Shown here: one piece after another, positions 1-64,000 of the stretch | How the letters are laid out: each line of letters begins with the position of its first letter | How positions within the stretch are numbered: position 1 is the first letter of the stretch | Source of the DNA: Myxococcota bacterium | GTDB lineage: Bacteria; Myxococcota; JAJVIH01 | Direction: 5' to 3' | Assembly: GCA_022072125.1 (NCBI GenBank) | Contig: JAJVIH010000018.1 | Coordinates: forward strand, 27,868 to 91,867 | Length of the DNA: 64,000 nt | The notes under the pieces: model-generated | What the model saw: the letters and a program-made list of their open reading frames with translations, nothing else | The model's database searches: none | Told to the model about the DNA's origin: nothing | Position numbers and translations under genes: made by a program

Positions 1-1
1 G

Positions 2-1243
2 CGCCGCCGCACCCCCGGTTTCCTCAAAACCATCGGCATGGTGGTTCCCCGGGAAACGCCCCAGCAGCCCATGTTCCCGGGACAGATGCCGCCGCAGCCG
101 CGCGAGGGCTTCCAGACCCTGCGCCGCGCCCTGTCGGAAAACTACACCGTCGAGACCGTTGATCTCTCGAAGGGCGTGGTCCCGCCGCATATTGACGTGC
201 TGCTGTTGATGCAGCCGGAAAAGGCGGGCGACAAGGAGCGTTTCGCGGTGGACCAGTTCCTGATGCGCGGCGGCAATCTGGTGGCCGTCACCAGCGGTTA
301 CAAGCTGGACATGTCCAGCATGGGCAAGCTGGCGGTCGTCAAGGTGGAGAGCGGTCTGGAGGATTTGCTCAAGCACTACGGCGTCATCGCCGGCAAGGAT
401 CTCGTTCTGGACACCCAGAACCATCCGCTGCCGGTGCCGGTGGAGCGCTCGGTGGGCGGTTTCCGCGTGCAGGAGATCAAGCTGTTCAAATACCCCTATT
501 TCGTGGATATCCGCTCCGACGGCTTCGACAAGGACAATCCCATCCTGAGCGGGCTGCCCGGCGTGGCCATGCATTTCGCCTCGGCGTTGCGCCTGGAAGA
601 CAAGCCGAAGCTGGGCGATCGCAAGGTCTCCGAACTAATCCGTTCATCGGAAAACTCATGGACCACCTCCAGTTCCGAAGTGCAGCCGGACTTTGAGAAA
701 TACCCCGAGACCGGCTTCGCTGATCCGCCCGCCGACCGGGCGCGGCAGTTGCTGGGCGTGGCCATGACCGGCTCCTTCGACAGCTACTTCGCCGACAAAC
801 CGTCGCCGCTGTTCGGAACCGGCGCCGACAAGGAGAAGGACGGCAAGGCCGCCGACCGCACCGGCCGGACCCTCAAGAAATCGCCGGACACCGCGAAGCT
901 GGTGGTGCTGTCGAGCACGGAATTCGTGAACGACACCATCCTGATGATGTCGCGGCAAATGGGATCGGATCAGGGCATGCTGGGCGTGAAGCTGATTGAA
1001 AACATCATTGACTGGAGCCTGGAGGACGCCACCATGCTGGGCATCCGTTCGCGGGGAACCGTCGCCCGCACGCTGCGGCCCATGGAGAAGTCCGCCCAGG
1101 AAAAATACGAGTGGATCAACTACCTGACGGCCCTGATTGGCTTGGCGGTGGTGTTTGGCATGGGCGTCCAGCAGCGCCGCGCCCGCCGCATGGACTTGCT
1201 CCCGCGGGAGGAGGCCCTGGGCGGCAAGGGAGGTGAAGCATGA
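2..1243 (+). CDS. GldG-like ABC-transporter auxiliary component (gliding-motility-associated type), 5' truncated by the window edge
   Basis: Open frame from nt 2 with no upstream stop. Large soluble domain ending in a single C-terminal TM helix (YLTALIGLAVVFGMGV) followed by RRARR. 4-nt start/stop overlap (ATGA) with a downstream DUF4340-like gene, a classic GldG-DUF4340 pairing. Confidence 0.55.
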   Translation, partial: RRRTPGFLKTIGMVVPRETPQQPMFPGQMPPQPREGFQTLRRALSENYTVETVDLSKGVVPPHIDVLLLMQPEKAGDKERFAVDQFLMRGGNLVAVTSGYKLDMSSMGKLAVVKVESGLEDLLKHYGVIAGKDLVLDTQNHPLPVPVERSVGGFRVQEIKLFKYPYFVDIRSDGFDKDNPILSGLPGVAMHFASALRLEDKPKLGDRKVSELIRSSENSWTTSSSEVQPDFEKYPETGFADPPADRARQLLGVAMTGSFDSYFADKPSPLFGTGADKEKDGKAADRTGRTLKKSPDTAKLVVLSSTEFVNDTILMMSRQMGSDQGMLGVKLIENIIDWSLEDATMLGIRSRGTVARTLRPMEKSAQEKYEWINYLTALIGLAVVFGMGVQQRRARRMDLLPREEALGGKGGEA

Positions 1244-2301
1244 AACTGAATACGGGAATGCTGATTGGCCTGGCGGCGGCCCAACTCGCCTTGGCGTATG
1301 GCGTCTGGGAGATGAGCAAACCGCCAGCGGCCCTGGCCGCGCGTCCGCTGATCAGCGTATTGCAGGGCGGCGGCGCCGCCAACGTAGCCGAACTGGAAAT
1401 CAGCGGCGGCGGCGAAATGCTCAAGCTGGTCAACCAGCAGAATACGTGGGTGGCCGCCAGCGCGTCCAACTACCCGGCCAGGGATGACAAGGTGAAGGAG
1501 GCGCTGGAAAAGCTCCAGAAATTGCAGGTGCGCGAGCCGGTCGCGGCCTCGGTGGGCAGCCAGGCCTCGCTCAAGGTCTCGGCGAAGGACGCGGAACGGG
1601 TGCTCAAACTGACCGTCTCCGGCCAGGCCCCGGTAACCCTGTACCTGGGCAAATCCGGCTCCGGCGGCAAGAATTTCGTCCGTCTGGAAGGCAGCGACGA
1701 TGTCTACGAGGTGAAAGGCGTCGCCTCGTGGAATTATCCCACCACCGTATCCTCGTGGGTGGACACCACCCTGGTGAAGCTTGATTTCGACACGGTGAAG
1801 GAAGTCCGGATCGAAAACGAGAAGAATCCGCTTCACCTGCTCAAGGACGCCTCCGGCTGGACCCTGGCCGGCGTGTCCGCCGGCGAGACCGTGAAAAAAT
1901 CCGAAGTGGAATCGCTGGCCCGCAAGGCGGCGGATATCTCGTTCGCAGATGTATTGGGTGGAGCAGATGTGAAACCGCAAACGCCGTTCCCGCGTCCGAT
2001 CACCGCCGTGGTGACCGGCAAGCCGCCGAAGAAGGAAGAAAAGAAGGAAGAGGCGGTCAAGCTGGGTGAAGACAAGAAGGAAGAGCCGAAAGAAGAGCCC
2101 GAGAAGACCTACAGCCTGAAAATCCTCGGCAAGAACGACGCCAAAAACCAGTATGTGGTCCAGGTGGAAGGAATCCCCTATACCTTTGGCGTGTCGGACT
2201 GGCTGCTCAAACCGCTGGTGGAGCGTGAGCGCAAGGAACTGCTTGAGGCCCCGAAGGATGCCTCCGCCACGCCCGCCGGATCCAGCGCACCCGCTCCCTG
2301 A
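1240..2301 (+). CDS. DUF4340-like protein, partner of the GldG-like component
   Basis: N-terminal hydrophobic anchor (MLIGLAAAQLALAYGVW) and Lys/Glu-rich linker (KPPKKEEKKEEAVKLGEDKKEEPKEEPEK). Translationally coupled to the upstream gene. Followed by an intrinsic terminator. Confidence 0.5.
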   Translation: MKLNTGMLIGLAAAQLALAYGVWEMSKPPAALAARPLISVLQGGGAANVAELEISGGGEMLKLVNQQNTWVAASASNYPARDDKVKEALEKLQKLQVREPVAASVGSQASLKVSAKDAERVLKLTVSGQAPVTLYLGKSGSGGKNFVRLEGSDDVYEVKGVASWNYPTTVSSWVDTTLVKLDFDTVKEVRIENEKNPLHLLKDASGWTLAGVSAGETVKKSEVESLARKAADISFADVLGGADVKPQTPFPRPITAVVTGKPPKKEEKKEEAVKLGEDKKEEPKEEPEKTYSLKILGKNDAKNQYVVQVEGIPYTFGVSDWLLKPLVERERKELLEAPKDASATPAGSSAPAP

Positions 2302-2333
2302 TCGCGGACAACGGTTCATCGTTGACCGGGACA

Positions 2334-2370
2334 CGGCCCGCCGGAGATGGTTTTCCACCGGCGGGCTTTT
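2334..2370 (+). terminator. Rho-independent terminator after the DUF4340-like gene
   Basis: 9-bp GC stem gcccgccgg / ccggcgggc with a 13-nt loop, followed by TTTTTT. Confidence 0.65.
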
Positions 2371-2653
2371 TTCCGGCAACCGTTTTTACCCACGATCATG
2401 CAGGGCATGGGCCGGCGAACCGGGCGGCTTTCGCGGGGTGATTCCTTCGTTTCGCCCGCCTTGGCCATTCTCCCGATCGCATCCGCCGCGCAACCGGCGG
2501 GGCATTTCACGGAACCCGGGTTTGTGAGGAACCTCCTCTGCCAGCCATCCTGGCTTTCCTACGCTCCCCGGGCGCTCTGGAAACCTGCGCCGCCGCCGGA
2601 GCGGGAAGCAACCAGTCCCTGGACGATCAAGCAAGGCGCGCGGGAGGCGGACC

Positions 2654-4021
2654 ATGAAAACCATCATCGAACCATTCCGCATCAAGTCCGTCGAACCCTT
2701 GCGGATCACCACCCGCGCCCAGCGGGAAGCCGCGCTGAAAGCGGCGGGCCACAACCTGTTCCGCCTGCGCTCCGATGATGTCCTGATTGATCTGCTCACC
2801 GACAGCGGCACGGGCGCGATGTCCAGCCTTCAGTGGGCCGCCGTCATGCGCGGCGACGAGTCCTACGCCGGCAGTCCTTCCTACTACCGGTTCGAGGAGG
2901 CCGTTCAATCCATCTTCGGCCACGAATTCGTCATTCCCACGCACCAGGGCCGCGCCGCCGAGCGTATTCTCTTCGCCGGACTGAAGCCCGGCCAGATCAT
3001 CCCCAGCAACGCCCATTTCGACACCACCCGCGCCAATATCGAGGCGCAGGGGGCGTCCGCCTTGGATATCGGCATTCCGGAAAGCCGGATTCCCTCCCGG
3101 GTTCACCCCTTCAAGGGAAATATGGATACCACGGCGCTGGAGCGGCTCATTCACGAACACGGGCGCGACGCGATCCCCATGGTCATGGTGACCGTCACTT
3201 GCAACACCGCCGGCGGCCAACCGGTCTCCATGGCGAACCTGCGCGCGGTCCGCGCGGTCTGCGATCGCCATGGCGTTCCCTTTTATATTGACGCCTGCCG
3301 CTTCGCCGAAAATTCGTTTTTCATCCGGAAGCGAGAGGAAGGATACGCCGCGCGCACGCCCCTGGAAATCGCCCGCGAGATGTTCTCGCTGGCCGATGGC
3401 GCGACCATGAGCGCCAAGAAGGATGGCCTCGCCAATATCGGAGGATTCATCACCACCAACGACGCGGCGCGGGCGGCGGAGATGCGCAACCTCCTGATCC
3501 TCACCGAGGGGTTTTCCACCTACGGAGGCATGGCGGGGCGCGATCTGGAGGCCATCGCCCAGGGGCTCGCGGAAGTGCTGGACGAGGATTACCTCACCTA
3601 CCGCATCCGCAGCGTGCAATACGTCGGCGAACACCTCGCGGCCGGCGGCGTGCCGATTGTGCAGCCGCCGGGTGGACACGCCATTTACCTTGACGCCCGG
3701 GCGATGCTGCCGCATATCCCGCCGCACCAATTGCCGGGGCAGGCGCTGGCCTGCGAGTTGTACCTGCACGGCGGCATCCGGAGTTGCGAAATTGGCAGCC
3801 TGATGTTCGGCAAGCCGGACGGACGCGGCGGAGAAATTCCCGCCGCCATGGAACTGGTGCGCCTGGCCATCCCGCGCCGGGTCTACACCCAAAGCCATAT
3901 GGACTATGTATGCGAGGTGATCGCGGAGACCGCCGCCAGGGCCGCGGAAATCCGGGGTCTGCGCATCACGGCGCAACCGCCGTCCCTCCGCCACTTCACC
4001 GCGGCGCTCGCCCCTGTTTGA
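2654..4021 (+). CDS. Tryptophanase / tyrosine phenol-lyase family beta-eliminating lyase (PLP-dependent)
   Basis: N-terminus MKTIIEPFRIKSVEPLRITTRAQREAALKAAGHNLF...DLLTDSGTGAMS, plus SAKKDGLANIGG (PLP-Lys region) and HFTAALAPV at the C-terminus. All closely match TnaA/TPL as recalled. GGAGG RBS lies 7 nt upstream. TnaA versus TPL cannot be distinguished by eye. Confidence 0.85.
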   Translation: MKTIIEPFRIKSVEPLRITTRAQREAALKAAGHNLFRLRSDDVLIDLLTDSGTGAMSSLQWAAVMRGDESYAGSPSYYRFEEAVQSIFGHEFVIPTHQGRAAERILFAGLKPGQIIPSNAHFDTTRANIEAQGASALDIGIPESRIPSRVHPFKGNMDTTALERLIHEHGRDAIPMVMVTVTCNTAGGQPVSMANLRAVRAVCDRHGVPFYIDACRFAENSFFIRKREEGYAARTPLEIAREMFSLADGATMSAKKDGLANIGGFITTNDAARAAEMRNLLILTEGFSTYGGMAGRDLEAIAQGLAEVLDEDYLTYRIRSVQYVGEHLAAGGVPIVQPPGGHAIYLDARAMLPHIPPHQLPGQALACELYLHGGIRSCEIGSLMFGKPDGRGGEIPAAMELVRLAIPRRVYTQSHMDYVCEVIAETAARAAEIRGLRITAQPPSLRHFTAALAPV

Positions 4022-4065
4022 CGGCGTCAGAAACCGCCATCATGCCGAAGGAGCGGGGCCCATGA

Positions 4066-5325
4066 GTGAAAAATCTTCTTCCCGCTTTCCATCGGCGGGC
4101 GCTTGTGTATGATATCGCCCCCATGGCGCGGAAGAAGGACAACATACACCCTGCGGCGGAACCGGCCGCCGCCTCGCGGAACAACCCGCGCGGCCGGCGC
4201 GCCGTGAAATCCGCCGCGGCGGACAGGCCGCCGGCGAAACGCCCCCCCCCCTCCGCCGCCCGGTCCGGGGACGCCGCACACGAAGATGTGGAAGACCAGG
4301 ATCTGGACGCGGACGGATTGGTTTCCGGAGCCGGGAGCGAGGAACCAGACGGCGGCGATCCGCTGGATGCGGACGAACCGCCGCCCGGATTCACCGGGGA
4401 GGATATCGAGGTTTCTCCCGATGAAATCCTGCCCGCGCCGCTTGCACGCCACGGGCAGAAAATCGCCCTCGCCAAAACCGACCCCCTGACGGTCTACCTG
4501 CAGGAGATATCCCAGTATCCTCTGCTCAGCCTGGAAGAAGAACAGCGCCTGACCCAGCGATATTTTGAAAACCAGGACCCCGCCCTCGCCTACCGGCTGG
4601 TCACCGCCAATCTTCGCCTGGTGGTCAAAATCGCCATGGAGTACAGCCGCGCCAAACACCAGATCATGGACCTGATCCAGGAAGGCAACGTGGGACTGAT
4701 GCAGGCCGTCCGCAAATTTGACCCCTTCCGGGGAAACCGGCTGCCTTCCTACGCCCAATGGTGGATCCGGGCGTACATTCTGCGTTACCTGCTGTCGAAT
4801 TTCCGGCTGGTGAAGCTGGGCACCACCGAGGCCCAGCGCAAGCTCTTCTTCAACCTGAACAAGGAGCGCGAGCGGCTGATCGCGGAGGGATTTGATCCCT
4901 CGCCCAAACTGCTGGCCGAGCGCCTGCAGGTGGAAGAGCGCGACGTGGTGGAGATGCGCCAGCGCATGGGCGAAGGCGAGGTATCCATGAGCACGCCGCT
5001 GAATCCCAACTCCCGCACCTCGGTCGGCGACACGCTGGAAAGCTCCGGCGTCTCGCCGGAGGACAAGGCGGCGCGCGATGATCTGCAGGAACTGTTGCAG
5101 CGGAAGATGAGCGCCTTCGGGGCCACCCTGAAAGGCCGTGACGCCATCATCTGGCGCGAACGGCTGATGACCGACGAGCCCAAGACCCTCAAGGATCTCG
5201 GCGAGGAATTCGGCATCACCCGCGAGCGCGCCCGGCAACTGGAGGCGCGCATCAAGGCGCGCCTGCGCGCCTACCTGGAAAAAGAAATCGGCTCCGGCGT
5301 GGAGTTGTCCACGCTGGTGGAATGA
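4066..5325 (+). CDS. rpoH: RNA polymerase sigma factor, sigma-32 (RpoH) family, with ~140-aa acidic/Pro-rich N-terminal extension
   Basis: Contains the RpoH box QRKLFFNLNKERERL and sigma-70 regions 2-4 (LTVYLQEISQYPLLS...DLIQEGNVGLMQAVRKFDP...WWIRAYILRYL). No in-frame ATG lies between codon 20 and region 2, so the extension is probably translated. Confidence 0.8.
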   Translation: MKNLLPAFHRRALVYDIAPMARKKDNIHPAAEPAAASRNNPRGRRAVKSAAADRPPAKRPPPSAARSGDAAHEDVEDQDLDADGLVSGAGSEEPDGGDPLDADEPPPGFTGEDIEVSPDEILPAPLARHGQKIALAKTDPLTVYLQEISQYPLLSLEEEQRLTQRYFENQDPALAYRLVTANLRLVVKIAMEYSRAKHQIMDLIQEGNVGLMQAVRKFDPFRGNRLPSYAQWWIRAYILRYLLSNFRLVKLGTTEAQRKLFFNLNKERERLIAEGFDPSPKLLAERLQVEERDVVEMRQRMGEGEVSMSTPLNPNSRTSVGDTLESSGVSPEDKAARDDLQELLQRKMSAFGATLKGRDAIIWRERLMTDEPKTLKDLGEEFGITRERARQLEARIKARLRAYLEKEIGSGVELSTLVE

Positions 5326-5350
5326 TCCCCCTTTCCCCACAGGAATACCC

Positions 5351-6121
5351 ATGAAGCCCGTTGCAATCACCCTGTTCGCGCTGGCCTGCGTTTTCGCGGG
5401 ATGCAAGCGCGCCGAAGCCCCCACCGCCGCCAGCGACGGCGTCATCAAGGTGGCGGCGCCCGCCAGTTCCGCTTCCGCCATGACCCCCGGCGAAGCGGAG
5501 GAAAAACATCCCGCGCCAGCCACTTTCACCTCGGCCGGCAGACCGGAAGACCTGCTGGTGGACGCCAAGGATTTGCCCACCGTCAAGGATGTGGATTTTT
5601 CCGGCCTGACCGGCCCCGCCGAACCCTTCGCGCGCATGATGCGCTCGCTGGGCGAAGGCGACGTGCGGGCGGTGGTGGAATCCTACGCGAAGGCGCGGCG
5701 GGCGACCGTGCCCACCGAGAGGCTGGCGAGGCAACTGGGCGATCCAATGAACCTGCGGCTGCTGAATTTCGTGCTGGGCATGGCCCGCATCGAGGCCCGC
5801 AACGTCAACGTCAATGGCGACAAGGCGGAATGGACGCTGGTGGCGCGCGTGCCCGATTTGCAGAAGCTGCAACAGAACCGGGAACTGATCCGCAAATACG
5901 GCGTGGACCTGGATCAGAAACCTCCCGAAGACGGCGACGATCAGGCCAAAATGGCGTTCGCCCTGAAAAGGGAAGTGGAACTGGTGCGCGTGACCGGCAA
6001 GATCGTCAAGGAAAATCCGGACGCCATCCCGTGGGAGCAGAAAGAAGTGCCCGTGCGGAGCATCAGGGAGGATGGACACTGGCTGCTTGATCTGGATTAC
6101 AACGAGTCCCGGATCAAATAG
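5351..6121 (+). CDS. Hypothetical lipoprotein
   Basis: Signal peptide with lipobox (LFALACVFAGC). AGGAA RBS upstream. No recognisable catalytic motifs. Confidence 0.5.
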   Translation: MKPVAITLFALACVFAGCKRAEAPTAASDGVIKVAAPASSASAMTPGEAEEKHPAPATFTSAGRPEDLLVDAKDLPTVKDVDFSGLTGPAEPFARMMRSLGEGDVRAVVESYAKARRATVPTERLARQLGDPMNLRLLNFVLGMARIEARNVNVNGDKAEWTLVARVPDLQKLQQNRELIRKYGVDLDQKPPEDGDDQAKMAFALKREVELVRVTGKIVKENPDAIPWEQKEVPVRSIREDGHWLLDLDYNESRIK

Positions 6122-6163
6122 TCCGGGCAGGCCGATCTTCCACGCGCCCCAACACTTTCCCGG

Positions 6164-6195
6164 AAAAAAGCGGCCGGCCCGTGGGCCGCCGCTTT
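6164..6195. terminator. Bidirectional intrinsic terminator between convergent genes
   Basis: aaaaaaGCGGCCGGCCC gt GGGCCGCCGCttt: a 13-bp GC-rich stem with one bulge, A-run on one side and T-run on the other. Sits between the + lipoprotein gene and the - acylase gene. Confidence 0.6.
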
Positions 6196-6216
6196 GACTG
6201 GGCTCCAGCAGGGGGG

Positions 6217-9200
6217 TTACTTCGTGAACACCCACTTCTGCTTTGAGTTGCGGATGACATCCGTCTCCTCAAAGTAGATTTTGTGGTATTTGTTCAGACG
6301 CCACAGCTTGCGGATCTGGTCATCATAGTGGGGGGCGCCCAGCTTGCCATCCTGCCCGCCGGGAATCGCCATATGGCCTTTCGGACCCTTGTCAGTCAGC
6401 TCCACCACCACGCGGGTGGCTGGTCCGGATGAATAGGTCCAGTTTTTGCTGAACGAAGTGCGCGACACGCCGTAGTTGCAGGCGTCCACGTTGTTGTTGT
6501 CGCCATGGCGCGGGAATCCGTTGGGAAACCCGGCGTCCCCGCCCGGCGGCACCGCCAGGAAGTCGAGACCCGCCAGGTGCTTGAGCGTCAGCGTATGCTT
6601 GGCTCCCCAGCGCCACTGGGTCATGTCCTTCGTACCAAAACCTTCCTTGAAGGCAGGGCCGCTTTCGAGAAAATCGAGCGCCTGCTTCAGGCTCTTCATG
6701 AGGATGAAGTCGCGGCTTTCCACATCGGGCGTGCGCAGGTCGTCGAAATAGATGGAATGGCCATCGGCGCCGGATTTGCTGATGAGTTCGCCTTCCCGGA
6801 ATGTGATGTGGTGCAGGGCCTTGAACACCTGGAAGCTGATCAGATTGCGCCCCATCTTTTCCTGTTCGTCGCCCAGGGTGTTGACCGCGATCCACTGGTA
6901 CCAGGCGTTGAAAATCGAGGTGGCGATGGAATCATCCACTTCTTCCGCCGGAACATCCTTGCCCACGCCAGAAGCCGCCCACAGCCGCCACTTCTTCAGG
7001 TATTCCATGGCCTTGCCGGCGCGCTCGTCGTAGAACTCCGCCAGTTTGGGGTCCATGGTCTTGTCGCCTTCCCTGGCCTTCCTGGCCTTTTCCAGCACCT
7101 CCGTGAGCAGGGGCAGCCAGTCCTTGCCCATGTTGGAGTAATGATCGGCCTGCACCGACATCATGTCCTCGACGGTGATCTTCTTGCCCTGCTTGATGTA
7201 TTCCTCGATGCGATCCTGGATGCGGCCGCCGCGATACCCCTCGGCGTAGAAATATCCGTAGTAGGGCTTGCCGTCTTTCAGGGTTTCGTTCAGCGGATCC
7301 CCATCCAGGGTGTTGCCCACCGGATCGTTGTTGGCGGTCACCACGTAGCCTTTTGCGGGGTTGAGCGCGTGGGGAAGCTGGGTGTCATCAAGGAATTTGC
7401 CGGTCCATTCGTATCCGCCGTCGCCAGGCAGCGGCAGCCAGGGCGGAGTGGCGGGGTCGAGCTTTTCGCGGATGGGCGTCAGCGCGGTTCCCGTCATGAA
7501 GATATCGCCTTTGGTGTCGCCATAGACAAATCCCTGGGCGCCGACGCCGAAGTTGTCGAGGGCGTCCTCGAATTCCTGCTGATTTTTTGAATTGAACGCC
7601 AGCCACATGGCCTTGCTTTCGTTGGTCGGCTGGAAACCGGTCCAGCGCACGCTGAGCGCGGTGGTCTTGTCATCGGAAACCGAGTTGATGGGACCATGGT
7701 GGGGAACCTCCAGGTATTCGATGGTCACCACGCAGTTGGGGCCGTCCTCCCGGGATTTGACGGGGTAGATTTTTTTCGCCCAGCCCGGCACGCGCTTGCC
7801 GGCGGTTTGCTCGCAGGTTTCCTTCTCTTCCTTCTTGAAGCGGAACTCCTCGGGGCGGCGGACGACATCCACCTGCTGTCCCTTGAACAGCACCGATTTC
7901 ACGAAACCATCGGGGCCCATGGCCACCTTCTCCACATAGTAGTCGGTGACATCGGTGAAGAAGGTGGTCACGCTGGAAGCCATGGCGTCGTTATGGCCGA
8001 TCACCACGGCGGCGATGCCGGGGAAGGTCACGCCCGCCGCGTTGTATGTTCCGCCGGCGCGTTTGGTGTTGAGGTGCATTTCCATGAAGATGGCGGGGTT
8101 GTTGAGGCCCAGGTGTGGGTCGCCGGAGACAATCGGCTTGCCGCTGGCGGTGTGCTTGCCGGAGACGACCCAGTTGTTCGAGCCGCGATCCCGTTCCGTG
8201 TACAGCCCGAAGATATTGTAGGGGGATCCGGCGAGGCTCTTGCGGAAGCTGGCGTGGCCTTCCAGCAGGCCGGGGCGGAATCGCGGATTGGGAAAGTGTT
8301 TGCGGAAATGCTCCAGCCGCAGTTCATGGGGCTTTGGCCCCACCTGGGCGCGGGTGTCGCCCTTGGGGTATCCATCCAGAATGGTGGCGGCGCGCGCGGG
8401 TTTGAGGGTCAGCAAATCCGCCGCCGCGCCTTCCCGGGCGTCGCCCTTGGGAAAGGCCTTGCGCGCGGCTTCAATCTGCGCGGCGAAATCCCCTTCATCA
8501 ATATATCCCTCCGACAGGTTGAGCACCTGATAGCGGGCGAAGGCCAGCGAGTCCGCGGGCGTCCACGGCGCCACGTTTTCCGGGCGGATTCCCAGGCCGA
8601 TGAACTCGGGGCCGATCTCCTCCCACTGGGCCTGTTTCAGGAAGGCGTTCACTCCGGCGGCATAGCTGTCCATGTAAAGCTTCAGTTCGTCATCCGCCGG
8701 CAGGGAATCGTAGACCTGCTGGGCGATGCGGCGCAACTTCCAGAAGCGCTGATCCACGTCGGTTCCCAGCGCCCCCGCTCCCTGAAATTCCGTCAGCGTG
8801 CCGGAGGACAGGCGCCGGACGCCCTCCATGGCGAACATGCGCAGGGAGGCCTGCACCCACCCGCCGGCGAACCCCAGATCGGAAAGGTTTTTCGCGTAGA
8901 TATGCGGAATGCCCCAGTCATCCATCACCACGATGACATCGTCCTTGAGGCCCGGCGCCTTCAGGGTCTTGTCCGTGCGCAGTTCCTCGATGTTATTGGC
9001 TTCGCCGGGTCCCTTGCCTGGCGGCGCGGTATCCGGCGCCGGCGCGTCTGCGGGACCTGCTTCCGGCGGTTGAGGACCGGAGTCTGGCGAGGAGGAATCC
9101 GGGGCGGAGTCTCCGGGCGCCGCATCGGCGGGGGCTGTATCCGCGGAAGCGGTGTCTCCCGCGCCATCACCCGGTTTGTCTCCGGTTTTGTCATCGCCGC

Positions 9201-9291
9201 CGCAGGCGGCCGTGGTCAGCGCCAGCATCAATATCCACGGGGCGGCGAACGCAACGCGCGGCCCGGCGAAAACAGGGGAGAGAGCCTTCAT
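6217..9291 (-). CDS. Penicillin amidase / acylase family (Ntn-hydrolase, peptidase S45) lipoprotein, unusually long (1024 aa)
   Basis: Lipobox LALTTAACGG followed by a D/P/A/G-rich linker. Beta-subunit N-terminal nucleophile context GSNNWVVSGKHTASGKPIVSGDPHLG, typical of the penicillin/cephalosporin/AHL acylase family. Confidence 0.75.
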   Translation of the reverse strand: MKALSPVFAGPRVAFAAPWILMLALTTAACGGDDKTGDKPGDGAGDTASADTAPADAAPGDSAPDSSSPDSGPQPPEAGPADAPAPDTAPPGKGPGEANNIEELRTDKTLKAPGLKDDVIVVMDDWGIPHIYAKNLSDLGFAGGWVQASLRMFAMEGVRRLSSGTLTEFQGAGALGTDVDQRFWKLRRIAQQVYDSLPADDELKLYMDSYAAGVNAFLKQAQWEEIGPEFIGLGIRPENVAPWTPADSLAFARYQVLNLSEGYIDEGDFAAQIEAARKAFPKGDAREGAAADLLTLKPARAATILDGYPKGDTRAQVGPKPHELRLEHFRKHFPNPRFRPGLLEGHASFRKSLAGSPYNIFGLYTERDRGSNNWVVSGKHTASGKPIVSGDPHLGLNNPAIFMEMHLNTKRAGGTYNAAGVTFPGIAAVVIGHNDAMASSVTTFFTDVTDYYVEKVAMGPDGFVKSVLFKGQQVDVVRRPEEFRFKKEEKETCEQTAGKRVPGWAKKIYPVKSREDGPNCVVTIEYLEVPHHGPINSVSDDKTTALSVRWTGFQPTNESKAMWLAFNSKNQQEFEDALDNFGVGAQGFVYGDTKGDIFMTGTALTPIREKLDPATPPWLPLPGDGGYEWTGKFLDDTQLPHALNPAKGYVVTANNDPVGNTLDGDPLNETLKDGKPYYGYFYAEGYRGGRIQDRIEEYIKQGKKITVEDMMSVQADHYSNMGKDWLPLLTEVLEKARKAREGDKTMDPKLAEFYDERAGKAMEYLKKWRLWAASGVGKDVPAEEVDDSIATSIFNAWYQWIAVNTLGDEQEKMGRNLISFQVFKALHHITFREGELISKSGADGHSIYFDDLRTPDVESRDFILMKSLKQALDFLESGPAFKEGFGTKDMTQWRWGAKHTLTLKHLAGLDFLAVPPGGDAGFPNGFPRHGDNNNVDACNYGVSRTSFSKNWTYSSGPATRVVVELTDKGPKGHMAIPGGQDGKLGAPHYDDQIRKLWRLNKYHKIYFEETDVIRNSKQKWVFTK

Positions 9292-9505
9292 TCGATCCTC
9301 CAGTCAGGGGGCTTGAAATTACCGGCGGCCAATTGACAGGTGGCGATCATATAACTCTATCCATGGAATTTGTCAGCCAGAAGTGCCAAAATGGCGCGCG
9401 GGCGAATGTGAACACATTTTTTCGTCCCCCGGGTTGTGGTAGCAGAGCATGGGCGGCGTGCTGGCAAATGGCCACAACACTTGATCCAGAGACAAATCAG
9501 GGACC

Positions 9506-11725
9506 ATGGCTTCCGATACCGGACTCTATACGGTTCTTTGGGAATGCGCGGCGGATGGCTCATCATTCCGGCTGATCGCCGCCTCCGCGGTTTTGAAGCA
9601 ACTGCCCGGATTCCTGACCGCCGCCAAAACCATCGGCGAACTGCACGATGCGCTGCCCCCTCATGAGCGCGCCCTGGCGCTGGACGCCCTGGCGCAACTG
9701 CGCGGAGGCGCGGGGACGGTCTGCCTGCAAATTCACCCCGGAGAGGGCGGGGAGCGGCTCACCCTGGATGTTCAGGCGCGGTTGATGCGGAGTCCGGATG
9801 GCGCGGTGACGGGATATTCCGGTTGCGGCGTGATCCGGCCGGGCGGGGCGCGGGTCCATGAGCCGCCGGCCCGCACCGCCGCCGTGGTTCCCGCAACCGG
9901 AACCCCGTGGAGCAACGCCGATACCGCCGCCTGCGGCGATCTGATCGCACGCCTGCTGGGCGAACAGGGCGCCTATATCTGGTCCTATGATTTCGCCAGC
10001 GGCGTGCTGGATATCGCGCCACACAATTCCATCGTGGCGGGGTACTCCCTGAAAACCCAGGCCACGCAGGATCGCCAGTGGTGGTCGTCGAAAATCCACC
10101 CCGACGATCTGGAAGAGCACTACCGGCTGCTGAGTCATTACATCTACGAGCCGGGCGCCGTCTTCCAGCAGATATTCCGGATTTCCGGAGCGGATGGCGG
10201 GTGGCGGTGGATTCATTCACGCGGGCGGATCATCGAACGCGACGCGCAGGGCGAGCCGGTGCGCAGCGTGGGAATCGGATTGGAATGTCCCCCCACCGGC
10301 GCGTTCGCCAACCAGGGGGCGGGGATACGAAGCATGGTCGATCTCGCGCTCGACGGCGAGAACAACTACCTGTGGATTTCCGACATGAGGGGGGAAACCC
10401 TTTCCTTCGAGCCGCGGAACGCGCCCATCCTCGGATACTCGCCGGAAGAGCATCCCATCTGGCAGCAATGGTTCTGGAACGCGCGCATTCACCCGGAAGA
10501 CCTGATGCTCCTGCCCGGAATTTTCGCAAACGCGGAGGATGGCGAGTGGACGGAGTTTGGCCACCGCGTCATGGATATTCACGGGGTCTGGCGGATGATC
10601 ACGGTGCGCATCCGCGTGCTGGAGCGCGATGAACAGGGGGCGCCCGTCCGCGCCGTGGGAATCTGCCGGGACGACACCGCGCGCTGGCAGGCGGAGGAGG
10701 CGCTCAAAACCGCGGAGTCGGTGCAGCGGCTGGCGCTCAAGGCGAGCAACTATTTTGTCTGGGTTTACAATGTTCCCGCCGATGAGATGCGCATCGTCCC
10801 GGATGATCTGGGCGTGGGCGGCTACACCCCCCGGCTGGACGGGATGAGAACCTTTCACTGGTGGCTGGATCGCATTCATCCGGATGACTCCGGGCGGTTC
10901 GTCACCATATTCCAGGATGTCGTCTCGGGCCGTCTGCGGGAGTTCAAATACGAAGTGCGCCTGCGATCCAAAACCGGAGGATGGATCTGGCTCCAGGCCG
11001 CGGGCGAAGTGCTGGAGCGGGACAAACACGGCCTGCCCATCACCGTGATCGGCGGCGGCGGCGACATCACCGCCATCAAGCAGATGCAGATGCAACTCGC
11101 CGACAGCGAACTGCGCTACCGGAATATCCTTGAAAATGTCTCGGCGGGCGTGGTGGTGGTGGATTCGCATATGCGCATCGTGGAAGCCAATCCGTGGTTC
11201 ACCAAAACCGCTGGCTGGACCGTGCAGGAACTGCTGGGGCGCCGGGTGACCGATTTCATCGCCCCCGAGGAGCGCGGCGAAGCCATGGAGCGCATCCAGG
11301 TGCTTTTGCGGGGAGACCGGGGATTCCGCGGGGTGCGGCGCCGGCAAATCCGCAAGGACGGCTCCATCATCACCACGCGGGTGACCACCACCCCGCTGCG
11401 CCTGCCCAATGGAGAAAACGGCTACGTGGCGCTCATTGACGACCTGCCGGAAGAGAAAAACCAGGAACTGGAGGAGGAACTCGGGCGCATACGCAAGGCG
11501 CTGGAGGCCGTTGCGCGGGATCGGGATCGCCTTGGCAGGCTGATGCACGATTTCGCCAACCTGATGACCCCGGTGACGATGAACAGCGAACTGCTGGCCG
11601 GTCATTCCGTGGTGGCGCAATCGGAACTGAAGCCCATCGCCGATGACCTCGCGCGCGCGGCCGCCCGGGCCTGCGATTTGATTCAACAGTATCTCGGGGA
11701 AAAGGACCGGGAGACCGGCGCGTAA
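9506..11725 (+). CDS. Multi-PAS sensor protein with C-terminal HisKA-like dimerisation/phosphoacceptor domain but no HATPase domain
   Basis: Four PAS/PAC-like modules (e.g. NILENVSAGVVVVDSHMRIVEANPWFTKTAGWTVQELLGRRVTDFIAPEE). H-box GRLMHDFANLMTPVTMNSELL lies near the C-terminus. The ORF stops ~70 aa later without N/G1/G2 ATP-binding boxes. Confidence 0.7.
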   Translation: MASDTGLYTVLWECAADGSSFRLIAASAVLKQLPGFLTAAKTIGELHDALPPHERALALDALAQLRGGAGTVCLQIHPGEGGERLTLDVQARLMRSPDGAVTGYSGCGVIRPGGARVHEPPARTAAVVPATGTPWSNADTAACGDLIARLLGEQGAYIWSYDFASGVLDIAPHNSIVAGYSLKTQATQDRQWWSSKIHPDDLEEHYRLLSHYIYEPGAVFQQIFRISGADGGWRWIHSRGRIIERDAQGEPVRSVGIGLECPPTGAFANQGAGIRSMVDLALDGENNYLWISDMRGETLSFEPRNAPILGYSPEEHPIWQQWFWNARIHPEDLMLLPGIFANAEDGEWTEFGHRVMDIHGVWRMITVRIRVLERDEQGAPVRAVGICRDDTARWQAEEALKTAESVQRLALKASNYFVWVYNVPADEMRIVPDDLGVGGYTPRLDGMRTFHWWLDRIHPDDSGRFVTIFQDVVSGRLREFKYEVRLRSKTGGWIWLQAAGEVLERDKHGLPITVIGGGGDITAIKQMQMQLADSELRYRNILENVSAGVVVVDSHMRIVEANPWFTKTAGWTVQELLGRRVTDFIAPEERGEAMERIQVLLRGDRGFRGVRRRQIRKDGSIITTRVTTTPLRLPNGENGYVALIDDLPEEKNQELEEELGRIRKALEAVARDRDRLGRLMHDFANLMTPVTMNSELLAGHSVVAQSELKPIADDLARAAARACDLIQQYLGEKDRETGA

Positions 11726-11854
11726 CCCACCTTCATCCCAGGGGTTCGCCTGGTTCTTGCAAACCCGTCCCGGGCGCGGGAACGGCTTTTGCCCGCTTGA
11801 CCGTCACCTCCCTCCCGGCGCCCCGGCGTGGGGAGGGGGACAAGAACACGCCGC

Positions 11855-14800
11855 TTATTCCGGCACGGGGGGAGGCGGAACCGCCGGCGGCGGCGGCGGC
11901 GAACGCGGCGCCGCCGGGGGACGGATCACCAGCCCGCCGTCCACGAATCCCTGAAAGCCCCAGCGCGCCCAGTCAATCACCGAACGCGCCAGCCACAGCG
12001 CCCACAACAGCATGAGGGCGCGGTACAACCAGAGCGGGGCGCTGATCAGCACCGCCGAAGGCAATGCGCTGGCCATGCGATCCTGGTACCAGTTCAGGTG
12101 TGTGTCGTAGGAACCATTGCCCTGGATGTGCATGTCGGGAAATCCCAGCAAGCCCTCCTTGATGGCGAAGAGCAGCACGCCCGCCGCCGCGAAGGTGAGA
12201 CAGCCGATCAGAATCTGGACCAGCGGGTACGCGCCATCCGGAATGCGCGCGGCGAATTTCCGCTTGGCCCCCAGCACGAGAAACCAGCCCGCCAGCACCA
12301 GCGCGCCCGCCGACGCCGACTGGGAAAGCCCCACGCCAAGCAGAAACCAGTGGCGCGCCCGCATGGGAATCCACGGAATCCGCCCCAGCAGGAGGGAGAT
12401 GATCGCCAACACCAGCAGGAAGCTCCAGTACAGGATGGCTGGTCCCAACCGCGGACCGCTCAGCCACAACGGCCAGCGGTTGCGCGGCGTGGCGAAGCCG
12501 ATGCTGCCGTTCACGCTGGGGGTTTCCAGGGAAATGCGCGGGGTTTCGTAGCGGAACGAAATGGCGTTGGGGACTTCCAGCTTCGCCACCACCTCCTGTT
12601 GTCCTGGAGAAACCGGAATGGTCAGCTTCACGCCATCCTGATGCACCGGCAGCACCTTGCCGCTGACGCTCATGGAGAGCGCCCGGGCGCCTTCCGGCAA
12701 GGCGATGATGTGCTGGCCGCCCAGGCTCGCGCGCATGGACAACGTGAGGACCACTTCGGTGACCCGATCCCCCGGCGTGACATTCTGGTGGCTCTTGAGA
12801 ATGGTTAGCGTTTGTCCTGGCACGCCCTCCGGACGGGTGATGGCGAGTTTCACCTTTTCGCCGGGCCAGGGCTGCCACACATACTCGCCGCCCTGGTTGT
12901 TGATGGCCTCGGGAATGCCCTCGGCGCCCACATGCCACACGGGGCCCGCGGAAACGCGCCACACCTCGCTCCAGCCCACATCCCGCGGAGCGATCAGTTC
13001 CATGACTTCCTTGCGCTCCAGCACCGAGGTCCAGGTGACGCTCGACTGCTGCGGCGTCAGGTTGACCCGCACCTTGCGGTCCTGAATCTGCAGGTCCGCC
13101 GTGGTGACCGATTCGCCAGGCAACAGCGGAACCGCCAGCACGGCGGAGACGCTGGAATCGTTGAGGCGCTCCACCGTGGTCTCGACCTGCCATTGCAGGT
13201 CAAGGGATATCTCCCGGGTGACGCGCACGAATGGCGGCACGTCGCTGGACTCCATCGGCGCGGCGGAATCCATTTTCTTTTCCCGCACCCGCTGGAGCTG
13301 GAGTTCGCCATCGGGCCGCCCGTTTTCCCGGATGCCGGCGACGAGCCAGCCCTGCGCCTGCGCGGTGACGCGGGCGGGCGGCAACGGCAGGGGCAATTGC
13401 ACGGCGTCCTTGCCAGGCAGGCGGCCTTCCATCACTACGGCATGGCTGCCCTGGGGGAGCCACAGCAGCAAATGGCCCCGGCCATCGCGCATCATCGCCG
13501 GATTGTGCTCGCCGTTGATCGTCACGCTGTCGGGAGTCCAGTGTCCCGCGCCGCCGGGGAGGGCGATCGCCGCGCCCGCCGCCATGTGAACCCGCAGGTT
13601 CAGACGCAGGCTGTCCGCCTGGGCGTTGAGTTCCATGCTTTCGATGGAGGCGCAGTTGGGGCTGCAGGCCTCCGGCCGCAACAGGCGCTCGCGCAACTGG
13701 TCGAGGGTGGCGGAATCGGGCATCTGCGCGCGGGCGCCGCCGGCGGAGAAGGTGAAAACGATCAACATCGCCGCGGCGGCTGCGCTGACGGCGGGGGCCG
13801 GCGCTGGCGCGGAAGGTCCGGTTTTCCGCGTCAGGGAGCGGGCGAGCGCGATCAACAGTCCCAGCAACAGCGCCAGCCGCGCCCAGCTCAGCAGGGAATT
13901 GAGCCAGGGCGGCGCCAGCCACAACCGGAGCTGTTCGGTTTTCTCCACCGGGCCGTTCCATTGGATGGCGATGCTCTGCCAACTCCAGGCGGGAAGTCCG
14001 GGACCGGTCTGCACATTGGCGTTGGGGTCGTTCTGGTACATGCGGTTCTTCCGCTGCACGCCCTTGTACAGGTTGGAGGAGCGCTGCGGCGCGGCCTTGC
14101 CGCGCCCTCCCATATCGCTCAAATCAGAGCGGAACGAGTTGATGCCGGCGTCCTTGCCGTCAATCATGCCCTGCACCGCATCCTGGGCCGGAGATGGCGG
14201 AGGAGCGGCCGGCGCGGCGTTTTGCTGGAAGTTTTCTTCTTCCATGGGCGCGGCGGCTTTGTCCTGCATGGCCGCCATCCCCCCCAGCGGGACATGAAAA
14301 CTCCAGCCATCGCCATACCCACTGCTGGATCCCAGGGCTGGATACATGGCCTGCCGCCCCTGCCGCACCACGAATGGCAGCGCCAGGGCCAGCAACACCA
14401 GCCAGCAACCGGCGCGCGCCAGGTTGCCCGCCACGCGCAATCCGCCCGCGGGCAGATAGCGGGCCAGCGCCTCGGTGATGATCAGGGCGATCCAGATCCA
14501 TTGCGGAGCGCCTGGCTCCTGAAAGGTCAGCACCAGCACCGCCAGGGCGAGAGCGCCCCTGGCCTTGCCCCAGAGCCTGGTCATGGCGAGCGCGGCGACC
14601 AGCACCAGAAACAGATCGAGCAGGGTCCAGGAGCGCATCCAGGTGCGGGGAACATCATCGGCGCCGCTGATATGCAACGCCGACCACCCTGGCGGCAGGT
14701 GCAGGGTGGCGGACACGCGCTGGAAATCATGATCCCAGCCGGTGGAAGGGATGGCCGAAGTTTCGCCCTCGATGCGGCTTTCCGCCTGTACATTGAAGGA

Positions 14801-16042
14801 GGGATGGCGGATTTCCACCCCCATGCGTCCCTTCTGATCCCGGGTGATGACCTGATCCGCGCCGTTGACGTTGGCGCGTCCCAGCAGCAGGCCCGGCGCG
14901 CCGGAGAGCCGCCACTCGGTGTGCATGCTGCCGGAGATGGCGTCGCGCGCGGTGAAGCCGCCGCCCTCGAAATCCAGCCAGAGTTCGCGGGTCAGGTTGA
15001 ACTGGTTGGGCGCGGGATCGGAATTGCCCCGGCGCAATACGTCCAGGGTCATTTTTTCGCCGGGGGCCAGGCGGTAGGCGGGAAATCCGCGCCACTCCGC
15101 AGGCAGCCGGGTCTGGTTGGCGTCAACCGGCGCCGGACTGGTGATATTGACCACGCGATTTTCGGGAACGGTCTGAAAGGCCCAGATTTCTTCCGGGGCC
15201 CAGTCGCCCTGCCCGGGAGGAAAACTGATGGACCGGGTTTCCGCGCCGTAACGGGTGACGAGGGTGATCGTCCAGGTTCCCGGCCGCACCTGCAGGCGCA
15301 GGCGTCCGTCGGTTTCAATGCGCGCAGGCACGGGCGAGTTCAGGCTGACCGGCACATGAGACTTGTCCACCGGCGGCGCCAGCAATATCTCCCGCGCCTC
15401 GCCGGCGGCCCGCAGTTCGATGCGCGTGGTCACCTGCAGCGGATTGTCGTCAAGCACATGGCGGAAGACATCAATCTCCAGGGTGTTTTCCACCGCGACG
15501 GGGGTCTCCTCGCGGGAGAGCCACAGGAATCCCTCGGGATCGCGGTGTGGAAAGGGAGCGGGTCTGCCGTTGATCTCCAACGCCAGCAATCCCACTGACA
15601 GCGGCGCGAAGAGTTTTTCCGGGGCTCGCTCCCACGCAAAACGCCCGCTGATGACATAAGCGCCGGGCGGCAGCCAGATGACCGGAGTATCGCCGTTGTC
15701 CACCACCGCGCCCTGCGCGCCATTGACCTTCACGTCCAGCGGCCAGTGGTCGCGATCACCAGGCAGGCGCACCGGCGATCGTGCATAAACGGACACCGGA
15801 TATTCAAACACCGCTCCCTTGCCGGAGGTCTTGATCTCCAGCCGGGCCGGCCACACACATTCGCGGACAGCGGCGTCTTCCCCCGGCAATGACGGGCAAC
15901 GCATGGCCTCGTGGCCATCCAGCACCCAGGGAATCCAGCTTTTCAGCGGGTCCGGAACCTGTTCCCGCGGAAGCGGTCCCGCGGCGGCCGTGGCGGCCGA
16001 CAACATCAATACCGCCGCCGCGGCGAATGGTTTTACGGTCAT
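11855..16042 (-). CDS. Very large (1395 aa) membrane protein with internal duplication: two [signal/anchor - ~450 aa extracytoplasmic domain - 4 TM] modules and a Pro-rich C-terminal tail
   Basis: N-terminal signal peptide (AAAAVLMLSAATAAAG). TM cluster at aa ~640-740. Second anchor-like segment (LALLLGLLIALARSL...AMLIVFTFSAGGARAQ) and second TM cluster at aa ~1200-1360. The two soluble halves share motifs (C..C near the start; HW.P..V.VNG ... WLP.G..V..GR). Ends PPPPPAVPPPPVPE. Confidence 0.6.
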   Translation of the reverse strand: MTVKPFAAAAVLMLSAATAAAGPLPREQVPDPLKSWIPWVLDGHEAMRCPSLPGEDAAVRECVWPARLEIKTSGKGAVFEYPVSVYARSPVRLPGDRDHWPLDVKVNGAQGAVVDNGDTPVIWLPPGAYVISGRFAWERAPEKLFAPLSVGLLALEINGRPAPFPHRDPEGFLWLSREETPVAVENTLEIDVFRHVLDDNPLQVTTRIELRAAGEAREILLAPPVDKSHVPVSLNSPVPARIETDGRLRLQVRPGTWTITLVTRYGAETRSISFPPGQGDWAPEEIWAFQTVPENRVVNITSPAPVDANQTRLPAEWRGFPAYRLAPGEKMTLDVLRRGNSDPAPNQFNLTRELWLDFEGGGFTARDAISGSMHTEWRLSGAPGLLLGRANVNGADQVITRDQKGRMGVEIRHPSFNVQAESRIEGETSAIPSTGWDHDFQRVSATLHLPPGWSALHISGADDVPRTWMRSWTLLDLFLVLVAALAMTRLWGKARGALALAVLVLTFQEPGAPQWIWIALIITEALARYLPAGGLRVAGNLARAGCWLVLLALALPFVVRQGRQAMYPALGSSSGYGDGWSFHVPLGGMAAMQDKAAAPMEEENFQQNAAPAAPPPSPAQDAVQGMIDGKDAGINSFRSDLSDMGGRGKAAPQRSSNLYKGVQRKNRMYQNDPNANVQTGPGLPAWSWQSIAIQWNGPVEKTEQLRLWLAPPWLNSLLSWARLALLLGLLIALARSLTRKTGPSAPAPAPAVSAAAAAMLIVFTFSAGGARAQMPDSATLDQLRERLLRPEACSPNCASIESMELNAQADSLRLNLRVHMAAGAAIALPGGAGHWTPDSVTINGEHNPAMMRDGRGHLLLWLPQGSHAVVMEGRLPGKDAVQLPLPLPPARVTAQAQGWLVAGIRENGRPDGELQLQRVREKKMDSAAPMESSDVPPFVRVTREISLDLQWQVETTVERLNDSSVSAVLAVPLLPGESVTTADLQIQDRKVRVNLTPQQSSVTWTSVLERKEVMELIAPRDVGWSEVWRVSAGPVWHVGAEGIPEAINNQGGEYVWQPWPGEKVKLAITRPEGVPGQTLTILKSHQNVTPGDRVTEVVLTLSMRASLGGQHIIALPEGARALSMSVSGKVLPVHQDGVKLTIPVSPGQQEVVAKLEVPNAISFRYETPRISLETPSVNGSIGFATPRNRWPLWLSGPRLGPAILYWSFLLVLAIISLLLGRIPWIPMRARHWFLLGVGLSQSASAGALVLAGWFLVLGAKRKFAARIPDGAYPLVQILIGCLTFAAAGVLLFAIKEGLLGFPDMHIQGNGSYDTHLNWYQDRMASALPSAVLISAPLWLYRALMLLWALWLARSVIDWARWGFQGFVDGGLVIRPPAAPRSPPPPPAVPPPPVPE

Positions 16043-16172
16043 GCGCGCGCCTTTCCAGAGAGATGTTCCTCAGCTTACCGGGAAGCTTGTCTCCTGCAAA
16101 GACGGACGGCGGCGCGAAAAGTTTTCCGGGGCGGTTGATCCGCTTCCGGCGGACTGCCATGCTGAACGGGAC

Positions 16173-16724
16173 ATGGTGTTTCTCCGTCCAGCCGCCGCTC
16201 TCGCGGCCCTGCTTTTGCTTTCCTGTTCATCCGGCGGGGAGACCGGCGCGCGCGACTTTTATTCCGGCATGCCCATTCTCGAAACCCTGGCGGTGCTCAA
16301 CGCCCGTACCGCCGGATTCATCGTGCGCAGCGGACTGGGGCTGACTGCTTCGTCGCCATCGCTGAAACAGGAAGAGTTTGAATGGATCCTCATCCATGTC
16401 CATGAAGAGCGGAACGATGATTCCGGCCTGGAGCGTTACTCGGATCGCCTGACCTTTCACGACGGCGTATTGACGGAATGGCAATGGCGGCGCGGCGCCG
16501 GATCCGATCGGGAGTTTGACCAGATCACCTCCTCCGGCAAGCGCGTGGAGAGGGACGCATTTGTCCTTGTTTACCTGGATGACCGCCGGATCGTGGGATG
16601 GCGCAACCGCGACAACGGGGAGATGTGGCTGCGCGACTATGATCTCATGATCCGCCTGGGCGTGGCCACGGACGAGGACTACCGCGCCTGGGTGGAACGG
16701 GAGATTCTGGCCCATGCGCGCTAG
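16173..16724 (+). CDS. Hypothetical lipoprotein
   Basis: Start moved to the internal ATG (MVFLRPAAALAALLLLSCSSGGE, lipobox LLSC). The longer track ORF (15819) overlaps the 5' end of the divergent giant gene. Confidence 0.5.
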   Translation: MVFLRPAAALAALLLLSCSSGGETGARDFYSGMPILETLAVLNARTAGFIVRSGLGLTASSPSLKQEEFEWILIHVHEERNDDSGLERYSDRLTFHDGVLTEWQWRRGAGSDREFDQITSSGKRVERDAFVLVYLDDRRIVGWRNRDNGEMWLRDYDLMIRLGVATDEDYRAWVEREILAHAR

Positions 16725-17193
16725 GCGGATCCTTGGGTTTCTCCTGTTTCTGCCGTTGATATCCTGCGGCGGCGGCGTGGACGCGATGATGGATGGTTTC
16801 CCGCTGGGCGGCTCCCTGGCCAGTTGCCAGCGGCGTCTGCTGGAATGGCGCTACAACTTCACGCAGGCCAGCCGTGACGCCGGAGAAGGCGGCGAATCCA
16901 TGCGCTGGATCACGGCTGACGGAGGCCCGCGCGGCAAGCCCTCCCGCCTGGGCCTGGTCTTTGAAAACGGGCGCCTGGTGCTGGCGCAGGCGTTTTACCA
17001 CGACCCCGCGCCGGTGCTCGATCGGCTGAAAACGCTGGGAGAACCGGCGTCCGCCTCCAGGGGGGTGCGCCGGTGGAAACCCGGCGGCGATGTGGAAGTG
17101 GAATGGGATGAAGCGCGCGGCCGCCTGATCGTCCACAAATCCCACGTCAACTGGCGTCTGTGGGCCAATCCCTCTGGCGGAACCATGAACTAG
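16714..17193 (+). CDS. Hypothetical lipoprotein
   Basis: MRARRILGFLLFLPLISCGGG lipobox. Overlaps the previous gene's stop by 11 nt, consistent with an operon. Confidence 0.45.
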   Translation: MRARRILGFLLFLPLISCGGGVDAMMDGFPLGGSLASCQRRLLEWRYNFTQASRDAGEGGESMRWITADGGPRGKPSRLGLVFENGRLVLAQAFYHDPAPVLDRLKTLGEPASASRGVRRWKPGGDVEVEWDEARGRLIVHKSHVNWRLWANPSGGTMN

Positions 17194-17308
17194 CCACGCC
17201 ATTTGCTCCCACATGCGGATATTCCGCCTGTCCGGGGCGCTGGAGCGGGGGCGTTGAAAATGACAGGAAGAACCCACGCGGATATATCCTTCGCCGGGGA
17301 ACAGACGG

Positions 17309-17884
17309 ATGAACAACGGAAAGACTGCGCCATCCATTCCTTCCGCCGCTGGCGGCGAAGGGCGCATCACCCTGCGGGACGCTGTCATGGACGATCTGCC
17401 CCTGCTGCGGCGGTGGGATGAACAACCGCACAACATCGAAGCCGATCCCAACGATGACTGGGGATGGGAAAACGAACTCGGCCGCAAACCTGACTGGCGG
17501 GAACAACTCATCGCCATGGCGGATGGCAGGCCGATCGGATTTATCCAGATCATCGATCCCGCACGTGAGGAAAGCCATTACTGGGGTGATTGTCCGCCCA
17601 ACCTGCGGGCGGTTGACATCTGGATTGGCGAGGCGAACGACCTGGGGCGCGGTTACGGAACACAGATGATGGCGCTGGCCCTCGAACGCTGTTTCGCTCC
17701 GCCTGAAGTGGAGGCCGTGATCATCGATCCGCTGGCCGGCAACACGCGGGCCATCCGTTTTTACCAGCGGTTGGGTTTCCAGTTCACGGAGTTCCGGGAC
17801 TTTGGCCGCGATCATTGCGCAGTCCACCGCCTCACCCGCGCAGCTTGGGAATCCCTGCGCGCCGCGCAAAACCGGAAGGAATGA
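17309..17884 (+). CDS. GNAT family N-acetyltransferase, AAC(6')-Ib-like
   Basis: WIGEANDLGRGYGTQMMALALERCF...IDPLAGNTRAIRFYQRLGFQF. Resembles the acetyl-CoA binding region and C-terminal DPxxxNxRAIRxYEKxGF motif of aminoglycoside 6'-N-acetyltransferases, from memory. Confidence 0.65.
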   Translation: MNNGKTAPSIPSAAGGEGRITLRDAVMDDLPLLRRWDEQPHNIEADPNDDWGWENELGRKPDWREQLIAMADGRPIGFIQIIDPAREESHYWGDCPPNLRAVDIWIGEANDLGRGYGTQMMALALERCFAPPEVEAVIIDPLAGNTRAIRFYQRLGFQFTEFRDFGRDHCAVHRLTRAAWESLRAAQNRKE

Positions 17885-18088
17885 TTTCCGCCCATCGAAT
17901 CCATCAGACGGGCGGAAGGGAGCCGGTAAAATCGTCAGGGGGAAGAGACTCGGCGGTAGCGGCCGCCGCTCCATTCACCCAACTCCCTGTTTCCGCTGGA
18001 TTGACGCAGAGCGTTAATTGCGGTAGAGGGCCGCTCTGCTACACTGGAGCACTTGTATCTCCGGGGCAGGTTGCCGGGAGGGTTTTTC

Positions 18089-21000
18089 ATGATCGTCCGA
18101 ATGAATCGCACTGTTTTCCCCCGGGCCGCGCTGGCGCTTTTCACCAGCGCGCTCGCCTTGTTGACCGCTTGCGGCGAAGACGCCCTGCCCGAGGGCGCCA
18201 TCACCCGAAAACCCGACGCCGCGACTCCCTTCGATTCCAACCCCTTCCTGTGCACCACCAACCTGGAATGCACTCCCGGGCAGGAATGCATCAATGGCCA
18301 GTGTGTGCTGCAGGAAATCCCCCCTCACGACGCCGGTGAAACCGATGCAGGCAAGACCGACGCTGCGCCAGCCGATGGCGGCGGCGGTGATTCCGGCGGC
18401 GCGGAGTCCTGCACGAAACGCGATGATTGCCCGGGCGGCCATATCTGCTTCGGCGGCAAATGCATTCCCGATCCCAACGCCCCCGACAGCGGACCTGGCG
18501 ACTCCGGCGGCGATGCGGGCGACACAGGAGACGCCCAAAGCTCCTCCGATCCGGATATTGACCTGGACCTGACGCCGTCGGGTGGAAAATACGTCATTGA
18601 TTTTGGTCCGGTCGTGGTGGGCGCGCCGGTTTCCCGCACCTTCACGGTGACCAACAAGGGCCTGGGCGAACTGAAAATCCTGTCGCTGGTGATCAGCAAG
18701 GGCATTGCGGCGGGCTTCGCCTTCAAGACCAACCCGGTCGTTCCCAAGAGCATCCAGGCAGGCAATTCGTGGACCTATGAAGTGGTGTTCTCCGCCGCCA
18801 ATGCCGATCCGGCGGAAGGCGCCATCACCCTGGCCAGCAATGACCCGGACGAAGGAACGCTGGAGATACAGCTCACCACCACGGTGAAAGGGAAAGCCAA
18901 GGCGCAGGCCGAGCCCGCCGAACTGGACTTCGGTGAAATCCGCGTGGGCGTGACCGCGGAACGCACGGTCAAAATCAAAAACGCGACCGATGGCGACGCG
19001 GTCCTGCGCATTGACGGCCTGGCGGCCAAATCCGCCGGGGTTTTCGCCTGGGTTCCGGACGCCAGCCGCAAATTCCCGATCTTCCTGAATCCCAATGAAC
19101 AACGCGAGTTCAAGGTATCGTACGCGCCCAAGACCGCGGGCCAGAGCACGGACAGCATCCAGGTCAACACCAACGGCGAACCGGCGGCGCTGGATATCCC
19201 CGTCAAGGGCAACGCGGTTTCCAGCGCGCTGAAGATTGATCCTTCCCCGGTGGACCTGGGCGAAGTGGCTGTCGGTGCGGCGGCGGAGAAGGAAGTCACG
19301 CTGAGCAACGACGGCGCCGCTGAACTGCGGGTGACCGCGCTGGCTATCGCCAAAAGCACGGAGTTCAAGCTGGTGTCGCCGCCCGCGCTGCCGCTCAAGC
19401 TGACCGCGAAGGGAACCAAGGACGCGGAGGCCAGGCTGCGCATCAGCTTCACGCCCGCCAAAGCCGGCTCGTTCGAGGCGGAGTTACGCATCGAAAACGA
19501 CGGCCCCACCTCGCCCAACACCGTCAAGGTGATCGGCAAGGCCATCAGCCCGCCGAAGATGGAACTGTCGAGCAACGCCCTGCAGTTCGGCAACGTGGCC
19601 ATCGGAAGCAAGAAACTGGTGGAATTCCGGGTGTCCAACAAGGGCGGCAGCCCGCTGGAGGTTGCTTCCGTCAAGGGCAAGGTCAACGCGGCCGACCAGC
19701 CCTTCTCGTGGACGCCGCGCGGACCGTTCACCGTCGCACCCGCCGCGTCCGTGACCATTCAGGCCGCGTTTGAGCCGAAATCGAAGGGCGCGGTGACGGA
19801 AATCCTGGAGTTCGAGGCCAACGACCCGCAGTCGGCCAGTCTCACGGTCACCATGATCGGCGCGGGCGCCGAGCCGGATATCCGCGTATCGCCGTCGAGC
19901 GTGGACCTGGTGAGCGGCGTGGGTTCCAGCAAGACCGGCGAGATCACCATCCGCAATGTGGGCGACGCCCCCTTGACCATCCGCTCGGTGAAACTGACCG
20001 GAGCCGACTGCGCCGAGTTCAGCTTCGCCGAGAAGCCCACCGACGGCAGCGTGCTGGCGGCGGGCGCCTCGTTCTCCGTCAAGGTGACCTACCGGCCCAC
20101 GAACACCCAGGACGATTCCTGCAACGTGGATATCGAAAGCAACGACACGGACGCCTCCACGGTCCGGGTGGCGCTCTCCGGCAAGGGGGCGGCCCCGGAA
20201 ATCGAGGTGAAACCGGCGGAGTTGAAATTCGGCAATGTCAATGTGGGAACCACCAGCGCGCCGCAGGACATCACCATCAACAACCTGGGCAACGCCACGC
20301 TGAGCCTGCAAACGGTCACCACCACGGGAAGTTGCGCCAACTTCACCCGCACCAGCCCGGGAACCAGCGTGAACGCGGGGGCCAGCGCGAAAATCACGGT
20401 GACCTACAAGCCCGTCTCGGCGATTACCGAGACATGCTTCCTCAATATCCGCAGCAACGACGCCGACGAACCGCAGGTGATTGTCCAGGTCAATGGCGCG
20501 GGCGTCACTTCCGGCGTCAACGTCAATCCGGCGAGCATTGATTTCGGCACCGTGCCGCTGACCACCACGCGGGAGATCGCGTTTGAAATCCAGAACACCG
20601 GCGGAGCCACGCTGACGGTCAGTTCCATCACCAGTTCCTGCACGGAAGTGACAGTGGCCGAGCCGCCCACGGCTCCCATTCCGCCAGCGGGCAAACACTC
20701 CTCCAAGGCCGTATTTGATCCGGCGGGCAAGGCCGTGGACCTGACCGCCAAGGCCTGCAAACTGACCATCAACAACGACTCCGCGGTCAGCAAGAAAGAT
20801 GTGCCCGTGCGCGGGCGCTCCAGCGACAACAAGCCGGAGGCGCGCATCCAGGTGGGAACCACCCTGCTGGATCCGAATTTCGTATACATCGTGCCGTTCA
20901 ACGACACGCTGAAGATTGACGGGTCGAGAAGCATCGCCCAGGGCGGGGCCTCCATCGCATCCTACGCCTGGAAAATCCTCGAACAACCGGCGGGCGGGAC

Positions 21001-21718
21001 CAAAACCCCTGGAACCGGCGCAAGCTGGGACCTGAAATTCGATCTGTACGGAACGTACCGCGTCGAACTGGTGGTCACCGACAGCAACGGGCAGGCCAGC
21101 GCGCCCACGGTGGTCTCTTTCTTTGTGCAGTCCACGGTGCTGCTGGACCTGACCTACGAAAACATCGCCTCCAACGACGCCGACAAGCGGGATGTGCAAA
21201 TGGCCTTCTACCATCCTGGCATCGCCGGCAACGCCAGCAGCAGCAGCCGCTGCCATTACGGCAACCAGAAGCCCAACTGGGGCGACTACGGCTGGTCGCA
21301 GGGAACAACCACCTGGCCGTTCTACGCCATTCCCGCCAACGGAGCGGAGCGGATTGAATATAAATCCGTTCCGGCCAGCGGGGCCCAGACCTTCAAGATC
21401 CGTTCGCGGTACATGGAAGACTGCAAGGACTACTACGAAAGCGTGATCTTTGGCCCCACCTGCTTTGATCATGAGCCGTCGAAAACCACCACGGTCATCA
21501 AGATCAACGGGGTGGAAAAGGGCGTGTGCTGCCGGAAGTTTGATCAACTCACCGGCGACGACAATCTTGATCTCGCTCCCGCGGGTCCGTATGTGGATAT
21601 CGCGGACGTTGTGATCGAAAATGGCGTATTCAAATCGGTGACCTGCGCGGCCGGTTCCGTGCAGTTCGCCACCACCACCGCGGCGAAAAACTCTGGAAAT
21701 GCTGCCTGCAAATTCTAA
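18089..21718 (+). CDS. Large surface lipoprotein: Cys-rich 'myxo-type' disulfide repeats + ~10 tandem Ig-like (choice-of-anchor D / ASH-like) domains + PKD-like domain + Cys-containing C-terminal domain
   Basis: Start chosen at the ATG with a GGGAGGG RBS 6 nt upstream. Lipobox ALLTACGE. Two CX5CX5CX4C modules ([38 protein letters not shown]). Repeated ~100-aa units share the pattern L.F G.V.VG......T.TNKG...L.I.S. PKD-like segment [12 protein letters not shown]...[12 protein letters not shown]. Confidence 0.7.
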
Positions 21719-22139
21719 TCCCCCGGTCAAGGTCCTGACTGACTATCTCTGGTTCAACACGCGCCGGCGGCGTGAGTTGATCAACATCACCGAGATGGTC
21801 AGCGAACTGGTGGAGCGCAGCGGCATCCAGGAGGGTTTCGTGCTGGTGTCGGCGATGCACATCACCGCGGGGGTGTACATCAACGACCACGAGCCGGGTC
21901 TGTGGGAGGATATCGAGGAATGGCTGGAAAAACTGGCCCCTTCGGGCATCGCCTACAAGCATCACCAGACCGGCGAGGACAACGGCGACGCCCACCTGAA
22001 GAACCTGCTGATTGGCCACGAGGTCACCGTACCCATCACCAAGGGCGTGCTTGACCTGGGGCCCTGGCAGCAGATTTTCTACGCCGAGTTTGACGGCTGC
22101 CGGAAGAAGCGCGTCATCATCAAGGCGATGGGAATCTGA
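21699..22139 (+). CDS. yjbQ: YjbQ/UPF0047 family protein (secondary thiamine-phosphate synthase-like)
   Basis: [30 protein letters not shown]...[27 protein letters not shown]...[26 protein letters not shown]...[16 protein letters not shown] matches the YjbQ family along its whole length. Confidence 0.75.
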
Positions 22140-23323
22140 TGCCGCTCGCCCAGCTTCTCACCTGGACCTGGGCGGTTTACGCCCTGTCGCTGATCCTGGC
22201 CTTCCTGATTACTTATTACACAACGCCGATTTTCCGCAGCGCCGCCATCAAATTCGGCATCGTGGACCGCCCGAGCACGCCGCTGAAAACCCAGCGCGAG
22301 CCGGTTCCCTACCTGGGGGGGCTGGCGATTTACGCCGGGGTGCTGACCACCGCGGCGGTCACTTACGAACTGAACCAGGAGGTGCTGGGGATATTCCTCT
22401 CCGGCACCATGATCCTGCTGCTGGGTTTGGTGGATGACTTCGGCGTGCTGACGCCCAAGGTCAAGCTTGCGGGCCAAATCATCGCCACCGCGTTCATGGT
22501 GCGGTCCGGCGTGTTCATCAAGCTGGAGATGCTGCCGCAATGGGCCGCCATCGCGCTGACCTTTCTCTGGGTGGTGGGTCTGACCAACGCCATCAACCTG
22601 ATTGATATCATGGACGGTCTATCCAGTTCGGTGGCGGCGGCGGCCTCGCTGGCGCTGTTCAGCTTCGCGCTGTACTGCAACCGGCAGATGGTGGCCGTGC
22701 TGGCGTTGGCGGTCGCCGGGGCCGCGCTGGGCTTCTTCATGCACAACAAGCAGCCGGCGCGCATCTACATGGGAGACACCGGCAGCCTGTTTCTCGGCTT
22801 CATGCTGGCGGCGCTGGCCATGAACAATTCCTATACCCGCAACAACGTGGCGGCGGCCATCGCGCCTGCGCTGGTGCTGGCGGTTCCGATCTTCGACACC
22901 ACGCTGGTCAGCGTCATCCGCTTTCTCAAGGGCAAGCCGATCATGCACGGCAGCCCCGATCATTATGCGCTGCGCCTGAAAAAGCTGGGACTGACTCCTC
23001 CCCAGGTGGGGCTGGTCAGCGTGCTCGCCACCCTGATCACCTCGGCGATGGCATGGTGGATGGTGATCACCCCATCCCTGATGGCCGCATGGCTGATCGG
23101 CGGCGGAACCCTGGCGGCGCTGCTTGCCGTGGGGGTGCTCATCGCCCGGGTGGAGATGCCCGGGCCGCCGCCGGCGAAAACCCAGGATCACAACCTCGCC
23201 GATGTGGAACGCCGCGAACAGGCCCTGGGGAAATCCACGGCGGCGGCCGGCCAGGAATCCGCTTCTCCGCCCGCCGCGGAAGAATCCGCCGCCTCCCATA
23301 CCCCCCACGCTCCAGGGCAGTAG
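22139..23323 (+). CDS. Glycosyltransferase family 4 polyprenyl-phosphate sugar-1-phosphate transferase (WecA/MraY-like) with Pro/Ala-rich C-terminal tail
   Basis: About 10 TM helices. NAINLIDIMDGLSS motif (NxxNxxDGxDGL variant). FDTTLVSVIRFLKGKPIMHGSPDHYALRL near the C-terminus, typical of WecA-type transferases. Confidence 0.7.
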   Translation: MPLAQLLTWTWAVYALSLILAFLITYYTTPIFRSAAIKFGIVDRPSTPLKTQREPVPYLGGLAIYAGVLTTAAVTYELNQEVLGIFLSGTMILLLGLVDDFGVLTPKVKLAGQIIATAFMVRSGVFIKLEMLPQWAAIALTFLWVVGLTNAINLIDIMDGLSSSVAAAASLALFSFALYCNRQMVAVLALAVAGAALGFFMHNKQPARIYMGDTGSLFLGFMLAALAMNNSYTRNNVAAAIAPALVLAVPIFDTTLVSVIRFLKGKPIMHGSPDHYALRLKKLGLTPPQVGLVSVLATLITSAMAWWMVITPSLMAAWLIGGGTLAALLAVGVLIARVEMPGPPPAKTQDHNLADVERREQALGKSTAAAGQESASPPAAEESAASHTPHAPGQ

Positions 23324-23343
23324 AAACAGCGGCTGTTTTCCTG
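23324..23343 (+). terminator. Terminator-like hairpin + T-run directly after the WecA-like gene stop
   Basis: AAACAGC g GCTGTTTT starts immediately after the TAG stop. Confidence 0.45.
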
Positions 23344-23418
23344 ACAAGGACAACAGGCCGGAACCTTCGCCCAGACCGGCGGAAGCCGTTCGCGTGAAAT
23401 GCCGGGCCAGGGGGATGA

Positions 23419-23829
23419 TCAGAAATTCTTGGGCCCCTGGCGCAGGCATTCGTCAATCGCCACGCGCACTTCCGGCGTGATATTCATCAACTCCACCCCC
23501 ATGCCGGATTGATCCAGTTCCGCGCCTGATCGCACCCAGCGGACAACGCCGCTGATCTGAATCGGCGTCTCCAGATTGGGAAAATGCATCGCCAGATCCA
23601 GTTCGCTGCCCACCGGCAGGGGCTTGCCGGTCTTGATGAACACGCCGCCCGTGGACAGGTTCAACACCGAAGCGGAGGCGTACACGTAGGTCGTGCGCAG
23701 TTCGACCTTCATATGCACTTCCACCCGTGAAAATTTGCGTTTGTCCGGTTCCTGCGGCGTGAAGCTGGAGGAGCGTTTCTTCTTTGGTTCCTGCTGATCC
23801 GTTTTCTGGTCTTGTTGGTCGGAACTCAT
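23419..23829 (-). CDS. PilZ domain protein (c-di-GMP binding), 136 aa
   Basis: RKFSRVEV (RxxxR) and NLSTGGVFI (D/NxSxGG) motifs. Start reassigned to the internal ATG, which is preceded by a GGGGGG RBS. The upstream 110 codons of the track ORF are Arg-rich translated noncoding sequence. Confidence 0.7.
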   Translation of the reverse strand: MSSDQQDQKTDQQEPKKKRSSSFTPQEPDKRKFSRVEVHMKVELRTTYVYASASVLNLSTGGVFIKTGKPLPVGSELDLAMHFPNLETPIQISGVVRWVRSGAELDQSGMGVELMNITPEVRVAIDECLRQGPKNF

Positions 23830-24079
23830 GGGACCCCCCTTTTCACGTGGAACCCGCTGGCTGCTGAAACCATGATTATCCCGGCCAGCGCGGTTTTTCA
23901 AACCCCTGCCCCGCACGCGGCTTTCGCCGGTGGACGGATGACGCTGGAACAGCGCCTGGAACGGGCGCTTCCACGGCGGAAGCAGGGATGGGAAGATCGC
24001 GGAAGCTCCAGGGATTGAAGTCAAGCGGGCCGCGAAATTCACCGGCTGGAAAATGGATCGGCCGCGGTTGCGGCGGGAA

Positions 24080-24676
24080 TTACGCCTGGCGCCATTTGAT
24101 GGTGCAACCGACCGGCGTGGTCTGACGCACGCCGGGAGCATGGCCCGCCAACACCGCATCCAGGGCGTTGCGCAGATCGGGGCTCTTCACCGAGCCGGGC
24201 TCGTAGGTCGAGTCGTCAATCCGGCCGTGGTAGACGAGCTTGCGCTTGCGGTCGAAGACAAACACTTCCGGCGTGAAGCGTGCGCCGTAGGCGTGGGCGG
24301 TCTCCTGGCTGGCGTCGTGGACATAGGGGAAATTGAAGCCGCGCTCCTTCGCACGCCGTTTCATGTTGTCAAACGAATCTTCCGGATAGCGGCTGTCATC
24401 GTTGGCGTTGATGGCGATCAGGCGCACGCCCTTGTCCTGATAATCCGCCTGGATTTGCACCATGCGCTCTTCGTAGGCTTTCACATAGGGGCAATGGTTG
24501 CAGGAGAAAATGACCACCAGCACAGGCGCGCCGGCGAAGCTGTCGAGGGAGTAGCGGGCGCCGTCCACGCCGGGCAGGTCGAACGGCGGCGCTTCCGCGC
24601 CGGGAATCAGGACGGGATTTTTCGGATTCACAGGCGTGCTCCTCCGTCGAATGGTCAGGCGGACAGGATATTCCAT
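24080..24676 (-). CDS. Thioredoxin-fold thiol-disulfide oxidoreductase (TlpA/peroxiredoxin-like)
   Basis: [17 protein letters not shown] contains a CxxC active site in a thioredoxin-like context. [12 protein letters not shown] is typical of AhpC/TSA-like redoxins. Confidence 0.65.
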
Positions 24677-26067
24677 TTTTCCAGATGCCGTCCGATCAGG
24701 TTGCGAATTTCGCCGCTGTCCGCGGAACAGTTCACGGGAAGGTTGGCGTGACGCGCCTCCACCCCCGCGATTTGTCCCTGATGATACGCCAGTTTCGAGT
24801 CGGAGAATTTCAACCCGCTCGCGGTGCTGACGACCACCACGCGGTGCTCCGGACGGATGGTCTTCGCGGCGGCCAGTTTCTCCAGCGCGGCCAGGGCCAC
24901 GCCCGTGTGCGGACAGTTGAACATGCCTGTGCGGTCCGCGCGCGCCGCCGCGTTCGCCAGTTCGGATTCGCTGGCCTGTTCGACCACGCCGTCAAACTCG
25001 CGCAACACCTTGATGGCGCGGTGAACGCTCACTGGGTTGCCGATCTGGATGGCGCTCGCCAGCGTGGTCTGGGCGGGAACCGCCTCAAAACGCTCAAAGC
25101 CGCCGAGAAACGCCCGGTAAAGCGGATTGGCGCGCTCCGCCTGCGCCACGCAGATGCGCGGCAGCCGCGTGATGAGCCCGAGATCGCGCATCAGCAGAAA
25201 CCCCGCGCCCAGCGCCGAGACATTGCCCAGGTTGCCGCCGGGGATGATCACCCAATCGGGAACCTGCCAGTCGAATTGCTGCGCGATCTCGACGCTGATG
25301 GTCTTCTGTCCCTCCAGGCGCAGGGAGTTCATGGAATTGGCGAGGTAGATGCTCTCGTCGCGGGTCAGTTCCTGCACCACCTTCATGCAGCCGTCGAAGT
25401 CGGTGTCCAGGCTGATCACCAAGGCGCCGTTGGCCAGCGGCTGCAACAACTGGGCGTTGGAGACCTTGTTGCGCGGCAGCAGCACGATCGCCGGAATGCC
25501 CGCGGCGGCGCAGTAGGAGGCGAGGCTGGCGGAAGTATCGCCGGTCGAGGCGCAGGCCACCGCGCGGATGGGAATCCCGTTGTTTCGCATCTGTTTGACC
25601 GCGCTGACCAGAACGGTCATGCCCAGGTCCTTGAACGAGCCGGTATGGGAAAGCCCGCTCTGCTTGATCCAGAGATCTTCAATCCCGATGGTGCGGCCGT
25701 GGCGTTCCGCCCAGTACAGGTTGGTGTTGCCCTCGAAGGTGGAGACGATGTTGTCGTCGTTGATCTGCGGCAGCACCCATTCCTTCTTGCTCCAAACCCC
25801 CGATCCATAGGGCCAGGCGGTGCGTCCGGCCCGCCCGTCGAACAGGTTCATCCAGGCGGCCGCGCTGCGATCGCGCAGGGCGGAAGGATCATGTTTGACT
25901 TCCAGTAACGAACTGCAGGTTGGACAGCGGTAAATGACCTCAAACGGGGAGTACTGCCCGGAGCACCCGTTCACACACTGGAACCACGCATGGTAGGCCA
26001 AAACTGATTCTCCTGTGGGTCCGCCCGCGAAACGCGAACCGGCGAAAGGAATATCCCCACGCCGCAC
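24655..26067 (-). CDS. thrC: Threonine synthase
   Basis: PLP-Lys motif [36 protein letters not shown] and the full length are consistent with ThrC. N-terminal Cys-containing extension (CVNGCSGQ...CPTCSS). The true start may be a few codons downstream of the annotated ATG. Confidence 0.8.
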
Positions 26068-26193
26068 GGCAGGTCAATGGCGGGACAATACCCCCGGTTT
26101 TCCAGCGGGATGCGTCCCGCCAGGCGCGGGCCTCCCACGCGATCAATTCCATCCGCGGCGGGTGGGGAAACGGCCGGCTCCCTTCAACGCGGA

Positions 26194-26832
26194 TTAGTGC
26201 TTGCCCTTGCGCGGATCGGGTTTGGCCTGCTTCGCGGGCCCGTCTTCCTCTTCGTCATCATTGTCCGCATCGTCATCGCCGTCATCATTGTCCGAGTCAT
26301 CATCGTCGAAATCGTCCTCGTCCTCGCCATCCAAATCATCATCCTCGTCATCATCGGAATCGTCGTCCCACTCGTCGCCGTCTTCCGTATCGTCATTGTC
26401 CCCGGCGTCCTGCAAGCCCAACTCTTTCATGGCCTCCTGCACGTACTCGTCAAATTCGCCGTACATGTCCTCGACGCCTTCAATGAAGGTCGCGCCATCC
26501 AGGTCCGATGGTTCGAGAGAGACCACTTCGAGCATGTCGAAGCCCTCCTCGAAGCTGTCCTTGTCAACGCGGTGCTGATGCAGGACAAAGCAGTGGCCCG
26601 CGTACTCGCCGGACGCCATCACGTCCATGGTCATCATGTCCTCCGGCTCTTCGCCTTCCTCTGCCAGAAAAGCCTCGATGCTTTGCACCAAGTAGTCCGG
26701 TTTGCCGGAAGGATCATCCCCTTCCGCCACGCCGACAATCACGCCCTTCATCACCAGGGGGCCGGAGCCTTCCTCCGGAATTTTGGCGGTGAGTTCCACA
26801 ATCGTTCCCAGCTCCATATCCTGAGTCGCCAT
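26194..26832 (-). CDS. Hypothetical highly acidic protein with ~70-aa poly-Asp/Glu C-terminal tail
   Basis: Single long ORF upstream of thrC on the same strand. Ordered N-terminal ~130 aa, then DAGDNDDTEDGDEWDDDSDDDEDDDLDGEDEDDFDDDDSDNDDGDDDADNDDEEED, ending in a basic KQAKPDPRKGKH. The complementary Ser-rich ORF (26201..26578 +) is its shadow. Confidence 0.55.
   Translation of the reverse strand: MATQDMELGTIVELTAKIPEEGSGPLVMKGVIVGVAEGDDPSGKPDYLVQSIEAFLAEEGEEPEDMMTMDVMASGEYAGHCFVLHQHRVDKDSFEEGFDMLEVVSLEPSDLDGATFIEGVEDMYGEFDEYVQEAMKELGLQDAGDNDDTEDGDEWDDDSDDDEDDDLDGEDEDDFDDDDSDNDDGDDDADNDDEEEDGPAKQAKPDPRKGKH
26250..26400 (-). repeat. Low-complexity GAT/GAC (Asp codon) microsatellite-like tract inside the acidic-protein gene
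   Basis: Iterated gtcatc/gtcgtc units on the + strand (Asp/Glu codons on the - strand). Confidence 0.6.
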
Positions 26833-27108
26833 GACGGACCTTTCCTGTAATGGGTGGAGAAACCGGCGGCATCATGGCACAACCCGGCCGCAAAGGACAG
26901 GGAAAAACAGGTGAAACTCCCTGCTTCCCTGTTTGGGGAGCAGATGGAGTTCACCTGAATTGGGTAGCGGGAACGGGCTTCGCGCCCCCCCGCCTGCGGC
27001 GGCGTTCTCTTCCCGATCGCCGCGGACCCACTCCCGGCCCCTCTCCATTGCCCGCCCAACAGGGGGGGATCGATTCGCTCCCGCTCACCCGGCCGCGATT
27101 CGCCACTC

Positions 27109-27138
27109 CCCTCTCCCGCGCCGCAAGGCGCGGGAGAG
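27109..27138. promoter_or_regulatory. Perfect 13-bp inverted repeat with GCAA tetraloop in the thrC/acidic-gene and ilvA divergent intergenic region
   Basis: CCTCTCCCGCGCC GCAA GGCGCGGGAGAGG. No flanking T/A runs. About 100 nt upstream of the ilvA start, just before a candidate -35/-10. Confidence 0.5.
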
Positions 27139-27159
27139 GATCCAGACCAACCAGGAGCT

Positions 27160-27188
27160 TTTGACTCGCATCCGGCGGGCCGATAGTG
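27160..27188 (+). promoter_or_regulatory. Candidate sigma70-type promoter for ilvA
   Basis: TTGACT - 17 nt - TAGTGT, ~50 nt upstream of the ilvA ATG. Confidence 0.35.
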
Positions 27189-27239
27189 TGCGCCCGCCTT
27201 GGCGGCAGGTCCATAACCACCGCCGGAAAGTCCAGGTTC

Positions 27240-28505
27240 ATGAGCACCGGAATTCAGGTCACCATCCACGATATCGAGCAGGCCCGCGAGCGCATCAAGG
27301 ACGCCATTTTCGTCACACCATGCGCCTTTTCGCAGTCACTCTCCAACCTCACGGGATGCAAGGTCTACTGCAAGCTGGAAAACCTGCAGATGACCGGTTC
27401 ATTCAAGGAACGCGGGGCGCTCAACAAACTGCTGCGCCTGACGCAGGAGGAAAAAGCCGCGGGCGTCATCGCCTCCAGCGCCGGCAACCATGCGCAGGGG
27501 CTGGCCTACCACGCCACGCGCCTGGGCATCGCCGCCACCATCGTCATGCCGGAGGCCACCCCCATCGTGAAGGTGACCGCCACCCGCGGCTACGGCGGCA
27601 ATGTGGTGCTCAAGGGCAACAGCTACGACGAGGCCTTCGCCCATGCCTGCCTGCTGCAGAAGGAGCACGGATACACCTTCGTGCATCCGTTCAATGACCC
27701 GTTGATTGTCGCGGGACAAGGCACCATGGGGCTGGAACTGCTGGAACAGAATCCCTACCTGGATTCCGTGGTGGTCCCCATTGGCGGCGGCGGGATGATT
27801 TCCGGCGTCGCCATCGCGCTGAAGGAGACCAACCCGAAAATCCGCATCATCGGCGTCGAGACCGAATCCGTGCCCTCCATGAAGGAAGCGATGAAAAAGG
27901 GCGAGCCCGTCGAGGTGCCCGCCGCGCGCAGCATCGCCGATGGCATCGCGGTGCGCCGCGCCGGGGATGTGACGCTGCCGATTGTCCGCAAGTACGTGGA
28001 CGATATCGTCACCGTTTCGGAAGAAGAAACCGCGAACGCGGTCATGGTGCTGCTGGAACGGGAGAAGACCCTGGTGGAAGGAGCGGGAGCCGTGCCGCTG
28101 GCGGCGCTGCTCAACAACAAGGTCAACCTGAAGGGCCGCAAGGTCGCGCTGGTGTTGTCCGGCGGCAATATTGACGTGAACGTGCTCTCGCGCATCATCG
28201 AGCGCGGTCTGGTCAAGGACGGCCGCCTCGCCAAATTGAGCGTGACTATCTCCGACACGCCCGGATCGCTGGCCAGCCTGACCGCCGTGATCGGCACGCT
28301 GCGGGCCAACATCATGGAGATTTACCACAACCGGGCGTTTTCCGAAGCCAACCTGGGCGAAACGATTGTGGACCTGACCATCGAGACCCGCGGCCACGAA
28401 CATGTATCGGAAATCATCACGGCGCTGGAAGGGCGCGGCCTGAAAGTCACCATCGAAACGCCGCATCCGCGGCCGCTCCACCATACCCCGCATCATCCAT
28501 CGTGA
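27240..28505 (+). CDS. ilvA: Threonine ammonia-lyase (threonine dehydratase), biosynthetic short form with one C-terminal regulatory domain
   Basis: PLP-Lys SFKERGALN, the AGNHAQG glycine loop and a C-terminal ACT-like segment. Start moved to MSTGIQ; the upstream 18 codons of the track ORF lack an RBS and run into the promoter. Confidence 0.8.
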   Translation: MSTGIQVTIHDIEQARERIKDAIFVTPCAFSQSLSNLTGCKVYCKLENLQMTGSFKERGALNKLLRLTQEEKAAGVIASSAGNHAQGLAYHATRLGIAATIVMPEATPIVKVTATRGYGGNVVLKGNSYDEAFAHACLLQKEHGYTFVHPFNDPLIVAGQGTMGLELLEQNPYLDSVVVPIGGGGMISGVAIALKETNPKIRIIGVETESVPSMKEAMKKGEPVEVPAARSIADGIAVRRAGDVTLPIVRKYVDDIVTVSEEETANAVMVLLEREKTLVEGAGAVPLAALLNNKVNLKGRKVALVLSGGNIDVNVLSRIIERGLVKDGRLAKLSVTISDTPGSLASLTAVIGTLRANIMEIYHNRAFSEANLGETIVDLTIETRGHEHVSEIITALEGRGLKVTIETPHPRPLHHTPHHPS

Positions 28506-28599
28506 GGGTTCCACGGCGCCAGGGCGCGGCGGCGGTGTCTCCGCCCCGCTTCGCTATCCCTCGCGCGTGATCCGGCATCCCTCATGTTGGGGGATGAAA

Positions 28600-29301
28600 C
28601 TATTTCAGCCGGTCCGCGGCCTCTTTGAGTCTGGCGGAACAGCCGCTGGTGACCGGTTCCCCGTGGGCCACGATGACGGCTTTCCAGTCCTCGCGCCTTG
28701 ACTGATCCTCCAGCCACTGGCGGTAGCGGGCGCGATCCTGCAACAGAAACATTTTCCCAATCGGCGTCATGCCGAAGTATCCCACCACGCGCATGATATT
28801 GCGCTGGAACCAGTTGCCTTCCTTCAGGTGAAACAGGCAGTCGCACACCACCAGGGCCTTGCCGCCGTCCACATCCAGTTCGTAGGCCAGTTCGATGGGT
28901 TTGACGCCATCAATGGCGATGGCGCGCACGCCCATGCCGCCGTTCTTGAAAACATCCTCGCAATGACCATCCACCTGAACCACCTCGCGCACGAATTTGT
29001 CCGACCCCTTCGGGCACAGCACCCGGATATCCGGGTAGCGTTTCTTGTAGCGCGGCGCATCGAGCCGATGATAGCGGGTGGGAACAATCATGATGCTGGG
29101 CTTGCCCAGCTTTTCCATGGCCGCCATGGCTTCATCCGTCATGGCGATGGCGCTGTGGATGAGCAACCCGCCATCGCGCATGCGGTAGATCACCATATTG
29201 CGGGGCAGCGGCATGTTTTTCAGCGCGCCCGTCACCACCCACAGGTTGGATGCGAGGGGGGCGATGCCGCCATGCGGCGAAATTCCATCGGTCCAGGCCA
29301 T
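28600..29301 (-). CDS. Hypothetical protein (DUF4336-like)
   Basis: Intact 233-aa ORF, NLWVVTGAL...LLIHSAIAMTDE...IMIVPTRYHRLDAP. No motif I can assign with confidence. The family call is from memory and weak. Confidence 0.4.
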   Translation of the reverse strand: MAWTDGISPHGGIAPLASNLWVVTGALKNMPLPRNMVIYRMRDGGLLIHSAIAMTDEAMAAMEKLGKPSIMIVPTRYHRLDAPRYKKRYPDIRVLCPKGSDKFVREVVQVDGHCEDVFKNGGMGVRAIAIDGVKPIELAYELDVDGGKALVVCDCLFHLKEGNWFQRNIMRVVGYFGMTPIGKMFLLQDRARYRQWLEDQSRREDWKAVIVAHGEPVTSGCSARLKEAADRLK

Positions 29302-29449
29302 GATATTCTCCGGAAAATCGTCCCGTAGTCCGGAGCGGACCTATCACCGGGCGGCGGCATGTTCAACCGGAGCATCCGGAACCTGCGTCCGCATCACTTC
29401 CAGGTTATCACCGTAATGAAGCCGGTTCATGGATTTCAGCCGGAGAACA

Positions 29450-29539
29450 TGGCGGAGAGGGTGGGATTCGAACCCACGTTACCGTTGCCGGTAAACCTGA
29501 TTTCGAGTCAGGCGCCTTCAACCGCTCGGCCACCTCTCC
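29450..29539 (-). tRNA. tRNA-Ser (anticodon CGA), CCA encoded
   Basis: Reverse complement GGAGAGGTGGCCGAGCGGTTGAAGGCGCCTGACTCGAAATCAGG...GTGGGTTCGAATCCCACCCTCTCCGCCA. 7-bp acceptor stem, anticodon loop CUCGAAA (CGA), long variable arm hairpin ACCGGCAACGGT, T-arm GTGGG-TTCGAAT-CCCAC. Confidence 0.9.
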
Positions 29540-29742
29540 TCAGGGGAAACGCCTTATATCCAAGGCCCTCCAGCGGCGCAAGCGCATGGAATTTCCGTGG
29601 TTTCCCGCGCAACCGTTCATGGGACGCGCTCTCCGCGCCCGCCGCGATCTTCGCGCCGTTGTCACCATCCCCCACCCCCCACCAGGCCGCTGTCACCCAA
29701 CTGTTGCTTGACCACCGGACCCCGGCGCCCGATGAAATTTCC

Positions 29743-30186
29743 ATGGAAAAAAGGAAGCCCCGCGTTCTTTTCCTGTGTGTCGCCAACTCCGCCCGCAGCC
29801 AGATGGCCGAAGGTTTGGCGCGCGCGCTCTTCCCCGGCCTGGATGTTCAAAGCGCCGGGTCCAGCCCCACGCGGGTCAATCCTTTCGCCGTCGAGGTGAT
29901 GGACGAATCCGGCGTGGATATCCGCCATCAATACTCCAAATCCGTATCGGAAATTGATCCCGCCAGCCTGGACTTGGTGATCACCCTGTGCGCCGAAGAG
30001 GTTTGTCCCGTATTTCTGTCAAACGCCCGGCGTTTCCACTGGCCAACGCCAGACCCGGCGAGCAACGATCCTTCCCTTTTCCGCGAGGTCATGCTGGAGC
30101 GTTTCCGCTCCGCCCGGGACGCCATCCGCGCCCGCCTGCTGGAACATCGCACCCTGTTTGAAGACGGCCCGGCCGGGCGCGGTTGA
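29743..30186 (+). CDS. arsC: Low-molecular-weight phosphotyrosine phosphatase family protein / ArsC-type arsenate reductase
   Basis: P-loop CX5R: [16 protein letters not shown]. Conserved downstream ...[10 protein letters not shown]...C. Start moved to MEKRKPRV; the track ORF's upstream extension overlaps the tRNA region. Confidence 0.65.
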
Positions 30187-30334
30187 TCGCCATTCCCGCA
30201 ATCCCGGCGGCGCCGCGGTAAAATCGCTTCTCATTCATATGGCGGAGCGGCCCGCGCGGGAAGACTGTTCTTCCGGCTTGCGGGATTGGGCGTCCCTCGA
30301 CAAACAAGGGCGGATTCCGTTATCAAGGAGCGAT

Positions 30335-31768
30335 ATGTCGCATTACGATTTGATCGTCATCGGTTCGGGCCCCGCGGGGGAAAAGGGCGCCGCCCAGGCG
30401 GCGTATTTTGGCAAGCGGGTGGCCATTATCGAAGCCCAGGCCCGTCCCGGCGGGGCCTGCGTCAACACCGGCACCATCCCCAGCAAGACGCTGCGCGAAT
30501 CCTCGCTTTACCTGTCGGGGGTGCGTTCGCGCGGGCTGTTCGGCGTGAATTACCTGATCAAACGCGACATCTCCGTCCAGGATTTCATGTACCGCAAACA
30601 CTATGTGGTGGGACGGGAGATCGAGCGCATCAACCGGAATATTGATCGCCACCGCATTGATCTCATCGAAGGCTGGGCGCAATTCGCCGGCCCCCGCGAA
30701 ATCCTGGTGGATGGCCCCAAGGGCCGGCAGCGTCTCACCGCGGATATTTTCCTGATCGCCACGGGCAGCACGCCGCACCATCCCGCCGGATTTCCGTTCG
30801 ACCTCCCAGGCGTCTACGACAGCGACACCATCCTCGATATCAAGGATTTGCCGCGCTCGATGGCGATCATCGGGGCGGGGGTGATTGGCTGTGAATACGC
30901 CACCATCTTCGCCGCGCTGGGCGCCCGCGTGATCCTGGTGGATGGCCGGGAGCAGATGCTGCCCTTCCTTGATCGCGAACTGTCGCAGAAGCTGCACGAA
31001 CAGATGATGCGGTTGGGCATCCAGGTGCTGTTCCGCGAATCAGTCACCGGCGTGGAGCGCATGGACGGCGTGCTGCGCGTGCGCCTCAAATCCGGCGACG
31101 ATTTCGACGTGGCCGCCGTACTGAACACCAGCGGACGCAACGGCAATATCGCCAAGCTGGCCCTGGACAAGGCCGGCGTGCAGACGGGAGAACGCGGCCG
31201 CGTGGTGGTCAATGATCACTTCCAGACCAGCGTTCCTCATATCTACGCCGCGGGCGATGTGGTGGGCTTTCCAGCCTTGGCCAGCGTCTCCATGGAGCAG
31301 GGGCGCGTGGCCATGTGTCACGCCTTCGGCATCAAGTACAAGGATCGCGTGTCCAACCTGCTGCCCATGGGCGTATACACCATTCCCGAGGTGTCCGCGG
31401 TGGGCGAAACCGAGGAAAGCTGCCAGGAAAAAGGCATTCCGCATGAGGTTGGCAGGGCCGGGTACGCGGGCAACGCGCGCGGCCAGATCATCGGCGACGA
31501 GGACGGCTTCGTGAAGCTGGTCTTCCACCGGGAGAACCTGCGCCTGCTGGGCGTCCACGTGATCGGCGAAAAGGCCAGCGAACTGGTTCATATCGGCCAG
31601 GCGGTCATGAGCTTCAACGGCCAGATCGATTATTTCATCCAGACGGTGTTCAACTACCCGACGCTCTCCGAACTCTACAAATACGCCGCCTACGACGGGC
31701 TTGGACGCCTGTCGCGCCGCGTGCAGATGGAAGGCGTCAACGCGCTGAAAAAAGACGCCGCGGAATGA
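30335..31768 (+). CDS. sthA: Soluble pyridine nucleotide transhydrogenase (SthA/UdhA)-like flavoprotein disulfide reductase
   Basis: YDLIVIGSGPAGEKGA...GGACVNTGTIPSK, ...GAGVIGCEYATIFAALG, ...HIYAAGDVVGFPALAS, ...NYPTLSELYKYAA. Co-linear with E. coli SthA as recalled. AAGGAG RBS 6 nt upstream of the ATG. Confidence 0.75.
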   Translation: MSHYDLIVIGSGPAGEKGAAQAAYFGKRVAIIEAQARPGGACVNTGTIPSKTLRESSLYLSGVRSRGLFGVNYLIKRDISVQDFMYRKHYVVGREIERINRNIDRHRIDLIEGWAQFAGPREILVDGPKGRQRLTADIFLIATGSTPHHPAGFPFDLPGVYDSDTILDIKDLPRSMAIIGAGVIGCEYATIFAALGARVILVDGREQMLPFLDRELSQKLHEQMMRLGIQVLFRESVTGVERMDGVLRVRLKSGDDFDVAAVLNTSGRNGNIAKLALDKAGVQTGERGRVVVNDHFQTSVPHIYAAGDVVGFPALASVSMEQGRVAMCHAFGIKYKDRVSNLLPMGVYTIPEVSAVGETEESCQEKGIPHEVGRAGYAGNARGQIIGDEDGFVKLVFHRENLRLLGVHVIGEKASELVHIGQAVMSFNGQIDYFIQTVFNYPTLSELYKYAAYDGLGRLSRRVQMEGVNALKKDAAE

Positions 31769-32547
31769 CCGCCCGCTTCGACACCGCCGCTTTCCGGCTT
31801 GACGCCGGCCCGGGCGCTCCCCGGGCGTTCCTGATTCACGGATTCACCGCCACGCCCTGGGATATGCGCATGATCGGCGAGGAACTGCGCCGGCGCGGCT
31901 TCACGGTCGTGGCTCCCCTGCTCGCGGGACACGGCGGGCGCTGGCAGGACCTGGAGCCCCTGAGCTGGCAGGATGTCTACCACCCGGTGTCCCGTCAATT
32001 CCTGGAGTTCGCGGCGGGGGGCAAGGCCAGCGTCATCGGCCATTCCTATGGCGCGCTGCTGGCGCTGCATCTCGCCGCCCAGCATCCGCACGATGTCGCA
32101 TCGGTCAGCGCGCTGGGCGCCGCCATGCATTTTGATCGCCTGACCCGGGCGCTGATTCCGGTCATCCACCGCACCAGGCTGTGGCGCTTTTACCGCGTGC
32201 AACACAAAACCCGCGGCGTGGACAGCCGTGATGATTTCATGCGCTGGAACAAACCTGGCTACATGGACATGCCCATCCGCCATGTCACGGAGATATGGAA
32301 GCTGCGCAACCTCGTGCGCCGCGAACTGGAGCGCGTCACCTGCCCGGCGCTGATCGTCCACAGCCGCAATGATCACACAGCCCCGCATACGGGGGCGCTG
32401 GAATTGACCCGTAAGCTGCGTGCCCGCCCGCTGGAACTGTACCTGACGGAAGAAAGCTTTCACGTGTTGACGGTGGATGTGGAGAAAGAGTTGATCACCC
32501 GGCGCGTCGCCAGCTTCACCCAGCGCGTTCACGCGGGGGACGGATAA
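31765..32547 (+). CDS. Alpha/beta-hydrolase (carboxylesterase/lipase-like)
   Basis: Nucleophile elbow GHSYG, upstream HGFTATPWDM and downstream His region. Start overlaps the sthA stop (ATGA). Confidence 0.65.
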   Translation: MTARFDTAAFRLDAGPGAPRAFLIHGFTATPWDMRMIGEELRRRGFTVVAPLLAGHGGRWQDLEPLSWQDVYHPVSRQFLEFAAGGKASVIGHSYGALLALHLAAQHPHDVASVSALGAAMHFDRLTRALIPVIHRTRLWRFYRVQHKTRGVDSRDDFMRWNKPGYMDMPIRHVTEIWKLRNLVRRELERVTCPALIVHSRNDHTAPHTGALELTRKLRARPLELYLTEESFHVLTVDVEKELITRRVASFTQRVHAGDG

Positions 32548-32671
32548 AGGACGGCGTTCCGGTTCTCGCACGGCGTTCTCAATCCGGCGCTGGCGCGCCA
32601 TCCGCCATTCGAGATGCGGGAAAGCAATATCATCCCGCTCAAGCAGCCCCCGGATTCCAGCCCTTCGCGGC

Positions 32672-33106
32672 CTATTTCGCCTCGGTGGCGATGGAGATGG
32701 TGCGGATGCCGGACAGCTTGGCCAGGTCCATCACCTTGACCACGCGGCCGTGAGGGACCTTTTCATCCGATTGCACCACCAGCGGCGCGCCCGGCTTGTC
32801 CTTGGCGAGGCGCTTCAGATCTTCCTCCAGCGCGCTCAGCGAGGTGAGCTGGTTGCGGTAGATCAGCGAACCATCCTCGTGCAACACCACCACCGCCGCA
32901 TCGGATGGCATGGCGGCGCCCCGGGCGCTGGCGCGCGGCAATTCCACGTCAATCGTGGACACCTGCTGCGAGGGATTGCTGACCGCATTGGAAAAACTCG
33001 ATGTCACCATGAAAAAGATCAGCAACTGGAAGACGATATCAATCATCGGCGTCAGGTTGATTTCGTCGTCTCCGGAATCACTGGTGATCTGCTTGCGGAA
33101 ATTCAT
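32672..33106 (-). CDS. exbD: ExbD/TolR family biopolymer transport protein
   Basis: INLTPMIDIVFQLLIFFMV TM segment plus periplasmic domain. Start overlaps the exbB stop (ATGA). Confidence 0.8.
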   Translation of the reverse strand: MNFRKQITSDSGDDEINLTPMIDIVFQLLIFFMVTSSFSNAVSNPSQQVSTIDVELPRASARGAAMPSDAAVVVLHEDGSLIYRNQLTSLSALEEDLKRLAKDKPGAPLVVQSDEKVPHGRVVKVMDLAKLSGIRTISIATEAK

Positions 33107-33804
33107 GGGCGCGCCTCCTCCGCCGGAGCGGCGGGAACGCTGACCGGTCCTGAACTGGAAAGGTTCTGCGGCGGCAGGGGATATTTCTGCCGGAACTCCA
33201 GCAACTCCACAATCTCGAAGGCGTGTTCTTCCATTTCGAGCACGATCACGTTGATGCGTCCGCGCAGGGTTTTGTGCATGATGTAGGCGGGAATCGCCGC
33301 GAACAGGCCCGCCGCGGTGGTCAGCAGCGCTTCCCACACGCCCCGGGCGACAACCGTGGGGTCGCCCATCACGCCGGCTTTTTCAATGGACTGGAAAGCG
33401 GTGATGAGTCCCAGCACCGTGCCCAGCAGACCCAAAAGCGGCTCCAGGTTGGCGACAATGCTGACCACGCTGACGAAGCGCTCCAGCATCGCCACCTCGA
33501 CGCGGCCGGAAAGCTCCACCGCCTCGCGCATTTTCTCGCGGCCCTGTTCGCGGTTGCGGATCGCCGCGGCGATGATGCGCGCCAGCGCCGAATCGTTTTC
33601 CTCGCAGGCGGCCAGCGCCTCCGAGCATTGCCCGCGCTCCAGCAACGAGCGCAGCCGTTTGAGAAACGCCTGGGGGATGGTGCGCGACTGGCGGAGGCTC
33701 CAGATGCGCTCCAGAAAAATCGCCGCCGCCAGGATGGAGGCGATCAGGATGGGCCACATCACCCATCCGCCGCGGTTCATCAGTTGTTCAAACTGTCCAA
33801 ACAC
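33103..33804 (-). CDS. exbB: MotA/TolQ/ExbB family proton channel
   Basis: Three TM helices. ...LEPLLGLLGTVLGLITAF...TTAAGLFAAIPAY is characteristic of ExbB/TolQ. Confidence 0.8.
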   Translation of the reverse strand: MFGQFEQLMNRGGWVMWPILIASILAAAIFLERIWSLRQSRTIPQAFLKRLRSLLERGQCSEALAACEENDSALARIIAAAIRNREQGREKMREAVELSGRVEVAMLERFVSVVSIVANLEPLLGLLGTVLGLITAFQSIEKAGVMGDPTVVARGVWEALLTTAAGLFAAIPAYIMHKTLRGRINVIVLEMEEHAFEIVELLEFRQKYPLPPQNLSSSGPVSVPAAPAEEARP

Positions 33805-34005
33805 AGGCTGCCTTTGTCTTGTCCATGGTCAGGCTGGCCTGACCGCGGATTCGCGGCCCCCAACGCCTTGTTCCGGTTCGCGCCGGGTCAGGCGCCGGTT
33901 TGCCTTTTTCTCTCCGGACAACGTGGAAAACCGGGCTGAAGCGGTCCATCCCGGCAGTCATGCTCATACAACGGAGCGGCGGAACCGGCCAAGCGGGCGC
34001 AATCG

Positions 34006-35412
34006 TCATGGACGCCAGGTTCCGATGGCGTCGCTCAGCTTGAACAAGGCCAGTTCGGCGCCGATTTTCATGATGTTCAGGCCCATCTCGGCCTGAAGCT
34101 GGCGATCGGTCGCGTCCACCACCTCCAGGCTGGTGATGACCCCCGCCTCGTACTGGGCGCGGGCGGCTTCCACGGTTTCGGTGGCGATCTTCACCTGCTC
34201 CTCCACCACGCGGATCTGGTTGCGCATGGCGATCCAGTTGAGCCATGCGGTGGTGACCTCGCGCTCGATTTCGATGCGCTGGTTGCGGACGGCCTCGTTG
34301 GCCTCGACAATGCGCGATTCGGCGTCCTTGAGGTCGGCGTAGCGGGTTCCGCCGTCGTAAAGGGGAATCGTCAGGGTGAATACAAGCTGGTACACAAAAT
34401 TGTCGCCCTGGAAGCCGGGGGTGTCGGTGCCGCGCAGCAGGCCGGTGAAATCGAGCGATGGGACGAATTTCATCCACGCCACGTCATCGAGCCGGTTGGC
34501 CATGCTTTTGGCGAAGTCCAACGACTTCAGTTCGTCGCGGTTGGCGATGGCGGACTGCACCAACGTGGGTAATTCGCTGTTGACGGGGGGAACCGGGTTG
34601 GGGTCTTTGGTGGAAAATTCCGCCGGCCCGCCGATGAGGTTGGCCAGCACCGCGCGCGCCTGGTCAATGCCGGCCCTGGTGCGCGTGATCTCCAGTTCCA
34701 CTGCGGAAATCGCCGCCCGCGCCTGAATGACATCGAGTTTGGCGCCAATGCCGCCCGCCAGCCGGGCCTCGGCCACCCGCAAATGTTCCTTGCGCACAAT
34801 CAGCGAGGATTCCTGGATTTTCAGTTGCCGTTCGGCGGTGACCAACTGGTAGTAGGTCTCGACCACGCCGCGCAACAGCTTGCGCTCCTGCACGGTGTTG
34901 GTCAGCTTCTGCATTTCCAGGTTGTCGTATTCGTTCTTGATCAGGGGGATGGACAGGCCGTTGAACAATGGCTGCCGCAGCACCAGGTTCATGCCGAAGC
35001 TGTTGCGGCGGACAATCTCGATGGGCTGGCTGTTGGATCGAATCAGGGCGCGCTGTTCATCGAATTTGCTGGCGGGGATCAGGCCGCTGTCGCCCACCAG
35101 ATTCTGGATGGTGTCAATGGTGGCGATGGCGGACTGGGCGGGATCCAGCGCGCCGCCCGCCGAAGTATGGGTGAAGGTGCCCTGCCAGGTCAGGTTGGGT
35201 TTGATGAAGGCCCAGGCCTTGTCAATGCGGGCGTTGGCCTGGGTGACTTTCTGTTCCAGCAGCGGAAAGGCCGGATTGTTCTTGCGCGCCAGAACCAGCG
35301 CTTCCTCGATGGTCAGAACAGGCGGCGATTTCTGGGCGAAAGCGGAAACAGCCGCCAACAGGCAGGTCAGACCAACAACGGAAGCCAGCATACGGCGCTG
35401 GTAACGGACCAT
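34006..35412 (-). CDS. TolC-family outer membrane efflux protein
   Basis: Signal peptide, two repeated coiled-coil/beta-barrel halves, LEEALVLARKNNP at the N-terminus. Confidence 0.75.
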   Translation of the reverse strand: MVRYQRRMLASVVGLTCLLAAVSAFAQKSPPVLTIEEALVLARKNNPAFPLLEQKVTQANARIDKAWAFIKPNLTWQGTFTHTSAGGALDPAQSAIATIDTIQNLVGDSGLIPASKFDEQRALIRSNSQPIEIVRRNSFGMNLVLRQPLFNGLSIPLIKNEYDNLEMQKLTNTVQERKLLRGVVETYYQLVTAERQLKIQESSLIVRKEHLRVAEARLAGGIGAKLDVIQARAAISAVELEITRTRAGIDQARAVLANLIGGPAEFSTKDPNPVPPVNSELPTLVQSAIANRDELKSLDFAKSMANRLDDVAWMKFVPSLDFTGLLRGTDTPGFQGDNFVYQLVFTLTIPLYDGGTRYADLKDAESRIVEANEAVRNQRIEIEREVTTAWLNWIAMRNQIRVVEEQVKIATETVEAARAQYEAGVITSLEVVDATDRQLQAEMGLNIMKIGAELALFKLSDAIGTWRP

Positions 35413-35470
35413 GAAGCATCCTTTCGCGGCTGGCGTCCGGGCACGCCAAGACTCCCCCCCGCACGGGTGC

Positions 35471-35752
35471 TCATGTGTAATTCTTTTTCTGGGCGATGGC
35501 CACCAGCGCGTTCATGTTTTTGGTCACAAATTTCCTGAATTCATCCGGATCGATATCCGTGCCTTCAATCACCTTCTGGATGATCTCCTCCAGGCCCGCA
35601 TAACGGTTCCGGGATATCTCCATGGAGACCTTGAGCAGGGCGGCCGGATAATAGGGATGATGAACCAGTTCCTCGGGGGGGAGGGCCTGGTCCGGATCAT
35701 TGCCGCCGTTGGGGGGCGAGGCGGGGGGATTCTGGCGATTGGAATTGTCCAT
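35471..35752 (-). CDS. Small hypothetical protein (93 aa) with Asn/Pro-rich N-terminus and helical C-terminus, first gene of the tolC-exbB-exbD string
   Basis: MDNSNRQNPPASPPNGGNDPDQALPPEEL...ISRNRYAGLEEIIQKVIEGTDIDPDEFRKFVTKNMNALVAIAQKKNYT. A longer track ORF exists but its N-terminus lies in the AT-rich promoter-like region. Confidence 0.4.
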   Translation of the reverse strand: MDNSNRQNPPASPPNGGNDPDQALPPEELVHHPYYPAALLKVSMEISRNRYAGLEEIIQKVIEGTDIDPDEFRKFVTKNMNALVAIAQKKNYT

Positions 35753-35769
35753 GGGATTCGGTGGTGCGT

Positions 35770-35812
35770 TTGAACCATTACCATATATCACCATACATGT
35801 GCGGTCAAATAT
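35770..35812 (-). promoter_or_regulatory. AT-rich candidate sigma70 promoter for the small-ORF/tolC/exbBD operon
   Basis: Minus strand reads TTGACC - 17 nt - TATGGT in an unusually AT-rich stretch (accatatatcaccatacatgt). Confidence 0.3.
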
Positions 35813-36094
35813 GTTGTTCCGCCTCCAGCCACCCCACCCCCATGGTTTGCGGCTGATCCACGGCGCAATCGCCTGTCCAGCGGCGCGCCCGGACGCCGGG
35901 CCTTCGGCTCGCCGGGGGCAAGTCAACCGCGCACCAAGGATATAACGCCGTGGCCGCCGCCGGCCAGAGCATCTCCGCTGGTGTGAGAAGACTCCTCACC
36001 GGACCGCCGGATGTGACCGAACATTCCCCACAAACGCCCGCCGCACGCCGGAAAGAAGTCCATCCAGCGGGGCCGGCCATGCAAGGAGATTGCC

Positions 36095-38401
36095 ATGCAC
36101 CCGAGACACTGGTGGAAATACCTGTTGGCGGTTCTGGTCATTGGCGCGGCGGGCGTCATGTACATGGGCGCAAAGACTTACAGCGACGCGCCGCCAGTTC
36201 CGGATTTCGCCGGTCCGGACGGAACGGTGCTTATCACCAGCAGTCAGGTGCTGGACGGCCAGGAGGTCTTTCTCAAGCGCGCCCTGATGAACTACGGTTC
36301 CATGTTCGGAGACGGCGCCGGGCGCGGGCCGGATTTCACCGCCGAGGCGCTGAATACCGGCGCGCGCGCCATGCAGCAATGGTACGAAGCCGCGGCGGAG
36401 CGCGATCCCGTCCTCGCCGATCAACTCATGCGCGAGGGCGTGGCGGGCCGCGTGCAACACGACATCCGCCACAATGCCTGGAATGCGGAGACCAACACCG
36501 TGCGGCTGACCGCGGCGCAGGCCGCGGCGTGGAAGGCGGTGCAGGATCATTATACCGCTAAATTCGCCTCGCGGTCCGCCGGCGCGTTCCAGCCCGCCGG
36601 ACTGATTTCGGACCCCGGCGAGATACATCTCTTGAGCGCGTTTTTCTTCTGGGGAGCATGGGTCTGCGGCGCGGAACGGCCAGGAACCGGCGCCAGTTAC
36701 ACGCACAACTGGCCCTACGACGAACTGGCCGGCAACCGTCCCACGCCGGGGACTTCATTCTGGAGCGTGATGGGATCGCTGGCCCTGATCCTGGCGCTGG
36801 GGGGCGTGCTGTATCTCCATGGACGTTATTCAGACGCCGAAACGCGCCAGCCGGAAGACATCAGCCCGCCAGCCACCATCGCGCGGGTGAGCGCGGCGAG
36901 CGCCTCCGGCCTGCAGCGGCTGACCTACGCATTTTTCGTCACCGCCATGGCGCTCTTCCTGCTCCAGGTCATCGCCGGCGTGTTCACGGTGCATGATTTT
37001 CTGGGCTTCACCACCTTCTTCGGAATCAACTTTTCGGAATATCTCCCGGTGACAGTGACCCGGAGTTGGCATGTCCAGTTCGCGGTGCAGTGGATCGCCG
37101 CCTGCTGGATCGCCGGTTCGCTGTTTGTATTGCCGCGCATCGCGCCACAGCCGCCCTCCCAGGTGACGCTGGCGAAAATTCTTTTTGGCATGCTGGTCAT
37201 CGTGGTGGCGGGCACGCTGGTGGGAGGCGTTCTGGGCCCTCATGGATTGCTGGGCGAATACTGGCGCGCACTGGGAAACCAGGGCTGGGAATTTGTCGAA
37301 CTGGGCAGGGTCTTTCAGTGGATATTGTTCGGGGTGTTCATCCTGTGGGCGATCATCCTGATTCGCGGGGTCTGGCCCGCGCTGGGAAAAGCATCGCCCT
37401 TCTCGATTCCCAACTGGATGCTCTACACCACGGCGGGAATCACCCTGTTGTTCGCGTCGGGATTCGTTTCGGGACCGCGCGCCAATTTTGTCATCGCCGA
37501 TTTCTGGCGCTGGTGCGTCATCCACATGTGGGCGGAATGTTTCTTCGAGGTGTTCACCACTGTGATCGCCTCGTGGTTCCTGGTGACAATGGGGGTGCTG
37601 GGCAGGCAGCGCGCCGAACGCATCGTGTTTCTGGCGGTCCTGCTTTTCCTGGGGTCGGGCCTGCTGGGCATCAGCCACAATTTTTACTGGAACGCCAAGC
37701 CTGAACCCATGCTGGCGATTGGCAGCGTCTTCTCCACCATGCAGGTGATTCCGCTGATCATGGTGACGGCGGAGGCCTGGCGTTTCCGCCGTTTGCCGCG
37801 CCAAGCCATGCGCAACGAAGGCGGCGTCAGCCAGTTCGGACTTACCGAACCCTTCCTGTTTTTGCTGGGAGTGAACTTCTGGAATTTCCTGGGCGCGGGG
37901 GTGTTTGGATTCATCATCAACCTGCCCATCGTCAATTATTTCGAGCATGGCACCTACCTGACAGTGAACCATGGCCACGCAGCGCTGTTTGGCGTGTACG
38001 GCAACCTGTCCATCGCGGCGGCCCTGTTCTGCGCCCGTTATCTCCTGCGCGCGGAGGCCTGGAGTCCGCGCATCCTCCGGATTTCCTTCTGGAGCCTGAA
38101 CGGGGGCTTGCTGCTGATGGTGCTGATGCACACCCTGCCGCTGGGGGTGGCGCAGTTCATGCTGGTGCTGCGCGAGGGATACGCCGCCGCACGCTCCCAT
38201 ACCTTCGTCGAAGGCCCGCTGTTCCAGACGCTGACCTGGATGCGCGCCATCGGCGGGGTGACGTTTTTCCTGGGAGGCGTGGTTCCGCTGGTGTGGTTCT
38301 TCCTGTCCCGGGCCAACAGCCTGAAACCCCCGGCGCCAGAGGCCGCGATGGAGAAGAAAGAATCCGGCATGGAGGCCGGAGCCGCCGCCGCCCCGTCCTG
38401 A
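36095..38401 (+). CDS. norZ: Quinol-dependent nitric oxide reductase (qNOR, NorZ), heme-copper oxidase superfamily
   Basis: 768 aa. N-terminal TM + ~200-aa periplasmic extension fused to a 12-TM NorB-like core with conserved His ligands (HNFYWN, HGH). AAGGAG RBS upstream. Confidence 0.8.
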   Translation: MHPRHWWKYLLAVLVIGAAGVMYMGAKTYSDAPPVPDFAGPDGTVLITSSQVLDGQEVFLKRALMNYGSMFGDGAGRGPDFTAEALNTGARAMQQWYEAAAERDPVLADQLMREGVAGRVQHDIRHNAWNAETNTVRLTAAQAAAWKAVQDHYTAKFASRSAGAFQPAGLISDPGEIHLLSAFFFWGAWVCGAERPGTGASYTHNWPYDELAGNRPTPGTSFWSVMGSLALILALGGVLYLHGRYSDAETRQPEDISPPATIARVSAASASGLQRLTYAFFVTAMALFLLQVIAGVFTVHDFLGFTTFFGINFSEYLPVTVTRSWHVQFAVQWIAACWIAGSLFVLPRIAPQPPSQVTLAKILFGMLVIVVAGTLVGGVLGPHGLLGEYWRALGNQGWEFVELGRVFQWILFGVFILWAIILIRGVWPALGKASPFSIPNWMLYTTAGITLLFASGFVSGPRANFVIADFWRWCVIHMWAECFFEVFTTVIASWFLVTMGVLGRQRAERIVFLAVLLFLGSGLLGISHNFYWNAKPEPMLAIGSVFSTMQVIPLIMVTAEAWRFRRLPRQAMRNEGGVSQFGLTEPFLFLLGVNFWNFLGAGVFGFIINLPIVNYFEHGTYLTVNHGHAALFGVYGNLSIAAALFCARYLLRAEAWSPRILRISFWSLNGGLLLMVLMHTLPLGVAQFMLVLREGYAAARSHTFVEGPLFQTLTWMRAIGGVTFFLGGVVPLVWFFLSRANSLKPPAPEAAMEKKESGMEAGAAAAPS

Positions 38402-38595
38402 TCCGGATCGCATGGACTGGCTGAATGGGCTGCATGGCCGGAGCAGGCCGCCGCGGGCGTGAAACGCCCCTCGCCGCCGCGCGCTACTTTCTCCCGCCAT
38501 GGCCCTTTTCGACAGGCTTCCTCTCCGCATGCTGGACGAAAACCACGGAGCGGGTATGCTGGCGATCCAACACGCAAGCGATGGAGTGAGCGGCC

Positions 38596-40416
38596 ATGCC
38601 TGCCAGCCCGGTGGTCAATTACAATACGGAATTTCTCTGTGAGCTTCTGATCCGCCAGCGGTTATTGACGGAGCAGCAACGCAAGGAAGTCTTCACCCAC
38701 GAAGCGCAGATGCGCGCCAAAATCATGCGAGCCCGCCAAGGGACCAGCCGCGGCAGGCGCTCCGCCGCCCCCATGATCAACATCAGCCCGGTGGAGATCA
38801 TCGCCGCGTTCAATTTCCCGATGCCCGATAACCCCAACCGCACCATCACCGAAGATCGCATCATGGAGGCGATCGCCCGCGAGGAGCGCATCCCCTACCA
38901 GAAGCTGGACTCGTTGCGGCTCGACAACAAGGCGGTGACCGGGGCGCTGTCCGGCAAGTTCTGCCGCCGCCATACCCTGATACCGGTCGCGGTGACCGAT
39001 CAGGAACTGACGCTGGCGGTCAGCAACCCTTTCGATACCGCCGCGCTGGAGGAAGTCCGCCGGTCGTCTGGAAAGGCCATCCGCTACATCCTCTCCTCGC
39101 CCACGGACATCAACCGGATCATCAACGACTTCTTTGGATTCCAGCGCAGCGTGAAGGGCGCCGAACTGCGCATGAAGGAGGGTCCGGACCTCGGCAATCT
39201 GGAGCAGTACATCAAAATCAAGGGCGTCGAGGAGATTGACCCGACCGAAAAGCCCATCGTCAGTCTGGTGGAGTATATGTTCCACTTCGCCTTTGATCAG
39301 GGCGCCAGCGACATCCATATCGAGCCCAAGCGCGAACACAGCGAATTGCGCATGCGCATTGACGGCATTCTGCACACGGTCAACAAATTCAACCGCGTCA
39401 TTCATCCCGCCGTGGTCGGGCGCATCAAGACCATGGCGCGTCTGGACATCGCGGAAAAACGCAAGCCGCAGGATGGCCGCATCAAGGTCGCGCGGGGCGA
39501 CCGCGAGGTCGAGTTGCGTATTTCCACGCTGCCGGTGGCCTTTGGCGAAAAGGTGGTCATCCGCGTGTTTGATCCGGAGATTCTGATCCAGGATTTCGAC
39601 AAGCTGGGATTCTTCCCGCGCGAACGGGAGATTTACGAAACCTGGCTGAACCAGCCCAACGGCCTGATCCTGGTCACCGGCCCCACCGGATCGGGTAAAA
39701 CCACCACGCTGTATTCCTCGTTGCGGCTGGTGGCCACGCCGGATGTCAACGTCACCACCATCGAAGACCCCATCGAAATGGTGTGCGAGGAGTTCAACCA
39801 GACCGCCGTCAACCCCAAGATCGGTCTGACCTTTTCCGCCGCCCTGCGCAATATCCTGCGTCAGGATCCGGATATCATCATGGTGGGCGAAGTGCGCGAC
39901 CCCGAAACCGCCGAGAACGCCGTGCAGTCGGCGTTGACCGGCCACCTGGTGCTGGCCACCCTGCACACCAACGACACCCCCAGCGCCATCTCGCGCATGA
40001 CCGAACTGGGGGTGAAGCCCTTTCTTCTCGCCTCGGTGTTGCGCGGGGTGATGGCCCAGCGCCTGGTTCGCCGCATCTGCATGGAATGCATCACCGACGG
40101 CGTGTTGACGGAAGAGCAGATCACCTCGCTGGACATCCAGATTCCGGAAGGCATGCCGCGCGAATTGCCGGTGAAATTCGGCGAGGGCTGCCCGGAGTGC
40201 CGGTTCACGGGTTACCGGGGCCGTACGGCGATTGTCGAGGTCATGCCGATCAGCCACAAGGTCCGGAAAATGATCAACGACAATATTGACGCCAAGGAAA
40301 TCATGAAGGTGGCGCGCGCCGACGGCATGATGACGCTGCGCGAATGCGCCATCAAGAAGCTGGCGCATGGCGTGACCACTTTCGAGGAGGTGTTCCGCGT
40401 CACCGCGGATTCATAG
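38596..40416 (+). CDS. GspE/PilB-family secretion ATPase (type II secretion / type IV pilus assembly ATPase family)
   Basis: Walker A LILVTGPTGSGKTTTLYSSL, Asp box, Walker B DIIMVGEVRD, His box ATLHTND, C-terminal CxxC...CxxC (CMECITDG...CPECRFTGY). No platform/secretin/pseudopilin genes adjacent. Confidence 0.8.
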   Translation: MPASPVVNYNTEFLCELLIRQRLLTEQQRKEVFTHEAQMRAKIMRARQGTSRGRRSAAPMINISPVEIIAAFNFPMPDNPNRTITEDRIMEAIAREERIPYQKLDSLRLDNKAVTGALSGKFCRRHTLIPVAVTDQELTLAVSNPFDTAALEEVRRSSGKAIRYILSSPTDINRIINDFFGFQRSVKGAELRMKEGPDLGNLEQYIKIKGVEEIDPTEKPIVSLVEYMFHFAFDQGASDIHIEPKREHSELRMRIDGILHTVNKFNRVIHPAVVGRIKTMARLDIAEKRKPQDGRIKVARGDREVELRISTLPVAFGEKVVIRVFDPEILIQDFDKLGFFPREREIYETWLNQPNGLILVTGPTGSGKTTTLYSSLRLVATPDVNVTTIEDPIEMVCEEFNQTAVNPKIGLTFSAALRNILRQDPDIIMVGEVRDPETAENAVQSALTGHLVLATLHTNDTPSAISRMTELGVKPFLLASVLRGVMAQRLVRRICMECITDGVLTEEQITSLDIQIPEGMPRELPVKFGEGCPECRFTGYRGRTAIVEVMPISHKVRKMINDNIDAKEIMKVARADGMMTLRECAIKKLAHGVTTFEEVFRVTADS

Positions 40417-40434
40417 GCCGGTTGCGGGCGGCCG

Positions 40435-41460
40435 TTAACCCAGCATCTTGTGCTGGACCATGTATTCGGCGATCTGCACCGCGTTCAGCGCCGCGCCCTT
40501 GAGCAGGTTGTCAGCGACGATCCACAGGTTCAGGCCGCTGTGGACGGTTTTGTCCTGGCGGATGCGGCCCACCAGCACCTCCCATTTCCCGGCGCTTTCG
40601 GTGGCCAGGGGATAGGCCTTGGACGGCGGATCATCCATCAATTTCACGCCCGGCGCGGCGGAGAGAATGTCGCGCGCCTCCTCGGCGCTCACCGGATATT
40701 CAAACTCCACGTTCACCGATTCGGAATGCCCGTAGAATACGGGAATGCGCACGCAGGTGGCGCTGACCTTGATATGCTCATCCCCCATGATCTTGCGGGT
40801 CTCGTTCATCATCTTGTGTTCCTCGCCGGTGTAACCGTCGTCCTTGAACACATCAATGTGGGGGATGGCGTTGAAGGCGATGGGATGCGGCATGTGGCGC
40901 GGCGTGGGGGCCTTGCCCTTGACGATCTCGTCAATCTGTCCGCTCAGTTCGTCAATGCCTTTCTGTCCGGCGCCCGACACGGACTGGTAGGTGGAAACCA
41001 CCACGCGCCTGATCTTGCCGTGCTTGTGGAGCGGCTGCAACACCACCACCATCTGGATGGTCGAGCAGTTGGGGTTCGCGATGACGCCGGTTTTACGGAA
41101 CTGGGCGATTTTGTCCGGATTGACCTCGGGCACGACCAGCGGAACATCCGGGTCCATGCGGAACGCCGACGAGTTGTCAATGGACGGACAACCGTGCTTC
41201 CATGCCAGTGGGCAAAACTCCTTCGACACGGACGAGCCGGCGGAGAACAGCGCCACGTCCACGCCCTTGAAGGCGTCCCCGGTGAGTTTCTGGACGGGAA
41301 TGTCCTCCCCGCGAAACCGCACGCTCTTGCCCACGGATTTTTCCGACGCGAGCGGAACCAGCCTGCCCACGGGAAACTCCCGGCGTTCGAGGGTTTCAAT
41401 CATCCGGCGCCCGACCGCGCCGGTGGCGCCCGCGACAGCAACGACAAAACGCTTGCTCAT
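40435..41460 (-). CDS. asd: Aspartate-semialdehyde dehydrogenase
   Basis: VAVAGATGAVG NAD(P) loop, active-site NCSTI, and ...GHSESVNVEF. Full-length match to Asd. Confidence 0.9.
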   Translation of the reverse strand: MSKRFVVAVAGATGAVGRRMIETLERREFPVGRLVPLASEKSVGKSVRFRGEDIPVQKLTGDAFKGVDVALFSAGSSVSKEFCPLAWKHGCPSIDNSSAFRMDPDVPLVVPEVNPDKIAQFRKTGVIANPNCSTIQMVVVLQPLHKHGKIRRVVVSTYQSVSGAGQKGIDELSGQIDEIVKGKAPTPRHMPHPIAFNAIPHIDVFKDDGYTGEEHKMMNETRKIMGDEHIKVSATCVRIPVFYGHSESVNVEFEYPVSAEEARDILSAAPGVKLMDDPPSKAYPLATESAGKWEVLVGRIRQDKTVHSGLNLWIVADNLLKGAALNAVQIAEYMVQHKMLG

Positions 41461-41633
41461 GGTGATTCTCCCGCCCCGCCGTGGGGCTCAAACCGGCGGG
41501 AGACATAGGACCATCGGGCGGTCCGGTCAAGCGGAAATCATGGCGGGGGGGACTTCAATCCCTCCGTGGATATCTCCATTGCTCTTGATGGGGTTCTGTG
41601 CCATCACTCCATCCATCAACCGGATGGGAAACC

Positions 41634-42683
41634 ATGGCTGAAATGCTGAATCCGCTGGCGGATGCGGTGCGCGCCCACCTGAAACGGGAAACCGGCGGGG
41701 CCGTGACCATTCACGCCCTGGGTAAACTGCCCGGCGGCGCCTGCCAGGACAACTGGAAACTCGACGCGGAATTCAGCGCGGGCGAACTGCAAGGCCGCCG
41801 CCGGCTGGTGTTGCGCGCGGACGCCCGCCAGTCCCTGCCCGGCAGCATCTCCCGCGCGGACGAATTTCAGGTCATCCGCGCGGCGCGGGCCGCCGGCGTC
41901 GCCACTCCCGCAGCCCGCTTTCCAGCCCAGGACCTGACCCGTCCCGGCGCAACCTCGTATTTTCTCGACTGGGTGGAAGGTGAAGCCATTGGGCGCCGGG
42001 TGGTCCGCAACCCGGAACTGGAGAACGCCCGCGCCAGGCTGCCCGTTCAACTCGCGGAAAATCTGGCGCGCCTGCATTCGATCACGCCCGCTTCCGCGCC
42101 AGAAGTGGGTTTCGCCAGCCGGGGCGGAGAACGCGCGCCCCCCGATCCGGTTGCGGACATCATGGAGTTTCTGCGCCGCATGCTCGACGAGATGAAGGAA
42201 GTCCACCCCGGGCTCGAACTGGCCGCGCGCTGGCTGGAGGATCACCCGCCGGAGAACCGCGAGGTCACGCTGGTCCACGGAGATTTCCGCACCGGCAATT
42301 TCATGGTCACGCCAGACGGTTTGTCAGCCATTCTCGACTGGGAATTTTCCCGCTTTGGCAACCCCTGCGAGGACTTGGCGTGGATCTGCGTGCGCGACTG
42401 GCGCTTCAACCGGCTCAACCTGCCGGTGGGCGGATTCAGCCGCCGTGAGCCCTTTCTGGAAGCCTACGCCCGGGCCAGCGGCCGCCATCCTTCCACCCAT
42501 GATCTCTTGTGGTGGGAGGTGCTGGGCAATGTGCGCTGGGCGGCTGGCAGCGTGTACCAGGGCGAGCGGTTCCTTTCGGGCGAGGAGAACGACATCGAAT
42601 ATATCGCCATCGCCCGCCGCGCGGTCGAGATGGAATGGGAAGCGTTGCGCCTGATTGAAAACGCCCAGGGCGCCGGAGGTTGA
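41634..42683 (+). CDS. Phosphotransferase enzyme family protein (APH/choline-kinase-like)
   Basis: Catalytic LVHGDFRTGNFMV (HGDxxxxN) and ILDWEFS (DxE/DWE) motifs. Start set to MAEMLNPL. Confidence 0.7.
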   Translation: MAEMLNPLADAVRAHLKRETGGAVTIHALGKLPGGACQDNWKLDAEFSAGELQGRRRLVLRADARQSLPGSISRADEFQVIRAARAAGVATPAARFPAQDLTRPGATSYFLDWVEGEAIGRRVVRNPELENARARLPVQLAENLARLHSITPASAPEVGFASRGGERAPPDPVADIMEFLRRMLDEMKEVHPGLELAARWLEDHPPENREVTLVHGDFRTGNFMVTPDGLSAILDWEFSRFGNPCEDLAWICVRDWRFNRLNLPVGGFSRREPFLEAYARASGRHPSTHDLLWWEVLGNVRWAAGSVYQGERFLSGEENDIEYIAIARRAVEMEWEALRLIENAQGAGG

Positions 42684-42684
42684 T

Positions 42685-43092
42685 ATGCAGGATCGTCCCT
42701 CACCCGATGTATTGCTGGAAGCGGTCGCGGGTTTTCTCGCGGGCGATGTTCAGGCGGCGATCACGGACAAGGGCCTCCAGTTCCGCGTGCTGATCGCCGC
42801 CAACCTGGCGGGCGTCGTCGCGCGGGAAATCCGCGAGATGGAGCCGCAGAGCCAGGCGGAAGCCGCGCGCCTGATGAAGCTGTTGGGCCGCGAGGGCGGA
42901 CCGCCCGCGGAACTGGGCGAACGCATCGGGGCCATCCGCGAGATGAACGGCGAACTGGCGCGGCTGATTCGCGGGCGCGGCCTGAACGCGGACCAACTGC
43001 GCGAAGCCATGGCGCACTGCAAGCAAACCTTGCAGGAGAAGTTGGAAGTGGCCAACCCGCGCTTTGACCTCAACCAACAGATTGAGCAGTAA
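42685..43092 (+). CDS. DUF6285-like small protein commonly paired with APH-family phosphotransferases
   Basis: Starts 2 nt after the kinase stop. Helical 135-aa protein. The family call is from memory of a conserved gene pairing. Confidence 0.4.
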   Translation: MQDRPSPDVLLEAVAGFLAGDVQAAITDKGLQFRVLIAANLAGVVAREIREMEPQSQAEAARLMKLLGREGGPPAELGERIGAIREMNGELARLIRGRGLNADQLREAMAHCKQTLQEKLEVANPRFDLNQQIEQ

Positions 43093-45289
43093 CCAGGCCT
43101 GACAGCGCCTCGCGTTGCCAGTTCTTGAGTTCATCCATGCTCAGGGCCTCGTAGGCTTCCTCCAGCGAGATGTCCCCATTCATGGCCTTGCCCAGGGCGT
43201 CCGCCACCAGCGAACGGTTGGGGCTGGTTTCGATGGCGTCGAAGGCCTCAAGCTGTTTGGCCTGCCTGGCCTGTTCGCGGCGGCGATCATAAGCGGGAGC
43301 CCACAGCTCGAAGAGGCTGATGCGCCCGCGCGAGCCCCGGAAATTGCAGCGTTCGCATCCCGCGCCGCGCCAGAACCGCGCCTCCGGCGGAGCGCCGCGC
43401 GGAAAGAACTCCTTCACCATGGCGGGATCGGGCGAGATCTGCGTTTTGCACCCGGGACACAACCTTCGCACCAGCCGCTGGCTGATCACGAACAGCAGGG
43501 AATCGGCGATCAGGCTGCGCATGCCGCCCATGTCTTCAAGCCGGTTGACCACGCCGCGCGCGTTGTTGACATGCAGCGAACTCAACACCAGGTGACCGGT
43601 CATGGCGGCTCGAAGAGCGGTTTGCGTGGTGGGTTCGTCGCGGATCTCGCCGACCAGGATGACATCTGGATCCTGCCGCAGGAAGGCGCGCAGGAACACA
43701 TCGAAGCTATTGCCAATGGCGGGATTCACCATGCTCTGCTGGATGCCGTCCACGTAGCGTTCAATCGGGTCCTCCGCGGTCATGATTTTCATTTCACGGG
43801 CCAGCAGATGCTGGAGCAGGGAATAAAGCGTGGTGGTTTTTCCGGAGCCGGTGGGTCCGGTGACCAGGATCAGGCCGTGGGGACTGTCGAGCAGGCGCAA
43901 CAGGTACGCCAGGCCGGCCGGGTCAATGCCCAAATCGCCCACCTGCAGCATCGCCGCCGCTGGATCCTGGATGCGCAGCGCCGCGTTTTCCCCCCATGCG
44001 GTGGGCTGGATGGAGACGCGGATTTCCCGTTCCCGCCCCATCAGTTTCTCGCGCATGCCGCCATCCTGCGGACGCCGCCGCTCGCTGATGTCCAGGTCCG
44101 ACTGAATCTTGATGGCGTTCATGAGCGGCCGCACCGTCGCCGGATTGAGCCGCGACGTGTTGAAGCGCGTCATGCGGCCATCCACCCGGAAGCGCAGGTC
44201 CACGTGGTGCTGAAAACTTTCGATGTGGATATCGCTGGCGCGCTGTTCGACCGCGGCGGACAGGATGGAGCGGAACATCGCGGGACCGCTGATGGCGTCA
44301 TCGCCCAAACGCTCGGCCAATGCATCGGGGAGCGGCAGTCCCGCGGAAATGGCGGCGCGGCATTCGGGGGCCAGGGGGCCGTACAGCGCCTCGGTAAGCA
44401 GACGGATATTGTACGGCGTGGTGATCACTGGAATGGCGAGACGCGCCCCGGCCATCTGTTTGACAAAATCCAGCGACTGGATATCCGGCATGCGTGAAAA
44501 AGCCGTGAACAACAGATCGCCGGTGAGACGCAGGGGAATGAAACCGTCAAACTGCCCGCTTCGCCGTTCAAACACCGGGCATAAGGACGTATCCGCCAGC
44601 GCCAGCAACTCGCTCAGCCAGACGTGAGGGGAGTTGGTCCAGGCGCAGGCCCACTCCATGACGGCCTGATCCTGCAGAAAGCGCCGGGTGGCGAAATCAA
44701 TCCACAGGTTGAGGTTCTGCAGGTTGTCATGGGTGATGGGCTCGCCAATCGCCCGCATGATTTCGGAACGCTGGGCGGCGGTCAGGGCGCCCCGGCGCAC
44801 CAGATAATCGGACAGCGCGGCGTTGCGCGGATGAACCTGCGCGCGCAGTTCTTCCAGACGCCTGACCGCTTCGGTGAAACGGCTGATGGTTTGCAACACC
44901 ACCGGCTGGGTGCGGACGCCATCGCCGGATTCGATGGGGCCGCCGGAAAATCCGGGTTTCGCCACGCCGAAAACCTGGTGTTCAAAAACCGAAACCGGCA
45001 AAAAGCCCCCGGCGGTCCAGGATTCCAGACCGCCGGGCGGCGCGGGATCGATCTCCACGAACAAATCGTTCCATGATAGCCCGAATACTCCCTTGGCGAT
45101 GCATACCGCGCGGCTCAGCTTGCCGGGCGTGACCGCGGGCAGTTGTTGCGCGGCCAGCGGCAGGTTGACCCCCGCCTGCCGGAGCGTCAGCAGATTTTCC
45201 CGTTCGTCCGGGGTGATGGCGCCCTGCGCAAGCAGAAACTCCACAAAGACCCAATCAAATTCATCATGAGACCGCTCTGGGATCAGCAT
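43070..45289 (-). CDS. GspE/PilB-family ATPase with ~350-aa N-terminal extension
   Basis: Walker A LILVTGPTGSGKTTTLYSLL, Walker B DVILVGEIRD, His box SSLHVNN, tetracysteine CPGCK...CERCNF. Start moved to MLIPERSHDEF; the 44 upstream codons are Arg-rich and look non-coding. Confidence 0.75.
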   Translation of the reverse strand: MLIPERSHDEFDWVFVEFLLAQGAITPDERENLLTLRQAGVNLPLAAQQLPAVTPGKLSRAVCIAKGVFGLSWNDLFVEIDPAPPGGLESWTAGGFLPVSVFEHQVFGVAKPGFSGGPIESGDGVRTQPVVLQTISRFTEAVRRLEELRAQVHPRNAALSDYLVRRGALTAAQRSEIMRAIGEPITHDNLQNLNLWIDFATRRFLQDQAVMEWACAWTNSPHVWLSELLALADTSLCPVFERRSGQFDGFIPLRLTGDLLFTAFSRMPDIQSLDFVKQMAGARLAIPVITTPYNIRLLTEALYGPLAPECRAAISAGLPLPDALAERLGDDAISGPAMFRSILSAAVEQRASDIHIESFQHHVDLRFRVDGRMTRFNTSRLNPATVRPLMNAIKIQSDLDISERRRPQDGGMREKLMGREREIRVSIQPTAWGENAALRIQDPAAAMLQVGDLGIDPAGLAYLLRLLDSPHGLILVTGPTGSGKTTTLYSLLQHLLAREMKIMTAEDPIERYVDGIQQSMVNPAIGNSFDVFLRAFLRQDPDVILVGEIRDEPTTQTALRAAMTGHLVLSSLHVNNARGVVNRLEDMGGMRSLIADSLLFVISQRLVRRLCPGCKTQISPDPAMVKEFFPRGAPPEARFWRGAGCERCNFRGSRGRISLFELWAPAYDRRREQARQAKQLEAFDAIETSPNRSLVADALGKAMNGDISLEEAYEALSMDELKNWQREALSGLVTAQSVG

Positions 45290-45324
45290 GGACGCCTCTG
45301 TGGTGCGGGGGGCCGTATCGCGGT

Positions 45325-46065
45325 TCAGTAAGGTTTTTCGCCCACGTAATTGCCGGGAGGAGCGTAGTTGCAGACGGCGTACCAGCGCCCGCTGCGAAAG
45401 CCTTCCAGGCCATTGGGGCATTCGACCATCACACAGCCCACTTCCGTGGTGTCACGCCACACCACCTGCGTATAATGGCCGCATTGCGCTCCCGCGCGGC
45501 ATTTGAGGGCATGATAATCGTAGTCCTTCACCTCTTCCGCCCACAGGGTCACCACGCGGGTGGGAGTCACCCTTTGGGTTCCGGCATACAGATTTTCGCC
45601 CGACTGCACCCCTGCCGGAGACATGGTGTTGGGGTTGTGTTTCCATTTGCACTCCCTTCCCCACGCCAGCGCCTTGGCTTCCATGTCCTTCGACCAGCGC
45701 AGCGGCCCGAGGGGGGGATTGGCGGGAGGATTGGGGCGATCCCGCCGCGCGGCGTTGTGGGCGTCAATCCATTCCTGCTGCTCCGGCGTCAGGCCCGGCG
45801 TGGGCGGATTTCCGGAGTCCGGGGCCGCCGTATCTGGAACACCGGTGTCCGGGCTCCCCGCATCGGCTGGCGGAACACCGGAATCCCTTCCTCCCGGATT
45901 GACCGGCGGCCCCGCCAAATCCGTCAGGCCGCTGTCGCCTGCTCCGCCATCCGCGCCGGTTGAACCGGCGCCGGTGAATCCGCCTTTGGCGGGCGTGTCT
46001 TCTCCGCCGCACGCCACGAATACGGGAACGGAAACGGCGAATAACAACAGGGAGATGCGGCGCAT
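45325..46065 (-). CDS. CAP/SCP/PR-1 domain lipoprotein with Gly/Asp/Pro-rich linker
   Basis: Start at MRRISLLLFAVSVPVFVACGGE (lipobox) with a GGAGG RBS 7 nt upstream. C-terminal CAP domain (HNAARR...GHYTQVVWRDTTEVGC...YAVCNYAPPGN). Confidence 0.7.
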   Translation of the reverse strand: MRRISLLLFAVSVPVFVACGGEDTPAKGGFTGAGSTGADGGAGDSGLTDLAGPPVNPGGRDSGVPPADAGSPDTGVPDTAAPDSGNPPTPGLTPEQQEWIDAHNAARRDRPNPPANPPLGPLRWSKDMEAKALAWGRECKWKHNPNTMSPAGVQSGENLYAGTQRVTPTRVVTLWAEEVKDYDYHALKCRAGAQCGHYTQVVWRDTTEVGCVMVECPNGLEGFRSGRWYAVCNYAPPGNYVGEKPY

Positions 46066-46304
46066 GAAAACCTCCGTCAGCACAGTCGCCCGGGCATGTC
46101 TGGAGCCCGCATTCAACCAGTCTGGCGAATTTCCGCAAGTGGAATTGAAGCAGGACGCTTCCGGACCTGCCTCATGGGCCTGCAAGGCGAGCACCATGCA
46201 AATCAATCCCACCCTCGCCTCCGCCGCCCGCGGCGCGGAGAAACCATCGCGCGCCGGGAGAGAAGCCGGCGGCGACAACATCACCAACCCGGCTGGAAAT
46301 ATGT

Positions 46305-47306
46305 CTACCCGGACGGGCGCACGGCGTTGACGAGGGGACGCTGTTCCTCGAACGCGGTCAGGTTATCCAGCGTGACGGATGCGATATTGTGCAACGCTTC
46401 GCGCGTCAGGAACGCCTGATGGGCCGTGACAATCACATTGGGAAAGGTGAGCAACCGCGCCAGCACGTCATCCTGCAACACGGTATTGGAAAGGTCCTCG
46501 AAGAACACCCCTTCCTCTTCCTCATAGACATCGAGACCAGCCGCGCCGATGCGCCGGGTTTTGAGGGCGCGAATCAGCGCCATGCTGTCAATCAGCGCGC
46601 CGCGTCCCGTGTTGATGATGTACACGCCGGGCTTCATGCGGGAGATCGCGGCGTCGTCAATCATATGGCGGGTGGACGGCGTCAGCGGCACGTGCAGGCT
46701 GATGATATCCGACTCCGCATATACCTCATGCAACCCGGCCTGCCGGAATCCGGGCGCGCCAGCCAGTCCGGTGTGGGGGACCAGATCGTATCCCAGCACG
46801 CGGCAGCCGAACCCCAGAAAGATGCGCGCCGCCGCCTGGCCTATGCGTCCCAGTCCGATCACCCCCGCGGTTTTGCCATGCAGATCAAACCCAGCCAGTC
46901 CGTCCAGCGAGAAATTGCCCTCGCGCACCCGCGCGTGGGCGCGGTGAATATGCCGGTTCAGCGCCAGCACCAGCGCCACCGCGTGTTCCGCCACGGCGTA
47001 AGGGGAATATTCGGGTACGCGCAGAACGGGAACAGCCAGGCGGGCGGCCGCCCGGAGGTCCACATGGTTGAAACCGGCGGAGCGCAACAGCAATACCCGC
47101 GTGCCGCCTGCGTGCAGCTCTTCGAGCACCCGGTCGTCCACCCGGTCGCTGACGAAGGAGCAAACCGCCGGGTATCCCCCGGCAAGGGCCGCGGTTTCGG
47201 GCGTCAACCGCGGCTCCAGGTAGGTAATTTCATGCCGCCCGCTGGCGTTCGCCGCATCAAACGCTTCCCGGTCATACCGCCGGGAATCAAACATCACCAT
47301 GCGCAT
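46305..47306 (-). CDS. ldhA: D-isomer-specific 2-hydroxyacid dehydrogenase (D-lactate dehydrogenase-like)
   Basis: NAD-binding GVIGLGRIGQAAA and catalytic Arg/Glu/His region (...TGRGALID...VTAHQAF). Length and order match LdhA. Confidence 0.7.
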   Translation of the reverse strand: MRMVMFDSRRYDREAFDAANASGRHEITYLEPRLTPETAALAGGYPAVCSFVSDRVDDRVLEELHAGGTRVLLLRSAGFNHVDLRAAARLAVPVLRVPEYSPYAVAEHAVALVLALNRHIHRAHARVREGNFSLDGLAGFDLHGKTAGVIGLGRIGQAAARIFLGFGCRVLGYDLVPHTGLAGAPGFRQAGLHEVYAESDIISLHVPLTPSTRHMIDDAAISRMKPGVYIINTGRGALIDSMALIRALKTRRIGAAGLDVYEEEEGVFFEDLSNTVLQDDVLARLLTFPNVIVTAHQAFLTREALHNIASVTLDNLTAFEEQRPLVNAVRPSG

Positions 47307-47450
47307 GACGTTGGACCTTTGTGTGGATCAGGATCGGGGCGCGGCAAACCGTATCCGTTTCTTGCAAAAAAAATCAGCCGGCCTGACACGGCCGGCGGCC
47401 ATCCCGCGGCGCGGGCGGGTTTCATGTCATCAACAGGCATCAAGCCGTCC

Positions 47451-48320
47451 TCAGTTCACGCCGCCGAATCCTTCCGTGGGGGCCAGCAAGGCCAGCACCT
47501 CCCGGGTCTCCTCTTCATCATCGTGACGGGCGGCCCAGGCCATCAGGTCCTCGCGGGCCCTGGTCATCCGGCCCATGCGCAGGTTAAGCAGGCCCCGGGT
47601 CTTGCGCTCGCAGAGATCATCCGGGTTGAGCAGCAACAGGCGATCCAGCACATCCATCATGCGCGGGTAATCCGAACGGCTGAAGTAGATGGTCTTCAGG
47701 TTGTTGAGCATGCGCGCCACGGTCGCCTGGTTCGAGGCGCGCCGCCGCCAGACATTCAGTTGTCCGGGTTCCTGACCGGCGTATTCCCGGATCATCTCCC
47801 GGCAGTCCCTGTCGGTAACCAGTTTGCCGCCGTTGAAGACATCCACGTATAGCGGATCGGTCTCGCCCACCGCCGCGAGAAAATGCGAGGGGAAATTGAT
47901 CCCGTGCACCGGAAAACCCGCCCTGCGGGCCACTTCGGCGTAGATCACCGTCAGCGAAATCGGAATGCCCGTCCGGTTGTCAATGACCCGGTTCAGAAAA
48001 CTGTTCCCGGGGTTGTAATAATCCTCGTCATTTCCATGAAAGCCCCATTCCGTGAAAAACATGGGGTGATAAATCGAAACAAAATCCTCCGGATCATCCA
48101 CGCCATCGGACAGGGCCTCCTTCAGTTGATCCGCGAAGACATCCAGCAATTCGCTGTAGGGTTCGGCGTCGGCATTGGGAAATTCGATTTCGGCGACGGC
48201 GAACGCTGCTTCCCACAGGCAGGGCACGTCGCGGCGCATTCCGGCGTAGCGGCGGAAACGTTCGATGGGTGTTTCATTGGGCGTTGGCAGAGAGGCGTAT
48301 CCCATGACCGTTCCATTCAA
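47451..48320 (-). CDS. Transglutaminase-like/SirB1 (UPF0162) family protein with C-terminal TPR-like region
   Basis: ...GIPISLTVIYAEVARRAGFPVHGINFPSHFL is a transglutaminase-like core. C-terminal helical repeat. Family call from memory. Confidence 0.5.
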   Translation of the reverse strand: MNGTVMGYASLPTPNETPIERFRRYAGMRRDVPCLWEAAFAVAEIEFPNADAEPYSELLDVFADQLKEALSDGVDDPEDFVSIYHPMFFTEWGFHGNDEDYYNPGNSFLNRVIDNRTGIPISLTVIYAEVARRAGFPVHGINFPSHFLAAVGETDPLYVDVFNGGKLVTDRDCREMIREYAGQEPGQLNVWRRRASNQATVARMLNNLKTIYFSRSDYPRMMDVLDRLLLLNPDDLCERKTRGLLNLRMGRMTRAREDLMAWAARHDDEEETREVLALLAPTEGFGGVN

Positions 48321-48326
48321 GCGCGC

Positions 48327-48551
48327 TCAGGAAACCTTGTAAACCTCCCCCGAAGGATCATCCGGAGCGCCTTCCGGAATATCCCGGGTGAAAGTGACGA
48401 ACGCCATGGCCGGACGCTTGGAGGTGTCCCGCATGGCGAAGTGGATCCCCTCAAAATTCCAGCCCTGGGAGACAAATTCGTTGACGATCTGCTCCAGGGT
48501 TTCATCGGTGACGGTGCTGGTTTCGACAAATTTGAATTTCAGCATGGTCAC
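48327..48551 (-). CDS. Small DUF4177-like protein
   Basis: 74-aa [42 protein letters not shown]. 4-nt overlap with the upstream cobA-hemD gene. Confidence 0.4.
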   Translation of the reverse strand: MTMLKFKFVETSTVTDETLEQIVNEFVSQGWNFEGIHFAMRDTSKRPAMAFVTFTRDIPEGAPDDPSGEVYKVS

Positions 48552-50095
48552 TCCTTGCGCCGCTGCACGGCGCGAACCAGGGCCTCGACCAATCCCTGGA
48601 GGGTGCTTGGATGGGCTTCGGCCGCCGGCTCAACCCCCAGTTCACGAAGGGTCTCGCTGGTGACCGGACCAATGGACACCGCCCGGATCGGCGCATCCTC
48701 GGGGTCATGACCCCGGCGCACAAGCAGGTCCATGAAATTGCGGGCCGTCGAGGAGGAGGTGAACAGCGCCCATGTGTGGGGATCATCCGCCGCCTGCTCA
48801 AAGGCGTCCAGATCAAACTCCGGCTCCACGTTCTGGTACAGCACCAGTTCGTGGACGTGATGGCCCGCCGCCTTCAGTCCTTCCGGAAGGGTGCGGCTCG
48901 CTTCCCGGGCCTGAAACAACCACAGATTGGCGGGGGATTGCAGCCGCCCGATCAATGCTTTCAACACCCCTTCGCCGCGGAAGTCCTCGCCGGGCAACAG
49001 GTCGGCGATCAGTCCCGTGTGTTCCTTGAGCGCGCGCGCGGTGGAGGGTCCCACCGCCGCGGTCAGGCAGCCCGCGAAGGCGCGAATATCCCTGCCCATG
49101 GCTTCCAGCAGTTCGGCGGTGCGGCGCGCGCCGTTGGGACTGGTCCACACCAGCACATCGCCGGGGCGGATGGCGTTCAGGGCCTGCTCCATGGCCTCGC
49201 GCGCGGGGATGGGCTGAATCTCGATGGCGGGCATGCGCAACACCTGGGCGCCCAGTTCCTCCACCATCCCCGCCAATTCGCTGGCCTGACCCGCCGCGCG
49301 GGTGATGATCACCCGCTGTCCAAACAATGGTTTGCCCGTGAACCAGTTCTCGAAACCCTCCACAGCCGCCACCGCGCCAATCACAATCATGGCGGGCGAG
49401 TCTATTCCGGCGCTTTCCATGCGCGCGGGAAGATCAGCGGCGGCGCACCGGAGTTGGCGTTGTCCGGGCTGGGTTCCCCGTTCCACGCAGGCCGCCGGAG
49501 TGGCGGGGTCCAGGCCGCCATCAATCAGTTCGCGCACGATATCGCCGCAGCGGGACACCCCCATGTACACGCACAATGTCGCCCGCAGCCGGGCCAACAG
49601 CCGCCAGTCCACCGCGCTGTCCTGCTTGGCGGGGTCTTCATGTCCGGTGACAAAGACCACCATCGAAGTCAGGTTGCGGTGGGTCACCGGAATGCCCGCG
49701 TACGCCGGGGCGGCCGCTCCGGAGGTGACCCCGGGAACCACCTCGCAATGCAGGCCCGCCGCGGTCAGGGCGATCATCTCCTCGCCGCCGCGCCCGAAGA
49801 CGAAAGGATCGCCGCCCTTGAGCCGCACCACGATCCGGTTGGTGCGCCCGTACTCGATCAACATGTCCGTGATGTCGTCCTGACCGGTTTTGAAGCGGCC
49901 CGCCGACTTGCCGGCGAAAACGCGGTCGCATTCCGGGGGCAGCAAATCCAGCAGCGCGGGGTGGACCAGGTGATCGTAGATGCAGACTTCCGCCGCGCCC
50001 AGCAGTTGCGCGCCGCGCAGGGTGATGAGGCCGGGATCGCCGGGCCCGGCCCCGACCAGGTATACCCCCGGAACAAATTTGCGGCGTTCGTTCAT
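48548..50095 (-). CDS. cobA: Bifunctional uroporphyrinogen-III C-methyltransferase / uroporphyrinogen-III synthase (CobA-HemD fusion)
   Basis: N-terminal SAM-MTase motifs [18 protein letters not shown]...[17 protein letters not shown]-terminal HemD-like half. Start moved to MNERRKF (GGAAG RBS); the upstream 83 codons are Arg/Ser-rich noncoding. Confidence 0.8.
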
Positions 50096-50216
50096 CTTCC
50101 GCGCACTATGCCGGAGCGGGGGCTTCTTGCAAGCGGACGCGCGGCGCGTTAATCGGCGGGGCGGGCAAGCCCTTGGGCGTGAACCGCCAGGAACAGCCCG
50201 TTCACAGGAAACCAGC

Positions 50217-51506
50217 ATGTCATTTCCCCCCGTCGAAGAACAGATGGAGTTGCTGCTGCGCGGAACCACCCATGTGCAGGTGGAGCAGGAACTGTGCGAG
50301 CGCCTGAAGGAAAGCCGCGAACAGAACCGTCCCCTGCGCGTCAAGGCCGGGTTTGATCCGACCGCGCCGGATTTGCACGTGGGCCATGTGGTCCTGCTCC
50401 AGAAGATGCGCCAGTTCCAGGACCTGGGTCATCAGGTGATTTTCCTGATCGGCGATTTCACCGGGCGTATCGGCGACCCGACCGGCCGCTCGGAAACCCG
50501 CCGCCAGCTTACGGAAGAGGAGGTCGCCGCCAACGCCGAAACCTACCGCCAGCAGGTGTTCAAGGTGCTGGACCCCGCCCGCACCACCGTGGATTTCAAC
50601 TCCCGGTGGATGAACGCCATGAAGCCGCCGGAAATGGTGCGGCTGGCCGCCTGTTACAGCGTGGCGCGCATGCTGGAGCGCGACGATTTCAAGAAACGCT
50701 TCCGGGATGGGCAGTCCATCAGCATCCATGAGTTTCTCTATCCGCTGGTGCAGGCCTACGATTCGGTGGCGCTTCAGGCGGACGTGGAATTGGGCGGCAA
50801 TGACCAGCTTTTCAACCTGCTGATGGGCCGGACCGTGCAGAAGGAATACGGACAGCGCCCGCAGATTGTCCTCACCACGCCGCTGCTCATCGGCACCGGC
50901 GGGCGGATGGCGGATGGAGTGATCACCGGCGACAAGATGAGCAAATCGCTCGGCAATTACATCGGAATCAACGAAGAACCCGATCAGATCTTCGGCAAGA
51001 CCATGTCCATCTCCGATGAACTGATGTGGGAGTATTTTGTCCTGCTGTCCCGCCGCTCGCTGGCGGAGATCGAAGAGATGAAGCAGTCGGTTGCACGGGG
51101 GGCCAATCCGCGCGACTTCAAGGCGGCGCTGGCCGGGGAGTTGGTCTCCCGCTTCCATGGGGAAGCGGCGGGCAAGGCCGCCCGGGAACGGTTCGACAAT
51201 CTGTTCCGCCAGAAACAGGCGCCCAGCGACATGCCCGTGGTGCGCGCCGCCGCCACGCCGGACGGCGTGCTGCTGGCCCGCCTGCTCAAGGACGCCGGAC
51301 TGACGGAATCCGCCGGGGAGGCGCGCCGCATGTTCCAGCAGGGCGCCGTGCGCATCAATGGCGAGAAGGCGGCGAATGAAAACCTGCGGCTGGCGCCGGG
51401 CGAATACGTGGTGCAGGTGGGCAAGCGCCGGTGGGCCAAAATCGTGGTGGAGCAGGATCCACCAGAGTCCCGCGCCGCGCCGGGAAGAGAGCCGCCGGAT
51501 GGTTGA
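50217..51506 (+). CDS. tyrS: Tyrosyl-tRNA synthetase (short bacterial form with S4 domain)
   Basis: HIGH (DLHVGH) and KMSKS motifs. C-terminal S4-like [14 protein letters not shown]. Start at MSFPPVEE. Confidence 0.85.
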
Positions 51507-51626
51507 GCCTTCGCGCCGTTTACATTGAACCGGGGGACCGATGTTGATACGATCCGGCCCTTGCCTGGCGGCGGGAGATCATTCCCGCGATCCGGGCCCC
51601 GCTGGCGCTTTAAGGAGATCATTTAT

Positions 51627-53567
51627 ATGAAGTTGACCGGTAAAATCCTGTATTTGACCGATGACCCGGCGTTGATCCAGCGGCAGTTGGAACCCGGAGC
51701 GCCCCAATTCCGTTATCGGGGCGAGCCCCTCGCCTTTGGCGTCAACACCGATGCGATGATCTCCGGACAGGCCTGCACCCTAGGCTATACTGGTGAAATT
51801 CTCGGACCTCATTTTTTAAGAAATTTCAAGGGCGTGGTGGATCTTGAAGCCATCAGAAAAGGCGGATTTGAAGTGATTGTGGGCGGCGACGCCTATGGCA
51901 CCGGCTCCAGCCGGGAAGTGGCGGTGGTCGCACACCAGGGGGCGGGGATCAAACTGGTGGCGGCGAAGAGCTTCCAACGCATTTTCCAGGAAAACATGGT
52001 TTATGGCGGCATGCCGTTCACCACGGATCTGTCCGTGCTCGATCGCCTGCTGGCCGGCGAGGACGTGGACCTGTCCGCCTTCACCCGCGAACTGCCGCCG
52101 TTTTTCCGTGCGGTGTCGCAATCCGGCGGGTTGCTGCCCTACGCCAACCGGCTGATCAGCGGAGAGGCGCGCCCGCCCGAATCGGCGCGTGCGGCCAGGC
52201 GTCCGCTCAACATCACGGAGAAAATCGTGGCGCGAAACGCGCTGGCGGGATCGCTGCCAGAGAACGCCTTTGGCCTCGACTCCGTTCGCCCGGGCGATCA
52301 GGTGCTGGCGCGTACGGATTTCCGCGGCGTCCACGAATATACGGGCGGCATGGTGGTCGCGCTCTATGAAGAGGCCTTCGGCAAGGCGCCGGTGAGCAAT
52401 CCGTCCAGCGTGGCGGCGTTTGAAGACCATTTCGTCCTGCTGGACCACGGAGCGGTGCCGGAGGATGTCCGCGCCTCCCGCCTGAAACCGGCCATGGATC
52501 TGACGAAGGAGATGCTGGAAGGCTGCGCGCGCATGGGCGTGAAGGTTCATGGCCCGCACCGCGATCTGCCTCCGGGGGTTTGCCACCGCCTGGTGGTCGA
52601 ACGCTACGCCCTGCCCGGAACGATCAACGTGCTGACCGACAGCCATACCCCGACAGCGGGCGTGCTCAACTGCCTGGCGTTCGGCGTGGGCTCGACCGCC
52701 ATGGCCTTCGCCATGCGCACCGGACTGATTCCGGTGACCGTGCCGAAAACCGTGCGCATCAACGTCACCGGGCGCGCGGGCAGCGTGGTGTCGCCCAAGG
52801 ATTTGATCCTGCACATCATCGGCGACCCCTACTTCCGCGAGGAACACTGGCGGGAGTCGCCCACCGATACCTGCGTGATCGAACTGGGCGGCCCGGGCTT
52901 GGAGCAATGGAACGTGGACGAGTTGTCGGTGCTGACCAACATGACGGTGGAAGGCGGGCTGATGACCGGCGTGGTCGAACCCTGCGCCCCCATCATCAGT
53001 TTCCTCAAGACCCAGCGCGGCCTGAGCGAGGAGCGGCTGGCGCCCCTGCTGGTCCGCCCGGACCCCGGCGCGGAATACGCCAGGGTCTGGAACCTGGACC
53101 TGGGCGAGGTGCCGGTGACCGTGGCCAGCCCCGGCGACTCCCGCAACCGGGTGGCGCTCGACAAGGCAGGAGACACGCCGGTGCATAATGTCGTGATCGC
53201 CTCCTGCACGGGGGGCTCGCTCGCCGACCTGCGCGCGGCCTTCCAGGTGCTGCGCGGACGAAAAATGGCTCCCACGGTGCGCATGACGGTGACGCCCTCC
53301 AGCCACGACGTGGCGATGGCGGCCGAGAAGGAAGGCATTCTGGAGTTTTTCCGCACGCTGGGCGCGGTGGTCACCGAACCGGGCTGCGGTTCGTGCATTG
53401 GCAACGGGCCGGGCATTCCCCGTCCTGGCGAGATCACCGCCAGCACCACCAACCGGAATTTTGACCGGCGCATGGGCGCTCCGGGCGATGTCTGGCTGGT
53501 CAGTCCGGCCGTGGCCGCCGCCAGCGCCATCACCGGACGGCTCACCGACCCGCGCTCGCTGGACTGA
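51627..53567 (+). CDS. Aconitase-superfamily hydratase with permuted domain order: LeuD-like swivel domain N-terminal to LeuC-like catalytic domains
   Basis: N-terminus GGFEVIVGGDAYGTGSSREVAVVAHQGAGIKLVAAKSFQRIF resembles LeuD (GCGSSRE...AESFARIF). Downstream VLTDSHTPTAGVLNCLAFGVGSTAMAF and CGSCIGNG resemble LeuC Fe-S ligand regions. AGGAG RBS 9 nt upstream of the ATG. Confidence 0.7.
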   Translation: MKLTGKILYLTDDPALIQRQLEPGAPQFRYRGEPLAFGVNTDAMISGQACTLGYTGEILGPHFLRNFKGVVDLEAIRKGGFEVIVGGDAYGTGSSREVAVVAHQGAGIKLVAAKSFQRIFQENMVYGGMPFTTDLSVLDRLLAGEDVDLSAFTRELPPFFRAVSQSGGLLPYANRLISGEARPPESARAARRPLNITEKIVARNALAGSLPENAFGLDSVRPGDQVLARTDFRGVHEYTGGMVVALYEEAFGKAPVSNPSSVAAFEDHFVLLDHGAVPEDVRASRLKPAMDLTKEMLEGCARMGVKVHGPHRDLPPGVCHRLVVERYALPGTINVLTDSHTPTAGVLNCLAFGVGSTAMAFAMRTGLIPVTVPKTVRINVTGRAGSVVSPKDLILHIIGDPYFREEHWRESPTDTCVIELGGPGLEQWNVDELSVLTNMTVEGGLMTGVVEPCAPIISFLKTQRGLSEERLAPLLVRPDPGAEYARVWNLDLGEVPVTVASPGDSRNRVALDKAGDTPVHNVVIASCTGGSLADLRAAFQVLRGRKMAPTVRMTVTPSSHDVAMAAEKEGILEFFRTLGAVVTEPGCGSCIGNGPGIPRPGEITASTTNRNFDRRMGAPGDVWLVSPAVAAASAITGRLTDPRSLD

Positions 53568-53608
53568 AAGCCGCACGCGGGAATTTCTTTCAACCCGGAT
53601 CGTGTTCA

Positions 53609-54076
53609 GTGACCTTGTATCCGCCAATCCAGCCATCCGCTTTCCGGCGCCGCGCTGCCGCCATCGGGGTTGCGATGGCCGTGGCGGTGCTGTCTGGCTG
53701 CGTGGACACGGAATCGCCGGTCATTGTGGAAACCACCCGGCTCACCGACACCTCCGACACGGTGGGTCCCTATGAGGTGCTGGCCAGCGTCCGGGACGAT
53801 CGCGGAATCCTGGAAGTCAACCTGTGGTGGGGGCCGGCCAGCGCGCCCCAGACCGGACAAGCCTTCACGAAAACCCCAATGTCCCAGGTGGCGGAAGGAA
53901 AATACCGGGGGTTAATCCCTTCGTCCGCGGACGGCGCCGCCGGTTTTCCGCCCGGCAGCACCATCCGCTATTTCGTGGAAGCGGTGGACAACGACAACAA
54001 CCGCACCCGCGATCCGCCAGAAGGCGCGTTCGCCTTCCGGGTATTGCCACCTCCCAACAAAGCTGTTAATCCGTGA
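53609..54076 (+). CDS. Hypothetical lipoprotein
   Basis: AIGVAMAVAVLSGCVDTE lipobox. No other motifs. Confidence 0.45.
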   Translation: MTLYPPIQPSAFRRRAAAIGVAMAVAVLSGCVDTESPVIVETTRLTDTSDTVGPYEVLASVRDDRGILEVNLWWGPASAPQTGQAFTKTPMSQVAEGKYRGLIPSSADGAAGFPPGSTIRYFVEAVDNDNNRTRDPPEGAFAFRVLPPPNKAVNP

Positions 54077-54115
54077 CGCTTTTCACGCGGCCGCGGGGGC
54101 CGGGAACAGACTGAC

Positions 54116-55183
54116 ATGGCGCAGAACAATGACGGCGCTCCACTGACCTACCGGTCGGCGGGGGTGGATATCCACAAGGGCGACGAGGTGGCGGACGCCG
54201 CCGGACGCCTGGCCCGATCCACGCTCACGCCCTGGGTGGTGTCTGGCGTGGGCGGATTCGCGGGTCTGTTCCGCTTTGATCCCGCCCGGTATCCCGAACC
54301 GGTGATGGCCGCCTGCACCGATGGCGTGGGCACCAAGCTGCTGGTGGCGCTGGCGGCGGGCCGGCACGACACCATTGGCGTTGATCTCGTGGCCATGAAT
54401 GTCAACGACCTGATCGTGTGCGGCGCCGAGCCTCTGGCCTTTCTCGATTATTTCGCCACCGGCGGCCTGGACGCCGCGCAGGCGGAGGCGGTGCTGACCG
54501 GTATCGCCGGGGGTTGCCGCCAGGCGGGCTGCGCGCTGATCGGCGGGGAAACAGCGGAAATGCCGGGCATGTATCCGCCGGGAAAATATGATCTGGCGGG
54601 TTTCGCGGTGGGGGTGGTCAACCGGCCGGACATCATCAATGGGTCCAGGGTTTCCGCCGGAGACACCATCATCGGGCTGCCCTCCAGCGGCCTGCATTCC
54701 AACGGTTATTCACTGGCGCGCAAAATCGTGTTTGAACGCCTGGGCCTGCAGGCCGGCTCCATTTGGTTTGACGGCAAGACCGCTGGCGAACTGCTGCTTG
54801 CCCCCACCCGCATTTACGTGCGCACGGTGCTGGAGCTGATCCGCAAGGTCCCCGTCCACGCCATGGCCCATATCACTGGCGGCGGATTGCCGGGCAACCT
54901 GATCCGCGCCTTTCCCCAAGGCTTGTCCGCAAGGGTTCGCCGCGGCGCCTGGCGTCCGCCGGAGATATTCCTTCGCCTGCAAGAGGCGGGATCGGTCCCT
55001 GCACCGGACCTGTGGGATACCTTCAACATGGGCATCGGATACTGCTTCGTGGTTCCCGCCGCCGCCGCGGACGCCGCAATCTCCGCCCTGTCCGGGCTGG
55101 GCGAGCAACCCATTCTGATTGGCGAGGTATTCGCCAGCCCGGGCGAGCCCCGGGTGGAGTTTGATCCGCCGCTGGGTCCATGA
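54116..55183 (+). CDS. purM: Phosphoribosylformylglycinamidine cyclo-ligase (AIR synthetase)
   Basis: LTYRSAGVDIHKGDE..., GGFAGLF, DGVGTKL, NVNDLIVCGAEPLAFLDY. Co-linear with PurM. Confidence 0.9.
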   Translation: MAQNNDGAPLTYRSAGVDIHKGDEVADAAGRLARSTLTPWVVSGVGGFAGLFRFDPARYPEPVMAACTDGVGTKLLVALAAGRHDTIGVDLVAMNVNDLIVCGAEPLAFLDYFATGGLDAAQAEAVLTGIAGGCRQAGCALIGGETAEMPGMYPPGKYDLAGFAVGVVNRPDIINGSRVSAGDTIIGLPSSGLHSNGYSLARKIVFERLGLQAGSIWFDGKTAGELLLAPTRIYVRTVLELIRKVPVHAMAHITGGGLPGNLIRAFPQGLSARVRRGAWRPPEIFLRLQEAGSVPAPDLWDTFNMGIGYCFVVPAAAADAAISALSGLGEQPILIGEVFASPGEPRVEFDPPLGP

Positions 55184-56103
55184 ATCCGTCGCGGTCCAGC
55201 AGATCAGGGGAACGGGGATGGGGCGGTCTGATGCGCCTGTGGCCGTGGCCCATTGGGCTGGTCCTTCTGTATTATACGATTCTCTACCGCCCCGGTTCGC
55301 TGGAATGGGAGCGCGTGCTGAACGATCTGGCGCCGGAAGTGCAGGCCGGAGACCTGGTGATTACCGCGCCGGTGCAATCCTTCCGCTCGATTGTCAATGT
55401 GCCCGATCTGCCGCTGATGGCCCCCATCCATGGCCAGTATTTCGACACCCGCGGCCTGCGGAAAATCTGGCAGGTGTCGGACCGCGGGGTCACTCCGGGG
55501 ATGATCCCCAATTCCATCAACCCGGCGGGACATGGGGGGTGGATGGTGACCGCGCATCCCTACGAAGGCAGGCGGGTCCGCGAACAGGGAAATCTGGTCA
55601 TCACGGAATTTGAGCCGCCCAAACACCGCCTGGGTGAACACCTGCGGGAACTCGTGGTGGAGGTGGAACAGTCCCCCGGCGGGCCCTGGAGCCAATGTCT
55701 GGAGTACAACGGCAAATACCATTGCGGGACGGCGCCCTGGCATTATGTGGGCGAGACGTTCATCCCCGTGCATGAACAGCAGACCCAATGCATCTGGGCG
55801 CATCCCTACGCGGGCCGGAACCTGCGGATCCGCCATCCGGAATGGCCCCTGAGCAAGCGGTTTTTCCTGTATACGATGTTCGGCGATCCGGCGACGCGCG
55901 GCGATATCGCCGCGCCGGTCCGCCTCACCATCCGGGTGGGGAATTACATCCGGCGGGAAATCCTGCATCACCCTTTTCCGGGAACCCGCGTCCATGTGCT
56001 GGAGATGCCGGAAGAAGAAACCCCGGCGTCCGCTCCGCTGATCATTGACGTATTCAGCGAGCGCGAAGGCAAGGCGCATTTCTGCTTCGCGCTGGAGAAC
56101 TGA
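55180..56103 (+). CDS. Hypothetical membrane-anchored protein (N-terminal TM, Cys/His-containing soluble domain)
   Basis: Probable start at MRLWPWPIGLVLLYYTIL (nt 55231). Overlaps the purM stop and the downstream GT-C gene, suggesting an operon. Confidence 0.45.
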   Translation: MNPSRSSRSGERGWGGLMRLWPWPIGLVLLYYTILYRPGSLEWERVLNDLAPEVQAGDLVITAPVQSFRSIVNVPDLPLMAPIHGQYFDTRGLRKIWQVSDRGVTPGMIPNSINPAGHGGWMVTAHPYEGRRVREQGNLVITEFEPPKHRLGEHLRELVVEVEQSPGGPWSQCLEYNGKYHCGTAPWHYVGETFIPVHEQQTQCIWAHPYAGRNLRIRHPEWPLSKRFFLYTMFGDPATRGDIAAPVRLTIRVGNYIRREILHHPFPGTRVHVLEMPEEETPASAPLIIDVFSEREGKAHFCFALEN

Positions 56104-57901
56104 ATTGCGCGCGCGCGGACTGGAAATCCTGCTGATCAGCGGACTGATATTCGCCTACGGGTGGTTTCATCCGTTTTTCCCCATATCCGCCAATCCCAAC
56201 GAGATCACCCGCTTTTACATGACCCGCGCCCTGGTCCAGCGCGGCGAACTGAAGATTGACGAGGAATTCGCCCGTTATGGCGTGTCGCTGGATCGCTCCC
56301 GCTACAACGGCCATTACTACAGTGACAAGGCGCCCGGGCTATCCCTGCTGTCGGTTCCGTTTTACTGGGCCTACGAACAGTGGCGCGGCAAGCCGGAAAC
56401 CTGGTCCATCCCCCCCTGGGAAGACGATGAACGCCTGGAGTTTTCCGCCCGCGCCTCGCTGAAGGAAGTGTCGCCCGCCATCCGCTTTCTCAAGTGGCCG
56501 GTGATTATCGTTCCTTCCATCCTGCTTTCGCTGATGGTGTTCGCCGCCCTCGCCGGACTGATTCAGTCGCGCGTGCTGGCGCTGTCCCTGACGCTGGCCT
56601 ACGGGCTGGGCACGGTGGCTTATTCCAACAGCCTCATCCTGTTCAGCCACCAACTCACGGCTGCGCTGCTGTTTGGCGCCTACCTGTGCCTGAGGCGGGG
56701 TCTGGATCGCGACAACCCCTGGTGGTTCGTCCCGGCGGGCGCCTGCGCGGGCATGACCCTGATGGTCGAATTTCCACCCGCGATTCCCATTTTCCTGATG
56801 GGCGTTTACGCCATCGCGGTGTTGAAGAAACGCTTCCTCCGCCTTCTGCCCTATCCGCTGTTCGCGGCGCCCTTCATCGCCGGGCTGCTCTATTACCACT
56901 ACCTGGCGTTCGATAACCCGTTCTCCACAGGCTACTCCCACTTGGAGGAGGAAACCTTCACCCAGGTCCACAATCAGGGACTGTTGGGCATCACCCTTCC
57001 AGATCACATCGCCTTCTTTGGCATGTTCTTCGCTCCCCAACGCGGCATCCTGGTGTTCAGCCCCATGCTGCTCTTCGCCATTCCGGGATTCGTGGAAATG
57101 AAACGGCGCCGGTCTGTTCATTTCTGGCCGGTGACGCTGGTGTCGCTGGCTTTCTTCTACATCGTCAGTTCCTACCCGGTCTGGCATGGCGGCGGATGTG
57201 TCGGCATGCGGCACCTGACTCCGCTGATGCCCTTCCTGATGATCCCCACGGCGCTGGGCGTCCAGCGCCTGGCGGGAAGATCCACCCCCTGGTGGGGACG
57301 CGCCGCCGGCGGATTCATGCTGGCCGGGTGCCTGCTGACCATTGTTTCCACCGTGCCATTCCCCCACGCGGCCCTGTTGTACCGGATTCCCTTCCGCGAT
57401 CTGGGCGGCGAACTCTGGAGGTTGGGCTTTTTGCCGCCCAGCGCCGTCTCCGCCATGGGCATGGATGGTTATTCATCCGGCCTCTGGTATCTGGCGGGCG
57501 CCGCTCTGTTGTGCCTGGCGATGTTGATCGCACTCACGCGCTGGATGAGCAGCCGGGAAACGGCGGGAAGCGTTCCTGAAAACGCCGGATGGATGGTCCT
57601 GATTGGTTCGCTGATCCTGCTGATCTGGTTTGTCTCCTTCCCGGATTTCCGCGCATATGATCGCTTCAACGACAGCCGGTTGATCATGCGGCAGTACCAT
57701 CCGCAGCACCGCAATGTGTACAGCCGCTTCAACTGGCCCCCCACGGATGCGGATCTGAAACAACCCGCGTACTGGAGGGCGCGCGGACGCGAACGCACCG
57801 CCGTGCTCGATAACGGCGGCGCGCTGGATTTTTTCACCCACGCCCGTCAACTCGTGGAAAGCCCCGCCACCGGAACACCCGCCTTCGCGCCCTCTCCGTA
57901 A
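56045..57901 (+). CDS. Polytopic membrane protein, probable GT-C fold glycosyltransferase (ArnT/PMT_2-like)
   Basis: About 12 TM helices. First periplasmic loop carries YYSDKAPGLS, reminiscent of the lipid-carrier-binding loop of ArnT/PMT-type enzymes. The real start may be the TTG at 56105, after the upstream gene's stop. Confidence 0.5.
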   Translation: MTYSASAKARRISASRWRTELRARGLEILLISGLIFAYGWFHPFFPISANPNEITRFYMTRALVQRGELKIDEEFARYGVSLDRSRYNGHYYSDKAPGLSLLSVPFYWAYEQWRGKPETWSIPPWEDDERLEFSARASLKEVSPAIRFLKWPVIIVPSILLSLMVFAALAGLIQSRVLALSLTLAYGLGTVAYSNSLILFSHQLTAALLFGAYLCLRRGLDRDNPWWFVPAGACAGMTLMVEFPPAIPIFLMGVYAIAVLKKRFLRLLPYPLFAAPFIAGLLYYHYLAFDNPFSTGYSHLEEETFTQVHNQGLLGITLPDHIAFFGMFFAPQRGILVFSPMLLFAIPGFVEMKRRRSVHFWPVTLVSLAFFYIVSSYPVWHGGGCVGMRHLTPLMPFLMIPTALGVQRLAGRSTPWWGRAAGGFMLAGCLLTIVSTVPFPHAALLYRIPFRDLGGELWRLGFLPPSAVSAMGMDGYSSGLWYLAGAALLCLAMLIALTRWMSSRETAGSVPENAGWMVLIGSLILLIWFVSFPDFRAYDRFNDSRLIMRQYHPQHRNVYSRFNWPPTDADLKQPAYWRARGRERTAVLDNGGALDFFTHARQLVESPATGTPAFAPSP

Positions 57902-57978
57902 ACATCACGGTTCTCACGACGCCCTGATTGAACGCCCCGCTCTTGCCACCCGGCGCGCCGCTCTGGCATGGTGATCCC

Positions 57979-59898
57979 ATGCTCCGGCTGACGTTGCATT
58001 TTGGCCTCTCCAACCAGCATTCCGTGGAATTTCAATCCGGCGAGGTGATGATCGGGCGCAAGCCCCATTGTTCCATCGCCATTGTGGACCCCCGTATCTC
58101 CGGCCAGCACGCCCGGCTGTACCTGCAAGGGTCTGACTGGATTTTTGAAGACCTGTTTTCCACCAATGGTTCGATGATCCACCGGTCGGGGCAGCGCACG
58201 GTGGTGGCTCCAGGGGCGCCTGGGCGGCAGAAAATCCTGACCGGCGACGAACTGCTGCTCGGCGATGCGGACACGCCCATCGTCATCCGGGTGGACGAAG
58301 CCGCCGCCGGCGAAACCCCGTCTCCGGCGCGTGAAACCGTGGTGGCGGTGCGCGCTCTCAAGCCTACGTTTGAACTGCCCCCCCGGGTTCGCGAGGACGG
58401 GGCCGCGCTGCGCGACCTGTGCCAGTTCATGGGCGAACAGGCGCGCACCTCCGAACTCGCCGATCAGTTCGTGGGGCTCTTTCGCTTTTTCCAGAAACGC
58501 TTCAGCGGGGATATCTGGTTTTACGCTGCGCTCCGCGATTTCCCCCAGGGCGAGTTCCGCAAGGCGTTCAGCCGGTCCTCCTCGGGCAAGGAGCCGGCGG
58601 ACGGCGCGCCGCCGTCCCTGCGCGAGCGGCTGCTGTCGGAGAAACAGGCCATCCTGCTCAAGGAGACCCGCGGCGCCCAGCAGTCCGAGCCGGCCGCCGC
58701 CAGCGGGGTGGACTCCATCATGGCCGCCCCATTGATGGACCACGCGGGGAAGGTATTCGGGCTGTTCCTGCTCAGCCGCCGCGGCAGGGAATTCGACGAG
58801 GCCGATCTTGCCCTGTTCGCCGCCGCCGCCGCCCATGCGGGATCGACCTTTGAAACCATCCGCCTGGTGGATGAATTGAAGGCCGCCCGCGAACAACTCT
58901 CCGCCAGCAACAAGACCCTTCTGCAGGATATCGCCAAATCCCGGAGCGCTCCCCTGCTGATTGGCGAGAGCCCCGCCATCCGCAAGGTGCTGAAGGCGTC
59001 GGACGCCGTGGCTGGGTCCGATTCCACCGTGCTCATCCAGGGGGAAACCGGCGTGGGCAAGGAGGTGCTGGCCCGGCATATTCATGGCCGGTCCGCCCGC
59101 GCCGATCGCTACTTCGCCGCGGTCAACTGCGGCGCGCTGACCGCCACCCTGCTGGAAAGCGAACTCTTCGGCCATGTCAAGGGCGCCTTCACCGGCGCCA
59201 CCAGCAACAAGAAGGGGTATTTCTCCATCGCCAATCACGGCACGCTGTTCCTGGATGAAATCGGCGAAATTCCCCTGCAGCTTCAGGTCAAGCTGCTGCG
59301 CGTGCTCCAGGAAGGCGAGTTCTGGCCGGTCGGCGCCGACAAGCCCGAGACCTGCGACGTGCGCATCCTCGCCGCCACCAATCGCGTGCTGGAAACCGAA
59401 GTCAAGGAAGGGCGCTTCCGCGAGGACCTGTATTTCCGCCTCAATGTCTTTCCGATTCGCGTACCGCCGCTGCGGGAAAGACAGGAGGACATTCCTTTGC
59501 TGGTCAACCACCTGCTGGAGCGCCTGCGCGAACGCCATCCCAACGCACCGCAAAAACTGACCGAGCGCGCCATGGCCTGTCTGTGCGCCTTCCCCTGGCC
59601 GGGAAATATCCGCCAGCTTTCCAACGAACTGGAACGCGCCTGCCTGCTCAGCGGCCACTCCACCCATATTGACGTGGACGCGCTGTCTCCCGAAATCGCC
59701 GGCGAAGACGACCCCGATGTGGTCACCGTGGACGGCACCGGGCGCGAAACCCTCAAGGAAACCATGCGCCGCCTGGAAAAGGGCGTCATCAAGCGGGCTC
59801 TCGACGAGCACCACAACAACAAGACCGCCACCGCCCGGGCGCTGGGCATTTCCCGGCAGGCCCTGCTGCTCAAGATCAACATGCTTGGCGTGGATTGA
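57979..59898 (+). CDS. Sigma54-dependent transcriptional activator with N-terminal FHA domain and GAF-like domain (FHA-GAF-AAA+-HTH)
   Basis: FHA core (VMIGRKPHCSIAIVDPRISGQHARL...GSTNGSMI). AAA+ sigma54-interaction domain (GETGVGKEV...GAFTGA...EGEFWPVG). C-terminal Fis-type HTH (TATARALGISRQALLLKI). The large - strand ORF 57847..60516 is its shadow. Confidence 0.85.
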   Translation: MLRLTLHFGLSNQHSVEFQSGEVMIGRKPHCSIAIVDPRISGQHARLYLQGSDWIFEDLFSTNGSMIHRSGQRTVVAPGAPGRQKILTGDELLLGDADTPIVIRVDEAAAGETPSPARETVVAVRALKPTFELPPRVREDGAALRDLCQFMGEQARTSELADQFVGLFRFFQKRFSGDIWFYAALRDFPQGEFRKAFSRSSSGKEPADGAPPSLRERLLSEKQAILLKETRGAQQSEPAAASGVDSIMAAPLMDHAGKVFGLFLLSRRGREFDEADLALFAAAAAHAGSTFETIRLVDELKAAREQLSASNKTLLQDIAKSRSAPLLIGESPAIRKVLKASDAVAGSDSTVLIQGETGVGKEVLARHIHGRSARADRYFAAVNCGALTATLLESELFGHVKGAFTGATSNKKGYFSIANHGTLFLDEIGEIPLQLQVKLLRVLQEGEFWPVGADKPETCDVRILAATNRVLETEVKEGRFREDLYFRLNVFPIRVPPLRERQEDIPLLVNHLLERLRERHPNAPQKLTERAMACLCAFPWPGNIRQLSNELERACLLSGHSTHIDVDALSPEIAGEDDPDVVTVDGTGRETLKETMRRLEKGVIKRALDEHHNNKTATARALGISRQALLLKINMLGVD

Positions 59899-60084
59899 TC
59901 GCCATCCCCTGGCGGCTTGCTTTCCGCCAGCGCATCCCGCGCCGCCCGCCTGGCGGCCCTCACCCCGTTTTGAGTCTCTTTCTCCGCCCGCTCGCGCGCC
60001 TTCCCTGGCCATGGCGGCGGATTCGACAGCGGGAGCGCGGATCGGTAACCTTGCCGCAATTTGCATGGCGCCGGGAGGTGAACA

Positions 60085-61482
<1,398 letters not shown>

Positions 61483-61678
61483 CCAGCGATTGATGCATGT
61501 TCCGGCGATCCCCGCGCGCGGAATGGCGGCATCCCGCGCCGGGAGCCCTCGACGGCGTTGAACTTGCCCGCAGAGCATAACAGGCTCCGGTCTTGATCCG
61601 CCGGGCCGCCTGGACACCGCCCAGCAAGGGAGGAAGCCCCACGGAAAACCGGTGTGAACAGCAAACTTCGCTAGCGCC

Positions 61679-61738
61679 ATTGAACCTGAACAAGTGAACT
61701 GGCAAAATGCTGGTCTCACGCCGGAGTTCAACTTCAAA
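61679..61738 (+). promoter_or_regulatory. Operator-like element: three direct TGAAC repeats overlapping a candidate promoter, with an inverted GTTCA ~27 nt downstream, upstream of the exonuclease-ligase operon
   Basis: TTGAAC c TGAAC aag TGAAC tgg CAAAAT ...(27 nt)... GTTCA ac TTCAA. Reads as TTGAAC - 17 nt - CAAAAT. Lower-GC stretch ~60 nt upstream of the ATG at 61763. Confidence 0.35.
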
Positions 61739-61762
61739 ATTCCCGGCGTCTGACTGGCATCC

Positions 61763-62746
61763 ATGGACCTCGTGATTCCCCACCCGCGCGGACTGTACTG
61801 CCCGCCGGGAGATTTTTTCATTGACCCGCGCCGCGGCGTGCAGACCGCCGTGATCACCCACGCCCACTCCGACCATGTGGCGCCCGGAAGCGGCGGTTAT
61901 ATCTGTTCATCGCGTTGCGCCCCCCTGGTGCGCCAGCGCATTGGCGCCCGTTTCAACATCCGGCCCGTGGAATACGGAGAAAAATTCCGGCTGGGCGGAT
62001 GCTGGGTGTCGCTGCATCCCGCTGGACATATCCTGGGTTCGGCGCAGGTGCGCATCGAATGGCGGGACGAGGTCTGGGTGGTGTCGGGAGATTACAAACG
62101 CGATCCCGACCCATCCTGCGAGCCCTTTGAAGTGGTCGCCTGTGATGTCTTCATCACCGAAACCACCTTTGGTTCGCCGCTCTACCAATGGCGTCCTGGC
62201 GAGGAGATCGCCAGGGAAGTGCTGGCTTGGCGCGGGCAGGCGCGGGAGTGCGGGCGGAACTGCATTCTCTATTGTTATTCCCTGGGCAAGGCCCAGCGCC
62301 TGCTGGCCGAACTGGGGCGGCTGGACGCCGGCGTTGTGTATCTCCATGGCGCCCATCTGGCCCCCACCATCGCCTACCATGAGATGGGGATTCCCATGGC
62401 GAAATTCCAACTCGCCGGCGACGCCTCGAAACGTGAACTGATTCAGGGCGAACTGGTGCTGGCGCCGCCCAACGCGCGCGGAACCAAATGGGAGGCCAGC
62501 CTGGGCGAATGTGAAACCGCGTTCGCCTCCGGGTGGATGGCCCTCGCCAACGCCCGCCGCAACAAGGGCTACGACCGCGGCTTTGTCATCTCCGACCATG
62601 CAGACTGGAACTCGCTGCTGCGCACCATCCGCGAAACCGGCGCCCGGCGCGTCATCGCCATGCATGGCGACGCGGCGGCCCTGGTGCAAACCCTGCGCGA
62701 ACAGGGGTTGCAGGCGGAAGAACTGGCGGAAGCCCGCGCGGTCTGA
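61763..62746 (+). CDS. Ligase-associated DNA damage response exonuclease (metallo-beta-lactamase fold)
   Basis: MBL signature VITHAHSDHV, downstream His/Asp ligands (HPAGHILGS, SGDYKRD, ...HGD). Immediately followed (5-nt gap) by an ATP-dependent DNA ligase gene. Confidence 0.7.
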   Translation: MDLVIPHPRGLYCPPGDFFIDPRRGVQTAVITHAHSDHVAPGSGGYICSSRCAPLVRQRIGARFNIRPVEYGEKFRLGGCWVSLHPAGHILGSAQVRIEWRDEVWVVSGDYKRDPDPSCEPFEVVACDVFITETTFGSPLYQWRPGEEIAREVLAWRGQARECGRNCILYCYSLGKAQRLLAELGRLDAGVVYLHGAHLAPTIAYHEMGIPMAKFQLAGDASKRELIQGELVLAPPNARGTKWEASLGECETAFASGWMALANARRNKGYDRGFVISDHADWNSLLRTIRETGARRVIAMHGDAAALVQTLREQGLQAEELAEARAV

Positions 62747-62751
62747 AAGCC

Positions 62752-64000
62752 ATGGATGCGCTGGTTCAATTGGTTCGCGCGCTCGAAGGCCTTGGCGATC
62801 CCGCGCGCAGAATCGAGGCGCTGGCGCGCGCATGGAGGGCGTCCGCTCCTGCCTGCTCCGCATGGATGCTGTCGCTGCTGACAGGACGGCGACCGCGCCG
62901 TCTCGTGAACCCGGAAGACCTGCTCCCGGAAAGCGCCCGCGCCGCGGGCATGGCCCCATGGCTGTTTGAAGATTGCATCCGCCGCTCCGGAGATATCGCC
63001 GAGGTGATCGCGCTGACCTGCCGTCAGGAAGCGGGCGTCACCGGGGAAATCCCGCTGGAGCGCTGGATGGAGAACGAGTTTCCGATCATGCGGGCCCTGC
63101 CGCCCGGGGAGCGCGCCTCCAGGCTGATGGAATGGCGCCGGCGCGCGCCCCGGGAACATCTGCTCATTCTCAACCAGTTGGCGTGCGGAACCTTCCGGCT
63201 TGCCGCCGCACGGAATGAACTGGCGGCGGCGCTGCGCCAGGTTCTGGGAGTTCCCGCCCCGCTGCTGGCCTGGCGCCTGATGCAGGACTGGACGCCATCG
63301 GCGGATTTCTGGCGTGCGCTTGGCGATCCCGCTGGTGGTGATGTGGAGTTGACCCGTATTCCGGAGACCAGCGTCCCAATGGAAATCCGGTTGAACGATC
63401 TGGCGGAAGAGAATGCGGACAACTGGCAGGCCTTCTGGGTTCCCCGTGGCGAATCAGCGCAACTCATCCGGCGCCGCGGCGGTACGCTGCTGTGGCGGAT
63501 GGAGGAACAGGACTGGATGATCTGCCCGGATGAACTGGAAGCGGCGGCGCGGAACCTCCCTGACCGGACCGTGCTGCTGGGCGTCGTCGAAAACGGCGAG
63601 GCGGCCAAGCCGGCCAGGAAGAACACTTCCCGCAAGCCCGCGGACGAGACGGATATCCGCTTCATCGCGATGGATATCCTGGAATGGAAGGGTGAAGACA
63701 CCCGGCTATCGCCATTCGCCGATCGCCGCATGCAACTGGACCAGTCGCTTGGCGGCGCTGGCGCCCTGACGCCGCAAGCAGCCATTCCCGCCAGCGGGTG
63801 GAACGAACTGACCATGGCGCACCGCCAGTCACGGGCGCGGGGCTATCGCGGTCTCGACTTGCGGCGGCGGCAGGATGGCGGCGAATGGTTCCGTTGTCTG
63901 GCGGACCCGCTGGTGTTTCACTGCGTGCTGACCTCGTACCGGCAGGAGTCCTGGAGCGAGGAAGCGGAATTGACCTTCGCGGTTTGGGACGGCAGGGGTC
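62752..64000 (+). CDS. ATP-dependent DNA ligase, ligase-associated (cisplatin-damage-response type), 3' truncated by the window edge; catalytic motifs appear degenerate
   Basis: Open frame from the ATG at 62752 to the window end. Absent from the ORF track because there is no stop. N-terminal DNA-binding-domain-like region (HLLILNQLACGTFRLA). Adenylation-domain landmarks (SVPMEIRLNDL..., IRFIAMDILEWKGEDTRLSPFADRRMQL). At the expected motif I (E-x-K-x-D-G-x-R) the sequence is FWVPRGES. Confidence 0.6.
   Translation, partial: MDALVQLVRALEGLGDPARRIEALARAWRASAPACSAWMLSLLTGRRPRRLVNPEDLLPESARAAGMAPWLFEDCIRRSGDIAEVIALTCRQEAGVTGEIPLERWMENEFPIMRALPPGERASRLMEWRRRAPREHLLILNQLACGTFRLAAARNELAAALRQVLGVPAPLLAWRLMQDWTPSADFWRALGDPAGGDVELTRIPETSVPMEIRLNDLAEENADNWQAFWVPRGESAQLIRRRGGTLLWRMEEQDWMICPDELEAAARNLPDRTVLLGVVENGEAAKPARKNTSRKPADETDIRFIAMDILEWKGEDTRLSPFADRRMQLDQSLGGAGALTPQAAIPASGWNELTMAHRQSRARGYRGLDLRRRQDGGEWFRCLADPLVFHCVLTSYRQESWSEEAELTFAVWDGRG

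Follow-up and report, generated by a model that had tools for sequence, protein, structure and literature searches.

A duplicated two-arm membrane protein from a Myxococcota bacterium, tentatively the founder of an undescribed family in diderm bacteria

The open reading frame at 11855..16042 (-) of the window, the whole 64,000-nucleotide stretch of Myxococcota DNA that was analysed, is a genuine gene encoding a strongly conserved inner-membrane protein, and the internal duplication seen in the protein sequence is real and carried by its predicted periplasmic domains. We tentatively propose, at somewhat less than even confidence, that this protein founds an undescribed family of Sec-exported polytopic inner-membrane proteins in diderm bacteria, with a stand-alone gene and a two-arm layout. 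What is new is the family, which could not be assigned to any kind described so far; the beta-sandwich and helix-bundle folds are ordinary.

The reading frame starts with ATG and forms a complete coding sequence of 1395 codons plus a stop codon, and its product is identical to the NCBI MAG Myxococcota protein GMKNLPBB_01064. Protein searches retrieved 1091 relatives, full-length at 40-44% identity, and clustering at 50% identity gave 1417 clusters of relatives (E<=1e-30). The phyletic distribution, to which the initial annotation had pointed, covers at least 568 Gram-negative species representatives with full-length relatives at 36-44% identity, in Myxococcota, Methylococcales, Desulfobacterota, Nitrospirota, Acidobacteriota and Aeromonadaceae. 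The relatives are annotated as "hypothetical" throughout, including one in RefSeq ("hypothetical protein"). Searches of the window protein against Pfam, NCBIfam, PADLOC and PDB sequences returned no match, in line with the initial statement that no known family could be named; in particular, no PADLOC model of anti-phage defence was matched, and no Pfam match of 34 family members reached the thresholds.

The GC content of the genome is 63-67%, and long spurious open reading frames are numerous in it. Against this background the reading frame could be a high-GC artefact, or the similarity of its halves a product of chance or composition, but such an origin is vanishingly improbable and is refuted by more than 1000 full-length homologues across several phyla, by the alignment of the two half-profiles (hhalign, E 3e-13) and by confident AF2 models.

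The halves are significantly alike on self-alignment, which bears out the earlier idea of a fused tandem-duplicate envelope protein. By BLASTP, residues 56-135 match 791-875 at 26% identity (E about 1e-4), while the family profiles of the two halves align by hhalign over 418 columns (56-506 versus 791-1240) with 97.9% probability and E 3.4e-13. Most of this signal comes from the first beta-sandwiches of the arms (E 9e-13), and domains 2 and 3, taken singly, are weakly similar between the halves. Each half also contains a Cys pair (C49/C62 and C793/C797), and a motif scan found two paired motifs, DHWPLDVKVNG (98-108) versus GHWTPDSVTING (833-844) and IWLPPGAYVISGR versus LWLPQGSHAVVMEGR; both the Cys pairs and the shared motifs had been pointed out before and are evident from the translation itself. 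The protein had been described as two whole homologous modules, each ending in a cluster of four TM helices. The periplasmic arms are indeed homologous, but no significant sequence similarity was detected between bundles A and B (hhalign, E 0.034), and only bundle A has four helices in the AF2 models, bundle B having five and a beta-hairpin.

Table 1. Features of the 1395-residue protein, with positions in the window
Feature	Residues	Position	Strand	Basis
N-terminal Sec-type signal peptide	1-21	15980..16042	-	hydrophobic segment 3-25, AF2 helix 6-20
Arm A, predicted periplasmic	22-467	14642..15979	-	AF2 pLDDT 85, Foldseek, invariant columns
Helix bundle A	468-566	14345..14641	-	AF2 helices 474-491, 493-506, 514-529, 534-566
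Variable low-complexity charged linker	567-669	14036..14344	-	pairwise identity 0.18, columns mostly gapped
Conserved motif YDPxAxVQTGPGLPxWxW...GPV	670-712	13907..14035	-	alignment
Stop-transfer helix, outside to inside	713-738	13829..13906	-	hydropathy; AF2 helix 712-739
Internal signal-peptide-like segment	739-772	13727..13828	-	alignment columns, 82 genome loci
Arm B, predicted periplasmic	773-1196	12455..13726	-	hhalign, AF2 pLDDT 83, Foldseek
Helix bundle B	1197-1367	11942..12454	-	AF2; pairwise identity
Disordered basic proline-rich C-terminal tail, ending PPPPPAVPPPPVPE	1368-1395	11858..11941	-	translation, alignment

Pairwise identity is even across the arms and bundles (0.5-0.66), compared with 0.18 in the linker (Table 1). 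Arm A is made up of a short helix, the invariant C49/C62, beta-sandwiches at about 63-174, 187-302 and 322-448, and a conserved terminal LPPGW motif. The homologous arm B contains a helix, the invariant C793-x3-C797 and beta-sandwiches at about 798-918, 939-1069 and 1079-1195. On the periplasmic face of bundle A, D476 (D/E in 112/114 sequences) and E509 (113/114) are conserved. The motif downstream of the linker has invariant T679, G680, P681, G682, W686 and W688 and does not fold confidently in the AF2 model of half B. An extra helix (713-738) then lies between the modules and is followed by a K/R-rich cytoplasmic loop (736-750; K+R 2.85 versus D+E 0.39). Conservation within the protein peaks in bundle B, where the C-terminal helix reaches 0.66; the AF2 helices of this bundle span 1205-1220, 1229-1239, 1244-1266, 1272-1299 and 1337-1367, the last two being separated by a conserved loop, GLLGxP(E/D)MQIxGNGS, and a beta-hairpin (1315-1336). 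The conserved polar residues of the bundles are D476, E509, Q1241, R1260, Q1276, N1309, D1321 and R1341. Finally, the polyproline run first noticed at the C-terminus is present, but the tail is poorly conserved (0.30 pairwise identity): its composition is kept, its sequence and length are not.

The N-terminal signal peptide is probably cleaved, the likely site being A19-x-A21 followed by x-P23 (A21 in 95/114 and P23 in 109/114 sequences). This signal peptide, the invariant Cys pairs and the charge counts of the loops suggest that both arms are periplasmic. The signal peptide would export arm A, and bundle A would then make an even number of membrane crossings, leaving outside the disordered linker, placed in the periplasm by a positive-inside count, and the conserved GPGLPxWxW motif. 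The stop-transfer helix would bring the chain back to the cytoplasm, and the internal signal-peptide-like segment would export arm B. The five helices of bundle B, whose topology is ambiguous when judged by charge counts alone, would put the basic, proline-rich tail on the cytoplasmic side, its probable location.

The internal segment has the characteristics of a Sec-type signal peptide with a signal peptidase I site: a positive n-region, an uncharged h-region, a P/G-containing c-region and small residues at -3/-1, ending in A770-x-A772 before E/D773-x-P775. Conservation is high at A770 (84/114 sequences), A772 (104/114), E/D773 (94/114) and P775 (112/114). The n-region is net-positive in 110/112, an uncharged 12-mer occurs in 112/112 and the c-region has P/G in 103/112; the pattern was also found in 82 genome loci of many phyla. 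At a fixed offset from P775 the (-3,-1) rule holds in only 66/112 and 56/82 sequences, since the spacing to P775 varies. Because a canonical AxA↓E/D site is kept across phyla, signal peptidase I may cut the precursor there into two chains, which would remain together as a pseudo-heterodimer. Alternatively, the internal AxA motif could be mere inheritance from an ancestral single-module protein.

Structure prediction, which had been suggested for one half, was run on each half and gave three beta-sandwiches and a helical bundle per model (AF2 pLDDT 85 for A and 83 for B). Independently, both halves found their best PDB matches by Foldseek in the chains 6ezn_A, 6c26_1 and 8pn9_E, which we take to be Ost1/RPN1: arm A matched 6ezn_A best (E 5e-6), and half B matched 8pn9_E and 6ezn_A (E 3e-9). 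In these models the fold of the arms is most like that of Ost1/ribophorin I, at the fold level only. The matches span about 365-520 columns with TM-scores of 0.14-0.25 and rmsd of 15-24 A, so the likeness may be just that of generic tandem beta-sandwiches. M1-aminopeptidase N-domains, PIG-T and integrin legs ranked next.

The family could in principle be a true, highly divergent bacterial relative of the ribophorin I/Ost1 translocon-OST scaffold, a polyprotein cut by signal peptidase into two subunits that would hold nascent exported or glycan-bearing substrates beside Sec/YidC. We consider this improbable. PF04597 was not matched by the window protein at E<=1 or by any of 34 members at E<=10. 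No STT3/PglB/AglB-type gene was found among the window neighbours, and this type is also absent from the 25 Pfam families seen most often, out of 183 in all, among 132 genes immediately flanking homologues. Common descent, if it were the source of the likeness, would inform how the accessory subunits of the eukaryotic N-glycosylation/translocon machinery arose.

A PAS-domain gene adjoins the gene in convergent orientation, and on the other flank lie the two small lipoprotein genes reported earlier, at 16173-16721 (LLLSC) and 16714-17193 (LISC), the nearer one divergent; on account of these flanks the gene is probably monocistronic. No neighbouring gene, lipoprotein genes included, is conserved among the homologues in 82 loci, so the adjacent lipoprotein genes appear incidental and the functional pairing once proposed for them is not upheld.

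From the architecture and the modelled fold-level resemblance we suggest, with low confidence, that the protein has no enzymatic activity and serves as a scaffold or a platform for binding that faces the periplasm. Between them, the two arms would keep a macromolecule of the envelope in place, or bring it into position, on the outer side of the cytoplasmic membrane. The candidates for this macromolecule are peptidoglycan, a glycan or lipid-linked intermediate and a nascent exported protein, and the conserved acidic/polar motifs on the periplasmic rim of both bundles would form a membrane-proximal contact. In the AF2 models, the cytoplasmic parts are short loops and a disordered tail, with no domain to signal or to energise transport. 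As a counterpoint, the bundles are conserved as much as the arms or more and contain conserved polar residues, which exceeds the needs of a passive anchor and would fit a transporter or membrane enzyme as well.

A transporter or exporter, in which the 10-11 helices of the two bundles would offer a path for a lipid, lipid-linked glycan, polymer or ion and the arms would receive or guide the substrate, is an unlikely but serious candidate. The highly conserved bundles with polar/charged residues at their periplasmic rim agree with it, as do the two-fold pseudo-repeat layout and the ABC ATPase genes within 10 kb in 12/82 loci. However, these ATPases are generic and lie at variable distances, one of them, beside the Zobellella homologue, being an importer ATPase of the Opp/Dpp/GsiA type, and no partner ATPase is conserved. 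Moreover, no transporter family (RND, SecD/F, FtsX and MFS included) was matched in the Pfam, NCBIfam and PDB searches, no PDB transporter is among the best 50 Foldseek matches listed per half, charged residues buried mid-membrane are few, and the mutual dissimilarity of bundles A and B in sequence also argues against transport. A new transporter architecture, if that is what the protein has, would likewise be of general interest.

An enzyme, or an enzyme-like processing factor, that is anchored in the membrane and acts on glycans or peptides in the periplasm, with an active site formed by conserved Asp, Glu, Arg and His of the arms and bundle rims, is decidedly unlikely. Invariant Arg, Asp, Glu and Trp residues are numerous, one sandwich fits the N-domain with which M1 aminopeptidases bind their substrate well (18-19% identity over 150 columns, rmsd 3-5 A), and three members matched the heparinase II/III C-terminal model weakly (E 0.035). 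The motif scan, however, found no HExxH, CxxC, nucleotide-binding or other catalytic motif, no match reached Pfam thresholds, and no catalytic domain came to light: what matched in the M1 and GH31 enzymes were their non-catalytic beta-sandwiches. The sensor or receptor considered in the initial annotation, which would relay a periplasmic signal through the proline-rich tail, is more improbable still. Its ectodomains would be large and of a ligand-binding type, the tail is probably cytoplasmic, and a PAS gene lies beside the gene in the window, as do PAS genes near the Azoarcus copy. Such PAS/regulator neighbours are not conserved among the homologue loci, though, and the tail is short, disordered and unconserved; the lack of any cytoplasmic signalling domain (kinase, GGDEF, HAMP, anti-sigma or other output domain) makes this role unlikely.

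That an envelope protein of 1,400 residues is conserved from end to end in hundreds of Gram-negative species implies an important role. Methanotrophs, sulfate reducers, myxobacteria, Nitrospirota and Acidobacteriota are among its hosts, yet it is unnamed and has no Pfam or NCBIfam model. A family definition, a domain map and a probable internal signal-peptidase site would leave one large "hypothetical" fewer in many environmental genomes, and would offer a directly testable instance of a bacterial membrane polyprotein.

Among known systems, OST1 belongs to OST as one of its non-catalytic subunits (PMC10859629). A luminal scaffold of the eukaryotic oligosaccharyltransferase, Ost1/ribophorin I (PF04597) gave the best structural match of both halves. 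Its signal peptide and its tandem non-cytoplasmic beta-sandwiches followed by membrane helices would have counterparts in the predicted layout of the window protein, and its lack of catalytic activity would agree with the non-enzymatic role suggested here. Unlike Ost1, the window protein has three sandwiches per arm rather than two, polytopic bundles rather than one TM helix, and a duplication within one chain; it is bacterial and has no STT3/PglB-type gene nearby. In M1 aminopeptidases (PepN, ERAP, IRAP; PF17900), the N-terminal beta-sandwich superposes on one sandwich (about 150 residues, rmsd 3-5 A, <=19% identity), and Foldseek matched about 150-280 of their roughly 800-900 residues; the thermolysin-like catalytic domain (PF01433), HExxH and a Pfam match are all lacking in the window protein. 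RND/SecDF and fused FtsX-type (YbbP-like) permeases repeat a membrane anchor, a large periplasmic domain and a helix bundle twice in one chain, with 10-12 helices. The window protein has the same pseudo-repeat layout, but their periplasmic domains are alpha/beta and its own are beta-sandwiches, and neither an ATPase nor a proton-relay signature is conserved in it. Sequence searches of Pfam, NCBIfam and PDB gave no match to these permeases, Foldseek gave no fold match, nor was a cognate FtsX-type ABC ATPase conserved next to the gene (ATPases in 12/82 loci only). Finally, in Bradyrhizobium japonicum FbcH, the cytochrome b/c1 precursor, an internal signal peptide reportedly exports the second moiety and is cleaved (work of Thony-Meyer and Hennecke, around 1989-1991). 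FbcH is an unrelated protein, and cleavage of the window protein is only suggested by the conserved AxA↓E/D motif, but as a candidate bacterial membrane polyprotein with a probable internal signal peptide the window protein would resemble it.

The large gene is a 1,395-codon ORF with an ATG start. The GC content around it is 65-67% and long shadow ORFs are abundant, so the ORF by itself is weak proof of a gene. Its product (the window protein) is identical to the NCBI entry GMKNLPBB_01064 from a Myxococcota MAG, and more than 1,000 relatives align with it at 40-44% identity over 95-99% of its length. The sequence details reported in the initial annotation were recovered from the translation: the Cys pairs (C49/C62 and C793/C797), the motifs shared by the two halves (DHWPLDVKVNG vs GHWTPDSVTING, and WLPPGAYVISGR vs WLPQGSHAVVMEGR) and the C-terminal ending PPPPPAVPPPPVPE. 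No paralogue was found within the window, and a motif scan of the protein revealed no HExxH, CxxC or Walker motif. The RNA-element search gave no Rfam match and the promoter search no promoter-like site, with terminator-like sites that were only weak.

Scanning a single genome from each species with a degenerate pattern detected a relative in at least 568 species. The best 80 of these are from Myxococcota, many Methylococcales, Desulfobacterota, Nitrospirota, Acidobacteriota, Thiotrichales, Mariprofundaceae and Burkholderiales; all 80 cover at least query residues 34-1297, and nearly all extend to about 1344-1395. Among the cultured organisms that carry a relative are Zobellella maritima, Oceanimonas sp., Methylomonas sp. 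TEB and Methylotetracoccus oryzae. In addition, a phmmer search with half B against 1.84 billion representatives returned 1,417 proteins at E<=1e-30. Pfam gave no match for the window protein at E<=1 or for 34 members at E<=10, and the NCBIfam, PADLOC and PDB sequence and profile searches gave none. The earlier view that it fits no known family therefore stands: as every applicable membership test failed, the family is undescribed and rated new at family level, with ordinary folds as its building blocks. RefSeq labels the megaplasmid copy of Azoarcus sp. KH32C a 'hypothetical protein'.

A full-length homologue on the 5.5-kb contig JAIWHJ010000146.1 (locus L065, coverage 0.33) was binned as 'Promethearchaeota archaeon'. 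Since all remaining carriers are diderm bacteria, the contig is probably bacterial and was assigned to the wrong bin, a copy in archaea being less likely. Homologue P0009 is extended at its N-terminus by thrombospondin repeats, which probably reflect a fused gene call and carry no useful information. Homologue P0039 carries the source name 'YkgJ family cysteine cluster protein', a domain absent from the family; as CxxCxxCC (YkgJ) genes neighbour family members in two loci, the name may be a mislabel.

AlphaFold2 models were built for residues 1-570 (pLDDT 85) and 670-1395 (pLDDT 83), each from a 54-sequence alignment. In each half, three all-beta blocks of ~120 residues apiece (the arm) are followed by a helical bundle. 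Mean pairwise identity is 0.50-0.66, even over arms and bundles, with its maximum in the last loop and helix; the linker 567-669 (0.18) is very poorly conserved and the C-terminal tail (0.30) poorly. An almost invariant motif, YDPxAxVQTGPGLPxWxW..GPV (residues 670-712, window 13907-14035), lies between the disordered linker and a putative stop-transfer helix. It has no confident fold in the half-B model (pLDDT 35-42) and may dock on arm A, which that model left out.

Features of the window protein (residue numbers), of its surroundings (window positions) and of the Azoarcus homologue
Feature	Position	Strand	Basis or remark
Half A signal-peptide helix	6-20		AlphaFold2
Half A helix before sandwiches	31-40		AlphaFold2
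Half A beta blocks	63-174, 187-302, 322-448		AlphaFold2
Bundle A helices	474-491, 493-506, 514-529, 534-566		AlphaFold2
Conserved motif without model, half B	670-709		AlphaFold2
Half B helices ahead of sandwiches	712-739, 750-766, 777-787		AlphaFold2
Half B beta blocks	798-918, 939-1069, 1079-1195		AlphaFold2
Bundle B helices	1205-1220, 1229-1239, 1244-1266, 1272-1299, then 1337-1367		AlphaFold2
Bundle B beta-hairpin	1315-1336		AlphaFold2; between helices 1272-1299 and 1337-1367
Loops, bundle A	489-496, 528-539		Charge counts; inferred cytoplasm
EPGAP loop	506-515		Charge counts; inferred outside
Linker and 670-712 motif	567-712		Charge counts; inferred outside
Loop	736-750		Charge counts; inferred inside
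Penicillin-amidase family protein, 1024 aa	6217-9291	-	PF01804, E 1e-158; ordinary neighbour
PAS-only protein, 739 aa	9506-11725	+	Four or more PAS_3/PAS units as far as residue ~650; convergent with large gene
Large gene	11855-16042	-	Window protein
Two small lipoprotein genes	16173-16721, 16714-17193	+	Lipoboxes LLLSC, LISC; overlap 8 nt
GNAT acetyltransferase	17309-17884	+	Ordinary neighbour
1221-aa protein	18053-21718	+	PKD-like domains and seven or more Ig-like repeats of HYDIN/ASH/DUF1573 type
Azoarcus sp. KH32C homologue WP_015452075.1	8926-13020 (locus L087)		738-kb megaplasmid pAZKH

By BLASTP, the two halves share a single short match (56-135 vs 791-875, 26% identity, E ~1e-4). Profiles of the halves, built from 114 family members, were aligned by hhalign over 418 columns (56-506 vs 791-1240, probability 97.9%, E 3.4e-13), and the proposed duplication is borne out by this self-alignment. 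The signal is strongest in the first beta-sandwich of each arm (E 9e-13), while the second and third are only weakly similar when compared singly (E ~1e-3) and are collinear in the full comparison. Sandwiches 1 and 3 of arm B also resemble each other (E 2e-6), a hint of a more ancient repeat within the arm. The similarity of bundles A and B was not significant (E 0.034), and their homology was rejected as a claim. Of the two homologous halves initially described, the periplasmic arms are thus duplicated, and the bundles are parallel in architecture only.

Topology was deduced from K+R versus D+E counts over 114 sequences. With the linker and the motif outside and the following loop inside, helix 713-738 would be a stop-transfer segment, after which segment 750-770 would re-export the chain. 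Bundle B is less certain: its five modelled helices fit the charge counts best, which would place the GLLGxP(E/D)MQIxGNGS loop and the hairpin outside and the basic proline-rich tail inside. The Cys pairs opening both arms are invariant, a pattern compatible with a periplasmic location. The periplasmic rim of bundle A carries D476 (D/E in 112/114) and E509 (113/114). The strongly conserved bundles and their polar rims would also suit a transporter or lipid-handling role, which we consider less likely than the scaffold role proposed below.

In its sequence, the segment before arm B shows every mark of a Sec signal peptide. Its n-region has a net positive charge in 110/112 sequences, its h-region is uncharged in all 112 and poorly conserved in sequence, and its c-region contains P or G in 103/112. 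It ends in A770-x-A772 (84/114 and 104/114, respectively), then E/D773 (94/114) and P775 (112/114). Due to variable spacing to P775, the (-3,-1) rule at a fixed offset from this residue is satisfied in only 66/112 and 56/82 sequences. The A-x-A|E/D-x-P ending was seen in copies from Methylococcales, Desulfobacterota, Nitrospirota, Aeromonadaceae, Mariprofundaceae and Burkholderiales. The N-terminal signal peptide carries a corresponding A19-x-A21|x-P23, and two matching ends are what duplication of a [signal peptide - arm - bundle] unit would be expected to leave. Because the AxA motif before arm B is kept in several phyla, the precursor may be cleaved there by signal peptidase I, giving two chains that would be arranged as a pseudo-heterodimer. 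The motif might instead be a frozen relic. A literature search for internal signal-peptide precedents found nothing relevant. Natural split genes were dropped as an argument for two subunits, because the 'module-B-only' entries (P0233, P0208 and similar) lie on 2.5-kb contigs with frames open up to the contig end and are truncated genes. These (P0233 at L085, P0208 at L086) and other 730-1060-aa entries begin at the GPGLPxW motif and inflate the counts of 'short' members.

All-against-all ORF clustering of 82 loci revealed no conserved neighbour family, only shadow ORFs, generic regulators and ABC ATPases at variable positions. Similarly, no Pfam family occurred in more than four loci among the 132 nearest neighbours of homologues, and the called genes around five homologues were unrelated to one another. 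The window gene, flanked by a convergent and a divergent gene, is probably monocistronic. The lipoboxes of the two lipoprotein genes are real, and neither gene has a Pfam, NCBIfam or PADLOC match. As neither they nor any other gene recur beside homologues in the 82 loci, these genes are incidental to the large gene. The description of a fused tandem-duplicate envelope protein was confirmed, whereas the proposed lipoprotein link was not borne out. An ABC-transporter partnership was also rejected, because the ATPase genes near some loci are of generic type and their distance varies; that of Zobellella is Opp/Dpp-like. Neither Pfam nor NCBIfam detects an output domain (kinase, GGDEF/EAL or DNA-binding) in the PAS-only protein. 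The 1221-aa protein also has a weak Dickkopf-like Cys-rich match at its N-terminus; this large product is probably secreted or located at the surface. The Azoarcus gene overlaps a downstream isoaspartyl peptidase/L-asparaginase gene by 4 nt and has a divergent FKBP-type isomerase gene upstream; neither of these neighbour families ranks in the top 25 by frequency in the 132-neighbour census.

The window protein is conserved, exported, duplicated and polytopic, with beta-sandwich arms. Domains for catalysis, nucleotide binding or signalling were not recognised in it. A membrane-anchored enzyme has a small probability, and a sensor is unlikely. The best PDB structural matches of each half separately were chains of yeast and human oligosaccharyltransferase (OST), which we take to be Ost1/ribophorin I (RPN1), at E 3e-9 and 5e-6 over ~365-520 aligned columns. 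Integrin alpha legs, PIG-T of GPI transamidase and the M1 aminopeptidase N-terminal sandwich came next. The last is a good single-domain match (~150 columns, rmsd 3-5 Å, up to 19% identity), but the likeness is confined to this non-catalytic sandwich of the M1 enzymes and the window protein lacks their HExxH. TM-scores of the multi-domain matches are low (0.14-0.25), and the modelled resemblance to Ost1 extends only to a general plan of membrane-rooted tandem beta-sandwiches, homology not being demonstrated. A literature search for bacterial ribophorin-like proteins found nothing relevant. The family represents a large and widespread 'dark' envelope protein, whose putative internal signal-peptidase site is open to testing and whose ribophorin-like fold is intriguing but unproven. 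Taking topology and two-chain processing as a package, we tentatively propose a periplasm-facing scaffold or binding platform. Such a role would resemble that of luminal OST or GPI transamidase subunits that lack catalytic activity, OST1/ribophorin I being a non-catalytic scaffold subunit (PMC10859629).

Follow-up and report, generated by a model that had tools for sequence, protein, structure and literature searches.

The window, the whole 64,000-nucleotide stretch of Myxococcota DNA that was analysed, carries on its forward strand a gene for a 646-aa swivel-first protein of the aconitase superfamily. The open reading frame spans 51525..53567 (+), and the coding sequence was placed at 51627..53567 (+), giving 646 residues from the ATG at 51627 and a TGA stop at 53565-53567. 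This start was chosen over the upstream TTG at 51525 because a Shine-Dalgarno sequence read from the DNA, AAGGAG (51612..51617, +), lies 9 nt 5′ of the ATG, and because the N-terminus, MKLTG..L.LT.DP, is common to all homologues aligned. The product is identical to database protein P0001. Regions 5′ of the gene hold promoter-like boxes near the ATG and nothing else, and an Rfam scan of 50900-52000 gave no hit at E ≤1, so no upstream RNA regulator was found.

The first-pass annotation had placed the gene between tyrS and purM and outside any leu, lys or TCA context. The flanking genes do indeed score as tyrS (378 bits against TIGR00234) and purM (412 bits against TIGR00878), with a small 155-aa ORF (53609-54076) separating the swivel-first gene from purM, and no leu, lys or TCA genes were found among the window ORFs scanned. 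The window also encodes a threonine ammonia-lyase, which passes two IlvA-type equivalog models.

Domain order and predicted fold

Pfam places Aconitase_C (PF00694; 46 bits, cutoff 22.8) at residues 83-128 and Aconitase (PF00330; 261.6 bits, cutoff 28.7) at residues 229-637, and both scores assign the protein to the aconitase superfamily. In a PDB sequence search, the N-terminus matches the Methanocaldococcus (M.) jannaschii LeuD/HacB small subunits 3vba and 2pkp, and residues 212-645 match the LeuC/HacA large subunits of the same organism (4nqy/4kp1, E 2e-64; 4kp2, E 6e-60). From the order of these Pfam and PDB matches, it follows that the swivel domain comes first. This LeuD-like domain 4 occupies residues 1-185 (51627..52181, +) and is recognised by PF00694, by 3vba/2pkp and by Foldseek matches to LeuD structures. 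It is joined through an interdomain linker, EARPPESARAARRPLN (residues ~180-195; 52164..52211, +), to domains 1-3, a LeuC/HacA-like catalytic module at residues 196-646 (52212..53564, +) that is identified by PF00330 and by 4nqy, 4kp1 and 4kp2, the same three structures being matched by Foldseek with TM 0.89-0.92 (normalised to the target structures). AF2 predicts a single compact globule (pLDDT 94.9, pTM 0.94) in which the linker has no secondary structure, and linker residues 181-190 form the lowest-confidence block, at pLDDT 76. Neither Pfam nor the AF2 model reveals a HEAT or other interaction domain, and the chain begins with the swivel domain. The earlier description of a LeuD-like swivel domain preceding LeuC-like domains in one 646-aa chain, in AcnB-like order and with no HEAT domain, is thus upheld by the Pfam and PDB matches and by the model.

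Active site and specificity residues

Alignment to pig mAcn recovers equivalents of D100/H101, H147, D165/S166/H167, N258/E262, C358/C421/C424, N446/R447/R452 and S642/S643/R644. This catalytic set is mostly invariant in 50 swivel-first sequences, with the equivalents of N258, N446 and S643 at least 90% conserved, and among 120 close homologues the catalytic and cluster residues examined do not vary. The first [4Fe-4S] ligand is Cys527 (53205..53207, +), equivalent to mAcn Cys358, and the second and third lie in Cys587-Gly-Ser-Cys590 (53385..53396, +), equivalent to Cys421/Cys424. The swivel domain supplies the motif GSSRE (51903..51917, +), whose Ser94, Ser95 and Arg96 correspond to mAcn Ser642/Ser643/Arg644, Ser94 being the counterpart of the catalytic base Ser642; Ser94 and Arg96 are invariant in the 50 swivel-first sequences and Ser95 is at least 90% conserved. 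In the catalytic module, His320 of the pair His320-Arg321 (52584..52589, +) corresponds to mAcn His147, Asp338-Ser339-His340 (52638..52646, +) to Asp165/Ser166/His167, and Asn609, Arg610 and Arg615 of the motif NRNFDRR (53451..53471, +) to Asn446/Arg447/Arg452. The three Cys ligands and the Arg/Ser residues had been singled out for checking in the first-pass annotation, and by comparison with pig mAcn both the Cys ligands and the Ser-Ser-Arg motif are present.

Because this machinery is strictly conserved, we infer that the chemistry would be an Fe-S-dependent dehydration/rehydration of a 2-hydroxy-carboxylate. C527, C587 and C590 would hold the [4Fe-4S] cluster, whose unique iron would bind the hydroxyl and one carboxylate of a 2-hydroxy-di- or tricarboxylic acid, and the proton would be taken by Ser94 of the swivel domain. 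The enoate intermediate may then flip and be rehydrated, or the reaction may end at hydration or dehydration.

The residues at specificity-determining positions are a different matter. The specificity loop, NTDAMISGQACTLGYTGEILGPH (residues 40-62; 51744..51812, +), stands where LeuD/HacB have YLV(Y)/YLRT. The hydrophobic loop of IPMI (YLV(Y/M) in archaeal and FL(K/Q) in bacterial forms) is absent, and the sequence here reads SG(Q/A)ACTLGYTGE, with A49-C50-T51, G53 and Y54 fixed in 120/120 homologues. Gly53 occupies the column of aconitase Arg580, which is Arg in mAcn, AcnA, AcnB and two of three mini-aconitases, and Thr51 stands at the position of homoaconitase loop Arg26 (YLRT); with this Arg replaced, a methanogen-type HACN is ruled out. 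The Gln72 position of aconitases is taken by His236, within H236-E237-Y238-T239 (52332..52343, +) and fixed in 120/120 homologues. Two further Arg residues are specific to the clade of the window protein: the invariant Arg321, next to His320, and Arg614 of NRNFDRR, where nearly all relatives compared have Gly. R321, R614 and the ACT of the loop are each found in 120/120 homologues.

Family membership and genomic context

Every curated NCBIfam model scores the 646-aa protein below its cutoff. The best score is from PRK00402 (304 bits, cutoff 385), followed among LeuC models by TIGR02086 (289.8 against 410), TIGR02083 (242 against 611) and TIGR00170 (172.8 against 560), and among LeuD models by TIGR02087 (54.3 against 109) and TIGR02084 (44 against 246); PRK05478, a further IPMI model tested, also fails to reach its curated cutoff. 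The same holds for homoaconitase models (hacA_fam, 277.9 against 385.7; HacA_Meth, 226.7 against 550; HacB, 40-42 against 230), for aconitase models (PRK07229, 286 against 612; aconitase_mito, 127.6 against 825; AcnA, 96 against 686) and for the AcnB models TIGR00117 (107.5 against 1287) and PRK09238. Database names for these proteins are 'aconitase family protein' or '3-isopropylmalate dehydratase' (large subunit) and nothing else, and no characterised enzyme of swivel-first LeuDC type turned up in literature searches. A 2021 review of the superfamily divides it into eight subfamilies and assigns the 4-1-2-3 order to AcnB, AcnX type I and fungal IPMI alone, the last being that review's own statement (PMC8184944). 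A LeuD+LeuC-type bacterial swivel-first family is missing from this classification (PMC8184944). The first-pass annotation had raised the possibility of a distinct, poorly characterised subfamily, which a match to a standard named family could have overturned; no such family emerged from the HMM comparison, and no named model or review entry fits. What does not stand is any impression that the architecture itself is rare, as it defines a large family.

The window clade sits in this unnamed and diverse swivel-first (SF) LeuDC-type family at 30-42% identity. We defined the family by a single chain of ~620-690 aa with PF00694 before PF00330 and full-length colinearity, by a loop Cys replacing the Leu of LeuD, and by a sister-group relation in both domain trees, and the window protein has all of these features. 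Most SF proteins share the derived loop Cys, which takes the place of a Leu in E. coli LeuD. Relatives by score number in the thousands among database proteins, and full-length colinear members make up dozens of clusters at 50% identity. In trees that were distance-based only, with bootstrap distances capped, the sister group of the clade consisted of SF proteins alone in 167/200 bootstraps for the catalytic domain and in 191/200 for the swivel domain, and AcnB alone was sister in ≤2/200; strict monophyly of all SF proteins is weak, at 75/200 NJ bootstraps. Since both domains group with SF LeuDC-type proteins and AcnB is almost never the sister, the swivel-first order is convergent with that of AcnB, and inheritance of the permutation from AcnB is rejected by both trees. 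The AcnB-like order noted at first is therefore a shared order but not a sign of kinship.

SF proteins serve in at least three settings: the homologation of 2-oxoacids for natural products, catabolic CoA-transferase operons, and conserved solitary genes in Myxococcota/Acidobacteriota. Members include P0125-P0186, an S2 clade from Sorangium, Sandaracinus and Pyrinomonas, in which the genes are also solitary, and plasmid genes from Paraburkholderia, Roseomonas and Streptomyces. Modules with the order LeuA-like, SF, Iso_dh occur at L086 and on a Streptomyces plasmid (L176), P0129 is an Iso_dh-SF fusion with an HMGL-like gene nearby, and some members lie in catabolic CoA-transferase/HMG-CoA-lyase-like operons.

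The window clade forms a long branch of its own within Nannocystaceae-type Myxococcota, whose hosts include the culturable Nannocystis and Enhygromyxa. Pairwise identity among 120 homologues is 64-100% (median 74%), 281/646 positions are fixed, and the signatures NTDAMISG.ACTLGYTGE, GVCHR and NRNFDRRMG are fixed and unique to the clade. We compared 160 related loci (80 genome and 80 metagenome), as the first-pass annotation had proposed doing for relatives, and the tyrS/purM neighbourhood that it reported is found in none of them. That context is confined to the window genome, so 'solitary gene' is the right description. Across the 160 loci there is no HMGL-type synthase or Iso_dh gene (leuA/leuB) within 10 kb and no conserved neighbour linking the clade to a pathway. 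A conserved neighbourhood was rejected as a functional clue: the best recurrent neighbour is present in only 12/80 loci, and those that recur, an aldehyde dehydrogenase, a Bax1-I membrane protein and two families without a Pfam match, have no function in common.

In three lineages (L071, L154 and L047) the gene does have a genuine AcnA, AcnB or mito-type aconitase gene beside it. An AcnA gene lies 46 bp downstream in L071, an AcnB gene ~200 bp downstream in L154, and a canonical aconitase gene within 6-8 kb in L047/L036; at L081, AcnA lies 6 kb from a 41%-identical relative. By a rough estimate, chance alone would give ~0.3 such co-occurrences. Terminator-like hairpins stand 3′ of the gene in both L071 and L154, and the acnB neighbour has its own promoter-like site, which together make co-transcription with acnA/acnB doubtful; on the evidence of the hairpins, operonic coupling was rejected. 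L071 and L154 are moreover syntenic, and thus represent one ancestral event.

Candidate functions and comparison with known systems

The protein has a swivel-first architecture and an intact active site, belongs to the SF family, and lacks the determinants of aconitase and of methanogen-type HACN. We consider it probable that it is a catalytically competent, single-chain [4Fe-4S] hydro-lyase/isomerase of the LeuCD/HacAB branch. Its substrate is likely a 2-substituted malate or the maleate derived from it, a class that we offer as a guess, and not citrate/isocitrate. The earlier remark that the substrate is not obvious agrees with scores below every curated cutoff. A role as the main aconitase of the cell is rejected, as true AcnA, AcnB or mito-type genes adjoin in three lineages and the protein has His for Gln72 and Gly for Arg580. 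Solitary occurrence and very strong conservation suggest a role in primary metabolism in Nannocystaceae-type Myxococcota. The small, polar ACTLGYTGE loop and the invariant R321 and R614 flanking catalytic residues lead us, on sequence grounds, to lean towards a side chain that would be small or polar/anionic, and not the isopropyl group of the leucine pathway. More tentatively, and with somewhat less than even confidence, we propose that the clade handles a substrate in primary metabolism that lies outside those of all characterised aconitase-superfamily enzymes, and perhaps the solitary Sorangium/Sandaracinus/Pyrinomonas clade does likewise. A malate with a carboxy or other anionic substituent, recognised by Arg321/Arg614 and the ACTLGYTGE loop, would be one such substrate.

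Because the best sequence and structure matches are IPMI/HACN large subunits, an ordinary leucine-pathway role keeps some credibility, although we judge it unlikely. The fused LeuDC would here be a housekeeping isopropylmalate (and citramalate) isomerase that displaced leuC/leuD and works with unlinked leuA and leuB. IPMI/HACN subunits are the closest characterised relatives in both sequence and fold, the His at the Gln72 position is that of E. coli LeuC and several archaeal-type LeuC relatives, and SF relatives partner LeuA-like and LeuB-like enzymes. High conservation and a solitary location would suit a housekeeping gene, and canonical leuC/leuD were not seen in 2.1 Mb of host DNA, where only ~0.2 would be expected by chance; the IlvA-type threonine ammonia-lyase of the window is compatible with branched-chain amino-acid (BCAA) biosynthesis. 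However, the protein falls below every LeuC/LeuD equivalog and subfamily cutoff, its loop is fixed as ACTLGYTGE in place of the hydrophobic YLV/FLK motif, and two extra invariant Arg residues would be unexpected with a hydrophobic substrate. The absence of leuA/leuB within 10 kb at 160 loci also speaks against this role, as does BCAA auxotrophy, which has been reported for many myxobacteria (PMC10196010, PMC12919014).

An auxiliary tricarboxylate enzyme working beside a canonical aconitase is improbable in our view. Such a protein might act as an aconitase isozyme, or hydrate 2-methyl-cis-aconitate or homoaconitate, with an AcnB-like role in hosts whose main aconitase is AcnA or mito-type. The protein shares the 4-1-2-3 order of AcnB, which is also its best whole-chain structural match (TM 0.74), aconitase genes lie close by in L071, L154, L047/L036 and L081, and the two extra invariant Arg could bind a third carboxylate. 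Yet His replaces the aconitase Gln72, Gly fills the Arg580 column and Thr takes the place of the homoaconitase loop Arg, and both domains branch with LeuDC-type SF proteins and with no aconitase. The neighbouring genes lose weight as evidence given the hairpins in L071/L154, the acnB promoter-like site and the single ancestral event behind the syntenic pair.

Moonlighting is established in the aconitase family for IRP1, AcnA and AcnB, but although this precedent and the solitary gene would accommodate a non-catalytic or moonlighting protein with a retained fold, for instance an Fe-S-sensing RNA-/protein-binding regulator like IRP1 or apo-AcnB, we give it very little credence, as the protein lacks a HEAT or other interaction domain and the strictly conserved catalytic and cluster residues and fixed substrate loop of 120 homologues indicate selection on catalysis.

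Enzyme recruitment and domain rearrangement have a textbook example in the aconitase superfamily, and what is new here is a large extra family with a LeuD-like domain ahead of a LeuC-like module, evolved independently of AcnB. The label '3-isopropylmalate dehydratase large subunit' is misleading and so can distort metabolic reconstructions, such as those that predict leucine auxotrophy. In genome mining, the LeuA-like/SF/Iso_dh triplet serves as a marker of homologated building blocks. The myxobacterial clade is a well-defined and highly conserved orphan enzyme, and as its hosts are culturable (Nannocystis, Enhygromyxa) the question of its function is directly testable. If it does act on a novel substrate, it would represent a ninth functional subfamily with an independently evolved 4-1-2-3 architecture; if it is instead the missing IPMI, the BCAA auxotrophy predicted for these myxobacteria from their genomes would be an artefact of annotation.

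Among known systems, M. jannaschii LeuCD/HacAB (MJ0499/MJ1277, MJ1003/MJ1271) are closest in sequence (E 2e-64) and in large-subunit fold (TM 0.89-0.92). Archaeal-type LeuCD/HacAB share the catalytic residues, the three Cys ligands, GSSRE and the His at the Gln72 position. They are, however, two-gene heterodimers, whereas here the small subunit is fused ahead of the large in one chain, with ACTLGYTGE, two residues longer, in place of the archaeal YLV(Y)/YLRT loop, with the extra Arg321 and Arg614, and with no leu/lys gene context. E. coli AcnB (1l5j) is the only solved [4Fe-4S] superfamily structure among the matches with a swivel-first (4-1-2-3) order, and its match to the model (TM query-normalised) covers 707 aligned columns, but identity is 21% and the HEAT-like domain, the 'SQD' (Gln) and the loop Arg of AcnB are absent here. 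The mini-aconitases (PRK07229/TIGR01342, ~650 aa; 286 bits) are LeuC-LeuD fusions of like size in the opposite order (1-2-3-4). Two of the three examined have the Gln72-type QD and the Arg580-type loop Arg, of which the window protein has neither, and the mini-aconitases fall with mAcn and AcnA into a clade of their own in 174/200 bootstraps, in a run that gave a numerical warning. AcnX type I (7cnq) also has a single-chain 4-linker-1-2-3 order (PMC8184944), but it matches weakly in structure (TM 0.47), at ~14% identity, has PF04412/PF01989, a [2Fe-2S] cluster and other active-site residues, and is not a close relative. The other SF LeuDC proteins have the same architecture, at ~620-690 aa and 30-42% identity, and are colinear over the whole chain. 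Their loops are aromatic/hydrophobic (WVCYYYD, RYCLY and similar) and many of their genes lie in LeuA-like/Iso_dh modules or CoA-transferase/lyase operons, whereas the window clade carries ACTLGYTGE and its genes are solitary.

Architecture and active site of the permuted enzyme

The open reading frame at 51525..53567 (+) includes an ATG at 51627, from which translation gives 646 residues ending at a TGA. We take this ATG as the real start because a Shine-Dalgarno sequence read directly from the DNA (AAGGAG, 51612-51617, +) precedes it and the N-terminus, MKLTG..L.LT.DP, is kept in all homologues. Pfam places the swivel domain (Aconitase_C, PF00694) at residues 83-128 and the catalytic domains (Aconitase, PF00330) at residues 229-637. 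In a PDB sequence search, the N-terminal third matched the Methanocaldococcus jannaschii LeuD/HacB small subunits 3vba and 2pkp, and residues 212-645 matched the LeuC/HacA large subunits of the same organism (4nqy/4kp1, E 2e-64; 4kp2, E 6e-60). The first-pass annotation had described a swivel-first fused aconitase-family protein at this position, and translation, Pfam and PDB matches all bear this out; tyrS and purM do flank the gene, as it also stated.

Alignment to pig mitochondrial aconitase locates all catalytic residues in the window protein: equivalents of D100/H101, H147, D165/S166/H167 and N258/E262, the cluster ligands C358/C421/C424 (here C527, C587 and C590), N446/R447/R452, and the swivel-domain S642/S643/R644 (here S94/S95/R96). 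Among 50 aligned swivel-first proteins these positions are mostly invariant, with no less than 90% conservation at the others. AlphaFold2, run on the same 50-protein alignment, gives one compact globule (mean pLDDT 94.9, pTM 0.94), with a linker at residues 181-190 as its sole soft spot. These data support a genuine, intact, permuted enzyme of the aconitase superfamily. As the catalytic residues are present and conserved and the model is compact, we infer securely that its chemistry is the Fe-S-assisted dehydration/rehydration of a 2-hydroxy-carboxylate.

A swivel-first family and its origin

All 26 NCBIfam matches to the window protein fall under their curated cutoffs, with PRK00402 scoring highest (304 bits vs 385); LeuC, LeuD, HacA, HacB, mini-aconitase PRK07229, AcnA, AcnB, AcnD and mitochondrial aconitase are far below theirs. 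A 2021 review divides the aconitase superfamily into eight subfamilies and assigns the 4-1-2-3 domain arrangement to AcnB, AcnX type I and, as the review states, fungal IPMI (PMC8184944). No characterised LeuD-then-LeuC fusion was found in the literature searched, and databases name such proteins only in general terms (‘aconitase family protein’, ‘3-isopropylmalate dehydratase’). The evidence thus supports a swivel-first (SF) family that is without a name in any curated model or review, and the proposal of a distinct, poorly characterised subfamily stands. SF is a mis-annotated family, thousands strong.

In a large protein database, over 120 full-length homologues have an identical domain order and 66-71% identity to the window protein, Plesiocystis pacifica being among the carriers. 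Pairwise identity among 120 homologues is 64-100% (median 74%), and at 281 of the 646 positions 118 or more of them share one residue. A scan of GTDB species genomes gave 255 relatives, the best 80 of which include Nannocystis exedens, N. bainbridge, Enhygromyxa salina, Paraliomyxa miuraensis, together with numerous Myxococcota MAGs from water and soil. In an exhaustive HMMER scan of 1.84 billion representatives, the window's clade forms one full-length 50%-identity cluster, followed after a gap by dozens of colinear full-length proteins of identical architecture at 31-42% identity. A profile of the latter recovered a second clade (S2), with carriers among Sandaracinus amylolyticus, Sorangium, Polyangiaceae and Pyrinomonas, an acidobacterium. 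By tblastn, more members were located on Paraburkholderia, Caballeronia, Roseomonas, Microvirga and Streptomyces megaplasmids. Given this spread of homologues, the swivel-first architecture defines a large, old family.

The S2 clade is itself large, conserved and solitary, spans Polyangiales-type Myxococcota and Acidobacteriota, and carries the loop STDEITPGWVC(Y/F)YYDETLG. Its members, at 10001-~11990 in each of L091 (S. amylolyticus), L092 (Sorangium sp.) and L093 (Pyrinomonas methylaliphatogenes), are ~40% identical to the window protein and group with the branch holding the Iso_dh-fused proteins P0129, P0143 and P0146. Separately, 12 public records titled ‘Klebsiella pneumoniae’, ‘Enterobacteriaceae’, ‘Enterobacterales’ or ‘Alphaproteobacteria’ (L022, L028, L044, L056, L063, L066, L071, L076, L079, L008, L077 and L078) are MAGs with the window's myxobacterial-type gene, 64-71% identical to Nannocystaceae orthologues; their taxonomy labels are probably wrong.

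In neighbour-joining trees of the catalytic module, SF, including the window's clade, forms a group separate from LeuC of archaea and bacteria, LeuC-LeuD fusions in normal order, mini-aconitases, AcnB, mitochondrial-type aconitase and AcnA. The sister group of the window's clade consists of SF proteins only (167/200 bootstraps for the catalytic domains, 191/200 for the swivel domain), and AcnB alone takes that position in at most 2/200. Support for SF as a whole being strictly monophyletic is weak (75/200), because a few very divergent members shift position. Most SF specificity loops share a derived Cys at the Leu of ‘FL’ in E. coli LeuD. The best local Foldseek fits are M. jannaschii HacA (TM 0.92) and LeuC (TM 0.89, both target-normalised). 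The best whole-chain fit is AcnB (TM 0.74), as this is the sole solved [4Fe-4S] structure among the matches with swivel-first order. The AcnB-like order noted at first pass is therefore present but not AcnB-derived, according to the bootstraps for both domains; it is convergent, from a LeuD-like gene fused ahead of a LeuC-like gene. Domain shuffling being well known in this superfamily, such an architecture is no great surprise. P0151 (422 aa), a large subunit only, nests within the SF clade in the catalytic-domain tree, which suggests that split versions of the lineage may exist.

Candidate substrates in the window's clade

Three features are fixed and unique to the clade: the loop NTDAMISG(A/Q)ACTLGYTGEILGP, two residues longer than other SF loops; Arg321, right behind the catalytic His320; and Arg614, which precedes Arg615 where nearly all compared relatives carry Gly. 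The two added arginines and the small polar loop suggest that the substrate side chain may be smaller or anionic. On sequence grounds, we favour with some confidence a non-canonical SF-type 2-substituted-malate/maleate hydro-lyase with a probably polar substrate. A plain housekeeping isopropylmalate isomerase (IPMI) is a possible but clearly less probable reading: IPMI is the nearest family to the window protein, but all LeuC/LeuD models score under cutoff, the loop reads ACTLGYTGE vs YLV/FLK, and leuA/leuB linkage is absent.

Two other known options were, like IPMI, compared at residue level. The protein is not the cell's own aconitase: Gln72 of aconitase is His236 here, the Arg580 column (Arg in mitochondrial aconitase, AcnA, AcnB and 2/3 mini-aconitases) is Gly53, invariant in the clade, and real aconitases lie beside the gene in its hosts. 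Nor does it look like a methanogen-type homoaconitase: the Arg of the YLRT loop is Thr51, and the window encodes asd. In L071 an AcnA gene (1296 bits vs cutoff 945) starts 46 bp downstream of the SF gene, L047 has a mitochondrial-type aconitase 6 kb off (1107 bits vs 825), and a similar gene of the aconitase family is also close by in L036. This amounts to two or three independent events vs ~0.3 expected, by a rough chance estimate over ~1.8 Mb of flanks. The closeness is only a weak hint of function, because terminator-like hairpins follow the SF gene in both adjacent cases (L071 and L154). An auxiliary tricarboxylate hydratase seems improbable, and a non-catalytic role is very improbable. 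L071:7704-12338 and L154:4258-8959 are also syntenic (permuted gene, aconitase gene, and a large DGDGYG/CDD-repeat protein on the opposite strand), and it looks as if one aconitase type was swapped in place for another.

The position between tyrS and purM is real but incidental: across 80 genome and 80 metagenome loci the gene is solitary, with none of the window's neighbours within 10 kb. The commonest neighbour family occurs in 12/80 loci, recurrent neighbours are functionally unrelated, and no HMGL-type synthase or Iso_dh-type dehydrogenase lies near the gene (0/160). In Sandaracinus, Sorangium and Pyrinomonas the S2 gene, too, stands alone. No Rfam element was found upstream of the window gene. 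A box, CCATCTTG(T/A)G(A/T)(A/C)CAT, lies ~35-45 nt 5' of the ATG in L001, L007, L013, L025, L027, L031, L037, L042, L050, L051, L053 and L070, the L001 copy being an inverted repeat (TGTTCAC-N13-GTGAACA). At many loci the ATG follows a -10-like box by only ~10-15 nt, implying very short leaders. A highly conserved orphan enzyme in culturable myxobacteria is a concrete, testable gap.

Elsewhere in the window, a fused uroporphyrinogen-III C-methyltransferase (TP_methylase) and uroporphyrinogen-III synthase (HemD) is divergent from tyrS (48548-50344, -); the ~90-residue Arg/Ser/Cys-rich N-terminal extension of its longest ORF is probably untranslated. A small lipoprotein-like ORF (53609-54076, +; signal peptide end ...LSGC) separates the SF gene from purM, downstream of which lie a 307-aa ORF and a 618-aa multi-pass membrane protein (55180-57901, +); none of these three has a Pfam match. 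Further genes encode a tryptophanase-family lyase (2654-4021; 681 bits to PRK13238), threonine synthase plus a threonine ammonia-lyase that satisfies IlvA-type equivalog models (24655-28505), SthA transhydrogenase (30158-31768), asd between two PilB/GspE-type ATPases (38596-45421), a sigma-54 activator with a ~260-residue N-terminal region ahead of its AAA+ domain (57928-59898) and a ligase-associated DNA-damage exonuclease (61763-62746).

Gene context of other family members

A further correction to the first-pass reading is that SF is large and that its other members have roles discernible from context. Modules of an HMGL/LeuA-like synthase, an SF gene and Iso_dh, sometimes followed by an aminotransferase, lie within PKS/NRPS clusters, with the aminotransferase at L086:6667-12375 and as the three-gene module on the Streptomyces sp. 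KN37 plasmid NZ_CP139046.1 (L176:5689-9957). Homologation of non-proteinogenic building blocks is their likely function as cassettes, and such modules could act as a genome-mining marker. P0129 (L084:10001-12967; 988 aa) is a natural triple fusion of Iso_dh (isocitrate/isopropylmalate dehydrogenase family), swivel domain and aconitase catalytic domains, in a cluster with an AMP-ligase, ACP, KAS III, ETF, acyl-CoA dehydrogenases, an HMGL-like synthase and a TPP enzyme. In L087 and L088 a homocitrate-synthase-like gene lies two genes upstream of the SF gene.

Proteobacterial SF operons instead carry a CaiB/BaiF CoA-transferase, an HMG-CoA-lyase-like enzyme and a LysR regulator. The operon on Paraburkholderia terrae pPT365 (L174:1101-8932) adds HppD and an MFS transporter to these, and on Roseomonas mucosa p1 (L175:5784-8983) the CoA-transferase gene overlaps the SF gene by 4 nt. 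These arrangements suggest that an unsaturated dicarboxylate is hydrated, then activated with CoA and cleaved by a lyase. By analogy, such operons would resemble citraconate/citramalate-type catabolism, the itaconate and citramalyl-CoA pathways being the known systems with which these CoA-transferase/lyase operons compare.

Follow-up and report, generated by a model that had tools for sequence, protein, structure and literature searches.

A ligase-like protein without a ligase active site is encoded next to an intact MBL/beta-CASP exonuclease gene in a Myxococcota genome

Organization of the locus

The window, by which we mean the whole 64-kb stretch of DNA analyzed here, ends within a gene that runs beyond its boundary (Table 1). 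The part inside the window is 100% identical to a database protein of 510 amino acids from a Myxococcota metagenome-assembled genome (MAG), which supplies the full-length product; NCBI names it "hypothetical protein GMKNLPBB_01105", and we refer to it as P0001. Its reading frame has no stop in the 416 codons up to the window end, and the two other forward frames of the same segment (62752-64000) have 13 and 6 stops. GC content at codon positions 1, 2, and 3 is 0.70, 0.52, and 0.77, similar to that of the neighboring upstream gene (0.69, 0.50, and 0.77).

That neighbor encodes a ligase-associated MBL/beta-CASP exonuclease (here Exo), whose metal motifs (HAHSDH, HPAGH, SGDY, and SDHAD) are complete and do not vary in our alignment (A3). 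Its TGA stop lies 5 nt before the ATG of the ligase-like gene, with no terminator in between; an earlier reading of this DNA, made from the sequence alone, had correctly placed the gene after an MBL-fold exonuclease. The intergenic region 5' of Exo, which carries repeated words, is presumed to hold a putative promoter/operator of the exo-lig pair; no σ70-like site was found there, and a promoter/terminator scan of the exo-lig junction was uninformative.

[quoted passage not shown] The proposal of the sequence-only reading that P0001 is retained in a damage-response operon holds as far as Exo is concerned, but neither the Lhr-Core helicase (TIGR04121) nor MPE/PdeM (TIGR04123) is encoded in the 62.7 kb upstream of the ligase gene; canonical clusters have Lhr and MPE downstream of the ligase, a side that falls outside the window for P0001. 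As to an intact ligase elsewhere, the 64-kb window contains neither a second ATP-dependent ligase nor LigA.

Table 1. Features of the exo-lig locus, in coordinates of the window
Feature	Coordinates	Strand	Remarks
Intergenic region 5' of Exo	61483..61762	.	280 nt; repeated GTTGAAC/GTTCAAC words (families D1, D3, I5)
Ligase-associated MBL/beta-CASP exonuclease (Exo)	61763..62746	+	TIGR04122, 409 bits vs cut-off 325; intact
Degenerate LigB-type ligase homologue (P0001)	62752..64000	+	Codons 1-416 of 510; ATG 62752; gene exceeds window end
N-terminal alpha-helical DNA-binding domain	62752..63330	+	About residues 1-193; 12 helices in AF2 model, pLDDT mostly 85-96
Motif I remnant FWVPRGESAQLIRR	63433..63474	+	Residues 228-241; family consensus EWKWDGIRAQLIRR; K to V230, D to R, R to S
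Motif III remnant VLLGVVE	63571..63591	+	Residues 274-280; family VLDGE to VLLGV, Asp to Leu, Glu to Val
Disordered loop	63598..63651	+	Residues 283-300, pLDDT <50; in place of family LPFxxLQRRIGRK, 10-aa deletion
Motif IIIa block IAMDILEWKGEDTRLSPFADRRMQL	63664..63738	+	Residues 305-329; family AYDLLE, P0001 AMDILE, kept
Motif IV remnant RGLDLR, 7-aa deletion, motif V remnant	63847..63903	+	Residues 366-371 and 379-383

Family membership and predicted fold

P0001 aligns end to end with the NCBIfam model PRK09247 (E = 2.6e-62; residues 1-505 against positions 1-536 of 540) and with TIGR04120, scoring below the curated cut-off of each: 211.5 bits against 543 for PRK09247 and 160.7 bits against 400 for TIGR04120, compared with 735 and 654 bits for the canonical ligase P0002. 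None of the Pfam ligase domains PF01068, PF04675, and PF04679 matches P0001, even at E ≤ 1. By its profile similarity, which is far above chance, P0001 is a homologue of the LigB-type ("ligase-associated") ATP-dependent DNA ligases, and it shares with the cluster ligases of this type the three-domain architecture, homology from end to end, and a position directly after the MBL exonuclease. The ATP-dependent ligase landmarks recognized earlier (AQLIRRRGG, FIAMDILEWKGED, PFADRRMQL, VPRGES, and LLGVVENGE) are all present, and PRK09247 and the alignments specify the LigB type. One assignment made there needs revision: the segment SVPMEI, taken to be PMLA-like, exists but aligns with the family "PLE" just after PYPFxLA, while the PMLA-like element itself corresponds to IPETSV and is lost.

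The AF2 model of P0001 (pLDDT 84) comprises DNA-binding, nucleotidyltransferase, and OB domains, and its best PDB matches in Foldseek are archaeal and human (Lig1) three-domain ligases (probability 1.0). A three-domain ligase fold is what the model predicts, but as evidence for retention of the fold it is weak because the prediction draws on an alignment of canonical ligases. A direct search of the window part of the protein against solved structures gave no match; the family profile found archaeal three-domain ligases as its best PDB relatives. The OB domain, which the window cuts off, is present in full-length P0001, and motif VI is degraded there too. Within the DNA-binding domain, residues W38, G45, W70, L71, G80, D81, A83, E84, G146, and R149 are conserved in the family and retained in P0001. 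The alignment reveals two in-frame deletions relative to the family, of 10 and 7 amino acids. P0001 has only five lysines in total, three of which (286, 290, and 295) lie in the disordered loop and none in the motif I strand.

Degeneration of the catalytic motifs

Motifs were placed with three independent multiple alignments of 18, 169, and 70 sequences, all concordant, and retention was scored at 15 catalytic positions and at a comparison set of 94 other family-conserved positions. P0001 keeps only 4 of the 15. In all three alignments its motif I core is VPRGES, where the family has KWDGIR, and its motif III reads LLGV, which bears out the claim that the adenylation lysine and other catalytic residues have been lost. 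The family's motif IV, EGLMLK, has become RGLDLR; motif V has gone from WWKWK to WFRCL, with replacement of both lysines, and motif VI from RFPRxxRWRxDK to VHARVVA-RAAI. The only residues kept in motifs III, IV, V, and VI are the Gly of motif IV and two Arg of motif VI. The G/Q/R residues following motif I are retained, as is the motif IIIa block, whose D308 and R325 are invariant even across 106 degenerate relatives.

Neither K.DG nor K.NG is encoded in any of the forward frames of 62752-64000, so a frameshift or local sequencing error fails to explain the motif loss. Because the AMP-accepting lysine and the residues of motifs I, III, IV, V, and VI are lost, P0001 should be unable to self-adenylate or to seal nicks, and we infer that it is catalytically inactive. 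Judged by its sequence, it resembles a pseudoenzyme in that essential residues have been lost from an otherwise complete homologue. Characterized LigB enzymes seal nicks alone (PMC7470946), which P0001, unlike them, should not do. A literature search found no description of dead or inactive LigB-type ligases.

Noncatalytic conserved positions have suffered as well (45 of 94 kept, versus 4 of 15; Fisher p = 0.17), and with that p value we dropped the idea that loss was targeted to the active site. By this count, relaxation spans the whole protein, strongly and beyond the active site. We have counted this global character of the degeneration against the explanation favored below; it is also expected of early decay.

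Lysine-less relatives and their loci

P0001 has no close orthologue: nothing exceeded 37% identity among 15 billion proteins (the best match in an exhaustive HMMER search was 37%), a word-indexed search returned P0001 as a singleton cluster with the next match at 34%, and peptide-pattern scans of genome and metagenome contigs yielded no relative. The closest relative of the window Exo is ≤58% identical. Since neither protein has close relatives, the whole lineage is unsampled. Ligases of other Myxococcota are canonical in the 70-sequence alignment.

Whether orthologues share the K-to-V substitution can be answered only at a distance, given the 37% ceiling, but loss of the lysine itself recurs: 62 of the 169 LigB-like proteins that we collected lack it, and all 15 catalytic positions are present in just 54. 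P0001 is therefore not unique, and the expectation that such a protein would be unusual did not survive. The lysine-less proteins are full length, and most represent separate 50%-identity clusters; on this sequence evidence, lysine-less LigB-like proteins are common and recurrent in uncultured bacteria, in many independent assemblies. Loss in motifs III to VI varies among them, most being less degraded than P0001. They share 28 to 36% identity with one another, no higher than with canonical ligases, and no new motif, and a profile built from 106 degenerate proteins retrieved almost only canonical ligases. Most degenerate sequences cluster apart from the canonical ones in a neighbor-joining tree, in which long-branch attraction is possible. 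Their mutual identity is as low as that to canonical ligases, and a single coherent clade of degenerate ligases is at most tentative.

Exo lies directly upstream at all eight independent lysine-less loci examined, making nine of nine with the window gene. The eight upstream genes are positive with TIGR04122 or an Exo HMM and have intact metal motifs, and spacing to the ligase ranges from −4 to +187 nt, often overlapping or nearly abutting. P0029 (Gemmatimonadales MAG, HEX6617481.1) resembles P0001 in being lysine-less, full length, and directly preceded by Exo, but it differs in keeping 9 of the 15 positions and in passing the TIGR04120 cut-off (424 versus 400). Downstream of P0029 lie Lhr and PdeM, on the side that for P0001 falls beyond the window. 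P0288 (Gemmobacter sp. MAG, MDP2086076.1), P0022, P0033, and P0078 are likewise lysine-less and full length, with Exo directly upstream. The identity of these relatives to P0001, and among themselves, is only 28-34%. Lhr and MPE lie nearby at only one of the eight lysine-less loci versus 31 of 53 canonical loci; thus, the original pathway context has often been lost. Conversely, nine genomes, mostly cyanobacterial, have Exo without a ligase gene anywhere in the examined locus, so the ligase partner is dispensable in some lineages.

Divergence and selection

Compared with 60 canonical loci, the window Exo is 51% identical, whereas P0001 is 30% identical (maximum, 34.6%) to the ligases of those loci. 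In the 919 canonical pairs whose Exo proteins are about as similar, ligase identity averages 48% with a minimum of 38.8%. P0001 has diverged about 18 identity points beyond the expectation from its Exo, and this comparison of aligned proteins shows that its divergence is accelerated relative to Exo. Without selection, the roughly 242 extra replacements would be expected to come with about 11 stop-creating hits, for a probability of an intact ORF of about 2e-5, a rough figure from which frameshifts are excluded.

Codon comparisons within two other lysine-less lineages show purifying selection that is relaxed but real. In the Gemmatimonadales lineage (EWLWVG), dN/dS is 0.19 (Sd 68, Nd 38; p = 5e-15 versus neutrality), and its Exo has 0.085; in the Gemmobacter-type lineage (AWHFGG, 4 of 15 positions), dN/dS is 0.34 (p = 0.0015), and its Exo has 0.125. 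For the P0001 gene itself, the ORF that has stayed intact despite such divergence, together with normal codon-position GC, is an indirect sign of probable selection as well.

Interpretation

We put at about 0.6 the probability that P0001 is the cluster ligase, degenerated in place and kept as a noncatalytic, probably DNA-binding, partner of the exonuclease. The active site of the cluster's own three-domain LigB-type ligase would have been dismantled, while the ORF was kept intact, normally coded, and in close translational coupling to the intact Exo gene. P0001 would then survive as a noncatalytic subunit, most likely as a DNA-binding or nick/end-recognizing scaffold that recruits, positions, or regulates Exo, a role that may extend to Lhr-Core/MPE where these are present; it would stand at the extreme of a large and recurrent group of Exo-paired proteins that lack the lysine. 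Conserved gene adjacency at nine of nine loci supports a link with Exo, and the partnership may be physical. The sequence-only reading had called P0001 an inactive paralog: the inactivity is supported by the sequence, but "paralog" is not, since P0001 stands where the cluster's own ligase belongs and therefore looks like the orthologous ligase.

The main rival, which we consider unlikely, is that the gene is a relic that has no function and is slowly decaying: once the ligase could be dispensed with, the whole protein came under relaxed selection, and the ORF has so far remained unbroken. Such decay would accommodate the survival of only 45 of 94 noncatalytic conserved positions, the two in-frame deletions, the disappearance of motif VI, and the status of P0001 as a singleton without orthologue; the nine Exo-only genomes and the canonical ligases of other Myxococcota both fit lineage-specific loss, and dN/dS in the other lysine-less lineages is two to three times that of their Exo. 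It is hard to square with a 510-codon ORF that is intact after some 242 extra replacements (probability of no stop about 2e-5, roughly estimated), an unchanged codon-position GC pattern, and the tight spacing retained with Exo. The collection of at least 62 full-length lysine-less proteins also weighs against it, as does dN/dS in two lysine-less lineages, where the values of 0.19 and 0.34 are significantly lower than 1. Less probable again is that P0001 was repurposed away from the exonuclease, as a regulator or as an RNA or protein binder, and sits next to Exo as a leftover of the ancestral operon. The lysine-less proteins have no new shared motif or demonstrated partner, and Lhr and MPE are with them at only one of eight loci, as this alternative would have it, but adjacency to Exo at nine of nine loci across very divergent genomes is difficult to explain without a functional link.

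Persisting enzymatic activity is very improbable. P0001 would have to be an active ligase or nucleotidyltransferase in which the nucleophile or the cofactor site is noncanonical; candidates include K313 and the lysines of the 283-300 loop. It is true that a flexible loop in the nucleotidyltransferase domain contains lysines 286, 290, and 295, that K313 follows motif IIIa, and that neither motif IIIa nor the G/Q/R residues behind motif I have been lost; nevertheless, the nucleotide, metal, and step 1 contacts in motifs I, III, IV, V, and VI are all replaced, and the candidate lysines are not conserved among relatives. We know of no precedent in this superfamily for a nucleophile relocation of this kind. 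Even the derivation of P0001 from a MAG and its singleton status lend next to no probability to a sequencing, assembly, or binning artifact, in which frameshifts or chimeric joins mimic a degenerate protein: a single frame is open across 1248 bases, homology is continuous over residues 1-505, the other frames have multiple stops and no KxDG, the substitutions are scattered across five motifs, and similar proteins occur in many independent assemblies. The sequencing error or frameshift raised earlier as a way out is thereby rejected.

In many lineages, a ligase-shaped protein persists beside the exonuclease after loss of its active site, with purifying selection measured in two of them; this points to a noncatalytic role, for instance in recognizing DNA or in partnering the nuclease. 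More tentatively, and with some doubt on our part, lysine-less LigB-type ligases in general may be widespread, recurrently arising pseudo-ligases that supply the MBL/beta-CASP exonuclease with a clamp subunit or with one that recognizes DNA nicks or ends. Exo plus dead ligase would then be a two-gene module, often no longer coupled to Lhr and MPE, and a bacterial functional analogue of ligase IV-Artemis. Were this so, the cluster ligase would also have a structural, noncatalytic function in canonical systems. PDB entries 3w1g and 3w1b ("Human DNA ligase IV-Artemis complex") are among the fold matches of the P0001 model, and the likeness consists in a three-domain ATP-dependent ligase paired with an MBL/beta-CASP nuclease; in the human pair, the ligase DNA-binding domain binds the nuclease. 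The likeness is offered as an analogy only: human ligase IV is catalytically active, and no evolutionary link between the pairings is implied.

The relatives also carry a warning for annotation, because lysine-less proteins may pass TIGR04120, as P0029 does, and be named "ATP-dependent DNA ligase"; as a result, ligation capacity is overstated when accessory ligases are counted in metagenomes.

The ligase-like gene and its neighbor

The ATG of the ligase-like open reading frame (ORF) lies 5 nt past the TGA of the preceding gene, and the frame stays open for 416 codons without a stop. The sequence-only reading had placed this gene after an MBL-fold exonuclease, and rightly so: the upstream product scores 409 bits against the NCBIfam model TIGR04122 (cutoff, 325), and its metal-binding and β-CASP signatures (HAHSDH, HPAGH, SGDY, SDHAD) are all intact. 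We refer to this ligase-associated MBL/β-CASP exonuclease as Exo. The window ORF is 100% identical to residues 1 to 416 of a 510-aa database protein, P0001 (NCBI name [quoted passage not shown]), which is encoded on a 105,981-bp contig; the C-terminal part beyond the window edge was read from that entry. Codon-position GC of the P0001 gene (0.70/0.52/0.77) follows the same pattern as that of its exo gene.

Both NCBIfam models for LigB-type ligases of bacteria ("cisplatin damage response" ligases) match full-length P0001: PRK09247 at E = 2.6e-62 (residues 1 to 505 on model positions 1 to 536 of 540) and TIGR04120 at E = 6.5e-47. This end-to-end match, with the alignments described below, confirms the earlier observation of a DNA ligase homologue with degraded motifs. 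Its scores fall far under the curated cutoffs (211.5 versus 543 for PRK09247; 160.7 versus 400 for TIGR04120), while the canonical relative P0002 reaches 735 and 654; no Pfam ligase domain was found in P0001, even at E ≤ 1. In the known repair cluster, a 3'-5' helicase (Lhr-Core) and a Mn-dependent ssDNA endonuclease (MPE) accompany the LigB-type ligase, which seals nicks autonomously, and Exo, which is uncharacterized (PMC7826289, PMC7470946, PMC10140301). Homology and gene position both tie the window gene to this ligase, but it fails the ligase's catalytic features and score cutoffs; we therefore class it as a degenerate derivative of a DNA ligase rather than as a DNA ligase.

Loss of catalytic motifs

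Three independent MAFFT alignments (18, 169, and 70 sequences) agree on motif placement, and in each of them motif I lacks the adenylation lysine, as had been proposed: P0001 has FWVPRGESAQLIRR where the family has EWKWDGIRAQLIRR. The proposed loss of motif III is also borne out (VLLGV for VLDGE). Motif IV reads RGLDLR (family EGLMLK), motif V WFRCL (WWKWK), and motif VI VHARVVA-RAAI (RFPRxxRWRxDK); motif IIIa is kept (AMDILE; family AYDLLE). Of the 15 catalytic positions scored, four are left: the glycines of motifs I and IV and two arginines of motif VI. In-frame deletions remove two conserved segments (LPFxxLQRRI and SPYRVGR), and the PMLA-like element (family PYPFxLA) is itself missing; the segment SVPMEI, previously taken for it, is present but aligns just after it. 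P0001 has five lysines: three in a predicted-disordered loop (residues 283 to 300), K313, and K473, with none in the motif I strand.

A frameshift or local sequence error is ruled out as the source of motif loss, because all three forward frames of 62752-64000 are devoid of K.DG and K.NG, and 13 and 6 stops interrupt the two alternative ones. These results go against both refuting outcomes named in the sequence-only reading, a relocated Lys-x-Asp-Gly and a frameshift or sequencing error.

In the superfamily to which these enzymes belong, the motif I lysine takes AMP, and motifs I, III, IIIa, IV, V, and VI form the nucleotide pocket and carry out step 1 chemistry. Given these roles, P0001 is very likely unable to self-adenylate or to seal DNA. 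The earlier interpretation thus stands as to inactivity, but its terms "paralog," "operon," and "unusual" require qualifying. The loss is also not confined to the active site: among noncatalytic positions ≥90% conserved in canonical ligases, P0001 has lost about half (49 of 94), a proportion that does not differ significantly from the one lost at its catalytic positions (Fisher P = 0.17). This counts against a tidy pseudoenzyme story.

An AlphaFold2 model of P0001 (alignment A1; mean pLDDT, 84.4) predicts helical N-terminal, nucleotidyltransferase-like, and OB-like domains. Foldseek searches of the PDB with this model return archaeal and human three-domain ligases (probability, 1.0), and the family profile matches three-domain ligase structures by sequence (e.g., 3rr5, E = 3e-77). 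Since the input alignment consisted of canonical ligases, the model is weak evidence for a retained ligase fold.

Relatives of P0001

P0001 formed a singleton cluster in a word-indexed search (next match, 34% identity), its best nonself match was 37% identical when 1.84 billion representatives were searched exhaustively with HMMER, and scans of genome and metagenome contig collections yielded no relatives. The window Exo likewise has no relative above 58% identity, so the source organism belongs to an unsampled lineage. The suggested comparison with orthologs carrying the same lysine-to-valine change accordingly lacks a close relative, but loss of the lysine itself recurs: among 169 LigB-like proteins (the best 150 HMMER matches plus those of the first search), 62 lack it, having L, Q, H, A, D, M, T, R, or other residues instead. 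All 15 catalytic positions are present in only 54 of the 169, and the rest are spread broadly, keeping 2 to 14. Degenerate LigB-like proteins are thus common in metagenomes, and P0001 is among the most degraded. A neighbor-joining tree separates most degenerate sequences from canonical ones; the degenerate proteins share 28 to 36% identity with one another, no more than with canonical ligases. Their grouping may reflect one old clade or many separate losses, with long-branch attraction possible.

Full-text literature searches turned up no account of LigB-type ligases that are catalytically dead, an absence that does not prove that none exists. The lysine-less P0029 (HEX6617481.1) passes the TIGR04120 equivalog cutoff (424 versus 400), and both it and the lysine-less P0288 (MDP2086076.1) carry the source name "ATP-dependent DNA ligase"; such naming poses a risk of systematic overannotation.

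Genomic context

At the loci of eight independent lysine-less proteins (P0022, P0029/P0266, P0078, P0033, P0102, P0109/P0288, P0143, and P0059), an exo gene lies directly upstream of the ligase-like gene in every case, the two overlapping by as much as 4 nt or lying up to 187 nt apart. These Exos score 386 to 475 bits against TIGR04122 or 381 to 534 bits against a custom Exo HMM, and all have intact metal-binding motifs. Only the Gemmatimonadales locus L002 has Lhr (TIGR04121, 1,117 bits) and PdeM/MPE (TIGR04123, 219 bits) downstream. Between its ligase-like gene and Lhr is a 273-aa gene with no Pfam or NCBIfam match and a dN/dS of 0.35 between two variants, a possible additional member of the cluster.

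As controls, we used 80 loci of species-representative genomes picked by their exo gene. Every Exo-adjoining ligase was canonical, nearly all keeping 15 of 15 positions and those of L007 and L024 keeping 14; lower counts occurred only where a contig end cut the gene. Ligases adjoining Exo in Myxococcus, Corallococcus, and Archangium are canonical. Among canonical pairs whose flanks were long enough, Lhr was nearby in 31 of 53, as opposed to 1 of 8 among the degenerate pairs (Fisher P = 0.022), although these samples are biased and not independent of one another. In nine of the species-representative genomes, most of them cyanobacterial, Exo occurs without a ligase anywhere in the fetched locus, indicating that the exonuclease can stand alone; Lhr is absent from all nine loci, and MPE from all except L053. 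In a Gaiellaceae metagenome-assembled genome, an otherwise canonical Exo-adjoining ligase is split into two ORFs, which suggests a frameshift, stop, or assembly error.

Selection and proposed role

We estimated dN/dS by the Nei-Gojobori method in two lysine-less lineages with sequence variants, using neighboring genes as controls. The Gemmatimonadales protein (motif I EWLWVG; 9 of 15 positions) gave 0.19 (68 synonymous and 38 nonsynonymous changes; binomial P = 5e-15 versus neutrality), compared with 0.085 for Exo, 0.09 for Lhr, and 0.13 for MPE. The Gemmobacter-type protein (AWHFGG), as degraded as P0001 at 4 of 15 positions, gave 0.34 (19 synonymous and 17 nonsynonymous; P = 0.0015), compared with 0.125 for Exo and 0 for two flanking housekeeping genes. 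These lysine-less homologues are therefore under real purifying selection, relaxed two- to threefold relative to their partners.

For the P0001 gene itself, the argument for selection is indirect, drawing on its GC pattern and on excess divergence with an intact ORF. The window Exo shares a mean 51% identity with the Exos of 60 canonical loci, while P0001 shares only 30% (maximum, 34.6%) with their ligases; among canonical pairs whose Exos are about as similar (n = 919), ligase identity averages 48% (minimum, 38.8%). The excess amounts to ~242 extra replacements. As stop-creating single-base changes in this gene number about 4.5% of amino acid-changing ones, neutrality would predict ~11 stops, and the probability of none is ~2e-5, a rough estimate that leaves frameshifts uncounted. 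The intact ORF thus argues against unconstrained decay.

We favor P0001 as a putative noncatalytic DNA-binding or nick/end-recognizing partner that would recruit or regulate the exonuclease. Despite the dismantled active site, the ligase scaffold appears to persist overall, as do conserved DNA-binding-domain residues, the motif IIIa region (where all 106 degenerate relatives compared retain D308 and R325), and tight linkage to an intact MBL/β-CASP nuclease. In human ligase IV-Artemis (PDB 3w1g and 3w1b, among the fold matches), a ligase DNA-binding domain holds an MBL/β-CASP nuclease, a likeness that is an analogy only and no evidence that the two interactions are homologous.

The main rival, slow decay without function, is a real if minor possibility: it would fit relaxation spread over the whole protein, the singleton status of P0001, and the existence of Exo-only genomes, but the intact ORF and the dN/dS values of analogous lineages speak against it. 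Repurposing without a link to Exo seems less probable still, given that Exo adjoins in nine of nine cases. That P0001 remains active through a relocated lysine is very improbable with so many other catalytic residues missing, and an assembly artifact we regard as the most remote explanation. Taken alone, P0001 is an extreme orphan case; the wider pattern of many lysine-less, Exo-adjoining homologues under purifying selection is testable and bears on the role of the ligase in a poorly understood repair cluster.

Other features of the window

Coordinates of the features discussed (window positions unless a locus is named)
Feature	Position	Strand	Remarks
ORF	5351-6121	+	Coding-like GC3; no Pfam match at E ≤ 1e-5
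ORF	11855-16042	-	As above
Repeat protein, 1,221 aa	18053-21718	+	Many HYDIN/ASH/DUF1573-type Ig-like repeats
ORF	28600-29301	-	Coding-like GC3; no Pfam match at E ≤ 1e-5
CysG/HemD-like gene	48548-50344	-	First-start call
Tyrosyl-tRNA synthetase (TyrRS) ORF	49980-51506	+	First-start call
ORF	55180-56103	+	Coding-like GC3; no Pfam match at E ≤ 1e-5
ORF	56045-57901	+	As above
Sigma-54 enhancer-binding protein	57928-59898	+	FHA-GAF-AAA+-HTH_8 (Pfam)
Sigma-54 enhancer-binding protein	60085-61482	+	Read as putative receiver-AAA+-Fis type
Repeated words, exo upstream region	61553-61758		GTTGAAC/GTTCAAC; direct family D1, 4 copies
Perfect 8-nt inverted pair	61557-61564 and 61725-61732		GTTGAACT/AGTTCAAC
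Imperfect 18-nt inverted repeat	61707-61760		
exo	61763-62746	+	TIGR04122
Ligase-like ORF	62752 to window end	+	P0001, residues 1-416
273-aa gene, Gemmatimonadales	L002:11534-12355 = L087:7534-8355		
Split ligase, Gaiellaceae	L066:11024-12638		ORFs 11024-11404 and 11427-12638
Exo-only loci	About 10001-11000 in most		L036, L037, L045, L050, L053, L054, L059, L075, L076

The genes of the two sigma-54 enhancer-binding proteins immediately precede the exo-lig pair. The 280-nt gap before exo yielded neither a sigma-54 nor a sigma-70 promoter. The repeats upstream of exo may be candidate operator sites. The ORFs without a Pfam match include a 1,395-aa protein and a 618-aa protein, the latter encoded immediately before the sigma-54 activators. 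An overlap of 365 nt joins the CysG/HemD-like gene to the TyrRS ORF; since the TyrRS Pfam match starts only at residue 115, the true start is probably further downstream. For the large 1,221-aa repeat protein, a surface or secreted location is probable.
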